Of a stretch of 64,000 nt of DNA, positions 1 to 64,000 are shown piece by piece. Numbering within the stretch: the stretch's first letter is position 1; each line of letters begins with the position of its first letter. This stretch comes from Nemertoderma westbladi (taxonomy: Eukaryota > Animalia > Xenacoelomorpha). The stretch is from assembly GCA_032718475.1 (NCBI GenBank), contig JAUCBJ010001793.1, positions 20,227 to 84,226 of the forward strand, given 5' to 3'. A model generated the notes under the pieces. The model was not told the origin of the DNA, did not search any database, and saw nothing but the letters and a program-made list of their open reading frames with translations. The translations under genes were made by a program, and so were the position numbers.

Positions 1-1320
1 TCCAAAGGGTATAAATGATTCAACTGAAATTGATTTTCCTTCTTCATCAATAAATCTATTTGGATCAAATTTCATTGGGTCTTTCCATTCATCGTTGAAA
101 CACAAGTTGTAAATGCTGTAAGAAAGAAGTGCGTCTTTCGGTATATCAAAATCACCAACACTAAATGTTGAGCTCACTTCATGGATTAAAGCTACTGGTA
201 TAATGCACCCTCTTCTAAGTGTTTCTTGAAGAACAGCATTAACGTATACCAATTGATCTTTATCAGAAGGAAGTGGCAAGCGGTTTCTACCAACTACTCT
301 ATCAATCTCTTCATGCACCTTAACTTGAACTTCGGGATTCAAAATCATAAACAAAAGAGCCCAGTACAAGGCACTGCTTGTCGTTTCACTTCCTGCCAAG
401 AACAAATCGCGAACTGTCGATATGAGACTAAACTCATTGAAAACATCGTCAGCAAATCCACGTATACTTTCTTCTACAAGATACGCATCTATTAAGTCGC
501 TGATACAATTTTCATCAAATACATTCCTATGACGATCAATCTCTTCTTTAGCGAATCGATCAATCTCTTTAGAGAGAAGATATACCTTATTTGCCGCAGT
601 TCCGGGAATATTGATAAACCAAGTTGTTAATAATGTTGGCCAATGCTGTGTTGCAGATTGGGCAAGCTCGTCTAGGATGTGCAATTGATTTATAAATTTA
701 TCATCATCGTATTCAAATCTGTGACCAAAGATAAACCCACAAATGATATTGGAAACCGCTGATACAAGAAGTAACCTTGGATTAAACGGCTGCTTTTCTT
801 TCGGAATAAATTCCGTAAGTATTCGAGCCTCGTCTATTATTCTTTCTTCCATGGGATTTTTTCCTAATCCCAAATCACGCATCACAGATAAGGTAAACCG
901 CCTTGTCTCCCTCCAGACGCGTCCACTGGAATTACCCAATCCAACAGTATTACCCCTCTTTTTATCATAATAAATATAATTCAAAACCACAAGTTTCGAC
1001 ATTCTATCACTTGTTTTAGACCCTTGAGTCACAAAAGCATTCTTTATATCTTTATATTCAAGCAAATTCATGAACTCTAGATTAAGGAAACGAAGTCGAA
1101 ACATGCTTCCATATGTTTTCCCCATGTTTACCATTGCTTGATGAATGTTATTTCTCTCTTTCCTTATCTCCTTCATTAGCCGTGGGTCAAACAAAGGTAA
1201 CATGAATCGGGGCATGGGTGGCAACCTCAGTCCACGGTGTTTGTCAGTTAATCGCAGATATGTAAAAATGAAAATGAAGGTAAAAATAGCTAAATATATG
1301 AATATATCAGCTGTCATCAT
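1..1320 (-). CDS. Cytochrome P450, CYP2-clan-like; intronless over 440 codons, 3' end runs off the window
   Basis: Manual minus-strand translation from ATG at 1320: hydrophobic anchor MMTADIFIYLAIFTFIFIF, then LPPMP, I-helix DLFLAGSETTS, K-helix LQETLR, meander FDPNRF and FIPFG at the window edge (start of the heme-binding motif). Absent from the ORF track because there is no stop codon in the window. Confidence 0.93.
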   Translation of the reverse strand, partial: MMTADIFIYLAIFTFIFIFTYLRLTDKHRGLRLPPMPRFMLPLFDPRLMKEIRKERNNIHQAMVNMGKTYGSMFRLRFLNLEFMNLLEYKDIKNAFVTQGSKTSDRMSKLVVLNYIYYDKKRGNTVGLGNSSGRVWRETRRFTLSVMRDLGLGKNPMEERIIDEARILTEFIPKEKQPFNPRLLLVSAVSNIICGFIFGHRFEYDDDKFINQLHILDELAQSATQHWPTLLTTWFINIPGTAANKVYLLSKEIDRFAKEEIDRHRNVFDENCISDLIDAYLVEESIRGFADDVFNEFSLISTVRDLFLAGSETTSSALYWALLFMILNPEVQVKVHEEIDRVVGRNRLPLPSDKDQLVYVNAVLQETLRRGCIIPVALIHEVSSTFSVGDFDIPKDALLSYSIYNLCFNDEWKDPMKFDPNRFIDEEGKSISVESFIPFG

Positions 1321-2652
1321 TGCAGTTCAAATGTAAAGTAGTAAACAGGAAATAAATTAGACAAATAATATTTAACTCTATATGTAATATATATGTAGGG
1401 AGTAAATACTTCTGCTTGGCAGTCATTTATCGACCTACTCAAATTGGTAATTTCTTCAATCAATTTTGATGGGGAAAATCACTAAATAAATTAATTATCT
1501 CTAAAATATATTTATCATGACTAAATATGGGAAAGAAGCAGGTTTACAGTGGCACGTTGTTTTACCCAAAACAAAACAAAACAGGTAACAGTTTTATTTT
1601 TTATGATAAAAAAAATTATATCCATTTTAGTGATATTTAAGATATTTTAAAGAATAAATATATATAATTTAGTGAGAAAAATTTAGCCAAAAAACATTTA
1701 ATTTAGTAAAAATCATTTGATTTAGTGACCAATTAAGCGCCTTTGCTTTATTATCTACAAGAAATCCGCACATTCAGCTAGTTGTTGTGTGTATTGAGGA
1801 CAGTGTTTATGGAGGATCTGTGAGCGTCACACTCACCACACACACAAACTCTAGTGATCTAATATTGTATAATCTTCCTGGTCATATAGCTATTGACTGA
1901 CTCGACTGGCTAACTTTAAGCGGTGAAATTGCAAGGCTGGGATTTTTTGGCAATGATATGTTCACTTATTTTTCCTTTTATATTAAGAAAAACATTGGAG
2001 GCAACGTGGTGTAACTCCCTCTACGTCCCCGACGGAACACAAATGTCATGGATCCGGATGAATTCAACACGCTGTTAATTTACAGCGGGAGCGGCGTTAG
2101 TTAAGCAATTTTAATAAACTGTAAGGAATGTGTTCAGATGGGAATGAGGTCATATTAGTGACAGGTGGTGGTTGGTTCATCGCGTGATGTGCAATACAAA
2201 GTCCACTCTATAACTAATTATTGATAGATTAAGTAAAAATTAAATAAAGGGATTGCAGTATTTGTTGATAGTTATGACGACATAATAACATCATCATAGT
2301 GATAAATTTGAGCCAATGAGAAGGTAGAAATGATAATTCCATTACAAATTCTCAACTTACAGTAATGCCAGCACGAGCCCCGCCAATATCCCCCCCCCCC
2401 CCCCCCCCAAGGGACTATGTAATAAATCCCTGGTCATGGTCAATATCACTAAATGTCCCCAAACCGAGTTTGCTTTACTTGCAATACCAGACAGGAATTG
2501 GACCACTCTACCACCATGATCAGTGTGTCAGGAGCGTTACAAGAAGGACGGTCCTTTCATGTAACGATTGTTTATGTAATGCGGACGCCTTACATGATTG
2601 GACGCATGATCATGTCCAAAGATTGTGGGGCGAGCGACGAAAGTACGTGAGC

Positions 2653-2815
2653 TTAGCATACAGGTACCACTAACTCAATCGGTGTGTCTGTTGCTCTGTT
2701 GTGTCCAATTTTAAACGTTAAATAACTCAGCCAAATCTCGATAAAATATATCCAAACTTGGTACATCCTGAAGTCTGGCAAAAGTTTAGAAATTTTCCAA
2801 GTTGAATTTGCGTGT
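2653..2815. mobile_element. Fragment of a non-autonomous interspersed repeat (DINE/Helentron- or Crypton-like)
   Basis: Similar in inverted orientation to 19540-19760 (ccaaacttggtaca...aaagtttagaaattttc versus gaaaactttctaaactttt...tgtaccacgtttgg). Confidence 0.35.
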
Positions 2816-2898
2816 GGTCTTCGTGCAGCATCTGTGTAACTGTCTTGCAGTTATAATAAATTTATCTATCCAAAAATTATTAGGCTTGGCATCAGCTG

Positions 2899-2911
2899 GT
2901 TGCTAGGAGAC
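2899..2911. promoter_or_regulatory. RFX X-box motif with no assigned gene
   Basis: GTTGCTAGGAGAC (reverse complement GTCTCCTAGCAAC) fits the X-box consensus; it abuts ATCAGCTG, the word also found beside the IRAK1BP1 X-box. Confidence 0.4.
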
Positions 2912-3863
2912 TGCAGGATATATCTGGTGGGTTTGAAATTCAGCAATACCCGGTACAATGCAGCAATAATGTGGCCTTGGGAAGTGTGGTAGGCCTATTT
3001 CACTTTCAGCCATTCCAGCATTTCCAGAATGCAGAGTATGACACCGGTACCATGCATGAGATCCTGTACTCAGTACCGGTACTGCTCACTGCTGTTGAGG
3101 AATGTGGTAGGCCTTGCTCTCTAGGCCGGTTGTCAGTCTGTCAGTGTGGTACTGCTACTGCATTATCTGAGTCCTGCAATTGCCTGAGTGATGTCTGAAT
3201 TGCGATATCAGCCATATCATGTACCGGTACGGTACCTTAATATTATTAAACATATGTTTGACAGTACGGTACCGGTACTGTTACAGTGGTACAGAGTTAC
3301 CGGTACCGTTTTCAGGTTGTTGGCGCCACCCAACCCACCAATCGGCTCGGCAACCATGCAAGTTTTGAAATTATGCGGACTTAAGACAGACTGCCATATT
3401 GTCAGGTTGTATCAGGATCAGCTGACCTTTATTCCTTGATACGGTATCCAATACTGCACTAGGTACCCCAACAGCCCATACTGCAATACCCAGCAACGTT
3501 TTGGAATTGTGCCGGTACTCAAACAACTCGCCATCAATGCCACCGCCTCTGTCTGTCGCAGTGTCGTGGGCGACCTCGACTTTTGGTATCGCTACTGCGC
3601 TAGCGCTACGGGCAAACTGAACTAACCGATGAGCTAGACCCGAGGACTGAAGAATGCATATAATTTTTTGAGTAGTTTGACTGTGGACTTCTATGACATC
3701 GATTCCAAGCTGACAATGCGAAAGTTTTGTTTTAAGTAAAAGTTTGGTTAAATTTTCTTAATTATTTATTTAAATTTCTTAAGTACCGATTTTGGGATAG
3801 AATTGCTCAATTTTAATCTGTATCTAATAACTGACCCTCGTCCTGCGCGATGGCCCCACGAAC

Positions 3864-4537
3864 GTGTTTGCTGATGACACAAGTCTCCTCCACGTAGGTA
3901 ATGAACCTTTAGCTGTAATCAATAGTGTAAACATCGAGTTCGATAAAATTGTAGATTGGCTCCATAATAATAAATTATCCCCAAATGTAAAAAAAACTGA
4001 ATATTCTATATTTACTAATAATGTTGACCTTAATTCCCTCCCTAAAGTGAAGCTAAAATTTGCGAGTTTGCAGAGATCTAATATTTCAAAATACTTAGGA
4101 ATAAAAATAGATAGCAAATTATCTTGGAAATCACACGTAACCTTTATACTAAAAAAAATTATTAAACATGTGGCATTTTTATAAATTACGCCACATATTC
4201 CCCCTCCATATTCTTAGAACTTTATACTTCTCTTTAATTCACCCCCATATATCCAATACGGAATTACAGTTTGGGGGAAGTACATATGAATCCGTAATAA
4301 AACCGCTCCGTACTAAAATTAATAAAGTATTACGCACTATCACTTTTAGCGCACCAGATCCAACATCGTTTCGTCAAGCATCCTCACTCCCCATTTACCA
4401 GTCACTTGATATTTTACCTGTTGACCAATTATATAAACATGAAGTAATCAAATTTATGTACGATATACATCATAAAGTGTTTCAATTCTCCGGAAATATA
4501 TAATTTATTTACTAAAACATCTAAAGTCCACCATTAC
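3864..4537 (+). mobile_element. CR1/L2-group LINE reverse transcriptase C-terminal fragment (left part, interrupted)
   Basis: ORFs 3864-4184 (FADDTSL...KYLGIKIDSKLSWKSH) and 4168-4503 (LYFSLIHPHI) with frameshifts; the sequence resumes at 6397 (..VH-HY-GTR motif). Confidence 0.85.
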
Positions 4538-6396
4538 CGTTTCTAAATAATACCTTTACCTCCTGGGATGGGTCCGATAGGCCGCATATAAGTGCGGCGA
4601 ATGTGGCCGATGCAATTAAGGACCTTGAGCCTGGAAAGGCGGCTGGCCCCGATGGTATATGTCCCGAATCTCTGAAATTTGCAGGAAATCGCCTCCCTGT
4701 TATATTATGCCTCTTGTTTAATAGCTTCCTCACCGATGGCTTCCTGCCGCAGTCATTAATATCCTGTAACCTGATCCCAGTTGTGAAAAAAAAGAACTGC
4801 TCGTTGTCCGATGATAACAACTACAGGCCTATTGCAACCGCTTCATCACTGTCTAAAGTTCTAGAACACTGTTTACTCCCCCACATTAAATCACACGTTA
4901 ACCTAACTAGCAATCAATTTGGTTTTTCAAACCAACCTATCACTGAAACTTGTGTCTTCGCCCTTAAGGAATCAGTTCATCTGTACGTATCACGTGACTC
5001 GCCGGTGTATGCTGCCTTCCTTGATGCGTCTAAGGCGTTTGATAACGTTAACTACTATAAGTTGTTCAAAAAGATGTTCGATCTTAGGATTTCCGTCTGT
5101 GTGATTAGAATATTATTTTTCTGGTATACCAACCAGCTTATTTCAGTATCTTAGGGCTCGTCTCAAAGTAAATGGTTCACAGTCTGCAATGGCGTTCGTC
5201 AGGGAAGTTTGATTTCCCCGATTTTGTTCAACATCTACCTCGATGAACTGAGTCAGCGTCTTAACAGTTCTATAGTGGGCTGTATAGTATCAAAATTACT
5301 GATTAATCACCTTTTATACGCTGATGACGTTTGTCTCATTTCTCCTAGTATCTACGGTCTCCGTGGCCTCCTCCGCATCTGCGAGAATTATGGACTGCAG
5401 TTCGACATCTCCTTTAATCCGTCGAAGTCGAAGTGTATGTATTTCTCCGCAACTAAATTCGGCCGCATGGGTGACGTATATTTGAACGGAAAGATTCTAG
5501 AATGTGTTAAAGAATATACTTATTTGGGACACAACACATAATATCCTGTGACTTATCCGACGAACCGGATATGACGCGCACCAAGCGATCTCTTTATTGT
5601 AGAGGAAACCAGCTCTCCCGTATGTTTTCGAAGTGCAGTTTACCTATAAAGACTCTTCTCTTTAAGGCTTATTGCTATTCGCTATATTGTGCATCCGTAT
5701 GGTCGACTTTCCGTGTAGAGTGTTTGCGGACCGTTAAGGTGGCGTAAAACTCTGCATTCAGACATCTATTTGGGTATACACGTTGCGACGACGCTGACAC
5801 AATACATGTCTGCCACCGTGTTAACAACTTCAAAGCTGTCAGCCGGGTACTGGCATTCTCGTTGCGTAATCGCGTCGCAATTTCCTGCAATCCAATCCTT
5901 GTAGCTTGTGCAAACTTAGGTTACTCATCTCTCACTGATCGATGGGATGTGCTGCTTCTGTAATGCTCACCCCCCACTTCATGGCTTGCCCCCACATTAT
6001 CGCGGCCTTCTCATATTTCAAATCCTTGCAAATATTATATAATATGAATTAATTCAATGTATATCTTAATATTTTTTTTTTGAATACATCACACTTGAGC
6101 TACCGGTACTCAATTTTAATATTTAATATTTTGAATTCAGTAATGGGAATTGCTATTCTTTCGGTATTGGTTGGGCAGTGCCTGAGTGTATCTTTTTTTT
6201 GTTTTTTTTTGTATAATATTGTGCTTCAAATTGGAAATGCGGTACCTTGGATATCGATTTAATTTAGTATTCTATATAGTGTTCAATGTATCCTTGTGCA
6301 TATAGGTATTAATTGTGCTATGCTGTTAAATTTGGTAGTAATAATCTGTACTGTATGTTTTATGGGCTCTGCCCGATGAATAAACTTGAAATTGAA
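4538..6396 (+). mobile_element. 5'-truncated non-LTR retrotransposon (RTEX/L2-like RT) inserted into the CR1-like copy
   Basis: KAAGPDGI, NYRPIA, QFGF, FLDASKAFD, GVRQG, HLLYADD and YLG in one frame with in-frame stops; 3' UTR ends aataaacttgaaattga; ATTAC on both sides (4533-4537, 6397-6401). Confidence 0.88.
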
Positions 6397-6700
6397 ATTA
6401 CGGCACACGTTCAGTTACCAGTGATTCATTTTATGTACCTCCAATCAAACTAGTAGTAGCCATGCCCATGCAATCAATACGTTACCAGGGACCTATACTC
6501 TGGAACTCAATAGGAACCGATTATCGAAATTCTAAAACAAAAAGGTCTTTTTCGGTTAAAGTAAAACGTAAATTACTTAATAATAATACTTAAATGATAT
6601 ATTTATTAGTAATTATTAACCCAATGGTCTGTCTGGTGCTTTCTACTAAATTTAATTTGTCTAATTTATTGCATTATTGTTTTAGATTCATTGGTATCAA
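6397..6700 (+). mobile_element. CR1/L2-group LINE 3' end (continuation of 3864-4537)
   Basis: Reads YGTRSVTSDSFYVPPIK, completing the H-x-Y-x-T-R motif broken at 4537; degenerate further on. Confidence 0.65.
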
Positions 6701-6981
6701 TTAGATATGTGTTGTGTTGATATGTTGCAGCTACGACTGAGTATAATAACAATTAATACCATTGTATAATAATGAAGTAATGACATGTAAATGACAAGAC
6801 TAATCAGCCCCCCCCCCCCCCCTCCCCACCCCACCAAACCCCCTCCCTAGTTTCCAACATTTACTAGCGTTGCTACTCGTTGGTGCCTCCCAGTTATATA
6901 TTTATTGTGATTAGTGCAATTTAAATATTTTTTATTACTGGGAAATATATATATTTGATTTGGAATAATGTGCTGATATCG

Positions 6982-9735
6982 TAAATAGATCGTGCACTAG
7001 TTAGTCATGGTGCTATTGATAGTGACTTGGAGTTTGGCCAAATTTCCACCCCTCTCCCTTCTGAGCACCGCGCAATTTTTATCAAACTAGCTGCCAGTGC
7101 AGTGCCAACACCACTGTCTTTACACAAGCGCTCAGTGGATTTGGGTAGCTATGTTCATCTAACACAACGTGACGTAGCGACTTTGTGTGCTAAGCCTATT
7201 AAATTATCCCGTATTAAAGCTGCGTTATTTGTAAGTAGTCTTCGTCAAAGTACTTTCAGTTCTGCCGGTATGTACCCAGTAAACTTAGATATAGTGCATC
7301 GTTTTACCGATATCCTATACTCAGTTGCTTCGTCATCACACCATAAAAGGAACTTTGACCCTAACCCTAATATTTGCCCCGCAAATGTACCTGACCATCA
7401 TCAGTTGTGGAATGACCTAATCAGTACTAACGATACCAGTCTCTTATGACGGCGGATAAACTGGAAGGGTGGTTTTGATAATAATTCTCCATCCAGTAAT
7501 ATTGCTTCTCCTAGCGAGTCCCAGTTCGCCCACCATTTTCAATCTTCCTCAGTGACCCTTTAGATGCCGATGTGTACGTTGGTCCACGTCCTGGTCCCAA
7601 CCTCAGACTCCCCGTATATTCCATTACTTGACTCCCCGATAACGATTGAGGAGGTTCACAAGGGTGAAGGGTATCAGTAATTTGAAAGGAAACAAAGCTC
7701 CTGGCCCAGACGGTATCTCTCCAGGTATTCTAAAATTGCTTCCTATTGAGTGGTTGGTTTATCTAGTTTCGTTATTTAATTTTTTTCGGGAGTATTCTTT
7801 CCACCAGCATGGGGCTGCAGCAAACTTGTGTCTGTTTTTAAGGGTGGTTCTCGTACTTTGTGTTCTCACTACCGCGGCATTTCTATTATCAACGCCCTTG
7901 CCAAACTCTATGATTCCAACGTTTGTCAAGGTGGATATCCCCCGACATTGAACAGGCGGGGGCCCAACCCGGTAGAAACTGCGAGGAACACATCCTCACC
8001 TTGAGATTATTAATAGATTATGCCCTTAGTAATAAACGCAAACTGTGCATTATTTTCATTGATTTCGCTACTGCCTACGATTCTGTATCTAGGTATTAAG
8101 TTATTTGCTCTACTTTGGGTTGTGGAGGTGTAGTGCTTCGCGCATTGCAATCTTTGTATAGTTGCACCAAAAGTTTCTTAGGCTCATCCATCATTACTTC
8201 TCTTAAGGGCTTCTTATGGACGACTCAGCAATCTTAGCGACATCTCGGAGCTCCGCCATCGCAAAATTTTCGATTCTTCTACAATATTGTCAAGATTTTA
8301 ACATGAAAATGTTTTCATGTCATGAAAATTTTAACATTAAGAAGACTAAGTTCCTCGTCATAAATGGCAACCCAGCGGACGCAAACCCAGCATTCTACGT
8401 TTATCTGGGGTCTCCAATCAGTCAGGTTGGCGGCTGTAACAAGGCTGTCCGTCCGCATATCCATGCCAACGACAAAATCAAACAAGTTGCAAAGTTCCAC
8501 GCATTCCTAAGTAAACATTCTGATTGCCCACTTTGGTTGAAACTAAAAGTTTTTAATGCCGGGATACTATCTTCCATTCTATTTGGTTGCGAGTCATGGC
8601 TCGGTTCCAATTTATACCCAGTCAGTAACCATTATTACTCTATGTTGAAATCCACCGTTGGCGTCCGCCAGCAGACCTGCCATGATTTAATACACCTGGA
8701 GACCGGCCTTCCATCCCCCGAGGCATTAGTTCGCTCGCGGCAACGTAAATTCATTCTATAGATTTTATCCAACCCCGAACTCCCCGCTAATTTTCGCTAT
8801 TGATTTGGTACGTCGCAGTGCCACACCAATGGGTAAGGTTATTGACAGGCTTCTAGATGGGCATGGCTGCTAGCCATGCCCAATGGAAATTTTGGAGCTG
8901 ATGAGCGATCTGGCTTGATGATATCCGTAAACCTTGACCCCAGTACACGCCGTTCATTCTATTCCTCGATTAACCCAACTTTCGCAATATCATCGGTATA
9001 CACTCAGCATACTGTTGTTCCCGAACATCACCGTCTAGCGTGGACCCAGTTTCGGCTTATGTCGACTCACCTTGCGGTTGAAACCGGCAGGTGGTCCCGT
9101 ATCCCACCTGAGCGTCGTTTCTGTACATACATGCTGTGCAGTACAAACCGAATCACATGTCCTCCTCCTCGTGCGTGATTCCAGTAAAGACTTGAATTTC
9201 ACTTCTGTTGATATTTTCTTCAATGAAACAACTTTTGCGTCAGCCGCCTCATTTATATTTTCCGATCTCAAATGCCTTGAATCAGTTTAATTTCCCCATT
9301 TCCTTTACTACAGTACGGTACGCCAAAATCTCTACTGTGCCTTTGTTTCAGTACTTGTACCATGTGTTATTTGTGTTTTTGGTGTAATAACCATATAAAT
9401 GTACTCAGCTTTTCGTATTCTTTTGTTTTCGGCCTTTTCTGTTTATGCCTAATATTTTTGTATTTCTACCTGTAAACTGCCGATTGGCAAAATATTACGT
9501 ACATTAATTTACTTTCAGTTTCCAGTTATTATTATTGTTGCTTTCAAGCTAGGGTATATTTTCCCGTATTGTATATTAGATTATGTTTATCGTCCTGATG
9601 ATGTTTGAGTTATAGATTTTTTTTGATATAGCTATTTCTTCCTGTTTTTGTATGTTTCGTGCTTTATTGGTATATTTGTGTTTGGTATTATCTTTCTTTT
9701 GGACTCCGGTCAATAAAATATCTATCTATCTATGT
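6982..9735 (+). mobile_element. Degenerate non-LTR retrotransposon (Proto2-like), end of endonuclease plus RT, internally deleted
   Basis: SEHRAI, RRINWKG, KAPGPDGI, YRGISIIN, EQAGAQPGRNCEEHILTLRLLIDY, MDDSAILATSR, FGCESW, HLAVETGRWSRIP; ends with AATAAA and a (TATC)n tail. Clade call is from recalled motifs only. Confidence 0.82.
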
Positions 9736-9799
9736 CTGTTTGTGTGCGTTTGTATTAAAATTAAGTTTAGGCAAATTTACAAACTAATCAGAAACTTAA

Positions 9800-11983
9800 A
9801 GGGGGGGGGGGGGGGGGGTAGCACCCCCAAATTGAACCTCACATCTTTGTGACTCTTGACCATAATATTGGGTGAAAATTATTTTTTGTTCTACTAAACA
9901 TCGTCTAAATTGGTGGAAATTGTTGTAAAACCTCCTAAATTGTTGTAAAAGCTCCTAAATTGTTGTAAGAGCTCCTAAATTGTTGTAAAAGCTCCTAAAT
10001 TGTTGTAAAAGCTCCTAAATTGTTGTAAAAGCTCCTAAATTGTTGTAAAAGCTCCTAAATTGTTGTAAAAGCTCCTAAATTGTTGTAAAAGCTCCTAAAT
10101 TGTTGTAAAAGCTCCTAAATTGTTGTAAAAGCTCCTAAATTGTTGTAAAAGCTCCTAAATTGTTGTAAAAGCTCCTAAATTGTTGTAAAAGCTCCTAAAT
10201 TGTTGTAAAAGCTCCTAAATTGTTGTAAAAGCTCCTAAATTGTTGTAAAAGCTCCTAAATTGTTGTAAAAGCTCCTAAATTGTTGTAAAAGCTCCTAAAT
10301 TGTTGTAAAAGCTCCTAAATTGTTGTAAAAGCTCCTAAATTGTTGTAAAAGCTCCTAAATTGTTGTAAAAGCTCCTAAATTGTTGTAAAAGCTCCTAAAT
10401 TGTTGTAAAAGCTCCTAAATTGTTGTAAAAGCTCCTAAATTGTTGTAAAAGCTCCTAAATTGTTGTAAAAGCTCCTAAATTGTTGTAAAAGCTCCTAAAT
10501 TGTTGTAAAAGCTCCTAAATTGTTGTAAAAGCTCCTAAATTGTTGTAAAAGCTCCTAAATTGTTGTAAAAGCTCCTAAATTGTTGTAAAAGCTCCTAAAT
10601 TGTTGTAAAAGCTCCTAAATTGTTGTAAAAGCTCCTAAATTGTTGTAAAAGCTCCTAAATTGTTGTAAAAGCTCCTAAATTGTTGTAAAAGCTCCTAAAT
10701 TGTTGTAAAAGCTCCTAAATTGTTGTAAAAGCTCCTAAATTGTTGTAAAAGCTCCTAAATTGTTGTAAAAGCTCCTAAATTGTTGTAAAAGCTCCTAAAT
10801 TGTTGTAAAAGCTCCTAAATTGTTGTAAAAGCTCCTAAATTGTTGTAAGAGCTCCTAAATTGTTGTAAAAGCTCCTAAATTGTTGTAAGAGCTCCTAAAT
10901 TGTTGTAAAAGCTCCTAAATTGTTGTAAAAGCTTCTAAATTGTTGTAAAAGCTACTAAATTGTTGTAGTCCTATTCTGTTGTTATTTTCTTTTTAATGAT
11001 ACAATAGTGAACATAACGTTTGTCAAAATATGTTGTTTTATCGTTATTCCAAATTTATTGTTGTTTTATCGTTGCTATAGTCTGTCCAATTTTGTTATTT
11101 TTAGGTTCAAAGTTAGTCCAAATTTGTTGTTGTTTTATTGGCTCTATAGTTTGCCCAAATTAGTTTAATTAAATATATATAAATAATACGAGAATAAATG
11201 TCACTGTATAAATAAAAAAAACATTGTCTTGACTGTGTGAGAATAACCAAACCAAATATTTTTAAAATTGGCCCAAAATGGCTCCGTAATGACCATAAGG
11301 GCCCTTTTGCGCCAAGGGCTATTTCTCCACCAATATTTGTTGAAATTTGTCGAAATTTGGAATATAGGTTCAGAAGAATCCTGCATCAAATTCTTCTGAA
11401 CAAATTTTGCCTCAAATCCTGTGGAGCCTTTTAGAACAAAAAGGACCCAAAAAAGGGCCCTTTTGGGCCTTTTTGATATCAAAAGGCTCCAGGGCATTTC
11501 CAACCAAATTTGTTCAAAAGAAGTATGAAGAAGGGTAATCTTAACAAGTGTACCAAATTTCAACTCCTTTCATTTAAAATTGGCGGAGAAATAGCCTTTT
11601 TCATGAAAAAAACGTCATTCTGAGATATGGGTGTTCAAAGTTTAAGGAACAATTCAAACCTTCCCGCTATTTTAGATAATACCATTTTTCTATGTTCAAC
11701 AATAACTTTGTCAAAAAGAAATGAAATTCAACGAAATTTTTCATGTTTGCTAAACATATAACTAATAAAACAACTTTTTAGCAATTGTATTCATATCTGT
11801 ACCGTGAGAGCCTTTTTTATGAAAATGGTCACGTACAATTGTAAAATATCGTGCTGAGTTGAGTTTGAGAAAAGATATGAGAAAACTGCTTGCAGATTTG
11901 AAATCTCCATTAAATTCGGCACATGATAGAATAAAATAAATTTTTGTCAATTTTAAAAATAGGGGGTGCTACTCCCCCCCTCC
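9800..11983. mobile_element. Non-autonomous DNA transposon (Kolobok-like, TTAA target) carrying the 20-bp satellite
   Basis: Left TTAA|AG(n)TAGCACCCCC and right GGGGGTGCTACTC(n)TCC|TTAA form terminal inverted repeats with TTAA flanks and purine-purine termini. Confidence 0.6.
9917..10967. repeat. 20-bp tandem satellite (AAATTGTTGTAAAAGCTCCT)n, about 52 near-identical copies
   Basis: Directly visible; only a few single-base variants, near the ends. Confidence 0.98.
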
Positions 11984-12439
11984 TTAATTAATAAAAAATA
12001 CACAGGCTAACTGCGGATCGTGCATTATAACCAGTTACGGCGTTTTAATTTAATTTTCATAATTTAGTAGGAAGCATGGGTAACAAAAGAGGCGACAAAA
12101 TTTGATGACGGTTGTGTTTCAAAAATGAGACTTTATATTATAATTTATAAAGGTATATAACATTGTGTATATAAACATATATACCTAGACTGGGGTAGGT
12201 TTCGGAGTCCTCTCACTGAATTAAATTTAAACAATAAATGAAATTTGCAAAAATATTTTCAAAAACATTTGCTAAAATATATGAGCGTCTCACCTATATA
12301 CAAATAATCACACACATAACTAAAAATAAATTACTCCCTATTATAGCAAACAGTTTGGTTTTCGGAAATCGAAGGATGCGATTATCATACAGAACTGAGA
12401 ATTGAGAAAAAAAATGTGAAAAAAACTGAGAAAATGAGA

Positions 12440-13450
12440 ATTGGCGATCAAAATTTGGCAAAGGAAATTACGTGGCTGTGGCTTTAACACTAGATCTGAG
12501 TAAGGCTTTCGATTCGTTGAACCAACATGTTATTCTACTAAAATTAAAAGAAATTGGTCTCCATTCGACTTAAATCTCCTTTGAAAGACTACCTTTGCCA
12601 ACGAAAACAAAGGGTTAAAAGCTCAACGGTAACTTCCCCAGTTGGGAACAGACGGAACGAGTAATTCCACAAGGAACACTTTTGGGGCCTCTTATGTTTG
12701 TTTCTCATTTACGGCAACGAAATTGCTGAATCTGATAACCTTAACATCATTCAACAGGCTGACGATACTCTCATCTTTGCATCAGGACAGGATTCGATCG
12801 CAGCTACTCAAAATCTATCAAATCGTTTATTAAAAATAGAAAGTAACTTTTCAAGTTTAAAAATGCAACTAAATCTCGTTAAAAAACTAAATTAATTTTA
12901 ATAACTCCACATACTAGAACAAATGAGATAGAAAAAATTAACCTGCACTCTGCACATTATAAAAAATATGAAAAGCAACCGTTAAACAGAACTCACAATT
13001 TAAATATCTAGGAATAATAATTGATAATAAAATTACTTGGAAACCTCAAATAAAATTGATTGTTGAAAAAATGACCCATGCAGTATCATCTTTAAGACGT
13101 TTAAAGGGTCAATTACCCACTAACACGAAACTAATAGTGTATAAGGTAACTGTCCTACCGCTACATAACTACTGGCTGTGAAATTATTACACCACTACAT
13201 CTGACACACGGACGGGTACAGAGAATTACTTTACGGGCTAGATAAAATTAAAAACTACTGTTTACTGAAAAAAAAAACCAGAGATGTCACCGGACAGAAT
13301 TACGCACTAAGGCAAAATTACACCACTTACAAGCACTTAAGCACTTAATATTTCTTTAAATATTATTTTGATTTGTCAGCACCATTTAAAAATCTAAGTA
13401 TTGCATTCCTTAAAAATTTTAAAACGAAAAATGATAACATAAATAAATAA
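12440..13450 (+). mobile_element. Highly degraded CR1/L2-group LINE RT fragment
   Basis: LDLSKAFDS, IPQGTL-GPLMFLIY, QQADDT and KYLGIIIDNKITWK spread over several frames. Confidence 0.75.
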
Positions 13451-14067
13451 AATAACATTTTGTATTAAAGTACTAAAAACAAAATTAAAATTTGGATACA
13501 ACAACGTGATGGTTAGTTGTACCTAAATTTAAGTATTCGGGAAACAAAGTCATTGCAAATTAACAAATAAATTACAGAAGGAATTTTACAAAATGTATAT
13601 TATATTACATAAATAAATTACATAAATTATACACATTAATATGAAAATATACATACATGTACATATATATATGTACATATACATGTAAATTAAAACAGAT
13701 ATAAGCCGGAGACTGCTGACTAACGAGATTGGTCGAAGTTTGTGCTTTAGGTACTGTATGTCCATATTGTATATATGGTAAATTATATTAGTTGAGTACT
13801 AAACCTACTGTATGTTAATTTTAAAGTAAAAATTAAATCGTAGTTCGTGAAGCTTTATTCGCGTAATAATTAATTATATTGTATAATTTTATAAATATAT
13901 TAAAGACTTTAAATTATTTTATTGTTTTGGTTAGAATAAAGTGATTGAGACGAAAGGGATGTTGCGGATGACATAATTTTTGATTAAAATATATGTAAAT
14001 TTTCTATTAAGATACATATTTAGCCTGGCAGCCCTTCTATGTAAAGGTTACACCAGCACATGACCTA

Positions 14068-14339
14068 CTATAGGTATAGTCAGATAGGGGGGGGGGGGGG
14101 GGGGGGGGGGGGGAAACTGAACGCAATAAAAATTCATCCTTCACCAGGGGAAATTCGACGCAAATAACAGTTGATTACTCTCAAAAATAAAACTGTAACC
14201 TGTTCTATTGTGTTTAGTTTATTGTTTTGGTTAAAATAACGTGCCACTGTAACCTGCTCTTTTCCCTAAATATTAATTCGCCAAGCGCGGGTTTTGCGTC
14301 CAATCCCCCCCCCCCCCCCCCTGTCTCGGTATAGTATAG
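14068..14339. mobile_element. MITE with poly-G/poly-C terminal inverted repeats
   Basis: ctataggtatagtcagatag(G)n...acgcaa versus ttgcgt...(C)n tgtctcggtatagtatag; the internal aacgtgccactgtaacctgct also occurs at ~17510 and inverted at ~1540. Confidence 0.5.
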
Positions 14340-14539
14340 CTCAGGGTGCTGCGCTACCGGTTAATGAGAGGACCCATTGACATCGACCTAATTCTTCGAG
14401 GACCTAATGACCTGCACTTTACGCTACAGAACCTAATAATGCCAGGCGCCAAGGATATATTATTGCTACCTGTGCTTAAATGCTTAATGCACCTTGATCT
14501 AATGCACTTATATACTTCTGGCCAAGTTGTTTTCTAGTT

Positions 14540-17190
14540 AAGAAATAATTTTTAAAAATAATTAACATGGAATATCTAATCATACTGTCTACATATCCAA
14601 TTATAACCACTCAATTAAAATTTTAGTAATAATTATTATTTTTTATCTTAAATTTCTTTTGCTTTTATCTTAAATTATCAAAATATAAAGTAATAAAATT
14701 ATTTCTTTAGATAAAAACTTGGCCAGAAGTAATGAAAAAGCATTTAAGCACTGTTGGCAATAATAGAACCTTGACATTAGGTCCTGTAGTGTACTACTAC
14801 TAGGTCGAGCGAACTCGGACAGAGGAAATGAGATCCTTCCAGGCTTCCCGATTCTCCATAGTTGTCGCAATTTCGTTTCTCCCAAGTTCAGTATCCCTTT
14901 CAAGTTGATCTATATATGTTATGGCAGGTCGTCCACGACTACGCTTTCCATGAGTTGGTTGCCAGAAAAGTAGATCTGGTATGACCTCGTCTTTACTTCG
15001 CCAGCAGTGCCCACTGAATCTTAATCTGCGTTCACGGAGGGGGGTTGATACAGGTGGTATTGTACCATAAAGCTCGGCGTTTGTCATGTGTTGTCTCCAG
15101 CTGATGTTTAGGGCTGCCCTTAGTAGTCTTGTGTAGCAACCATCAATTCGTTGTTCAAGTGATTTAGTCAGTGTCCAGGTCTCACCCCCGTATAAAAATA
15201 CACTTTCCACTGTGGCTCGAAAGAACTTGGTCTTCAGGTGCCTGGAGAGATCTGATTTCCAGATGGTATCCATTTTTGATAGAGCTACCCAAGCCTTTGC
15301 TTTCCTAACTTCTATGTCCTTTTTGCTACTCTCTATCCACGATCCAAGGTACTGGAAGTCATCTACCTTCCTTAGTTGATTATTATCAATGGTTGTCAAG
15401 TTTCCATCAACATTAAAGGTCATGAATTCGGTCTTGGTAGCATTTATATGCAATCCAACCTCCTTAGCAGCCCTCTCCACTTTATTTAGTAGAAGCTGTG
15501 CATCTGCTAGCGTATTAGAGAGCAGGGCGATGTCATCCGCAAAGTCGGTGTCTGTGACTGTAGTTGCCGGATATCTACTACTTCTGCGTTCTTGAAGTGT
15601 GAATCCCAGATCTTCACCCTTTGTGGCCGTCCTCATTGCGTAATCCAGCACAATTACAAATAGTAATGGTGCTAATGTGTCACCTTGCAGTACGCCAGCC
15701 AGGATTGAGAAAAACTCAGTTTCACCATCTGGTGAGAGTACCTGCGCTTCTGTGTCACAATATAACAATCCAATGCCAGCAACAATTACTTCTGGTATTC
15801 CATAAGCTCTTAGGATTTCAAGCATTTTACCTCTATGGATGGAGTCGAATGCCTTCTTGAAGTCCACAAAAGTCATGACTGCGGGGAGATTCTTTGACTT
15901 AATTCCTTCAATCAGTCTCCGTAGTGCAAGTATCTGAGCTATTGTTGATCTACTTGGTCGAAATCCGTTTTGGCTCTTACGCAGTAGTTTCTCTATGTGA
16001 GGCCTAATCCTATATAGAATCATTTTATTGTATATTTTGGCAGCTACCACAAGCAGACAGATCCCACGATAGTTTGTTGGTATGCCGAGGTCTCCTTTCT
16101 TTGGGAGGGGCTTTAGTTGACCTTTAGTCCAAATTGGTGGTGGCTTTTCCCCTTTTAACATCCGGTTGCAAACATTCAATAATGGTCTATTTAGCACTCC
16201 GGTTTTCCATACCTCCGCTGGGATTTCATCTAATCCACTCGCTTTATTATTGGACATGCTTTTAATGCTTCTTTGGAGTTCGGCAGGTGTGAAGTCCCCT
16301 GTTTCTATAGGTAGTGTCTTGTCATATATTTTCCTTGTAGGGCTGACCTCGATGTTTGGTGGCTGCCCAAGCAAGTTGCTGAAGTGATTTTTCCACTTCC
16401 CAACACGTTCTTCAGGACTATCGGCTTTGAGGCGCCCCTTTGCACAACTTTTCCGACCAGATACCTCATTTACAGTTTGCCAGGTAAGTCTTGATTGTTG
16501 CTGTATGTGAGCAGTTGTAATTGCTTCAGTTTTATCCTGTATGTACTTTTCCTGGCTGATGTTGTAGGCCAATTTAAGATCGTCCTTAGCTTTCTCAACC
16601 TTGTTAATGTTTTCGGTTGTTGGTTGTTCGGTTTTAACTTTGTAGGCTATCTTAAGATCTTCTCTCTTACAAGTAACCTCAGAGTTTTGCCATGGCACAT
16701 ACTGTTTTCGTTTAGGTTTCTGGGGGATATGCCTCTTAGCTGATTCCTTGTGGGCTGTTATTCCTGTAGTGTAGTCCTGTGTAGTTGATCATTAAGTCCT
16801 GGTCCTGGTAGCAGTTGCGTTAAATATTTCTTCATGTTAACCGGTAACACCCTGAGCTGTTACCTTGCTACTCTACTCAGCTGCAGTCAAGGGAATTTTC
16901 GTCTGTCACACATGTAATGTTGAAAGTGGTAACTAGCCAGGTCGGTACCGGTGTCGCAACTGTACACTAAACGGTATTCACGAACACTCAATTTGAACAA
17001 TATAAAAAACATTAGTTATTTTATTATTGTTGATAATGTCCTATTCTGTTTCATAACCTTAGATTATTTCATACTTTGATAATTTAAGATAAAGGCAAAA
17101 AAAGTTAAGATAAAAAAAGTAGGCCCCAATTATAATTGAAATTTAAATTGAGTGGTTATTGATGGATATGCAGACATGATGTTAAGTTAG
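14540..17190. mobile_element. Palindromic (foldback) element interrupted by the RTE insertion
   Basis: 14560-14700 (catatccaattataaccactcaatt...ttatcttaaattatcaaa) is the inverse of 17070-17190 (tttgataatttaagataaa...aattgagtggttattgatggatatg). Confidence 0.55.
14794..16761 (-). mobile_element. Young 5'-truncated RTE-clade LINE with uninterrupted RT ORF and 12-bp target-site duplication
   Basis: ORF 16698-14800 (632 aa; the frame stays open to 16760): NYRGICLL, QNGFR, FVDFKKAFDS, GVLQGDTLAP, DFADD, YLGS, LYGGETW, GKRSRGRP. TCCTGTAGTGTA at 14782-14793 and 16762-16773; (TAG)3 tail. Confidence 0.95.
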
Positions 17191-17859
17191 ATAGTGCATG
17201 TGACATCCGCACGTCACCTCCGCATGCCAAGGGTGCGGATGCCAAAAATCATGCGGATAGCCCGGATGCGTCGGATATCGCCACATCCATACGAATCAAT
17301 ATGCCTTCAAGTCACAAAAAATAAGGAAAACATCATCAGTAATATAATTATTTTTGTTTTTATTTTTTTTATATAAAGTAATTATCAACAGTCAGTTAAT
17401 AAACAAATTAATGTGTCATCAAAAGTACACAACCTATGAGCCCAATGCTGTCATCATTCCGTTGATAATAAATATTAATTAAAATTGCTTAATATTTTGA
17501 TTAAAAAGTAACGTGCCACTCTAACCTGCTTGTTTCCCAAAAATGATAATTTAACATTGAGACGGGATGGGATTTGCCTTGCGTCACCCCCCCCCCCCCC
17601 CCCCCCACCTTCTTATCTCCTGCAGTCACACGAAACAATCACCTGGAACTAATAATACTAATTCGTTTCTTGTTTTGGTTAGATCGAGCCCTTCTGTAAC
17701 TTGGGTTTTTAGTGAAAACTTGGTGTTCTTCAGATGGGGTAAACTGCCAAGTGAAATACAACAGCAGAAAGTATGGTATACTTCACATGGTGGTAAACAG
17801 CAACAGTTCTGGTATACTTCAATCTGTTATAAAAATGTAGGTATACTTCTGGCACCACA

Positions 17860-18038
17860 GCACTAAATTTAAATATATCCAAACTAAAATAATAAATAGC
17901 GGTAAAAAAAACTTACATGTATTCCATATAACTCGAGGATTTCATTTACTGCACTAAATTTAAATATATCCAAACTAAAAAAATAAATAGTGGTAAAAAA
18001 AACTTACATGTATTCCATATAACTCGAGGATTTCATTT
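17860..18038. repeat. ~90-bp tandem duplication covering the IRAK1BP1 exon-2 donor site
   Basis: gcactaaatttaaatatatcc...acttacatgtattccatataactcgaggatttcattta occurs twice. Confidence 0.85.
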
Positions 18039-18160
18039 ATGTAATCGAATCGCTTGTTGACGCTTTCCTTAACTTTCTCTACGGAATCCTTCTTACTAAG
18101 GACAATGACATCCACGGTACAGGAGTCAGGGGTGAGCTGCACGTCTGCACACGCTTTAAC
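18008..18160 (-). CDS. IRAK1BP1: IRAK1BP1 (SIMPL-domain) homolog, coding exon 2
   Basis: cag|VKACADVQLTPDSCTVDVIVLSKKDSVEKVKESVNKRFDYINEILELYGIH|gtaagt; 153 bp, phase 0/0. Resembles the recalled IRAK1BP1 segment EVSAGPDRAQVVVRVSSTKE...KKSVCRRLDYITQSL. Confidence 0.78.
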
Positions 18161-18583
18161 CTGTCGTTGATAAAATATTTAATTGAAACAATAACAACAC
18201 GTTAAAATCGCACGCGAATATAGGCCTACAGCTGTACAGGCCTATAACTGTATAAGACAGAATGCAGTAAGAGAAACTATACAAGGAGATAATTACAATT
18301 CAAATTATTCCATTTGCTCCTGTCACACTCTGACCACTAACACTGCCTGACCGGTACAACCCTACAGCAGTCTTGCAGTATAACCTAATTCAGCAAATGC
18401 TGAAATGTGCTGTCAGGCAGTGTAGGGCCTAGTGTCAGAGTGTATAGTGTCAGTGAGTGTGTAAACTTGCTCGAATATTTTCGAATATTATTTTTTAAGA
18501 TTCCTGGATTCGCGCTCGCTCGGCAGCTTGGAGCACGGTCCTCAGGCTCAGCCCCTTTGTAAGAAATCAACAAACAAACAAAC

Positions 18584-18652
18584 CTGTATTTCTTCTCGCC
18601 TTTTTGAAACTCCTACCGGTACCGGTACTTTATGTTCCGCCAGTTTCTCCAT
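18584..18652 (-). CDS. IRAK1BP1: IRAK1BP1 homolog, coding exon 1
   Basis: ATG at 18652, MEKLAEHKVPVPVGVSKRREEIQ|gtttgt; 69 bp. Joins exon 2 in frame to give REEIQVKA (compare REVQVSG). Confidence 0.68.
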
Positions 18653-18881
18653 TTCTGTTATTAAGTGAATTATCAGATTATACTGTTATAGGCCTACTCG
18701 AGCCAAGCCAAGGCCTACTACAGTACTCTGGCACTGCTGTGCTGCCTGATAATTAAAAAAACTGAAAAATGATACCGTGTACCGTGTATCACATGGCCTA
18801 GGTATCGGTTTGCCCGTACATTGGCTGTCTGGTACCGTACTGTTTTTCAGGAGCCCTTAATATTACTAGAATCACTATTTC

Positions 18882-18924
18882 CTGATTGGTTTTAAACCGG
18901 GTACCTAGCAACGCCATCAGCTGG
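18882..18924 (-). promoter_or_regulatory. Putative IRAK1BP1 promoter: CCAAT box plus X-box
   Basis: CTGATTGG at 18882, GGTACCTAGCAAC at 18900-18912 and ATCAGCTGG at 18916, about 250 bp upstream of the ATG. Confidence 0.5.
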
Positions 18925-19852
18925 TTTCAAAATGCCATATTAATTGCCGGTAGCAGGGGCATGGCCTAGGCAGGGGCCCTTAAAAATACTGGAGGACTAT
19001 AAACACTATTTCATGATTGAATTTAAGGGAGTTACAGAGTTATCAGGATGCAGTAAACTCTACAGTATTCAAACACTGGTCAGCCGGTACATTACATTAA
19101 GTTTGTATAACCTCAGATTGGAATTTACTTTCACTTTATTAATACAGAACCTACATACAGCCCTACAGCAACCCTTTCCTCTTGGTTCGCTTTCATTGTA
19201 CTAAAACGATGCATAATCGTCTGTACTTGTATACAGTTGTATAAATATTGTATTGTGAATTGGAAATTAAAGTGACCTTCGTCTGCAACTCTACAATGTA
19301 TGTAATGTTCTTGAATCAAAAACTTAAATACTACCGGTAGCGGTAAAATTGTTAACGCCCCCTAGCGGCCGATGCTGATGTTGTGGGTCTCTGCCCGTTT
19401 GTCCCATGTTAAATGTCTACCAAATACAGTAGTTAATAATTAATTGAGAACCATCCATGGGTCACTCAAATTCTATGAAGTGGTTCAAAAATTATTAAGC
19501 CTAGATGAAGTGATATTTAGCGACTCTTTAGCGGCGGACCATGTAAATGTACGACGCCAAAATTCTGAAAACTTTCTAAACTTTTGACATACTACTTGTG
19601 TACCACGTTTGGTATACTTTCATCAAAGAATCGTTGAGTTTACTGTGCCGTATTAGCATTCATAGATTATACGGACCGACCGACTAATCGACAGGCAGAC
19701 CGAGAAATAGACGCGAGGTTGATATTGGTACCCGTACTGTATTCTAAGCTTGCTAACTTTCGTGGCTCGCCCCACAGTGTTTGTCAATTTAACGGCTTCC
19801 TGTCAGTTCTGTCACTGGCCCTGTTGGTTCCGTATAGTGACTAGTTGTTTTA

Positions 19853-21230
19853 AAGCCATCCAACCACCAAGGTTACGGCAGAATCGCCAGCCGATCGCCT
19901 CAATGGTTGGAAGGCCCACTTTGAAAAGCTCCTCAATAATGACAGGGTATTGCCTGATAACTTTATAGAAGCAAAAGTGTCTGAGTCTGTACTCCCAGAT
20001 ATTCCCATTGGTGATATCTCCTTTGCAGAAGTGAAGGCTGCTGCAAAGAGCATTAAGACCAATCGCGCCAGTGGAGTAGATGGTGTTCCCCTTGAGGTCT
20101 TTAAAATACTGATGTTTCGTGTTCCCCTTGAGGTTTTTAAAATACCTGAGTGTTTAAAGCTCATCTATCCCATCATAGTAGACATGTACATAACAACAAG
20201 AGTCCCACAAGAAATGAAAACAAATAAGTTGGCGCCAGTTCCCAAGAAGGGCAACCTAACACTCTATGGTCCTTTTCGGGGAATCTCATTGATCTCGATT
20301 GCTGCAAAGCTATACAATATAATTATATTAAATCGCATCAGGGATCCCATTGGGAGACAGCTCCGTGGAAATCAGAATGGGTTTCGTAAAGGTCGTGGGA
20401 CCATGGGGCCTATTTTGGCACTTAGAACATGCTGCTTCTAGTGTTGGTCTTTTTATTAACTCCAAAAAGACCAAAATTTTGACAGTTAACTTTGAAAGTC
20501 CTCAGCAAGTCTCTGACCGGATGAGCATAAGCGCAAAGGATGGTATACTTGAGCATGTTGACGACTTCTGTTACCTGGGATCATGGATCCGGAAGTCAGG
20601 TGAGGACCTTCGAATACGTAAGGGAAAGGCATGGGCAGCCTTGAATAGGCTTTTCAGGATTTGGAAGTCATAGAGAATTAATCGGAAACTAAAGCTCCGA
20701 TTATTTAGAGCAGCAGTAGTTCCAGTACTCCTCTACGGGAGTCCATGCTGGGCTCTAACTGCTGAGGACACCAAATCTCTGGATGGCACATTCACAAGAA
20801 TGCTACGCCGGGTTCATTGTGTCAAGTACAATGTACACATCTCCAAACCGACACTATATAACATTGGAGGTGTCTCATTGGTTCCCCCAAGCTTGACACT
20901 AGAACAAACTCGCCCCCGCTTTGCAGGACATTGTTTTCGCCGTGAGGACCAGCCAGTGCATAATCTTGTGCTTTGGCAGCCTCATAGAGTGAATAAGCTT
21001 GGTGGTGGACAGCCCATGACTTTCTTGAGGCGCATCTTAAAGGACACTGGCCTTGAAGATGCGGATGATCTAGCAAATGTCATGGGTTATAGGGAGTTGT
21101 GGCGGCGCAATTTTGTCGACAAGCCGGCACAGCCTTCTTAAAAATGCAGCTTCAATGCAGCATGCCGATCCTAGAAATAGTAGTAGTAGAAGTAGTATGC
21201 CGATCCGATCCTAGTAGTAGTAGTAGTTGT
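19853..21230 (+). mobile_element. RTE-clade LINE, 5'-truncated, RT core deleted
   Basis: ORFs 19950-20441, 20350-20673 and 20800-21141; jumps from ILALR straight to EHAASSVGL. Highly similar to the copy at 40410-41558; (TAG)n tail at ~21178-21228. Confidence 0.9.
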
Positions 21231-21734
21231 TGTTTTAAGGGCTTCCGAAATAGTGACTCTAGTTGTTTTAAGGGCAACTGCTATTTTATCCAGCTGTTGG
21301 TGGTTGGGGTTGCCCAATAACATGAGTTTATTGATTTCTTTGTTGGTTAAGTAAATAAATTAATATGCGATTTTGAATTATTTTAGCTAGAAATTTGTGC
21401 TGTTTGTATATTTGTGAATCGCTTCCAGTTGTATCTTGTGTTATATTAAAAATAATTATAACATATTACTATTAAAACACAAATTCCCTGTTAATACCTG
21501 CCTTCATCAATCCTCTGTGCGCCTTTGGGTTGGGGTGGTGCAGATTAAGAGGGAGGTTAACCCTATCCATACCGAGGGGGGGGGGGGGGGGGGGGCTTTG
21601 ATTTATTAGTGTTTGGTTAAATTTCTTAAATACCGAGTTTGTGATACAGTAGAATCGCTCAATATTAATCTATATCTCATAACTGTGCCTCGTGCTGCGC
21701 GAAGACACCCACGAACGTGTCAGTGTTACATATT

Positions 21735-21900
21735 TATATATTATTTTTTTTTAATTTCTGCAAACTCTAAATAATTTAATTATTTTTTTTCATTTCTGTG
21801 AACTCTAAATAATTTTACTATTTTTTTATTGAATTTTTGTAAACTCTAAATAATTTAATTATTTTTTTTAATTTCTGCAAACTCTAAATAATTTTAATAT
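21735..21900. repeat. ~41-bp AT-rich tandem repeat, 4 copies
   Basis: ttattttttt...atttctg(c/t)aaactctaaataattt repeated. Confidence 0.8.
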
Positions 21901-22596
21901 ATGTTCCCATGCCATGTAGGCTTACTGAAGTGTTGTACCTTGTACTTTTGTAGGGTACCGGTTCGTAAACACACCTAAACACAAACACAAATCAGCCACC
22001 ATACATATCCTTCATTGCATCACCATTATTAACCGAATGCGCCCTCCCCACACCCACTTTCCCCCATAAGTAACCAATCAAAGCCAACCCCAAAATCTTG
22101 CCTATCACTACAAAGCTGGGGTTACGTTACCAATAATGGCGCCCTTTTGCAAAGGTAGTAAACGAATGATATAATGCTTTTGGCCAATGACTTTGGCTCC
22201 TAAGTTGTTTAAATTCCGTCTGCTGCCAGGTAATGCCAATAGCCCAATAACGGCCTGTAATCAGCTGCGTTTCAAATAATTTTTAACTTCCGTATACCCT
22301 ATACTTACAGTACTTTATCTTGGGAGGAATGGCATGACTCATCATAAACCTTATCTGATATTATCATTATCAAATAATACTTTATTTGCATATATTAATA
22401 GTCGTCATAAAGATTGTTGTTGTATTTTGCAGGTTATCTTTTATAACGGTTTGAAATTGTTTGTTCTTGCACAATCTTGTGCTAAGAATACTTAATTGAG
22501 TAAATTGAATGAACATTTATTACTTTTTTTTTCGGTTGAGACGTCATTCTTATGAAACTTTGCTTTAGAAAATTGAATTTTCTTTACTCTGTTTTT

Positions 22597-22850
22597 CGCC
22601 CATGTGAAGAATACCAGGATTTCACTTTTCGGTCGACTTTTTATTAGAATTTTATATATGAAGATTTTTTATTTTTTTAATTTATCTTTAGTAAGTGTTT
22701 TATAGCGCTTATTTCTGTCTTATAATAACCTGTACATATACTAATTCGTTTATTGTTTTGGTTAGATTCAGCCCTTCTGTAACCTGTGTTTTTGGTGAAA
22801 ACCTGGTAATCTTCACATGGGGGTAACTGCAAAGTGAAATATAACGGAAA
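22597..22850. mobile_element. MITE, same family as 50814-51076 and 17655-17790
   Basis: cgcccatgtgaagaataccaggatttcac...cagcccttctgtaacc...cttcacatggg is the inverse of the 51-kb copy. Confidence 0.65.
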
Positions 22851-23149
22851 AAAGGCAAAAAAAATTCACCGAAAAATGGACATCACTTTTTATTGCTTCG
22901 GATTCAGATCGCGGAACCTTGATTTTTGGAAACTACTTCAAATTTTGCATTAGATGAGATGTTTTATGAAAAAATTCAACAATTTCAAAGTTTTGGTGTT
23001 CAACAGCCTTAATTAAATAGGCTATCACTTTATGGTATGTAACTATATATTACTTAATTACTTATTATTGTACTTGACATTAATAGTGATAAGAATAGCT
23101 TTAGTGATAAGCTGCTATTTGTTACAAACCTTACCGGTAGAGGAGTAGA

Positions 23150-23950
23150 GGCGGTAGATATATCCAGCTGATCGCCTGTCTGATTGGAAGGTTCACTTTG
23201 AGAAACTGCTCAATAATGATTGAGTACCTCCTGATGATATCACAGTGCATCGAGTGTCTCCCACAGTGCTCAAAGACATCCCCACAGACAATCAGTCAGA
23301 TCCATCAATGATCTATCTATCCATCATCTTTGTGGATTTCTTCAAGTCCTCCGGTTCTATCTCCCGCACACCATATAGGCCTTAAAATGCTTAAGATGGA
23401 CTATGGGAACGAACACCGATGATATAATTGGCGCAAAGATGATGGTTCCACAACATTTGTCTCTAAAACATATGGAGATACAGACCAATTGAAGTGTCAA
23501 GAAGTGTCCATAAAGGTGACACGCTTGCACGTATTCTCTTCATTATTATGGTGGACTATGTGCTGTTAATTTATCTCGACCAACATAATATAGATGGGGG
23601 TGGACCTGGACATACAACAAGCCAGTAGAAGTGGAGGTAATTCACCATTACACTTGACGGACCTCGACTTTTCTGATTATCTGGGTTTAATATAGGAAAA
23701 CATGGGATGGTACCCAAATGCAAATACTACTCAGAGGTCTAGAACATGCAGCATCTATTTGTAAATACTACAAGGACAATAATCCTGAAGGTAAACTTGG
23801 ATTCCCTCCTGTAGGTCATCGACCATCGGTTAACACCCCCGCATACAAAAGACCTTGGCATAAGGTCTACATTAAATAAACTATTAGTGGCATGGAAATC
23901 TCAAAATCACCATCTCTGAAAAAGTGAAATTTATTCCGGCCATTAGTAAA
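23150..23950 (+). mobile_element. Old, degraded RTE-family relic
   Basis: IIFVDFFK, GDTLARILFIIMVDYVL, LTDLDFSD and LEHAASI across frames; related to the 20-kb and 41-kb copies. Confidence 0.7.
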
Positions 23951-24024
23951 GATTTGTCTGTAGGGTTAGGGTTCATGACTTAAACTTCAGCTTACTTAAC
24001 AAACAAGGATTGTATAATCTCGTA

Positions 24025-24540
24025 GGGGGTACCGGTAGCTCAGTTGGTTGAGCGCCGGGCCTGCAATGAGCTCCGCCAGGGTCCATTCATCCACCAGGGT
24101 CGATAAAATCAGGACAAGTTGAATTACTGGGAGCACAACTTGGGATAGCTATAGCGTCCTGCGTCCACCCCTACCTTCGGGTAGCTGCTATCGAAGGAGG
24201 GGCCTTTGACTGTTTGCTTTGCTTTCTTTGTCTTATTGTCAAAATCCACCACCACCCTGCAGGTACGGTGGCGAAGTCTTACCGTCCAGTGTCCACTACT
24301 ATCATAGAACAGCAACAGATCGGATTGGGCTGGGCTGGTCTTGCTTGATCTATGCTTGGCAGCTGGTATTTGGGATCAGCCTTTGACATTACCGGAACAT
24401 CTGCTATAAAGACATTAGTCTTGATAATGCAGAGACTAGAGACGAAGTGTTTCGTTGCAGAAGTGACCGGAATGCATCCTTGTCATGTGGCCGAGATTTG
24501 AATACGGCGGGTACGTTCAACAAATATAATAATATAAATC
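24025..24540 (+). mobile_element. tRNA-derived SINE-like element
   Basis: Head GGTAGCTCAGTTGGTTGAGCG (A box), then gggtccattcatccaccagggtcgataaaat, which resembles the MetaSINE-type central domain as recalled; AT-rich tail at ~24522. The B box appears deleted. Confidence 0.45.
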
Positions 24541-25240
24541 GACTGGTTTTGTATTACCGTAAATCATATTGGTATTTTGTCTTAGAACACTCTACATGCT
24601 TCACTAGTGCAACCTTATTGTACTATCATATCGTCTATGTCTGTCCACCATTTACTAAGAAGATACCTAGAACTTTTAATGTTCCCTTTCAGTGGTTAGT
24701 CAGTCATGCTACATTTGTGAGATTTTGTTTTATTATATTTGAAGAAGCTCGGCCGATTACTGAATATAGCCATAGCGGAAACAACCCGGTTTTGATAATA
24801 ATACCTACCTTTAATGTTTTTTTTACAAGTCGCAGCTTGTCATTAAATCATATATAATTTCCTTATATTACAACAAACTTTAGATTGACTTGGGTTTTTC
24901 CAAAGTTTTTTACCTGTTATTATTTTGCTCTTAATTTTTTTACTCCATAATATTTTTTTACTCAATAACTAGAACGCCATCAAGATGGATTTAAACGAAC
25001 CTGTCTTACTGTATTAGATAAATAAAATAATAATTAATTATCTGTATTAGATAAATTTATTATACTAAATACATTCTCAGTTAGCCTAATATAAAAATAT
25101 CGGAAGCAACCAATATAATGTACAAGCCTCCTACCCGGCTGGAACCCTGGTTTAGTTTTCCGGTTAATTTAATCGACAGCTGATGTAAACGCGCCAGATA
25201 AACAAAACCTGATAACCCTTTGCATTTATATTGAGCTTAA

Positions 25241-27548
25241 TTGTAACCTCCTCACTTGGAACCTCCATCCCTTGTAACCCCCTCATTTGTAACCACCTTA
25301 CTTGTAACCCTTTACCCCTTACTTATAACCCCCTCACTTGTGACCTCCCTCATTTGTAACCTCCTCACTCGTAACCTCCTCACTTGTAGCCTCCTCACTT
25401 GTAGCCTCCTCACTTGTAAGCTTATCACTTGTAACCTCCTCACTTGTAACCGCCTCACTTGTAACCTCCCTCGCTTGTAACCTCCTCACTTTTAATCACC
25501 TCACTTGTAACCTCCTCACTTTTAATCACCTCACTTGTAACCTCCCTCACTTTGTAACCTCCTCACTTTTTATCACCTCACTTGCAAACTTCACACTTGT
25601 AGCCTCCTCACTTGTAAGCTTCTCACTTGTAACCTCCTCACTTGTAACCGCCTCACTTGTAACCGCCTCACTTGTAACCTCCCTCGCTTGTAACCTCCCT
25701 CGCTTGTAACCTCCTCACTTTTAATCACCTCACTTGTAACCTCCCTCGCTTGTAACCTCCCTCGCTTGTAACCTCCCTCACTTTGTAACCTCCTCACTTT
25801 TTATCACCTCACTTGCAAACTTCACACTTGTAGCCTCCTCACTTGTAAGCTTCTCACTTGTAACCTCCTCACTTGTAACCGCCTCACTTGTAACCGCCTC
25901 ACTTGTAACCTCCCTCGCTTGTAACCTCCCTCACTTGTAACCTCCCTCACTTTGTAACCTCCTCACTTTTTATCACCTCACTTGCAAACTTCACACTTGT
26001 AGCCTCCTCACTTGTAAGCTTCTCACTTGTAACCTCCTCACTTGTAACCACCTCACTTGTAACCTCTTCACTTGTAACCTCCTCACTTGTAACCGCCTCA
26101 CTTGTTACCTCACTCACTTGTAACCACCTCACTTGTAACCTCCCTCACTTGTAACCTCCTCACTTTTAATCACCTCACTTGCAACCTCCACACTTGTAAC
26201 CTCCTCACTTGTAACCTCCTCACTTGTAACCGCCTCACTTGTAACCTCCCTCACTTGTAACCTCCTTACTTTCAATCACCTCACTTGTAACCTCCTCACT
26301 TTTAATCACCTCACTTGCAACCTCCACACTTGTAACCTCCTCACTTATAACCGCCTCACTTGTAACCTCCCTCACTTGTAACCTCCTCACTTTCAATCAC
26401 CTCACTTGTAACCTCCCTCACTTGTAACCTCCTCACTTTAAATCACCTCACTTACAACCTCCACACTTGTAACCTCCTCACTTTTAACCGCCTCACTTGT
26501 AACCTCCTCACTTATAACCCCCTCACTTGTTACCCTCCTGACTTGTAACCTCCTCACTTTTAATCACCTCACTTGTAACCTCCTCACTTGTAACCTCCTC
26601 ACTTTTAATCACCTCACTTGCAACCTCCACACTTGTAACCTCCTCACTTGTAACCTCCTCACTTGTAACCGCCTCACTTGTAACCTCCCTCACTTGTAAC
26701 CTCCTCACTTTCAATCACCTCACTTGTAACCTCCCTCACTTGTAACCTCCTCACTTTTAATCACCTCACTTGCAACCTTCACACTTGTAACCTCCTCACT
26801 TGTAACCGCCTCACTTGTAACCTGCCTCAATTGTAACCTCCTCACTTTCAATCACCTCACTTGTAACCTCCCTCACTTGTAACCTCCTCACTTTTAATCA
26901 CCTCACTTGCAACCTCCACACTTGTAACCTCCTCACTTGTAACCTCCTCACTTGTAACCGCCTCACTTGTAACCTGCCTCAATTGTAACCTCCTCACTTT
27001 CAATCACCTCACTTGTAACCTCCCTCACTTGTAACCTCCTCACTTTTAATCACCTCACTTACAACCTCCACACTTGTAACCTCCTCACTTGTAACCTCTC
27101 ACTTGTAACCTCCTCATTTGTAACCACATCACTTATAACCCCCTCACTTGTAACCTCCTCACTTGTAACCCTCTCACTTATAACCACTTCACTCGCTACC
27201 TCCTCACTTGGAACCTCCTCACTTGTAACCACATCACTTGTAATCCCCTCACTTATAACCTCCTCACTTGTACCTCCATCACTTGTAACCTCCCTCTCTT
27301 GTATCCTGCTCACTTGTAACTCACTCACTTGTAACCTCCTCACTTGTAACCTTCTCACTCGTAACCTCCTCACTTGTAACCCCCACACTTGTAACTCCCT
27401 CACTTGTAACCTCCTCACTTGTAACTCCATCACTTGTAACCCCCACACTTGTAACTCCCTCACTTGTAACCTCCTCACTTGTAACTCCATCACTTGTAAC
27501 CTGCTCACTTGTAACCACCTCACTTGTAATCCCCCTCACCTCACTTGT
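25241..27548. repeat. ~15-bp minisatellite (CTTGTAACCTCCTCA)n with higher-order variants
   Basis: Directly visible; larger blocks recur (gcaaacttcacacttgtagcc at ~25584, ~25816, ~25985). Confidence 0.97.
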
Positions 27549-27892
27549 TTGATTGTAAATACTGGTGCATCCGTGGGTAATTAATTGTTAGAGCATACAT
27601 GAACGGTTATTTGGCAGACAAGAGTTCGATCCCCGAAGGTGGCAAATTATTGTTCTTGCTTCACTTGCTATGTAGTTAGTTGTTCATCCAAAGTCCTGTT
27701 TAAATTAACAAATTTTATAACATTCTGTAATAATTACTATTACATAAAATTAGTTTAGTATTATAATTACAATTGTATATGAAACCGGAATATTTCACTG
27801 TTTTAATTAGATACGTTTCTGCCTGCCTACCAATATTATTAACCTTTTATTTCACGAGTAATTAAATATTTATAGCAGAGTTTACAACATAA

Positions 27893-28241
27893 ATGAACAA
27901 TATGGGGAAATTATTAAATTGCAATCAATGTTGGCTAATAATTGGCGTTCTAGTGGTTACAATGCAAGGGGTAGCAATCGGAAACATTCTAATGCCACAG
28001 AATCGGCACGTAAAAACATTCCTCCCACAATTATCACCTGTAACAAACGAGAAGAACTACTGCCCTCGAAATTTGACACTGGCGTGTGGGAAATGTGATT
28101 TTGTCACTGGGCTGTGTAAGTTGCGTGAACATGGAATCCCAATTCGTAATATAAAGTGTCCATCTGGCGAAGATCAATGCAAAGTTATCTGTCAATTGCA
28201 AGAATGTTGTCCCGGTTTGTGGAGTCCGTTGTGTAACAGAG
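27893..28241 (+). CDS. Stabilin-like receptor, coding exon 1 (signal peptide and Cys-rich N-terminus)
   Basis: Hydrophobic leader WLIIGVLVVTMQGVAIG, then Cys-rich ...CKVICQLQECCPGLWSPLCNR; donor G|GTGAGT at 28242, phase 1; an AG acceptor lies just upstream of the ATG. Confidence 0.82.
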
Positions 28242-28776
28242 GTGAGTCAGCTAAATCATAAGATTTCGTTCTTAATACAGTGCAGTGTAGTCGTAGTAAC
28301 AATAACTAGAATCATTAATAACAGTATGAATAATAATTTGTTTTCAATCATGTCTAGTTCCCAATCTATGGTACTTACTTACTACCAAGGCCTTGGTACT
28401 ACATTTTATCTTTATGCAGTAGCGATGTGATGAAAAGGTTACGGTAAAGATAACATATATCTTAACATGATTTCATGGAATGCAAGGGGACTGAAAGATA
28501 CCATTGATAATGATTAAGTTTTTAAGTACTGTATGTATTTCTTTTCTATTTAATTTGGTTGTACGAGGTGAAATCAGACTATTGGTATTTTATTCCAAAG
28601 TTTTCATATATGATAAATTTAATATGGCTTGAATAACAATAATATAATATGACATGTATTAATTGTCTAGTCTATCTTTTGGACTGATTCAATGTTGCTT
28701 TTAATTCAGGCCAAAGTCCATATGAAATACAATTATAATACCCAATTTACGATAAGTATAGTATATCATCATAGTA

Positions 28777-30092
28777 CACCATCTCCCTTAATACAACAAC
28801 CATTATTAACAGGCCGGAGTCCCCCCCCCCCCCCCCTTCATTTTTTCAAATTTTAATAAAATGCTACGAAATTTGGTATAATGATAGAACGACACCTTTT
28901 CTTACTGCTGGCAGAGCCGGGTTTTTCAATTTCTCAGTTATTTCCATACAACAAGCCCTTAAAAATGTCTAAATAAAAAATGTTTAACCATATCTCCGTG
29001 GACTTTATTTTACGTCTTTGAAATGTAATCTAGATATCATTAGAATGGCCTTCGTCTGTAGATTCCGAATCTGAAAACCATTTTAAATTTCACCAATATT
29101 TTCCTGAGATATTATCAACATTCAAAGGCATATAAAAGTTGCAATAATACGGTTGCAGCCTTAAAAGGTTCTAAAAACAAAACATACTACCAAATTAACG
29201 TAAAATAAATATGGGTAAAAGTGAGGGAGGGGGGAGGTGGGTGGTGGCGGGAATTAAAAGCACATCTTCAGTTCCCGGGAGCACTTGACTTCAGTTGAAT
29301 GACTCTTTAATACAGGCTGCGTTGCCTGCCTGTACGGTAATTCCAATTCTTTGGCGTATGAATTGAAATGACTTGGCGTTCCCACTAACGTTCTGGATTC
29401 GGTGGCCAAGCTGCCGGAGAAATTCTAGGGACGAAGGGCCAATGCCACCAAGTGTCTCAATTGCCACTGGTTGAACGAGATACTCAAGTGAGACGCTACT
29501 GTTCGAGACGGTTTTGCGTTCTTCAGCCAACTCAGCAACACGTGGACCATCTTGGTCAAATCTACATTATTCTAAGGTTTTTTGACTCTATTCTAGTATA
29601 GTTATTATTATTAGAGTTTGAGTTTTAGACGATTGAGTTGTAGATGATTGAGTTTTTAACGCTTAGCTAAATATAATTAATATCCTAGAATAGAGTAAAA
29701 AAAACATTAGTTAGAATTATGTAGATTTGCGTATAAAATGTATGCCTTTGAATGTTGACAATATCTCAAGAAAATATTGGTGAAATTTGAACGGTTTTCA
29801 GATTCGGAATCTACAGACGAAGGCGGTTCTAATGATATCTAGATTACATTTCAAAGACGTAAAATAAAGTCTACGGAGGTGGTTAAACATTGCTAAGTAG
29901 GCATTTTTTAAGGGCTTGTATGGAAATAACTGAGAAATTGAAAAATCCGGCCAGGCCACCAGTAAGAAAAGGTGTCGATCTATCATCATACCGAATTTCG
30001 TAGCATTTTATTGAAATTCGACAAAAGATGGGGGGGGGGGGGGGGGTAGCTTCGACCCCCTAAAAATGGTTGTTGTGTTAAGGGAGATGGTG
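28777..30092. mobile_element. Tc1/mariner-type MITE (TA duplication, CACCAT termini, long imperfect inverted repeats)
   Basis: TA|CACCATCTCCCTTAATACAACAACCATT ... AATGGTTGTTGTGTTAAGGGAGATGGTG|TA; the arms mirror each other for about 350 bp. Confidence 0.85.
29255..29560 (-). mobile_element. 3' fragment of a CRE/NeSL-type LINE (restriction-like endonuclease end) inside the MITE
   Basis: ORF 29530-29291 YLVQPVAIETLGGIG...LRQLG...FIRQRIGITVQAGNAACI, the typical C-terminus of REL-endonuclease LINEs. Confidence 0.7.
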
Positions 30093-30261
30093 TATATGTA
30101 AGTAAAGTAATCCAACTACAACAAAATATTTTATTGCATGGTAAATAATGTGGAACATTATTTTCTCTACATTCGAGATATTTGATGTACCGATGGTAGC
30201 GACTCGTAGAGTAGTGTAGTCGAGGTTAATAAAGAATCGAGAGCTCAGTGAAAATATGTTA

Positions 30262-31217
30262 CTAGTGTAATGTAGTAGCGCAGTGAAGTGTAGTCTATTG
30301 AACTCGTAGAGTAGTGTACTCGTAGTGTAGTGTAGTCGTAGTGTAGTGTAGTCGTAGTGTAGAGTAGTCGTAGTGTAGTGTAGTCGTAGTGTAGTGTAGT
30401 CGTAGTGTATTGAACTTGTAGAGTAGTGTCGTGTAGTCGTAGTGTAGTGTAGTCGTAGTGTAGTGTAGTCGTAGTGTAGTGTAGTCGTAGTGTATTGAAC
30501 TCGTAGAGTAGTGTAGTCGTAGTGTAGTGTAGTCGCAGTGTAGTGTAGTCGTAGTGTAGTGTAGTCGTAGTGTACTCGTAGTGTCGTGTAGTCGTAGTGT
30601 AGTGTAGTCGTAGTGTAGAGTAGTCGTAGTGTAGTGTAGTCGTAGTGTAGTGAAGTGTAGTCGTAGTGTAGTGTAGTCGCAGTGTAGTGTAGTCGTAGTG
30701 TAGTGTACTCGTAGTGTCGTGTAGTCGTAGTGTAGTGTAGTCGTAGTGTAGTGTAGTCGTAGAGTAGTGTAGTCGTAGTGTAGAGTAGTCGTAGCGTAGT
30801 GTAGTCATAGTGTAGTATAGTCGTAGTGTAGTGTAGTCTTAGTGTAGTGTAGTCGTAGTGCATTGAACTCGTAGAGTAGTATAGTCGTAGTGTAGTGAAG
30901 TGTAGTCGTAGTGTATTGAACTTGTAGAGTGGTCTAGTGTAGTCGTAGTGTACTCGAAGTGTAGTGTAGTGTAGTGTAGTCGTAGTGTACTCGAGGTGTA
31001 GTGTAGTGTAGTGTAGTGTAGTCGTAGTGTACTCGAAGTGTAGTGTAGTGTAGGTGTAGTGTAGTCGTAGTGTAGTGTAGTGTAGTCGTAGTGTACTCGA
31101 AGTGTAGTGTAGTCGTAGTGTAGAGTTGTCATAGTGTAGTGTAGTCGTAGTGTAGTGTAGTCGTAGTGTAGTTGTAGTGTATTGAACTCGTAGAGAAGTG
31201 TAGTGTAGTCGTAGTGC
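30262..31217. repeat. Complex (GTAGT/GTAGTC)n microsatellite array
   Basis: Directly visible; punctuated by a gtattgaactcgtaga motif. Confidence 0.95.
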
Positions 31218-31386
31218 ACATACGGGCACGGGCTCTATAATTAGGATTCAAAAATGTAATTAAGCAGGCATATAAATGTTTCTTGCATTTAATTATGTAA
31301 TAACTTTGTATTATATTTCAACGCTTGTTGATTTTATGTTAGTCCCTCTGGTTAGTAATAAGTTCCAGTTCTCAAGTTTTTTCTGC

Positions 31387-31554
31387 TCAGTCAACCATTA
31401 ATGATCGGAATTCGTTCCAAGAAACTCGACCGTTGGACCCAACTTCGTCAATCATTTCTTGTATATCTTCTTGTGAACAATTATCACCTAGTTTCCTTAA
31501 TAAGTTCGCCAGCTCATCGTAGGTAATGAAGTTATCACGATCTGTATCAAAAGC
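31387..31554 (-). CDS. Calmodulin-like EF-hand protein, exon 3 (includes stop)
   Basis: ttttacag|AFDTDRDNFITYDELANLLRKLGDNCSQEDIQEMIDEVGSNGRVSWNEFRSLMVD* (TGA at 31389-31387); EF3 canonical, EF4 degenerate. Confidence 0.9.
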   Translation of the reverse strand, partial: AFDTDRDNFITYDELANLLRKLGDNCSQEDIQEMIDEVGSNGRVSWNEFRSLMVD

Positions 31555-31601
31555 CTGTAAAAATAGATTATGTTAGACAGTGTTATTTTTTAACATATTT
31601 A

Positions 31602-32525
31602 CACCATGTCCTGGAATATAGTGTCGTTATTCAGGTACCTGCCCCCCCCCCCCCCCCCCCCCCCCCCAAATTTTTTTACAAATCTTAATGAGATCCCGTC
31701 AGATAGCATGAAATTTGAAACACAGATAGTTTCACCTCCCTCCTCACTGACTGGGTGAGCCAGAATTTTTATTTTCGCTTTCATTCTTTAGCTACAAGCG
31801 TTTAAAAATAGTGTCTCCGGCGAAATTACACCAGTTACACCGCAGTATTTCTTCAACCTTATTATGATTTGTTAGTACTAATTTAAAGCTTGTCGTGCAA
31901 GGATTCCAAAAATGTAAAAACATTTGAATTTGGTAGAGAAATAGCCGAGATATGGGAATTCGAAAGTTGCATGTATTTGCTTCCCCTGCACGCCATTTAT
32001 TCTATTTAATAAATACATCATATTCTGGAACATTTTGTTTATCCCGTATGTAGCTGGGCAACAATGCAATGCTTTCTTTAAACATACGGTTATGTAGCTA
32101 GCTATTCATACATAAACAAAATGTTTTTATTTAATGGAATAAAACAGTTTTGCGCAAGTGCAAAACCATGAAACTTTTGAACGCTTATATCTCAGCTATT
32201 TCCCAAACAAATTCAAATATTTTTACATTTTTGGAATCCGTGCATGGTTAGCTTTCTATTTCTATCAACCAATCGCGATAAGGTTCATGAATAACTGCAG
32301 TGTGATTGGTGAAATATCACTGGAGACACCTTTTTCAAACGCTTGTAGCTAAAGATTGAAAGCAAAAATTTAAATTCTGGCTCACCCAGTAAGGAGGAGG
32401 GAGGTGAAACTATATCTGTTTCAAATTTCATGCTATCACAATAAGATTTGTAGAAAAATTTGGGGGGGGGGGGGTGGGGGGTGTCCAGGTACCAGAATAA
32501 CGACACTATATTCCAGGACATGGTG
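31602..32525. mobile_element. Foldback MITE (TA duplication, CACCATGTCC termini) in intron 2 of the calmodulin-like gene
   Basis: TA|CACCATGTCCTGGAATATAGTGTCGTTATTC ... GAATAACGACACTATATTCCAGGACATGGTG|TA; ~400-bp mirrored arms; sister copy at 52715-53731. Confidence 0.9.
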
Positions 32526-32696
32526 TATTTAAAGATGATAAACATATCTAGATATGTATTTTTTCGCACTTCTTTACACTGTTGTGAAAAAAGTTACTTT
32601 CTTTAAATAAACCTGATGTGGTGGCAAAATAAGGCAAAATAAAATTGCTCTACTTTCACTTTTTGACCTTAAATAAATATTTTAATAATTACCAAC

Positions 32697-32870
32697 TCTA
32701 AATGCCTCCCTGAGCTGCTCCTCAAAACTCATATTGCCCATATCCTCCTGTTTGCGTAACATTAGACCACAAAATTCTGTGAAACTTATCTGGCCATCAT
32801 TGTTTTTGTCGTTCTTCATCAGGTCTTTGATATCACTTTGACTGTCGTGATGTCCCATCGACTGAAATAG
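32697..32870 (-). CDS. Calmodulin-like EF-hand protein, exon 2
   Basis: ttcgtag|LFQSMGHHDSQSDIKDLMKNDKNNDGQISFTEFCGLMLRKQEDMGNMSFEEQLREAFR|gttggt; 174 bp, phase 0/0. Confidence 0.9.
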
Positions 32871-33621
32871 CTACGAAAAAAAAATAATTGTTTATTACTC
32901 GGAAAAAAATCTAGAACTTTTTCTTGTCGGCGAGGTAAATAAAATGACGAGGGAGTAGTTAAAAATATAAAAACTTCTACATTTTTTCTCATGCTATGTT
33001 CTGGAGTATTTCTGACGTAAGTAGAGAGTGGCTCACCTACGGAAAACCAATATTTGATACTGAGTGTTTATTGTGATATTGTGCTTTGCGGACACTAAAG
33101 TGCAAGTCGTTTCTACTTTGATGCTTCTGTATTTCAACCAGAAATTCAAATTCTATTATCTTAAAAAAATCTTATTTTCATTATTTGGCTTTATTCGCCG
33201 GGGAAAAAGCACACTCAATGAAATCCTATGGGTTACTATTTTCCCTAGAGAAGAAATTATACTTTTTCTCCCGATTGTAAGTTATATTCGGGCGAAAAAC
33301 TAACAATTTAAGAATAATAATTATTTATTACATGGAAAAAATTATAGAACATTTTATTTACTGAGCGCCAGCGAGGTTAATAAAGGGTCGAGAGAATATT
33401 TAAATATATGTTCTACGTATTTCTATGTACTTCAATTCGAAATAGTACAAGAAAATGTTTAAAAAGTTGACATAATGTAACAAAATTACATACATCATTG
33501 CTTTCAAAGGTCACTTTTATTTATGTAAATTAATCTTGCGTTTTCAGCCTAATGTGAAACACGCGCCTTCCACATATATGTTTAGAGTAATGTGGGGCGA
33601 GCCACGCAGTCAGGACGAGCC

Positions 33622-33908
33622 TTAGCGCACAATTATAACTAGTAAATAGGGCAAAATTTCATGTCCGTCTGTCTGTCCGTCTGTATGTCTGTCCGTCTGT
33701 AATAATAAATTCATTCGTAAATAACTTTTGAAGAATTTAACCATTTTCAACCAAATTTTGTACGGGCATACTAGAGAAAAAGTTCCAATATTGATAAAAG
33801 TTACGGGCATTAATTACTCTCTCGAACTTTTGACTCCAGATCAAATCGAACTTGTTTCGAACTTGCTCGAGTTCGCGTGCTGCGTGACGCCCCTCGAACG
33901 TGTATTGG
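33622..33908. mobile_element. DINE-1/Helentron-like non-autonomous element
   Basis: (GTCY)n microsatellite followed by ttttcaaccaaattttg; its end cgtgctgcg...cgaacgtgt is shared with ~3840-3866 and ~21690-21720. Confidence 0.45.
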
Positions 33909-33913
33909 CTTAC

Positions 33914-34054
33914 CTTAGTTAATTCCCTTACTCCAATAGACCCACTGTGATCTGTGTCGTACTGGCAGAAGCACTCATAATAGTCGTCTACCTGATCGTT
34001 GGTTAGTTTTCCTTTGTACATTGCTTCAGCTTTCCGTTTCTGCGATTGGGCCAT
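33914..34054 (-). CDS. Calmodulin-like EF-hand protein, exon 1 (160 aa in total)
   Basis: MAQSQKRKAEAMYKGKLTNDQVDDYYECFCQYDTDHSGSIGVRELTK|gtaagc; EF1 loop DTDHSGSIGVRE; 141 bp. Confidence 0.9.
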
Positions 34055-35933
34055 TGTGCTTTCATATATTAATTAATCATGAGAGGTAGAAACTATGTAT
34101 TAATTAGCTTTACTTATATTTTGAGCTATTATTATTGGTAATTGGTTATTATCATTCTATATGTATAACTTATTGTCTTGTCTTGCTGCTATTCAATAAT
34201 TGAATGGTTTTTTTAAGAGTTTTTTTTTACTCAAATAATAATGCTTTTGTTATTATTCTTAGCAAATTATTTCACTAAAATCTCTAGGCTAGGCCTGTGT
34301 ATTATTTATTTAACTTATATATATTTGTGTTGAATTTAGTGTAAAGCTGCATTTACACTACAGAGCTAAAAAATAATAGAAATTTAAACAATGAATAGAC
34401 TTTTTAGAATAGACAAGGTTTATGTAATGTTTCCAAAATATTTACAAACCAGAATAATGTATGAGGTATTATTGATTCTCTTACTAAATAGTCAATGTGA
34501 AATAAAGGCCAGGCGAGAAACTTGCGGTAAAGTTTAAATAAAGAAAACCCTAAGATCAAAGTATATAATGATACTGTTTGCCAATATAGCACATTATTGA
34601 GAATCAAACATAAATAATTAAATCTAGTGACATTAATACCCCATTTTTGATTATCTGGGTAATATAACTACAGTAGGCCTAGGACTATTTAGTACCTTGC
34701 TTATAAACATTACTGCTCTATAAACACCTCGTACAATAACTTTTGTGAGTCAATTATTATAAATTGAATGGAATAATTCCTTTGTCTGAATCTAAATGCC
34801 GTATAGGTAATTGTTTATCATACTTTGCCAAGTGAGCCAAAACCTCTACCGGTTGATATTCTTATGGGATTATATTGGAATTGGAATTACTATATTTATC
34901 AATCATAGTTGTAATGCGTACCTGAATCAGCAAATTGTTTCAGTATGTTTTAAACATCAACTTTAAGTGCACCATGACTCATATCGTGCCCATTTTTCTG
35001 GTGACACCATAGAAAACCGGACTCCAATAAACACAATCCTGGATATATTTCTACAATTCTTTATAATAATAGTTGATATTTGAATCACAACAAGTTGGAG
35101 TTCAATACACCTTGGATGCCCAGCCGGAACCAGTTTTTTTAAGCGTTTAAAAAAGGTTCTTTTGGTGAATTGCGCCCTTTGTATCGTGGCTGTTCTTCAC
35201 ATCAGCCGCGATTTTTGCAAGGATTCCATGTAACAATAACAATGTATAAGTTTCGTTGAGAAACAGCTGAGATATGGGCGACGTTCTAAAGATACATGTT
35301 TCTGAATCCGCGCGAGGCTTTTTACTTATAAAACATTCTGGAACACTATAAATATTATTAAGTAGTTATTATTATTATTATTATGGTTACCTCAAAAGTT
35401 CTGCCTCACCAGTTCATGCTGGTAACCAACATCCGATTGTACCTGGTCAAGAAATAAACAAAACATGAAATTTTGTTGAAAAAAATTTCAAAATGTCAGT
35501 AAGTGAAGGGTTTCTGTTAGTGCCCCTGGTGACGAAAATATTAATAAAGTGATTTCTGAGTTTGTAATGGAAATAGAGGCCTACCCTATGTTAAAGTGAA
35601 ACTATAATTACCATAGTTTTATAAGAATCTATAAACTATATGTTCTGGAATGTTTGGCAATTACAATAACTCAAAAAACATGCAACTTTCATCTCCGATA
35701 TTTCTTAACGAAAATAAGATATTTTAATAAATTTAGAATCCTTTTAAGGATACAAAGGACGCCATTTAAAAAAGACTAATTTTTATAACAAATTTGTAGT
35801 AAACATGAGGGGGGGGGGGGGGGGGGGTCCCGTGCGATCAGATACTTTCATTATATTTTGGGTCATTGGGTAGTTATGTGTGTGCGATTTATCCGCTGAT
35901 ATAACTTAACAAAATAATTATTTATTCTGATAG

Positions 35934-36037
35934 AATGCCCAGGGACTAACGCTGATACGGCCACGACAGGTACCGTCTGCAACGGACATGGAAAATGTTA
36001 CGACGGAAATAAAGGAAACGGATCCTGCGAATGCTAC
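35934..36037 (+). CDS. Stabilin-like receptor, coding exon 2 (EGF-like)
   Basis: tag|(E)CPGTNADTATTGTVCNGHGKCYDGNKGNGSCECY|gtaaat; phase 1/0, compatible with exons 1 and 3; matches the stabilin CPG...CNG.G.C..G..GNG.C.C pattern. Confidence 0.88.
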
Positions 36038-36343
36038 GTAAATATTTACTTTATATTCACTTTATATACCTATCCGCAGCAATTTAAGCGGACGCTTGTT
36101 CTAGTAGTTGCGGTGTCACCGCGGGAGACAGTGGGGTGTTACTTGGCGCAAATCCCTTCTCCGCGAATATTGCCTCAATGTTAAATTAGAAATTTAGAGA
36201 AAGGTTGCAGTTGCTAGTTATTCTAACCAAAATGATAAACTAAAGTCAATATAACATGATTTACTCTAGGAGAGGGATGAATTTTGATTGCGTCGAAAGA
36301 TCCCAAGATGGCAGCTGTCTTTGAAATTAATACTCCATATCTC

Positions 36344-36408
36344 AAGAACCTGTGGCCTAGTGGTTGTAGTCTCGGCTTCCGCCTCGAGGTCCCAGGTTCG
36401 AATCCGAC
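36344..36408 (+). promoter_or_regulatory. tRNA-derived head with Pol III A and B boxes, directly upstream of a hammerhead
   Basis: A box TGGCCTAGTGG 36353-36363; anticodon-like arm CTCGG-CTTCCGC-C(T)CGAG; B box GGTTCGAATCC 36395-36405; no intact acceptor stem. Confidence 0.7.
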
Positions 36409-36451
36409 ACCACGCTGATGAGACCCAGTAAGGTCGAAACGCGTACGTGGT
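36409..36451 (+). ncRNA. Minimal type-I hammerhead ribozyme
   Basis: Stem I ACCACG/CGUGGU; core CUGAUGA; stem II GACC-CAGUAA-GGUC; GAAA; palindromic stem III ACGCGU; cleavage triplet GUA (cut after 36445). Confidence 0.88.
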
Positions 36452-36678
36452 TTGGAGAGATATGAGATATTAATTTCAAGAAAAATTACGCGATTCCTAA
36501 ATTTGTACACTACCCGGTTAAAAAGTACGCATGTGATGGGATTAGTCCTACAATTGCGCCAATAAAAGATAAGTTATTTTCGGTAAAATAAACTTATCAT
36601 TCGAGGTTAAGACCCCTAGATCCGTTCTTATATAATAAAATGGAATTAGTTGCCTTTTCAGGCACAGTGCTTTAAATG

Positions 36679-36847
36679 AGAAAGAGTGTGGAAGAGTTTA
36701 AGTGGGAAAGAGAGTTGAAGGGTTCACTGTAGGAAAGAGTGTGGAAGAGTTTAAGTGGGAAAGAGTGTGGAAGAGTTTAAGTGGGAAAGAGTGTGGAAGA
36801 GTTTAAGTGGGAAAGAGTGTGGAAGAGTTTAAGTGGGAAAGAGTGTG
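36679..36847. repeat. Short array of the 26/27-bp GGGAAAGAGTGTGGAAG satellite
   Basis: Same unit as 42081-45655, about 6 copies. Confidence 0.9.
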
Positions 36848-39527
36848 TTGGCAAATATACCAAAGGGCTAACTTTGCAAGCTCTTTTTCCGCTATTGTGC
36901 TAACTTTTCCAAAGTGCTAACTCAAAGTGCTAACTCGTGGTCCTTGCAATCTGAAACTTTGTCAAAACGTTTTTTAGACCATTTCCCACAAGTTAGCATT
37001 TTACCACTTTTGCAGTCCAGTGTGTCATGTGTATGAAAAACTTGGCCCCCCTTAGCGGCATTATGGGAATTGGTACTTTTCAAACACACTTAAACACTCA
37101 AGAGTATGGAATGGCCATAATGCTAACTTACAAACACACTTCTTACACTTACATTCCATTTGTACCAACTACCAAGTGTTAAATTATTATAAGACCGCAA
37201 ATACCCTAATACGCCAACTCGCTGAATATTGATTGCGAATACCCCTCCGTTTCGCGAATAGCCAATTGTACACGTATAACCTAATAAAAGCGTTTTGCAC
37301 AAACTGCGGGAGCGCTAAAGTCTTAACTTATTACTTTTAGATAGTCTTTGAAAGTACTCTATACAAAGTCCTAACCCGATAACTGTGTATTGTCATGGAA
37401 ACGTAATGGTTTCTTACCTGGACATCCATACAATGTATTTCAATTTATTGCACAGGCGACATATTATTATGTAGTGAGTGATTGCCGTGAAATGGAAAAC
37501 CTAGATATATTGACAATCGTTATTTCAAAATTCATCCGGTCTAATTGTTGATATACCCCAAATTGAGGTTCTAATAGTGAAACAATTTTATGGTTAAAGG
37601 GAAAACTCTATTTGTTTTTATGTAGAGTAATGCGTAATTTTATTCCACAAAGTTGCCTTTTCTTTTATAGCAGGTAAATTGCTATTGGTATTGCTATTGC
37701 TATTGCTATTGGTAAATAGCTATTTTTCTGAAATTTATATTGCTAATTTAATTATTTGGCATATTCTGTTTGTGGCGCAGACTATAATAATAATAACATT
37801 GTTGACATACAGTCTTTGAACCTTTCAGTCTTTCTCAGCAGTACTTTGTGGCTCGTCCCACATAATAAAAACTGAAACTTTGCTATGACAACACACCCGG
37901 TTCTTTTAAATTTGCGTGATTTGATTTATGCTCGCACCACTATTTGTAAGAAATATTAAAACTTATCTTACAGTATGCCAATGTAGTAATGGTATTAAAA
38001 TATAATTAAATTAATTTACATTATTAATGCTTCAGCTAAAAAATCGTTTCAGCTAAAAAATCGTATGTAATAAAAAAAATAAGAATATTTTTAATATGTG
38101 TATATGTAATATACAGTAGGTATTACTGCTAAGTTAGGCAGTAGGCCAGAGCGGGCTCCTTAAATACATGCAACTACTGTATTATAGTGTAGGTCAACTA
38201 TAAAACATTTAGCAATCCACAGTGAGTATCGACTGCAATAGGACACAACACACTGCTTTGTGTAACTAAAATTCATTCTCCTGATCCACCCCCTAACATA
38301 GCAGAGTGAGTAACCTTATTGTAGATATACCCTTAGGAAGCACTGGGAGAGCAATCAGCTTATGGGGTAATACATTAGAAACCAACAGCTTATGTGTGAG
38401 TAAACATTGACTTTCCTTATAGCCTACTAGTAAAACTTGGCAACCAATACGTTTTACTATGACTGTGTATAACATATTAAGCCATATTTCATCATGAACA
38501 CCAGCTGTTATTTTACCATTGCTTTTAATTTCGCGACAAAACAATGTCAAAAAACTAAATATATCGAATACCACACATAGAATCGATCTGAAATTTTGTA
38601 ACGCGATTATGAACCTCAAAAGCAATGTACTTGCAAAATTTCATCAAAATCGCCAGGCAGGAAGTGCCTTAACCTAGATAATTATCAGTCAGTCAGTGTC
38701 AGTCAATGTAATGTATCCTGAAGATTCTTACAGTAAGTATCCCGCTGTCAAGCGGGCTCCTAATAATTAGTGCATTATAGGCGTACCTTTTACGAGGTCG
38801 GTATTGCAATTTTGGATTAAATTCGTCAAAGTTAATAGTATATGAGGCAGGTTTTCAGTAACACTCACTTTATTTTACACTTCTGAAATATTAGTAAGAT
38901 AAAGTTATATTAAAATTATCTTATAATTGATTACTGGATGGTTTGCTGAAATAAAAATTAGATATAATCAAAACATTTTCCGTTCTGATGGAACTTTTTT
39001 TTAGATGTTCAACAAATTTATTTAACCATTTAAACTTCGGGATCCCGTTTCAAAAAAGTCGGAATCGGGATTCGATATTTCGCTGGAATCCCTGTTTTTC
39101 GGTTTTTTTTTAAACATTAGTGCATTGATGAAGCCAGAAGTCTTCCGATTGTTTAAATATAAAATCTGATTTAAATAAAAAAATCTGATTTAAATAAGAA
39201 AATTGATTTAAATGGGTGACTACAAAACAAAGACCAAAGACCTAAATAATAAAGACCTGCATAATCTTTGAAACATGTGTTAACTTTCGTTTACTGTTTT
39301 GGTTCTCCCAACAAGCCTCTGTAACATGCTCCTTTACTAACCTGTTCCTTTAAATGGCAATGTAACCTAACGCTCTTTGGCACCTGTACAAAACAAAGAG
39401 GTAAAGTCGCGTTACGTCCTAAAGGGGATTAGGTCCCATTGCCATACAGCGTTAGGTCCCATTGGTGTAATATTATGGGTTTGTTCAGAAGTGGAAAAAA
39501 TGGGAGCGCGTCACCGGGGGTTGAACC

Positions 39528-39573
39528 AGCGCTATACGCACGTTTCGGCCTAACAGGCCTCATCAGTAGCGCT
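39528..39573 (-). ncRNA. Type-I hammerhead ribozyme, copy 1
   Basis: Reverse complement AGCGCUA CUGAUGA GGCC UGUUA GGCC GAAA CGUGCG UA UAGCGCU. Confidence 0.9.
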
Positions 39574-39870
39574 AACCAGCTCAGCCACTAGCCCCTGACA
39601 CTCGCAGTCCCACCTAATCCACTTCTATTGAACGGGCAGTCTTAAGTTGCAAATATTCTATCTCTAACAGCGGACCTAACGGCCTCAAGTATGCTAGAGT
39701 GAAACAGGAGGGAAGTACAAATAAATAAATATTCAGCTCGGTATTGCTGCCAGGTGATATTAATTAAATAAATTGGAGAAGAGCTGTTGCAACTGTAATT
39801 AAAGGTGTAATATTATTATGGGTTTGTTCAGAAGTGGAAAAAATGGGAGCGCGTCACCGGGGGTTGAATC

Positions 39871-39916
39871 AGCGCTATACGCACGTTTCGGCCTAACAGG
39901 CCTCATCAGTAGCGCT
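39871..39916 (-). ncRNA. Type-I hammerhead ribozyme, copy 2
   Basis: Identical 46-nt motif, 343 bp from copy 1. Confidence 0.9.
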
Positions 39917-40015
39917 AACCAGCTCAACCACTAGCCCCTGACACTCACATTCCCACCTAATCCACTTCTAATCCTAATCCACTGCGAGTGTCAGGGGCTA
40001 GTGGCTGAGCTGGTT

Positions 40016-40061
40016 AGCGCTACTGATGAGGCCTGTTAGGCCGAAACGTGCGTATAGCGCT
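40016..40061 (+). ncRNA. Type-I hammerhead ribozyme, copy 3, between Pol III A-box-like and B-box-like motifs
   Basis: Stem I AGCGCUA/UAGCGCU, CUGAUGA 40023-40029, stem II GGCC/GGCC, GAAA 40043-40046, short stem III, GUA cut after 40054. A box TGGCTGAGCTGG 40002-40013, B box GGTTCAACCCC 40062-40072, T6 at 40089-40094. Confidence 0.9.
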
Positions 40062-40409
40062 GGTTCAACCCCCGGTGACGCGCTCCCATTTTTTCCACTT
40101 CTGAACAAACCCATAATATTACACCTTTAATTACAGTTGCAACAGCTCATCTCCAATTTATTTAGGTCCCATTGCCATTTACAGGAGCAGGTTAGTAAAG
40201 GAGCAGGTTACAGAGGCGTGTTTGGGGAACCAAAACAATAAACGAAAGTTAACACATGTGTTTCATACAGGTCTTTGTTTTTTGGGTCTTTGCTTTTTAG
40301 TCACCCGATTTAAATGAAAAAAAATCTGATTTAAATCAAATAAATCTGATTTAAACAAAAAAATCTGATTTTTTTATTTAAAAAAAAATCATGATTTTTA
40401 TCAACCCTG

Positions 40410-41558
40410 CACCCATGACATTTGCTAGATCATCCGCATCTTCAAGGCCAGTGTCCTTTAAGATGCGTCTCAAGAAAGTCATGGGCTGTCCACCATGCTT
40501 ATTCAGTCCATGAGGCTGCCAAAGTATAAGTTTATGCACTGGCTGGTCCTCACGGTGAAAGCAATGTCCTGCAAAGCGGAGGCGATTTTGTTCTAGTGTC
40601 AAGCTTGGGGGAACCAATGAGACACCTCCAATGTTATATAGTGTCTGGTTGGAGATGTGTGCATTGTACTTGACACAATGTACCCGGCGTAGCATTCTTG
40701 TGAATGTGCCATCCAGAGATTTGGTGTCCTCAGCAGTTAGAGCCCAGCATGGACTCCCATAGAGGAGTACTGGAACTACTGCTGCTCTAAATAATCGGAC
40801 CTTAAGTTTCCGATTAATTCTCGGTGACTTCCAAATCCTGCAAAGCATATTCAAGGCTGCCCAATGCTTTCCCTTACGTATTCGAAGGTCCTCATCTGAC
40901 TTCCGGATCCATGATCCCAGGTAACAGAAGTCGTCCACATGCTCAAGCATACCATCCTTTGAGCTTATGCTCATCCGATCAGAGACTTGCTGAGGACTTT
41001 CAAAGTTAACTGTCAAAATTTTGGTCTTTCTGGAGTTAATAAAAAGACCAACACTAGAAGCAGCATGTTCTAATGAGCTGAGGAGCCGTTGGGCTCCCTC
41101 TAGTGATTCTGAGAGTACTCCTAAGTCATCAGCAAAGTCTAGATCAGTTAGGTACTTGGCAGGATTTCCTCGACTTCTGGAGCCAGTAGGTGGAGTTATC
41201 ATCACCCCATCATCATTATGATGATCTAAGGACATGCGTAGAACATAGTCAACCACAATTATGAACAAGAATGGTGCAAGTGTGTCTCCCTGGAGGACGT
41301 CCCATAACACTTCAAATGGTTCTCTGTCACCGTCAACAGTAGAGACAAATGTTGTCGAACCATCGTATACTGATCTGATTGCTGCAATAATTTCATCAGG
41401 AATCCCATATAATGAAAGTATGCTGAACATACGTGAGAGAGAGACTGAATCAAAGGCCTTGAAGAAGTCAACAAAGATAACAGCCAGATGCCTATCTTTC
41501 TTTTTTGATAACTCTTCAATTATCCTTCGGGTATCCTATGGGCTCCATGGTCCCACGA
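40410..41558 (-). mobile_element. RTE-clade LINE fragment (RT core to C-terminus)
   Basis: ORF 41430-40378: VLQGDTLAPFLF, LDFADD, YLGSW, LLYGS; upstream frameshifted FVDFFKAFDS. Same family as 19853-21230. Confidence 0.92.
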
Positions 41559-41667
41559 ATGCCGAATTGGCCGAATGCCAAAATAAGGATCACGAGACGA
41601 ATTACAGAAATGCTGAAATGTTTGATCCTGTTTAAACACTTAGTTAGTAGGCCTACAACATGAATAA

Positions 41668-41925
41668 ACCATGCAGTTAGGTGTATAATAATTATGTTCG
41701 GGTTTGCAGTTAGATCAACATTAAATAGACCATGCAGTTAGGTGTATAATAATACTGTTCGGGTTTGCAGTTAGCACAACATTAATTAGACCTTGCAGTT
41801 AGGTGTATAGTAATACTGTTCAGGTTTGCAGTTAGCACAACATTAATTAGACCTTGCAGTTAGGTGTATAGTAATACTGTTCAGGTTTGCAGTTAGCACA
41901 ACATTAATAGACAATGCAGTTAGGG
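41668..41925. repeat. ~61-bp tandem repeat, about 4.3 copies
   Basis: gcagttaggtgtata(a/g)taatactgttc(g/a)ggtttgcagttagcacaacattaa repeated. Confidence 0.9.
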
Positions 41926-42080
41926 CTATGGTATATGTGTAGTCTTTACCACCCTTGTACTCTAGCGACCTTCCAGAGAATTTGTTAGTTAGGTGTATAG
42001 TTGATTTGCATGCGTCTGGAACAGTTAGCACTTTGGACGATAAAGAGCACGTTAGCGTTTCGAGTGGTTTGCCGGTATAC

Positions 42081-45000
42081 GTGTGGAAGAGTTTAAGTGG
42101 GAAAGAGTGTGGAAGGGTTTACTTTGGGAAAGAGTGTGGAAGGGTTTACTTTGGGAAAGAGTGTGGAAGCGGAAGGGTTTACTTTGGGAAAGAGTGTGGA
42201 AGGGTTTACTTTGGGAAAGAGTGTGAAAGGATTTACTGTGGGAAAGAGTGTGGAAGGGTTTACTGTAGGAAAGAGTGTGGAAGAGTTTAAGTGGGAAAGA
42301 GTGTGGAAGGGTTTACTGCGGGAAAGAGTGTGGAAGGGTTTAAATGGGAAAGAATGTGGAAGGGTTTACTGTGGGAAAGAGTGTGGAAGGGTTTACTTTG
42401 GGAAAGAGCGTGGAAGGGTTTACTGTGGGAAAGAGTGTGAAAGGATTTACTTTGGGAAAGAGTGTGGAAGGGTTTACTTTGGGAAAGAGTGTGGAAGCGG
42501 AAGGGTTTACTTTGGGAAAGAGTGTGGAAGGGTTTACTTTGGGAAAGAGTGTGAAAGGATTTACTGTGGGAAAGAGGGTGGAAGGGTTTACTGTAGGAAA
42601 GAGTGTGGAAGAGTTTAAGTGGGAAAGAGTGTGGAAGGGTTTACTGTGGGAAAGAGTGTGGAAGGGTTTACTGTGGGAAAGAGTGTGGAAGGGTTTACTT
42701 TGGGAAAGAGTGTGAAAGGGTTTACTGTGGGAAAGAGCGTGGAAGGGTTTACTCTAGAAAATAGTGTGGAAGAGTTTAAGTGGGAAAGAGTGTGGAAGGG
42801 TTTACTTTGGGAAAGAGTGTGGAAGGGTTTACTTTGGGAAAGAATGTGGAAGGGTTTAATTTGGGAAAGAGTGTGGAAGCGGAAGGGTTTACTGTGGGAA
42901 AGAGTGTGGAAGGGTTTACTCTAGGAAAGAGTGTGGAAGAGTTTAAGTGGGAAAGAGTGTGGAAGGGTTTACTGTGGGAAAGAGTGTGGAAGGGTTTACT
43001 GTGGGAAAGAGTGTGGAAGGGTTTACTTTGGGAAAGAGTGTGAAAGGATTTACTGTGGGAAAGAGTGTGGAAGGGTTTACTGTAGGAAAGAGTGTGGAAG
43101 AGTTTAAGTGGGAAAGAGTGTGGAAGGGTTTACTGTGGGAAAGAGTGTGGAAGGGTTTAAATGGGAAAGAATGTGGAAGGGTTTACTGTGGGAAAGAGTG
43201 TGGAAGGGTTTACTTTGGGAAAGAGCGTGGAAGGGTTTACTGTGGGAAAGAGTGTGAAAGGATTTACTTTGGGAAAGAGTGTGGAAGGGTTTAATTTGGG
43301 AAAGAGTGTGGAAGCGGAAGGGTTTACTTTGGGAAAGAGTGTGGAAGGGTTTACTTTGGGAAAGAGTGTGAAAGGATTTACTGTGGGAAAGAGTGTGGAA
43401 GGGTTTACTGTAGGAAAGAGTGTGGAAGAGTTTAAGTGGGAAAGAGTGTGGAAGGGTTTACTGTGGGAACGAGTGTGGAAGGGTTTACTGTGGGAAAGAG
43501 TGTGGAAGGGTTTATTTTGAGAAAGAGTGTGGAAGGGTTTACTCTAGGAAAGAGTGTGGAAGAGTTTAAGTGGGAAAGAGTGTGGAAGGGTTTACTGTGG
43601 GAAAGAGTGTGGAAGGGTTTATTTTGAGAAAGAGTGTGGAAGGGTTTACTCTAGGAAAGAGTGTGGAAGAGTTTAAGTGGGAAAGAGTGTGGAAGGGTTT
43701 ACTGTGGGAAAGAGTGTGGAAGGGTTTATTTTGAGAAAGAGTGTGGAAGGGTTTACTCTAGGAAAGAGTGTGGAAGAGTTTAAGTGGGAAAGAGTGTGGA
43801 AGGGTTTACTGTGGGAAAGTGTGTGAAAGGGTTTACTGTGGGAAAGAGTGTGGAAGGGTTTACTGTAGGAAAGAGTGTGGAAGGGTTTACTCTAGGAAAG
43901 AGTGTGGAAGAGTTTAAGTGGGAAAGAGTGTGGAAGGGTTTACTGTGGGAAAGAGTGTAGAAGGGTTTACTTTGGGAAAGAATGTGGAAGGGTTTATTTT
44001 GAGAAAGAGTGTGAAAGGGTTTACTGTGGGAAAGAGTGTGGAAGGGTTTACTGTAGGAAAGAGTGTGGAAGGGTTTACTCTAGGAAAGAGTGTGGAAGAG
44101 TTTAAGTGGGAAAGAGTGTGGAAGGGTTTACTGTGGGAAAGAGTGTGGAAGGGTTTACTTTGGGAAAGAATGTGGAAGGGTTTATTTTGAGAAAGAGTGT
44201 GAAAGGGTTTACTGTGGGAAAGAGTGTGGAAGGGTTTACTGTAGGAAAGAGTGTGGAAGGGTTTACTCTAGGAAAGAGTGTGGAAGAGTTTAAGTGGGAA
44301 AGAGTGTGGAAGGGTTTACTGTGGGAAAGAGTGTAGAAGGGTTTACTTTGGGAAAGAGTGTGGAAGGGTTTACTTTGGGAAAGAGTGTGGAAGGGTTTAC
44401 TGTGGGAAAGAGTGTGGAAGGGTTTATTTTGAGAAAGAGTGTGAAAGGGTTTACTGTGGGAAAGAGTGTGGAAGGGTTTACTGTAGGAAAGAGTGTGGAA
44501 GGGTTTACTGTAGGAAAGAGTGTGGAAGAGTTTAAGTGGGAAAGAGTGTGGAAGGGTTTACTGTAGGAAAGAGTGTGGAAGGGTTTACTCTAGGAAAGAG
44601 TGTGGAAGAGTTTAAGTGGGAAAGAGTGTGGAAGGGTTTACTGTGGGAAAGAGTGTAGAAGGGTTTACTTTGGGAAAGAGTGTGGAAGGGTTTACTTTGG
44701 GAAAGAATGTGGAAGGGTATACTTTGGGAAAGAGTGTGAAAGGGTTTACTGTGGGAAAGAGCGTGGAAGGGTTTACTGTGGGAAAGAGTGTGGAAGGGTT
44801 TACTGTGGGAAAGAGTGTGGAAGGGTTTACTGTGGGAAAGAGTGTGGAAGGGTTTACTTTGGGAAAGAGTGTGGAAGGGTTTAAGTGGGAAAGAGTGTGG
44901 AAGGGTTTACTGTGGGAAAGAGTGTGGAAGGGTTTACTGTGGGAAAGAGTGTGGAAGGGTTTAAATGGGAAAGAGTGTGGAAGGGTTTATTTTGAGAAAG

Positions 45001-45655
45001 AGTGTGGAAGGGTTTACTCTAGGAAAGAGTGTGGAAGAGTTTAAGTGGGAAAGAGTGTGGAAGGGTTTACTGTGGGAAAGAGTGTGGAAGGGTTTACTGT
45101 GGGAAAGAGTGTGGAAGGGTTTAAATGGGAAAGAGTGTGGAAGGGTTTACTGTGGGAAAGAGTGTGGAAGAGTTTAAGTGGGAAAGAGTGTGGCAGGGTT
45201 TACTGTGGGAAAGAGTGTGGAAGGGTTTACTGTGGGAAAGAGTGTGGAAGGGTTTACTGTGGGAAAGAGTGTGGAAGGGTTTAAATGGGAAAGAGTGTGG
45301 AAGGGTTTACTGTGGGAAAGAGTGTGGAAGAGTTTAAGTGGGAAAGAGTGTGGAAGGGTTTACTGTGGGAAAGAGTGTGGAAGGGTTTACTGTGGGAAAG
45401 AGTGTGGAAGAGTTTAAGTGGGAAAGAGTGTGGAAGGGTTTACTGTGGGAAAGAGTGTGGAAGGGTTTACTGTGGGAAAGAGTGTGGAAGGGTTTAAATG
45501 GGAAAGAGTGTGGAAGGGTTTACTGTGGGAAAGAGTGTGGAAGAGTTTAAGTGGGAAAGAGTGTGGAAGGGTTTACTGTGGGAAAGAGTGTGGAAGGGTT
45601 TACTGTGGGAAATGGTGTGGAAGGGTTTACTGTGGGAAATGGTGTGGAAGGGTTA
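42081..45655. repeat. 26/27-bp G-rich minisatellite (GGGAAAGAGTGTGGAAGGGTTTACTGT)n, about 3.6 kb
   Basis: Directly visible; alternating 27- and 26-bp variants explain the many GKSVEGFTV / WERVWKGLL ORFs. Confidence 0.98.
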
Positions 45656-45868
45656 ATGTTCAGACTGTTCATGGTGTTATATTGGGGCGGGGGGGGGGGG
45701 GGGGGGGTATTTTTCAACGACAATTTCTACGTCATTTGTCGATTTATTCAATCCATCCTATTTCCATATATTCTTATATAACATACAAATTTTCCTTTAC
45801 AATAAATTTTATCTTTAGTAATTTTTCATTTCTGTTTTTTCATTTTCACACTATTTTGTGATCCGCAG

Positions 45869-46040
45869 GCGAACTTTGCTGGTCATTCTTGCGACAGATG
45901 CTTGGACGAAGAAATGTTTGGTCTGAATTGCGACCAGAGGTGCCCGAATTGTGGCGAACACGCCCATTGTAGTAACGGCCCCACGGGTAACGGGACCTGT
46001 GTCTGCAATTGGGGTTTCCAAGGTGATGGATGTGGTCCAG
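45869..46040 (+). CDS. Stabilin-like receptor, coding exon 3 (EGF-like)
   Basis: ccgcag|ANFAGHSCDRCLDEEMFGLNCDQRCPNCGEHAHCSNGPTGNGTCVCNWGFQGDGCGP G|gtaggt; phase 0/1. Confidence 0.9.
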
Positions 46041-46899
46041 GTAGGTTGACTACAGCCCAGATAGCAACTGTTTCCGATGCGGACATTGTAGGATATCCAT
46101 CAAATCCGAAATATATTTTTATACTTTTGTTGGTTTCATGGACTATAAATATTCAAACGATGAGAAATTTCAGATAGCTGGGGGCTTGAAGCTAACCTAA
46201 CGAGTACATTGAAACTTCGTACAGTGTAGCAAGCACCAGTGGTAAATTTAATTTTATTCTGAATTTGTTACTTTTGCGCCCGAATATACCACAGAGTCGG
46301 GAGAAAAAGTAGCACATTTTTTCCCTTTGGAAAAAAGTAACCCGTATGATTGCATTGATTTTACTTTTTTAAGCATCGGCGTAGAAAAGGTTTGCACGTA
46401 ATTACAGAATAATCCATTACCACACTGAAAAGATATTGCAACATTAGTGTCAGCAAGGCGAACTGCAAAACGGAACTCAATATCCAATATTGGTATATGT
46501 TGTTAAGCGGCTCTCTAGTTACGTAATAAATATTCAGAACACTAAATTATTTAACATTGAGTAAGGCAGCCTCAGGAGTTGAAGAGTACAATAATTTCAA
46601 TCGCTGTAACTATATGGAAGCAATATAGTAAAATAAATACTGCACTTCAATTTATTTTGTAACACTACTGTACTGTAGTATTGCTATGTTACAGAATTTA
46701 GCAACAAAAAAGTACCAATTTAAGAATAAATTTACGCATTACCTGGGAAAAAAAACGTAGAACTTTTTTTTAAAAAGCTTTCTCCATGTATAAATAATTA
46801 TTAATTCTTATCTATTTTGCCTGTCTATCTATTTCGCCTCGTAGTCACTATCTAATTTTTAATTTATTAAATTAATTTATTTACATTTATTTTTAACAG

Positions 46900-47057
46900 T
46901 CTCTTGTCCCGAACGCAAACAATACATAGCAATGGATAATCGTTGCCATGGAGACGTGTTGGATGAACTTTTAGATATGCATTCTGGTGCGACATACGAC
47001 GGTGTCTACAGGAATCGCTTACGTGCCTTCTACCAGCTACTACATACATCCGGATAT
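46900..47057 (+). CDS. Stabilin-like receptor, coding exon 4 (lead-in to the first FAS1 domain)
   Basis: ttaacag|(V)SCPERKQYIAMDNRCHGDVLDELLDMHSGATYDGVYRNRLRAFYQLLHTSGY|gtgagt; phase 1/0; resembles the recalled stabilin-2 segment CYGNIMERL...WQGRLTSFISLL. Confidence 0.75.
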
Positions 47058-47607
47058 GTGAGTTGTTACATTATTGTGTTAGAAACAACAACATACTGTA
47101 ATCCGAACCACTACCGTGGTCCAAGTACCACATCATTGGCCCCAGTCCCAGTACCAATACAGTGCCCAGTCCCAGCATTCCGGTTCCCGATAAGTTGACA
47201 TAATATAACTAAATTACATACACCATTACTACACCAAACTATTCAGTGTTTATGACACTTGTGTATTTATGAAAAGGTAAACCTCCCTCGCTGCGCTCGC
47301 TCGCTACGTAAATGCATTCGGATCACAACGTTGAAAATTGCTACTTTTCATGCAAATTGATAATAGTTACATCTAAATACTCCTAAACTGGCTTTTCCCC
47401 CTACAAAATCCCCTTTAATAATATATATTATCAGCTTTCAAACTTTATTTCCCACTATCCCGAGTTGTATATTTACGGACTATATGACCTTTTAAAACTA
47501 CTTTGTTAAAAATAACAGTGATTTCTATTTTCAGATGTTAATATCTTCATTTTGATAATATAATAAATGTTAACACCCTATTTCTTCGAATAAGAGCCGA
47601 ATAGATA

Positions 47608-48359
47608 CCGTAATTACTCCAATAAGGACCTGGGCGTTTAAGTTTATTAGCTACCAATTGGGGAGGCGTTTATTCGAGGGGGGCGTTTATTCGGGGAAGG
47701 TGTTTATTCGAGGGGGACGTTTATTCGAGGGAGGCGTTTATTCGTGGAGGGCGTTTATTCGGGGAAGGCGTTTATTCGAGGGGGACGTTTATTCGAGGAA
47801 GGCGTTTATTCGAGGGGGACGTTTATTCGGGGAAGGCGTTTATTCGAGGAGGGCGTTTATTCGAGGGAGGCGTTTATTCGGGGAGGGCGTTTATTCCGGG
47901 AGGGCGTTTATTCGGGGAAGGCGTTTAAGTTCCAAATTGTGTGGTTCTAGTGGGGGCGTTTATGTTTATGTTCTAGATTTTAAACATTTGGATTCTAAAT
48001 ACCCTAATAAATAATGATTGATAATTGATTTTGATTTAATTTGATAAATTCAAGAAAACAAGTTAAACAAATGAAATAATTCAAATGAAACCAGGATTAT
48101 CTTTATTACACATACAACCTATTACCGCAGTTCAAACCACAGTATATTTACCTTCAGTCACATGACATTTGGCACATGACACATGACATTATATATTAAT
48201 GATAATCGTGTGCTAGAGGCATCGCTCACTAATCGTGGCTCGCCCAACATTGTAATATTATTAAACGCCGCGGCGTTTATTCGGGGAAGGCGTTTAAGTT
48301 GCTAATTTAATGGTAACGGGGGCGTAAATTCGTGGGGGCGTTTATTCGAATAAATACGG
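47608..48359. mobile_element. pogo/Tigger-type MITE with an internal 18-19-bp (GGGGGCGTTTATTCGAG) array
   Basis: TA|CCGTAATTACTCCAATAA ... TTATTCGAATAAATACGG|TA; tandem array at 47660-47930. Confidence 0.75.
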
Positions 48360-48413
48360 TATACGAAATAAACATAGAGAAGCTCTGGGAAGATGAAAAA
48401 GAGTGAGTGTAAA

Positions 48414-49403
48414 GGGAACTTTTGGACAAACCGAGTGAGGGGAACTTTGGACGAACCGGGTGAGGGGAACTTTGGACGAACCGGGTGAGGGGAACTTTGG
48501 ACGAACCGGGTGAGGGGAACTTTGGACGAACCGGGTGAGGGGAACTTTGGACGAACCGGGTGAGGGGAACTTTTGGACGAACCGGGTGAGGGGAACTTTG
48601 GACGAACCGAGTGAGGGTAACTTTGGACGAACCGGGTGAGGTGAACTTTGGACGAACCGGGTGAGGGGAACTTTGGACGAACCGAGTGAGGGGAACTTTG
48701 GACGAACCGAGTGAGGGGAACTTTGGACGAACCGAGTGAGGGGAACTTTGGACGAACCGAGTGAGGGGAACTTTGGACGAACCGAGTGAGGGTAACTTTG
48801 GACGAATCGGGTGAGGGGAACTTTTGGACGAACCGGGTGAGGGGAACTTTGGACGAACCGAGTGAGGGGAACTTTGGACGAACCGAGTGAGGGGAACTTT
48901 GGACGAACCGGGTGAGGGGAACTTTGGACGAACCGAGTGAGGGGAACTTTGGACGAACCGAGTGAGGGTAACTTTGGACGAACCGGGTGAGGGAACTTTG
49001 GACGAACCGGGTGAGGGGAACTTTTGGACGAACCGGGTGAGGGGAACTTTGGACGAACCGAGTGAGGGGAACTTTGGACGAACCGAGTGAGGGTAACTTT
49101 GGACGAACCGGGTGAGGGGAACTTTGGACGAACCGGGTGAGGGGAACTTTTGGACGAACCGGGTGAGGGGAACTTTGGACGAACCGAGTGAGGGTAACTT
49201 TGGACGAACCGGGTGAGGCGAACTTTGGACGAACCGAGTGAGGGGAACTTTGGACGAACCGGGTGAGGGGAACTTTGGACGAACCGAGTGAGGGGAACTT
49301 TGGACGAACCGAGTGAGGGGAACTTTGGACGAACCGAGTGAGGGGAACTTTGGACGAACCGGGTGAGGGGAACTTTGGACGAACCGGGTGAGGGGAACTT
49401 TGG
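48414..49403. repeat. 25-bp minisatellite (GGGGAACTTTGGACGAACCG(G/A)GTGA)n, about 39 copies
   Basis: Directly visible; the 25-aa periodic ORFs equal three 25-nt units. Confidence 0.98.
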
Positions 49404-49974
49404 ATCCGTTAGGAAACAAAGTGGCCTCGAAATTTTGTTATTGCGGCCAAAATTGGGAGCAACAATACTAACAAATAGTCTTGAAATTAGTCTTAACACA
49501 GTTTAACAACGTCTTAATAGTCAAACGCGGTTTTTGGTCTACCAACAGTGCAACAGTCGTAAAGTGCTTGATTCAGCCTTCACGCAACTTGGCTCTTTGC
49601 AAACACTCGGTTATCTCAATGTCCAAACATGTGGTTATCCCCTTTGGGCATATGAGATTAGCGAAACTTTACAACTATAGAGCCACTTTGTAAAGAGCGC
49701 AAAGTAGTGGGGCCCTGAGTGAAGACTGGCGGTCTGCTACCGAGCTAACTAGCAGAGCTGGTGTAAGAGTTGGCGCACTCAGAAGAGTTTGCCAGAGGCT
49801 CTCCCCGCCCCAGAAAGAGCTAGTTAGCCAATTAGTCCCAATACTAACTTTGCCGAATGAGTATGCCAGAAACACACTGAGTAAAAATGGCGAAAACGCC
49901 GGGTTTGGCGGGGTCAGAGGTCATCATGATTGTTGCATAAATTAGTAAGTTTCCCGTTAAACCGTAGTTAAAAG

Positions 49975-50350
49975 TTATAATTAATAAACAATTAAGTTAT
50001 AGCCATAAATGGTCTAGCCCCAAAATACATCCTAGATCTCCTTACACCAAACTTCAACCCAACAAGGACGGAACTCCTTTGGACTCTAAAAGTACCAAAT
50101 TTCAAACTGAAAACATTCGGCGCCCGATCATTCACCTATGCAGCTCCAACAGTCTCAATTTTCAAACTCGAACCGCCACTGCCTGACAACTTTCCGCAGC
50201 CTTCTAAAAACCGAACTCTTTAATAGGGCTTTTCATATTTAAACTAAACTTTCGGACACAATCTTTGAAATTTAACAGCGCTTTAGAACCAATACATGGA
50301 TTAAGCGCGATATAAGTGAATGATTTATTATTATTATTATTAATAATAAT
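49975..50350 (+). mobile_element. L2-clade LINE 3' end
   Basis: NGLAPKYILDLL, KLKTFGARSFTYAAPT and LKTELF, then gcgcgatataagt and a (TAT)n tail. Confidence 0.75.
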
Positions 50351-50792
50351 ATTGCTTTATTCTTTCAATCATTGTTATCACTCCGGACGAGCGAGTTGGG
50401 ACCCGCCTGGGCCCTGTTATCCAGGGGTCCATTCCATCCAAGACAGTGTACGTGGATCTTACTACTCCGAATTGGATTTTTAATTACCCTGGATGTAAGG
50501 CTGTGTTATTTTAAATGGACCGCCAAGTAGAGTAGGTTGAGTGGTCTAATTAATAGTGCCTGGATATTAGTTGTCTGCATTTGGGTGGAAATAAATTTAT
50601 TGGGTCGTAAATTGGTTTTAATATATTTATTATCCAGGTCCTGTAATCAACATGAATATGAATGAAATTCCGTCTTCTAAAATGAAGGTCCGTCTAGGGG
50701 GTGGGGAGCGTTTTCAGGTCCGCGTAGCGAGACCTCTAGTATTCACTACGTTGTTGTTGTTAATTTCTCGTTAGGTCTTGGTATTAAGGATT

Positions 50793-51135
50793 GATACCAT
50801 TAGCTCAGTTGGCGGCCCATGTGAAGAAAACCAGACTTTCTGCCGTTATATTTCACTTGTTGAAGAATACCTGTTTTTCACAAAAAACACAGGTTACAGA
50901 AGGGCTGAATCTAACCAAAACAATAAACGAATTAGTATATGTACAGGTTATAAGACAGAAATAAGCGCTATAAAATACTTAATATAGATAAATTAAAAAA
51001 ATATAAAATCTTCATATATAAAATTCCAATAAAAAGTCGACCGAACAGTGAAATCCTGGTATTCTTCACATGGGCGCAGTTGGCAGAGCGTGGGACTTGG
51101 AATCTCTAGGTACCGAGTTCAATCCCCCATTCCGG
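50793..51135 (+). pseudogene. tRNA-derived SINE head or tRNA pseudogene split by the MITE
   Basis: Removing the MITE and one duplication restores TAGCTCAGTTGGCAGAGCGTGGGACTTGGAATCTCTAGGTACCGAGTTCAATCCC (A box, anticodon-like arm, B box). Confidence 0.6.
50814..51076. mobile_element. 263-bp MITE with an 8-bp duplication (Merlin- or hAT-like), inserted in a tRNA-derived head
   Basis: CAGTTGGC|GGCCCATGTGAAGAAAACCAG ... CTGGTATTCTTCACATGGGCG|CAGTTGGC. Confidence 0.8.
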
Positions 51136-51389
51136 TGAATGTTTTTTATTGTAAGATTGGTAGTAAGCCATTCAACCAGGCAGCTCATGCGTTAGTAGAC
51201 GCGGACCTTTGCGTGATTTCGCGCTTGTTTGTTTACAACCCAAGGGGGCTTCAAAACTAATTTACATTTACACTTTTAGTCACATCAGTATTAAATAAAA
51301 AAAATAAGGTAAATTATAATTTTCAAATTGCCTTTCACCTATACAGTATATAAGTTATATAAAGTTTGTTCTGGAATGAAAATAGCATT

Positions 51390-52433
51390 TCACTTTTTGG
51401 CACCCTTGCCGGGTTTATTAGAAGCAATCGCTGCCTCCGCCACAGAGAGCTTGGCGTTGAGTGGTAACGACAATGCGTTGATCTTGTCGTCAACAAAATC
51501 CTTGAGCTCGTCTATTTGTCCGGATATTGTCTCTGAAAGAACCTTTTTTAAGGCCTTCACAGCCTCTGGGTCCAACTCCTCCTCCACCTGTTCTACTTCC
51601 GGTGCCGCTACCGTGTCCCGACTCTCTTCCTCCACTTCCGGTTCACTTATGACGTCATCCCGCAACGGAGTTCCAGTCAGGGGGGTATCCGGTACACTAC
51701 CGACCGGTAACCCGGGGTAACTGAATTCTACGTCGAGTCGCACTTTAGGCGTCATGACGTATTTGTACAGCTTGTAATGCCGGAAGTAGGTGTCTGTCAC
51801 GTACTGAGCCACCGTCTGTATCTGCAGAGGAGTGAACAGCTGCAATGAGTAGGGAGGTCGTTTAACCCCGTGGTTCAGTAGTGACTCTTTGAAGTAGGTG
51901 AACGCCTGTGTAACATTAGTATACGGCGTCTCCGCGTTCACTTTATGAACGTTAACTATCATTGAAAACACTGCCGATGTTTGTTCGTTTGTAAATAATT
52001 CTCGTCTACAGAACTGAATCGTATAGAAATACAAGTCTAGGGTTATTTGCGAGCGGGGTTCTACATTTAAATTGAACATTTCCGCGAGATTGGAGCGAAG
52101 TTGTTCCGGGTTTTCCGCTCGCTGTAGCCGTTCTGCTTGAGGCAGTGTAAGGTGCTCCCAAAGACATATCTTGGGTTTGTGGAAGCGTGGGAGATTTGGT
52201 TTGTAGACAAGCTGATCCGAAGGAACCAACTCTGCCGGCTCTTGGTGCTCTAACTCCTCTTCAACAAGCTCCTCCACCGGTCTATCAACAGGGTCCACGC
52301 CTTCTTTTATTGGAGATGAATCTCGACTCTGTATCTCCGCGACTGCTACGTCGGATTCTTGCTTCGCAGATTCTCGTGTGTTCTCACCATTCGCATCACG
52401 AGTTTCCGTTTCATCAGGTTCTGACTGAGTCAT
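51390..52433 (-). CDS. CFAP119: Cilia- and flagella-associated protein 119 (CCDC189) homolog, single coding exon, 347 aa
   Basis: PKICLW, ITLDLYFYTIQFC, EQTSAVF, HGVKRPPYSLQLF and YVTDTYFRHYKLYKYVMTPKVRLD match the recalled CCDC189/CFAP119 core; acidic N-terminus. Confidence 0.92.
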   Translation of the reverse strand: MTQSEPDETETRDANGENTRESAKQESDVAVAEIQSRDSSPIKEGVDPVDRPVEELVEEELEHQEPAELVPSDQLVYKPNLPRFHKPKICLWEHLTLPQAERLQRAENPEQLRSNLAEMFNLNVEPRSQITLDLYFYTIQFCRRELFTNEQTSAVFSMIVNVHKVNAETPYTNVTQAFTYFKESLLNHGVKRPPYSLQLFTPLQIQTVAQYVTDTYFRHYKLYKYVMTPKVRLDVEFSYPGLPVGSVPDTPLTGTPLRDDVISEPEVEEESRDTVAAPEVEQVEEELDPEAVKALKKVLSETISGQIDELKDFVDDKINALSLPLNAKLSVAEAAIASNKPGKGAKK

Positions 52434-52657
52434 TATTGTAAAGTATAATTTATCAATTTAATTTGCTACAATAATTAATTTAATTATTGCTTACCGATAC
52501 ATACCAGTAGTAAAAGTAATAATTATAATAATATCGGTACGAAATGAAATAAAATAAAACCAATTCGTTACACACGCCAGTAGGCTACTTAATGTACAGG
52601 ATTATCAATATCAGTTAAGATGCCCATCTTATTTGGCATCCTATTTACAGCGTCGTT

Positions 52658-52671
52658 ATTACCATGGCAAC
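52658..52671 (-). promoter_or_regulatory. RFX X-box upstream of CFAP119
   Basis: GTTGCCATGGTAAT on the minus strand, 225 bp upstream of the ATG of a ciliary gene. Confidence 0.7.
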
Positions 52672-52714
52672 ATTTGAATCGATTTATGGCGGGATATTTA
52701 ACATCATGTATATA

Positions 52715-53731
52715 CACCATTTCCCAGAATATAGTGTCGTAATTCAGTGACACGGCCCCCAACCCCCCTAATTTTTTTACAAATCGTAATGAGATTGCAT
52801 GAAATTTGAAACCGAGATAGTTTCACCTCCCGACCACTGACTGGCTGAGCCAGAAGTTTTATTTTCGCTTTCATTCTTTAGCTACAAGCGTTTAAAAAAA
52901 GTGTCCCCAGCGATATTACACCAGTTACACCGCAGTTATTCTTCGACCTTATAGTGATTTGTTGGTACTGATAAAAAGCTGACCGTATAAGGATTCCAAA
53001 TATGTAAGACAATTTGAATTTCGTTGAAAAATAGCGGAGATATGGGCATTCAAATTTTGCATGGTTTTGCACCGGCGCGAGGTTATTTTACTCTATTTAA
53101 TCAAGGACTGCTATACTACTATATATATATTATATAGATATACTACTATATATACTACTAGTATAGTAGTATAGCAGTCCTTGTATTTAATATATAAACC
53201 ATATTCTGGAACATTTTTTAAATGTATGAATAGCTAAGTAATAGTATGATTAAAGATGTAATGCATTGTTGCCCAGCTACGTATTTGGATAAACAAAATA
53301 TTCCAGATTATGATGTATTTATTAAATAGAATAAAATAGCCTCGCGGAGGTCCATAAACATGCAACATTTGAACGCCCATATCTCCGCTATTTTTCAACG
53401 AAATTCAAATTGTCTTACATATTTGGAATCCTTGTACGGTCAGCTTTTTATCAGTACCAACTGTCAGTACCAGTACAACTACCAACCTCACTATAAGGTT
53501 GAAAAATAACTGCGGTGTAACTGGTGTAATATCGCTGGAGACACTTTTTTTAAACACATGTAGCTAAAGATTGAAAGCAAAAATAAAAATTCTGGCTCAC
53601 CCAGTCAGTGGTCGGGAGGTGAAACTATCTCTGTTTCAAATTTCATGCAATCTCATTACGATTTGTAAAAAAAAATTAGGGAGGGGGGGGCCAGGTACCT
53701 GAATAACGACACTATATTCTGGGACATGGTG
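52715..53731. mobile_element. Foldback MITE, sister of 31602-32525
   Basis: TA|CACCATTTCCCAGAATATAGTGTCGT ... ACGACACTATATTCTGGGACATGGTG|TA with long mirrored arms. Confidence 0.9.
53102..53183. mobile_element. 82-bp mini inverted-repeat element with an 8-bp duplication
   Basis: TATTTAAT|CAAGGACTGCTATACTACTATA ... TATAGTAGTATAGCAGTCCTTG|TATTTAAT; absent from the sister MITE at ~32005. Confidence 0.85.
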
Positions 53732-53971
53732 TAATAGCAGTATTATAATTGATTGATTGATTAATTGAACATCGGGGCTAACGCCCCCAGCGGCTATAAT
53801 AATATCATTATAATGTATACAACTATATGTACATCTATCCAATCACGCAAGATTACGACATACAGGTAGTCACCATTAACTTAATATTTCAATAAAGTCA
53901 TTTATAAGACAGTAGTACACTTTATGAGTTATAAGTTTATAACTCCTTTATAATACAGTACACTTTATGTA

Positions 53972-54431
53972 CACCATCTCCCGTAATACAACAATCATTT
54001 TTAGCATGTCAGAGCCACCCCCCCCCCCCCCCTCCTAATGTTTTTCAAATTCCAATCATATGCTACTAAATTTGGTATGAAGGTAGTTCAATGGCAATAT
54101 TTGCCACCTCCGTCGGCTTTATTTGTCGTCATGAGAACTGCCTTCATCTGCAGATTCCGATTCTGAAAACCGGTCTAAATATTACCAAAAATAACCAGAG
54201 ATATATAAGTGGTCTAAAAGGTCTAAATACTAAGTGTAAATTTTCAGTAATCAATTCTAGAATATTAATTACGCGTAATGAAGAAACAAGATGGAGAGTT
54301 TTAAAAGCTTAACTAAATAATAATTAATATTCTAGAATAAAGATAAAAAAAATATTAGAATTATAGCGATTTACGTCTCAAAATTGACACCTTAGTATTT
54401 TGATAATATCTCCGGCATAATAAATATGGTG
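53972..54431. mobile_element. Deleted relative of the 28777-30092 MITE
   Basis: TA|CACCATCTCCCGTAATACAACAATCATT, shared cagattccga..ctgaaaacc, ends ATGGTG|TA. Confidence 0.6.
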
Positions 54432-54600
54432 TAACAGCAAAAGACTTCCTCCTCAATTTTAAGCAAATATCTGGTTTTAGATACAGTGGAAAAACTGTAC
54501 TACTGTAAATTTATAATTTATTGTTGTCGCTTTGGCCACGTATTTACCATATATTTGGTGAACATAAATTAGGAGTAGCAGTTGATCGTTAAAGATTACT

Positions 54601-55845
54601 TCCCATCCCATCCCATCCCATCCCATCCCATCCCATCCCATCCCATCCCATCCCATCCCATCCCATCCCATCCCATCCCATCCCATCCCATCCCATCCCA
54701 TCACATCCCAACCCACCCCATCCCATCCCATCCCATCCCATCCCATCCCTTCCCATCCCATCCCATCACATCCCACCCCATCCCATCCCATCCCAACCCA
54801 TCCCATCCCATCCCATCCCATCCCATCCTATCTCATCCCATCTCATCCCATCCCATCCCATCCCATCCCACCCCACCCCACCCCACCCCATCCCATCCCA
54901 TCCCATCCCATCCCATCCCATCCCATCCCACCCCATCCCATCCCATCCCATCCCATCCCATCCCATCCCTTCCCATCCCATCCCAACCCATCCCATCCCA
55001 TCCCATCCCATCCCACCCTACCCCATGCCATCCCAACCCATCCCATCCCATCCCATCCCATCCCATCCCATCCCATCCCATCCCATCCCATCCCATCCCA
55101 TCCCATCCCATCCCATCCCATCCCATCCCATCCCATCCCATCCCATCCCATCCCATCCCATCCCATCCCATCCCATCCCATCCCATCCCATCCCATCCCA
55201 TCCCATCCCATCCCATCCCACCCCATCCCATCCCTTCCCATCCCATCCCATCCCATCCCACCCCATCCCATCCCATCCCAACCCATCCCATCCCATCCCA
55301 TCCCATCCCATCCCATCCCATCCCATCCCATCCCATCCCTTCCCATCCCATCGCATCCCATCCCATCACATCCCATCCCAACCCATCCCATCCCATCCCA
55401 TCCCATCCCATCCCATCCCATCCCATCCCATCCCATCCCATCCCAAACCAAACCAAACCAACCCATCCCATCCCATCCCATCCCATCCCAACACACCCCA
55501 TGCCATCCCATCCCATCCCATCCCAGCCCATCCCATCCCATCCCATCCCATCCCATCCCATCCCATCCCATCCCATCCCATCCCATCCCATCCCATCCCA
55601 ACCCATCCCATCCCAACCCATCCCATCCCATCCCATCCCATCCCATCCCATACCACCCCATCCCAACCCATCCCATCCCCCCAAACCAACCCATCCCATC
55701 CCATCCCATCCCATCCCAACACACCCCATGCCATCCCATCCCATCCCATCCCATCCCATCCCATCCCATCCCATCCCATCCCATCCCATCCCATCCCATC
55801 CCATACCATCCCATCCCAACCCATCCCATCCCATCCCATCCCATC
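54601..55845. repeat. (TCCCA)n pentanucleotide array, about 1.25 kb
   Basis: Directly visible. Confidence 0.98.
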
Positions 55846-57329
55846 TGTAAAAGCTTTTGTGGGATAACTGATTCGTTTGCCTTGTTGGCCAGTTCCCCCC
55901 CAGTCGCTAAGAATACTCTCAAAGTGATCTATAGTTAAAAATAGTGCAAGTTACCAGCTTATTGGCTGATTTGCTGTACGCAGGCATCTGGGCTCTGTTT
56001 AATCGGCCAACAAGCCTAGGGAGGTTGCGTCATAGCCTTGTTTTTGTATCTCCCAATAGAATTTGAGTTAGCCTTGATTTTGACCTATCACAGAGCTGCT
56101 GAACTGAAAATTTCCTATCTCACTGCTCTTTCTCTGTGTTGAACGGGAGCTTCGTGGAATAAGGGAGTTGGTATCCTCGTATAGAGCAGTAGTCACGAGT
56201 TTTTCAAAGCCACGAAAGAACGGCTTTTTAGTGTTTTATGTTTTCTGCTTTTTAGCGCAACACTAGTAGGTTTAATTATAAGGACATATATCCTTTAACT
56301 GCACCTCGCATTTAACTCGCATTTGACACACCGTAGTCACGGCCTTTAATAACTGGCTTTGTGAATACTGCATACTGCTATTTGTTGTCGGTTATTCATT
56401 ATATTTGTTGATGAATTATTATATTGGAATAACGAGAAATAACCCGACACCCAATATTCTTGATATACCGAAGGTAAGAGAGAAAGGTTACAGATAAACG
56501 ATTGTGACTTATGTTAAAGTGGTTTGAAGTGAATCTAATGTTATTTGATAGACCCTACATGAGTCAGTCTGTGTTCCTTTTATATGTGACTAAAATCAGT
56601 GAAGATCGGCAGATTAGTGTGCAGTATTGTGCAGCATTGTGTATGAGTGAGTCTGTTAAAGAAGCATTCCTAAAGAATGCGCCATATATGTGAATTATAA
56701 TTAAGCCATATCGTTGTGAGTAGTTTAAGTCATAACTCTGTTTATGTAGATAAAGCGCCACGTCCTAAAGGAACTGTTAATATTACCGAAGGTGAATAAT
56801 ATTGTCAGAGATTATATAATACTGTCAGTCGAATAATACATTAGGCTTACATAGCAATAAAATTAAACCGTCGAACCCAATCTCCCGGGAATATCCAGCG
56901 GGTGAATGGTCGCGCACGGATTGGTTTCGACTAGTGTAGTGAATCAAATACTTGTCATAGGCTAAAAAGCGATTTATTATCTAGAAGACATTCTAATTTG
57001 GCGGGTTAAACTGCCAAAGGTCTGAAAGCGCGAACATTAAAGGATATAGCTTCTATATTGCAGTAGGCAATAAAGCTGAAGTACTGGCAACCGGTACCCA
57101 GTAGGCCTGACTACCTAACCACCCGGACCGGTACCTACAGCAGTACAGGTACAGCAGTATTATTCGATTTTGATAGTTATATACCGGTAGGCCTTAATAA
57201 TTAATCAGGGAGGGCCCGCCCTGGTTTTTTATTGAGATTTTTACTTATTTCTGTCAAGTTTTATTTGTTTGTAGGCCAGTATTGAACAGAAGGCGTGTAA
57301 GCCTGATCAGATTGTACAGACAATTTGTA

Positions 57330-57900
57330 GGCTGAGCTGTTGTCTGATTGCTGTTAAGTCCGAACGAATTGCAGTGTGTGTAGATCACCTGTCCGATTAA
57401 GTACGGTTAGGAAGTAGGGGCAGCGAACGCTGTAAGGTAAACCCCCAACTAAAGAATAAGTCGCACTACTGGGTTAGAGCGCATACTCCCTAATCATTTC
57501 GGAGTCTGCATGTCCTGTAGTTTATTTGGGCTTGAGAGTAGTCTGCCATCGTTTAGTCTGTACTTTGTTTGTGTGAGTCTGTACGGGTAGCGTATAATTT
57601 TATTTAGATAATTTGTAGGCTGGATAGTTGTCTGTCTGTTATTAGGTCTGAACGGATTGCAGTGTGTGTAGAGCCCTTGTCCGATAAAGAACGGTTGGGA
57701 AGTTGGGGTAGCCATTGCTGTAAAGTAAACCCCCAATTAAAGAATAAGTCGTACTACTGGGTTAGAACGCATACTACCTAACTATTTCGGAGTCTGCATG
57801 TCCTGTAGTTTATTTAGGCTTGATAGTAGTCTGTCAGTATTTAGTCTGCATTTTTGTTTGAGTGGTTTGTACGCGTAGCGTAATATTTATTATTCAGAGT
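57330..57900. repeat. ~288-bp diverged tandem duplication in the retrotransposon leader
   Basis: gaacg.attgcagtgtgtgtaga...aaagaataagtcg.actactgggttaga...tttcggagtctgcatgtcctgtagtttattt at 57362 and 57650. Confidence 0.9.
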
Positions 57901-59210
57901 TTATGCGATTATTCGCAACATTCAAGTCCCCAAGTTTGTTCCTACAGTAATTGTGTTTGTTATACATACCGCTATAGTTAAATTAACCCCGGTACTACAC
58001 GGGCTGCTCGGCGTAGGTAAAGACTGGTGATTTTGTGCATCGGTCACTCCAGCAGATGCCGTGGTTCTTTTAGCTGTTCAAGTATATTTAACTACTGATT
58101 ATCTGTTGTACAAGTACTCGTACCTAATTTAGGGTTTAGTGTACAGTACTTTCCGAAGTAATTAGTGTAGACATTATATCTGTGTTGTAAAGTGGTTGAT
58201 AGGCACATTCGATTAGCTCTATTAACTTCTAGGTAGGAACACTCCGTGATACATAACGTAGAACCTATAGCGATACGGCTATAGGTCGTCAGGCGGTGGT
58301 ATTTTCCTATCTAGACAACGCAGTGTATTTACTACTACTTATTATTTCAAATACCGTAGTACCCTGTCCGTTGTAATAACCGGTATTCTAACCCTTTGTT
58401 AGGCTGGTTTGTAGACTTCTTGTAAAATTACCCTGAAATTCGTATTTTGTGTGTTTTATAAATTTTTGTGTTTATTTAGAGATTGTAATCTCACCCGAAT
58501 TGTACGTAATTTGTAGTATTAAGTAACTTAGGTAAATTAGAATTATTTGTTTTAGTGTCCTATAAGTAACACTTCACTGAAAGCGCACCGCTTTGTGTAG
58601 TGATTACTCCCCAGAAATAATAACATTTATTTCAAACATTGACAAAACCCATTAAAACGGGTATATATATATTATAAATCAAATCTAACGATTTATAAAT
58701 AGTAGGCCTACCATACAACCATTAGGTCTCAATATCAGTTGGATTACTGCTCAAATAACGGTAGTAAAGTAAGTAAAGTAATCAAGTAACCCTAAAATAC
58801 AGAAATTCAATTATTTAAAATAATTGATATACCGGTATTTACGATAGGCCTATTATCTTTATTTCTATAAATTTAGGCTGAAATTATACCGGTACTTATA
58901 ATTAATTCTAGTCCAGAATTATATAAACTACAAAACTGTAAACTGTATACCGGTATTCCCGATAGGCCTATTATATATTTATATATATTTGTGCTAAAAT
59001 TATACCGGTATTCTGTGATAAACCTAGTCTGTAATAATACTTATATAGTTATATATACCATAAGCATACCGGTATTATAATATATTATATATCACGCTAC
59101 ACTGAGTAGCAGTAACGGTAATTAATTACTAGGCTAGCAGTTAATACTGAGTTACTAGACTTGCTTAGACTGTAATATAGCAGTAGGCATTCAACTGTAC
59201 ATACCTAGTC

Positions 59211-59717
59211 ATGTCTGATACTAAGCAGAACCTGTCAGACAGTTTATTAGATGTAACCATCTGCAACTCAGATCGAGACGTACAACCGTCTGGTCGTAAG
59301 TTCAGTTCACCTCCCACTGTGAGGAAGGTCATCCCTCCAGTAGTAATAACAGAACCTAGGCTAGTCCAACATCGTAGGTCTATCATAGGCACCCGAGCTC
59401 AGGTCAAGCGGGACCAACAAGCAGCGGAACAGCAACAACCCGCTAGTCAAGAACCTATTCCTCAGCGGCCCAGCAGCTCCAGTAGTGAGGATACTGTAGA
59501 GCTGACACCCGAGCGCGGAGCAGAGATGACGGATGCGGTTTATACGGATCCCCTTCTCATCCTTCCTGCAGCCGTACTCACTAGGTTATTGATCGCTGTG
59601 GAAGAACACCAGATCGATTGGGCGAGAAGCCAGCGTTCAACTAGAGATAGTTATGCTGGATACACAAGAGAAGAACTGAAGTCCATGGTCGAGTCGCAAG
59701 ATTCTTCAGCTCTATAG
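59211..59717 (+). CDS. BEL/Pao polyprotein, N-terminal segment (frameshifted from the main ORF)
   Basis: ATG-initiated 168-aa ORF whose end overlaps the open -1 frame (open from 59651) that leads into 59771-63550. Confidence 0.6.
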   Translation: MSDTKQNLSDSLLDVTICNSDRDVQPSGRKFSSPPTVRKVIPPVVITEPRLVQHRRSIIGTRAQVKRDQQAAEQQQPASQEPIPQRPSSSSSEDTVELTPERGAEMTDAVYTDPLLILPAAVLTRLLIAVEEHQIDWARSQRSTRDSYAGYTREELKSMVESQDSSAL

Positions 59718-59770
59718 AGCGATTAAAAGAACAACTGTTTCAACAACCTCAAGGACCTCAAGAGCAGGGA

Positions 59771-62700
59771 TTGCTGCTTTATCAAGTTAGAGAAAGAGTT
59801 CTACGAATCAGGCTAATATTATCGGCATTTGAGGAGGCTTCTAAACGAAGGCAAGACACGTCGTTGCAAGTTGCCGTAAAGACTTGGTTTCAAAGGGTGA
59901 GTCTCCAGGTTCAAGGAACAGCTCAGTGGAAAGCTCAGCTAGAGGAGCGCTCAACCCATGGAGAATCAACAGACGCTACTTTTTCCCAAGTGGAAAGTGA
60001 AGCGACGGCAGAGAAACCGCATAAGAGGGATGCCATTGACATCTATCTGTCAGACTATCAACGTTTTTTAGGTGATGACGAGTTGAGGAGAAGGTTAGAG
60101 GGACTTAGCCCTAATAGTGAAGGAACCAAGCTTGTGTTGGATGCCATCGATGTGGAAATGAGGGCTGCGAACCAGGCTAAATTTGATGAACAACTCCGCA
60201 TCACACGAGTCCAAGAAGAACAAGTCAAGAAAAAACGTATAGAAGACAGAAAGAAAGCAGCAGTAGCAGCTGCCGAAGCGGAAAGGAAAGTAGCCGAAGC
60301 TGAAAGAAAAGCGGCAGCGGCAGAGGCAGCGGCCGAGGCAAAAGCGGCAGCGGCAGAGGCAAAGGCGGCCGAAGCTGAAAGAAAAGCGGCAGCGGCAGAG
60401 GCAGCGGCAGAGGCAAAAGCGGCAGCGGCAGAGGCAAAAGCGGCCGAAGAGACCAACCAATTAGAATTGGAAAACATTCAAGAGAATCAAGACTGCATAA
60501 ATAAACAGTTAACGGCTAGCCATATGCAGATGATGAATCGATCTACTCCCAAAAGACAAGGTTATACATCATCTGAGGAAGGCGATACCACCGATACTGA
60601 AGGCAAAGGAAATGGATCTCGTCTAAGCCGACGTAAAAGAACATTCCACCGTCAGAAATTGCCTGATTTGCCTCCAGCTGTTAGAAGGCAACTAAATAAC
60701 ACCAACTTAGGCAGTACAGAACCCACAGACCAAATAATTAAAATAGAAAGACTCCCTACTATAGTAGATGAGCCTGAAATAATTAGGCCTGTTCTTGAAA
60801 TCACCCCTTCGGTGATAGACATACCTGTGCTCCCTGAGACTACCTCCAAATTCCCTTTGCATAGCACTAAGCTACCTGTGCCCCGTAGAACTGCCCCGGA
60901 TACAGTTCAGGTCCTGGACCCCGAGCGAATTATTCATAATTTGTCGCCCGTTGTCCCTCGTCCGCCCGCTACAACGTTGGCGACTCCCGCTTCGGCGGTC
61001 GAATGGGTGGACGAGAGACGACGGGGGATGGATATCCTGCTCGGGCAGATGCAGGAGACTGTCCAGCAGTTCAAGGGCACAGTAAGGGAAAGTAGACTAG
61101 AGTTGCAAGAAGTGCAGCAAAGTATCGCGTTAGAACGCGATAAATTAGTAAATACTCAAAGAGGTATACCACCACCCTCTGTAACAATGTGTCAACCTGT
61201 TAGGTCTGAAGTATCTCATGCGCAAGGTGTGGAGCCTACACGCATATATACTGCTAGCGAAGTAGAAACTCCTATAGTGAACCCTATTAAGGGTAATTAT
61301 AGACCTGTTGATAATGATATTCCCTATAGAACTGATCATAATCCGAGAAATTTATATACCGATAATTCGATATTAAATAGCACGATGGCCCAAGAAAGTT
61401 TTACGCGTCAAATGGCTAGAACCGAAGCCCGGCAAGCGGTAAAGGTTGGAGAGATCGTCAAGTTCAATGGAGATGAGATGAAATGGTTACCTTTTAATGA
61501 ATATTACAAAGATAACATACAGAACTCTGTACTATCTAATGGAGAAAAACTTAGATACCTCATCGAGTGCTTGGAAGGATCTCCCAAGTTAATGGCGTTA
61601 AAGTTTATTGGACATCCAGACGGATTAAGACAAGTTTGGGATACACTAAACATCAGGTATGGTAATAGGAATAATATCGCTGGGTACTTGTATGCAAAGT
61701 TAGTAGCGCCCCGAAAGTTTATTAGTAGCGGAATTATCGAGTTTTCCGATGAGATCCAGGAGATCTGCAGACAATTAGATTGGCTAGGTAAGTCTCATGA
61801 GTATCAGAACACTATGGTTATTAGAGCAGTGGCTTCTACTTTACCTAAAGGTGGAGTAGGTACACGCTGGGATAAGAAAGTGTTATATATGATGGAACAA
61901 CAACGGCGAGACCCTACCATGGCTGATCTCATGTCATTCCTAGATGGAGAAGTGAAATTACAGCTCCTGAAACTGTCTAGGGAGAAAACACCGGAAAACA
62001 AGGTAAGTGAAAAACCCGTCTCTAGGAGAAAAATAACACCAGTATGTTATACCGATGACGGCGAAAGCCAGACTTCACAAGGAGAAGATAGCGGGAAGGA
62101 CACGGATAGATCTTATTACGTGAATAAAATGCCTAAAGATCAGGTAAGTAAATTCAAGTCTCGAACAAATGACAGGAGAGAACAAGTAAGAAAAACTCCT
62201 CCCACGTCTCCCAAGAGAATTCAGGTGAGAAAGCCCGAAGAAAAGGCAAGTGTACACAATGTGACTCAGAATAAGGTAAGTAACATCAAACCAAAATGTG
62301 CGCTGTGTGACGGGACCCACTATTTGAATAGGTGTGATGAATTTCTAAAGAAATCATTAACGGAGAGACGCGAAGTTATGTGGGATAAGCGGTTATGTTA
62401 TAATTGCCTCAGACAAGGACACCAACGGCGTACCTGTTTCTCGGACATAAGATGTGCAAAGTGTGGTGCGAAACATCATATCTTGTTGCACGCTGAATTC
62501 GATCGAAATAGTCCGAATCAGGTAAGTGATTCCGAGCTACATGTCCAATTCAGTGATGTGAACGACACTGATCAATCTGAGATGGAAGGATTCTATACAG
62601 ATGAGTTCTCCGACGAAAACGAATCCTGTTACATGATAAATACCGCAGTGTATCGAGCACTCACATATGAAAAGGATCCAGACAACGACTTTACTCTAAC

Positions 62701-63550
62701 TACTTCTGAGCGACAACCATCTTGGAAAGAGCCATCTTCAAATGTAGGGATCCGAGAGTTTCCTGTGGTGCAAGTGAGGGTTCACGGACCTGAGAGGAGT
62801 TATGTAGTGAACGCCCTCCTTGACTCCGGTAGTACAGGAACATTCATCGACAAAGAGCTAGCCGAAGATATATTTGCTGGACAACCCAAGTTCCAAACTA
62901 AGCTCAACATGTCAGGCATTATGCAAGTTTGGAAATCTACAATAACAGCTGATTATTATGTAGGAGCGTTGTCCACCCCCCAGGACGAACTAGGAGAAAA
63001 CAGCATAAGGTCAGTGAAAATGGTGGCTATAAAGAACTTCGCTACTACTCAAGCAGACCTTTATAATTGGGACGAGGATGAGAGCATCCAACATCTTAAC
63101 ATACCTCGATTCCAGACTGATTATCCTGGAGTGCAAATACTCATCGGCCAAAACGCGCATGAGGCGCTGGAGACATTAGAGAAACGGCCTGCTCAACCGC
63201 AGCCCCTACAGACCTATGCGGTAAGAACTAGAGTAGGTTGGTATTTTACTGGCCCTTCCCGTAGAACACTCAGAGAAAGACTACCGCAAGAGAGCGTATG
63301 CCAGGTGAGTGAATGGGAAGATGATACCAGTGAGGGAGACAACTCAACTGAGGGAATTCCATACTCCTCAGATAATGACGATGTTCACCAGCTTTTTGAT
63401 GAGGAGAATACCATCGATCTCCTTAAGGAAAACGAGGCTTGGCAAAACCAAGTGAACTTATGTCAACTTCTCTATCCATCTGAACGAGAAGCTTACAACG
63501 ACGAGTTAAATGACGTCATTGAGCGTCTGCAATGCCAAGACTCGAGATGA
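59771..63550 (+). CDS. BEL/Pao Gag-protease region (DUF1759-like, three zinc knuckles, aspartic protease)
   Basis: KFNGDEMKWLPF...LSNGEKLRYLIECLEG; CALCDGTHYLNRC, CYNCLRQGHQRRTC, CAKCGAKHHILLH; ALLDSGS; ILIG; AVRTRVGWYFTG. Confidence 0.92.
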   Translation: MLLYQVRERVLRIRLILSAFEEASKRRQDTSLQVAVKTWFQRVSLQVQGTAQWKAQLEERSTHGESTDATFSQVESEATAEKPHKRDAIDIYLSDYQRFLGDDELRRRLEGLSPNSEGTKLVLDAIDVEMRAANQAKFDEQLRITRVQEEQVKKKRIEDRKKAAVAAAEAERKVAEAERKAAAAEAAAEAKAAAAEAKAAEAERKAAAAEAAAEAKAAAAEAKAAEETNQLELENIQENQDCINKQLTASHMQMMNRSTPKRQGYTSSEEGDTTDTEGKGNGSRLSRRKRTFHRQKLPDLPPAVRRQLNNTNLGSTEPTDQIIKIERLPTIVDEPEIIRPVLEITPSVIDIPVLPETTSKFPLHSTKLPVPRRTAPDTVQVLDPERIIHNLSPVVPRPPATTLATPASAVEWVDERRRGMDILLGQMQETVQQFKGTVRESRLELQEVQQSIALERDKLVNTQRGIPPPSVTMCQPVRSEVSHAQGVEPTRIYTASEVETPIVNPIKGNYRPVDNDIPYRTDHNPRNLYTDNSILNSTMAQESFTRQMARTEARQAVKVGEIVKFNGDEMKWLPFNEYYKDNIQNSVLSNGEKLRYLIECLEGSPKLMALKFIGHPDGLRQVWDTLNIRYGNRNNIAGYLYAKLVAPRKFISSGIIEFSDEIQEICRQLDWLGKSHEYQNTMVIRAVASTLPKGGVGTRWDKKVLYMMEQQRRDPTMADLMSFLDGEVKLQLLKLSREKTPENKVSEKPVSRRKITPVCYTDDGESQTSQGEDSGKDTDRSYYVNKMPKDQVSKFKSRTNDRREQVRKTPPTSPKRIQVRKPEEKASVHNVTQNKVSNIKPKCALCDGTHYLNRCDEFLKKSLTERREVMWDKRLCYNCLRQGHQRRTCFSDIRCAKCGAKHHILLHAEFDRNSPNQVSDSELHVQFSDVNDTDQSEMEGFYTDEFSDENESCYMINTAVYRALTYEKDPDNDFTLTTSERQPSWKEPSSNVGIREFPVVQVRVHGPERSYVVNALLDSGSTGTFIDKELAEDIFAGQPKFQTKLNMSGIMQVWKSTITADYYVGALSTPQDELGENSIRSVKMVAIKNFATTQADLYNWDEDESIQHLNIPRFQTDYPGVQILIGQNAHEALETLEKRPAQPQPLQTYAVRTRVGWYFTGPSRRTLRERLPQESVCQVSEWEDDTSEGDNSTEGIPYSSDNDDVHQLFDEENTIDLLKENEAWQNQVNLCQLLYPSEREAYNDELNDVIERLQCQDSR

Positions 63551-64000
63551 ACATGCTGTACGATTCTTTACGCAAGAGGCGGTAGAGCCCAATTCCTACG
63601 ATAAAGCCTTGTCGGTGGAAGAGGAAAGGGCCAAACAGATCCAAGAGACAACTACACGTTTCCTCAAAGATCAAGGTAGGTATGAAGTCGGTCTACCTTT
63701 CCGCAAGAGAGAACCGAAGTTCATCAATAACAGACCCCTGGCGGAAAAAAGAATCGCGCAACTCCATCGACGCCTTACAGCTAATTCTTCAGCCAAAGCA
63801 ATGTATCAAACACAGCTGGAAAAATTTATTAATAAGGGATACGCGGAGAGAGTACCGGAAGAAACACCTGTGACTGAAAGAACGTATTACTTAACTCACC
63901 ATTACGTTCCTAAACCCGGTAAACCACACGAAGTGAGAGTAGTGTTTGATGGCTCCGCTCTTTACATGGGTCAATCCCTTAACTCTGAATTGTTACCCGG
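63546..64000 (+). CDS. BEL/Pao reverse transcriptase N-terminus (+1 frame, runs off the window)
   Basis: LSVEEERA...GRYEVGLPFR...NNRPLAEKR...KGYAERVP...YYLTHH...VRVVFDGSA...SLNSELLP. Confidence 0.88.

Follow-up and report, generated by a model that had tools for sequence, protein, structure and literature searches.

The window (the whole 64-kb stretch of DNA analysed) contains an element made of two direct copies of a non-coding repeat unit, one inverted copy joined to them head to head, and a 39-nt tail on one side only. The unit has a period of 343 bp and a GC content of 44%, within the range of retrozymes (under 50%). Copy 1 (39464..39627, minus strand), which corresponds to a 3' pLTR-like repeat, ends in A/C-rich sequence at 39464, the probable start of first reverse transcription by comparison with PMC11167929. 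It is followed by an AT-rich spacer of 176 bp devoid of T4 runs (39628..39803, minus strand), copy 2 (39804..39970, minus strand), a junction that contains a brief segment copied again from the 5' end of the unit (39971..39980) and copy 3 (39981..40125, plus strand). The tail (40126..40164, plus strand), the putative second reverse-transcription start, matches the first 39 nt of the spacer (39765-39803) and shares its last three bases with the flanking duplication. Complementarity of the inverted copy is complete (100% over 145 nt), which bears out the 1.5-mer of a ~340-bp unit plus inverted partial copy described in an earlier note on this DNA. Copies 1 and 3 do not differ at any position in 145 nt, and all five differences (four substitutions and a 3-nt insertion) set copy 2 apart; the chance of five events all falling on one named copy is 0.004.

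The element is inserted in a host palindromic, MITE-like repeat (39229..40298, arms 39229-39370 and 40162-40298), other copies of which have joints that skip 725-743 nt. The 12-13 bp duplication reported earlier is 13 bp long, with identical left (39452..39464, plus strand, last base shared with the end of the element) and right (40162..40174, plus strand) repeats. Removal of one of them leaves flanks that align without gaps over 110 nt to the opposite arm of the palindrome, as expected of an empty site. No stop-free stretch of more than 60 codons overlaps the element, no reverse transcriptase (RT) plus GIY-YIG ORF was found in it, and inspection of the unit by eye revealed neither PBS nor PPT. 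A 34-codon frame starting at the core ATG was discarded as within chance (estimated at about 20%), and so were Rfam miRNA matches far under their gathering scores, which reflect the inverted junction.

Hammerhead ribozymes and variation within the family

Each copy carries a type I hammerhead, with a conserved core, helices I-III and an open helix I: copy 1 at 39527..39574 (minus strand, predicted cut after 39535), copy 2 at 39870-39917 (minus strand) and copy 3 at 40015-40062 (plus strand, predicted cut after 40054). The cores lie at 39543-39566, 39886-39909 and 40023-40046, and the three ribozymes are identical from stem I to stem I, as had been claimed. The Rfam Hammerhead_1 model, suggested in the earlier note as a check, matched 40017-40060 with 23.4 bits (E = 8.6e-4), below its gathering score of 34. 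Helix II (4 bp), helix I (7-8 bp) and helix III (2 bp, with a palindromic loop in the majority variant) correspond to the canonical metazoan type, defined by a helix II of 4 bp, a helix I of about 6 bp, a helix III of 1-2 bp and a palindromic loop. The word "minimal" used before must be dropped, since the unit does not fit the minimal Penelope hammerhead, which has a helix II of 7-8 bp preceded by an additional base and a helix I of 4-5 bp.

The predicted cuts after 39878 and 39535 would release the 343-nt monomer anticipated from the sequence (computed as 39535..39877, minus strand), with the B box at its 5' side and the A box at its 3' side. Self-cleavage at this locus is a prediction of sites; in a recent assay, 8 of 9 Xenopus retrozyme dimers failed to cleave (bioRxiv 10.64898/2026.07.22.740005). 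The letter of the window in stem III is a minority variant predicted to misfold: at 39539, the letter with 84-97% of the depth gives a perfectly palindromic stem III, and with it the predicted stem I pairing is 0.98 rather than 0.04.

A 171-nt module of the unit was found in 1,308, 917, 666 and 47 contigs of four public DNA runs (contigs on the module, not a copy count), and the family is high-copy. Together with the duplication and the lack of coding capacity, this agrees with the hammerhead-bearing, non-autonomous mobile repeat postulated before. Coverage is as deep over the spacer as over the module, and none of the loose ends falls inside the spacer among the 23 of 1,183 listed. In run X1, a 371-nt contig overlaps itself by 30 nt, which reveals a head-to-tail unit of 341 nt in an independent data set; such a contig is compatible with a circle and with tandem DNA alike, and that it derives from RNA is conjecture. 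Some long contigs have the module at their end, but they were rejected as candidate Penelope partners, their depth being like that of other single contigs.

The core and stems of the hammerhead are nearly invariant across variants, and the 23 variable sites in the 171 nt leave the B box, stem I and T6 untouched. However, the same is true of 39470-39500 and 39608-39640, which makes this a weak test of box and stem conservation. At 39604 copy 2 has the majority letter of the family, so it is copies 1 and 3 that share the minority state.

A and B boxes around the ribozyme

The hammerhead sits between motifs resembling the internal promoter of tRNA genes. In copy 1 (minus strand), pattern matches identify an A box at 39576..39587, equivalent to tRNA positions 8-19 and containing the TRGCY and YGG motifs, a B box at 39517..39527, and a T6 run at 39495..39500 as candidate Pol III terminator. 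The equivalent features are at 39919-39930, 39860-39870 and 39838-39843 in copy 2 (minus strand) and at 40002-40013, 40062-40072 and 40089-40094 in copy 3 (plus strand). The combined box pattern occurs three times in the 64 kb, always beside a hammerhead, where 100 shuffles gave 0.08; when shuffling leaves the ribozyme unchanged, the two boxes arise together in 2 of 50,000 cases. The placement of the hammerhead between the boxes and before T6 stands as first described, except that the B box of copy 2 has lost its invariant G. T6, 18 nt past the B box, is the only run of four or more Ts on either strand of the unit. The lack of T4 in the 243 nt up to the next start is weak evidence, as it recurs in 146 of 5,000 shuffles that keep dinucleotides and in 657 of 5,000 that keep mononucleotides. 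A second, unrelated family combining boxes and hammerhead is present at 36353, where the promoter precedes the ribozyme.

The resemblance to a tRNA does not extend to the fold that had been proposed. By count, the ribozyme core occupies tRNA positions 28-34, near the suggested place of the anticodon loop but about 4 nt ahead of it; the unit has no anticodon, acceptor or T stem, and neither ARAGORN nor Rfam found a tRNA or its cloverleaf. The analysis gave no support to a role for the U-turn/anticodon analogy drawn in the earlier note. Database matches to the A-box motif (one of 40 loci a tRNA, at the matching position) are uninformative about descent from a specific tRNA, the search having included no eukaryotic tRNA set.

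The boxes also pair with each other and lengthen stem I, and the whole module is closed into a rod (39487..39626, minus strand) by arms at 39608-39626 and 39487-39505 (15 Watson-Crick, two G-U and two U-U pairs in the pairing table). Both pairings had been predicted, but the rod spans 140 nt and includes T6, instead of some 110 nt. Its predicted fold has a z of -3.6, and that of the antisense strand reaches -4.6, so folding energy does not pick the strand; for the circular monomer, z is only -1.8. Among variants with a frequency of at least 3% in the four runs, the B box has none and the A box a single one, which keeps a purine. Since the boxes form an RNA helix, their conservation is not assignable to promoter function.

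The geometry of the motifs suggests that the unit is likely transcribed by Pol III, at least in part, and we consider it reasonably probable that the boxes act as a working promoter. Nevertheless, copies 2 and 3 extend at their 5' ends some 33 and 14 nt beyond the predicted Pol III start, so the RNA that served as template here was not initiated at the promoters of these copies. In addition, T6 is upstream of both inferred reverse-transcription starts, so an RNA ending at T6 cannot itself be the mobile template.

Mobilisation and alternative explanations

Besides the observed anatomy, duplication, abundance and variants, two sets of features bear on the nature of the element. Direct plus head-to-head repeats, a tail of 30-40 nt and a TSD coincide at one locus, as in insertions of Penelope-like elements, and a tandem non-coding unit of 150-450 bp with a hammerhead per unit and a TSD over 4 bp is typical of non-LTR retrozymes. 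The interpretation that we favour, with moderate confidence, is a non-coding, high-copy non-LTR retrozyme with the hammerhead nested between A and B boxes, likely inserted by a Penelope machinery and likely read in part by Pol III. Mobilisation by Penelope is very probable, and the insertion signature makes the link stronger than the earlier note had argued; no autonomous Penelope partner was found within the 64-kb window.

In the proposed cycle, TFIIIC would bind both boxes and most Pol III transcripts would run from about 39995 to T6, as an RNA of roughly 100 nt, while read-through of T6 or host Pol II would yield longer RNAs. The Penelope RT/endonuclease would then nick both strands and prime on an uncut multimer from two positions separated by 39 nt. 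One strand would take in copy 1, the spacer and, further upstream, copy 2, and the other would copy copy 1 again together with the tail. Such two-site priming on both strands would account for the head-to-head layout and the 13-bp duplication. Cleavage would take place chiefly in hammerhead dimers formed through the palindromic stem III, with release of monomers of 341-343 nt that a tRNA ligase might circularise, as happens in coral, mussel and axolotl. Given that the cut falls between the boxes, a cut linear monomer would carry B before A, and only uncut multimers or re-ligated circles would yield copies with a working promoter. The identity of copies 1 and 3 against a divergent copy 2 points to an uncut linear multimer, rather than one circle, as the template, which speaks against the circular intermediate previously envisaged for this insertion. 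Circles in vivo are plausible, with slightly less than an even chance. These copy differences bear on the template of insertion, and the compact candidate promoter on how retrozymes are transcribed.

A variant of this cycle, which we regard as unlikely, is a natural tRNA-cassette ribozyme in which a single module of 70 nt would combine the roles of promoter, ribozyme and copy-number control. Pol III would produce large amounts of the hammerhead RNA of roughly 100 nt from thousands of copies, and this short RNA, through the palindromic stems I and III, would act in trans as the second half of a dimer that cuts the long transcripts of the element. The cut between the boxes would silence daughter promoters unless the RNA stayed uncut or was re-ligated into a circle. 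If the nested boxes do work, the unit would be a natural counterpart of the ribozyme-in-tRNA-promoter cassettes that engineers have built.

The insertion signature would be the same if the unit were the pLTR and stump, or an internal deletion, of an autonomous Penelope element with a tRNA-derived promoter in its pLTR and no separate retrozyme cycle. The distances from the core ATG to the ends (+100 and +139) are on the scale of the Poseidon start (+111 to +118, PMC11167929), and Xenopus retrozymes come from pLTRs (bioRxiv 10.64898/2026.07.22.740005). Yet the even depth of the spacer without listed loose ends, the closure of the X1 contig on a 341-nt unit, the lack of long stop-free stretches and a canonical ribozyme, when Penelope repeats mostly bear minimal ones, make this origin rather doubtful. 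It is somewhat less probable still that the boxes come from a captured tRNA gene and are now only RNA structure (extended stem I, loop-1 bulge and closing rod), with transcription by Pol II read-through. The pairing of the boxes fits this idea, as do a common A-box variant that converts a G-U into an A-U pair, the two box changes of copy 2, which strengthen the box-box helix while damaging the B box, and the pairing of T6 in a helix with its 5' arm upstream of the Pol III start; newt satellite transcripts are apparently made by Pol II. On the other hand, A box, B box and T run keep the order and spacing of tRNA genes, no common variant breaks either box and Sm-alpha is apparently transcribed by Pol III.

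It is very improbable that this is a conventional tRNA-derived SINE mobilised by an RTE-type LINE, its 5' inversion being due to twin priming and its hammerhead incidental or dead. LINE-type RT fragments do occur in the window, one of them adjoining the host palindrome, and 13-bp TSDs are also compatible with LINE insertion. However, the element has no A-rich or microsatellite tail and no similarity to those fragments, its inverted part duplicates copy 1 plus 39 nt, which does not look like a twin-priming product, and the ribozyme is nearly invariant, with a majority variant that favours the hammerhead fold.

Comparison with known systems

EN+ Penelope-like elements such as Adineta Pen2a and Anolis Poseidon (PMC3846280, PMC11167929, PMC8557442) share with this locus two direct and one head-to-head inverted repeat, a one-sided tail of 30-40 nt, a TSD and a hammerhead in the repeat, and for Poseidon priming from two starts on both strands has been demonstrated in vitro (PMC11167929). 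They differ in having an RT/GIY-YIG ORF and a minimal ribozyme, and Pen2a has a putative TATA/Inr promoter where this unit has tRNA-type boxes. The non-LTR retrozymes of coral, mussel, axolotl and Xenopus (PMC7229834 and bioRxiv 10.64898/2026.07.22.740005) resemble it in the non-coding tandem unit of 150-450 bp with GC under 50%, canonical type I hammerhead, weak palindromic helix III and TSD over 4 bp; their circles have been demonstrated, whereas here the circle is a prediction. The accessible text of these papers makes no mention of Pol III boxes, a term search of PMC7229834 did not return "Pol III", and a 2020 review considers that the polymerase of animal retrozymes may be I, II or III. 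The link between Penelope and retrozymes was inferred from phylogeny (bioRxiv 10.64898/2026.07.22.740005); what appears to be a Penelope insertion footprint on a non-coding retrozyme bears on which enzymes move these elements.

Two further likenesses are analogies only. Helenus/TRIMp3 (PMC10886601) captured tRNA A and B boxes in a terminal repeat, but has LTRs, PBS, PPT and 4-5-bp TSDs, and a ribozyme goes unmentioned in that paper. Circularly permuted tRNA genes (PMC3978253) also have an inverted box order in linear RNA that is restored through a circle, but they yield working tRNAs made by protein splicing enzymes.

Exact-motif scans of metagenomes and viral contigs gave no matches. In scans for the architecture, the loci recovered were 7 viral, 101 from metagenomes (flanks examined for 80 of them) and a further 2 viral; 3 of these 110 had hammerhead-like stems and none an upstream A box, in collections that contain little animal DNA. 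A BLAST search of phages with the 35-nt 5' half returned only matches with E = 4, in a primase gene. The literature searched, which did not include Ferbeyre 1998, Lunse 2017, supplements, Repbase or Dfam, yielded no account of a hammerhead placed between the A and B boxes; other invertebrate retrozymes appear in the supplements of PMC7229834, which may be relevant to the novelty of the layout.

The nearest precedent, as the earlier note recognised, is Sm-alpha/Sj-alpha of Schistosoma (PMC6765202, PMC2770079, PMC8490949). As these papers describe it, it is also a high-copy, non-coding repeat of about 335 bp that combines a tRNA-derived Pol III promoter (A and B boxes) and a type I hammerhead in one unit, and more than one unit is needed for propagation. 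By description, its promoter is followed by the hammerhead, whereas in the present unit the ribozyme is enclosed by the boxes, the predicted cut would split the promoter and T6 comes after the B box. The nested layout would set this unit apart within a combination of Pol III boxes and hammerhead already known from Sm-alpha.

Hammerhead ribozymes and insertion site

The non-coding hammerhead repeat (39464..40164) has a period of 343 bp, with hammerhead cores at 39543-39566 (copy 1) and 39886-39909 (copy 2) on the minus strand and at 40023-40046 (copy 3) on the plus strand. Inverted copy 3 and copy 1 agree at all of 145 nt, and stems I to III are the same in all three copies, as expected from an earlier note that described a ~340-bp unit with an inverted partial copy and three identical hammerheads. 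The 12-13 bp flanking duplication that it reported is real and 13 bp long: the flanks minus one duplicate align gap-free over 110 nt to the opposite palindrome arm, giving an empty site. The element is located inside one arm of a palindromic MITE-like host repeat (arms 84% identical), other copies of which skip 725-743 nt. This repeat is itself nested in a second one with 19-20-bp AT-rich units (nested palindromic repeats at 39139-39446 and 40162-40399), and the arm at 40197-40243 is the deepest-covered part of the region in the DNA runs.

The proposed check with Rfam Hammerhead_1 gave a match of 23.4 bits (E 8.6e-4), below the gathering score of 34. According to PMC4209133, canonical animal hammerheads have a helix I of 6 bp, a helix II of 4 bp, and a 1-2-bp helix III whose loop is palindromic, and minimal Penelope hammerheads have a helix II of 7-8 bp, a helix I of 4-5 bp, and one extra base. 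In the element, helix II is 4 bp and helix I is 7-8 bp (beyond it come a 4-nt bulge and then 5 further pairs), without the extra base; hence, the ribozyme is of the canonical type and not of the minimal type previously claimed. Loops 1 and 2 may plausibly be in contact. At 39539, 84-97% of the contig depth (four DNA runs, three samples) carries a letter other than that of the window. Considering that this majority letter turns stem III into a perfect 8-nt palindrome and gives a predicted stem I pairing of 0.98 in a 101-nt RNA (versus 0.04 with the window letter, by nearest-neighbour folding), the family looks built for dimeric cleavage, and the locus in the window carries a minority variant that may be a poor cutter.

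Contigs from public sequencing runs aligned on the window show a large, polymorphic family. There were 6,706, 3,447, and 396 contigs (runs X2, X4, and X5) on a 1.3-kb region including the host repeat, and 1,308, 917, 666, and 47 (four DNA runs) on the 171-nt box-ribozyme module alone, numbers per run that are not copy counts. In run X1, which we guess to be RNA data, the two ends of a 371-nt contig across 39509-39881 overlap by 30 nt and therefore represent a closed 341-nt unit, a picture that tandem DNA and a circle would produce alike.

A and B boxes around the ribozyme

The A/B-box consensus used agrees with the motifs named in section 3.5 of PMC10886601. Both boxes occur together three times in the 64-kb window (mean of 0.08 in 100 shuffles), in copies 1 and 3 and in an unrelated hammerhead element at 36353. 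They arise by chance in 14/20,000 shuffles of the unit, 1/20,000 of the module, and 2/50,000 with the ribozyme held fixed, which upholds the box-like motifs proposed around the ribozyme. The T8-to-G53 span is 61 nt, versus 43 in the second element. The T6 run claimed after the B box is also real: it is the only run of four or more T in the unit and begins 18 nt past C61, as in a tRNA gene. Fold and Rfam checks found no tRNA cloverleaf in the element; the catalytic core, supposed to sit at the anticodon-loop place, is near it by count, but at positions 28-34 instead of 32-38 and without a cloverleaf. No source tRNA could be traced: one of the 40 database matches of the A-box motif was a tRNA, in a search without a eukaryotic tRNA set.

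Among contigs of at least 80% identity, 23 sites of the 171-nt module vary at 3% or more. A single one falls in the A box (purine retained); the B box, stem I, and T6 have none, and a site of the hammerhead core varies at up to 8% in one run. This invariance weakly favours a promoter function, since further stretches outside the boxes are also invariant, only contigs above that identity were included, and the two boxes pair with each other as well. Loose contig ends reveal diverged subfamilies in which the B box is still followed by a run of T6-T7.

Proposed insertion template and transcript

According to PMC3846280 and PMC8557442, Penelope insertions have direct repeats and, adjoining them, an inverted 5' copy that is head-to-head in most cases; one end carries a tail of 30-40 nt, and there is a TSD. 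PMC11167929 describes both DNA strands as cut and extended, with priming inside the RNA at an AC-rich region; the tail is the stretch from one start site to the other, and the main substrate is RNA that has not been cut. Similarly, copy 3 goes exactly 39 nt beyond the end of copy 1, which is A/C-rich like that priming region. Copies 1 and 3 are equal, and copy 2 has 4 substitutions relative to them in the shared part, plus a 3-nt insertion (chance of all differences on one named copy, 0.004), carrying the majority letter of the family at 39604. We infer that copies 1 and 3 would have been read from the same RNA end, the template being a putative uncut multimer of unlike units. Three alike copies would be expected from a single circle, whereas copy 2 is unlike the other two; the likeness of copies 1 and 3 could possibly come from later gene conversion.

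The predicted Pol III transcript, beginning near 39995 and ending at 40089-40094, would reach neither of the inferred reverse-transcription start sites, and copies 2 and 3 have 5' ends located upstream of the Pol III starts predicted for them; for these reasons, the mobile RNA would be made by read-through of T6 or by Pol II. T6 is predicted to pair within a 19-bp helix closing a rod (fold z -3.6; antisense strand, -4.6). The closing helix of the ~110-nt rod claimed before is predicted, but the rod is 140 nt long and contains T6 inside the helix. The short Pol III RNA may have either another role or none. As the predicted cut falls between the boxes, the cut monomer would carry B before A, an order unsuitable for TFIIIC according to PMC3978253.

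Genomic surroundings and known systems

The window consists of eukaryotic DNA that is rich in repeats and has long satellites. It contains LINE-type reverse transcriptase fragments (RVT_1) at 40378-41535 (-), 14800-16788 (-), 4525-5154 (+), and 20422-21087, which we take to be RTE-like; the last corresponds to 40411-41073 in inverted orientation (95%). A 1,299-codon ORF (59651-63550, +) with DUF1759 and an Ala/Glu-rich repeat is presumably a BEL/Pao gag region, and an open frame at 51390-52457 (-), in which a CLAMP (flagellar C1a-32) domain is recognised (E 1e-30), is likely an exon of a host gene. Long minisatellite arrays are found at 9917-10967, 25241-27539, 42081-45654, 48414-49404, and 54601-55845 (periods 20, 15, 27, 25, and 5), and the 27-mer array has a short relative at 36671-36847. 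A core scan of the window found no hammerhead core in the large imperfect palindromes and related copies at 52713-53733, 31596-32545, and 28770-30098.

The second box-hammerhead element (36318-36482, +) has an A box at 36353, a B box at 36395, and a type I hammerhead core at 36415-36439 (Rfam HH9, 26.6 bits), with a palindromic stem III and a long closing stem around it (fold z -6.3). In both families, a long hairpin carries boxes and ribozyme at its tip.

PMC7229834 defines non-LTR retrozymes and shows their circles, PMC7761336 leaves their polymerase open, and a 2026 preprint (bioRxiv 10.64898/2026.07.22.740005) derives retrozymes from pLTRs, with cleavage in 1/9 dimers; PMC6155905 and PMC8490949 were background only. 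No description of a hammerhead between A and B boxes was found in the literature searched, and the layout was present in 0/110 loci from scans of metagenome and viral contigs, where there is little animal DNA. Two of these loci, L005 (viral contig) and L014 (metagenome contig), have hammerhead-like stems together with a B-box-like word that is due to chance, without an A box.

According to PMC6765202, Sm-alpha has a promoter followed by the hammerhead, is apparently transcribed by Pol III, and needs tandem copies; PMC2770079 links it to tRNA-Gln. The second element resembles it, with boxes first and then the hammerhead, whereas the hammerhead of the 343-bp repeat is nested between the A and B boxes. 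This repeat is a real feature: a retrozyme of the Sm-alpha kind, likely mobilised by Penelope, in which a candidate promoter and a putative ribozyme are nested.
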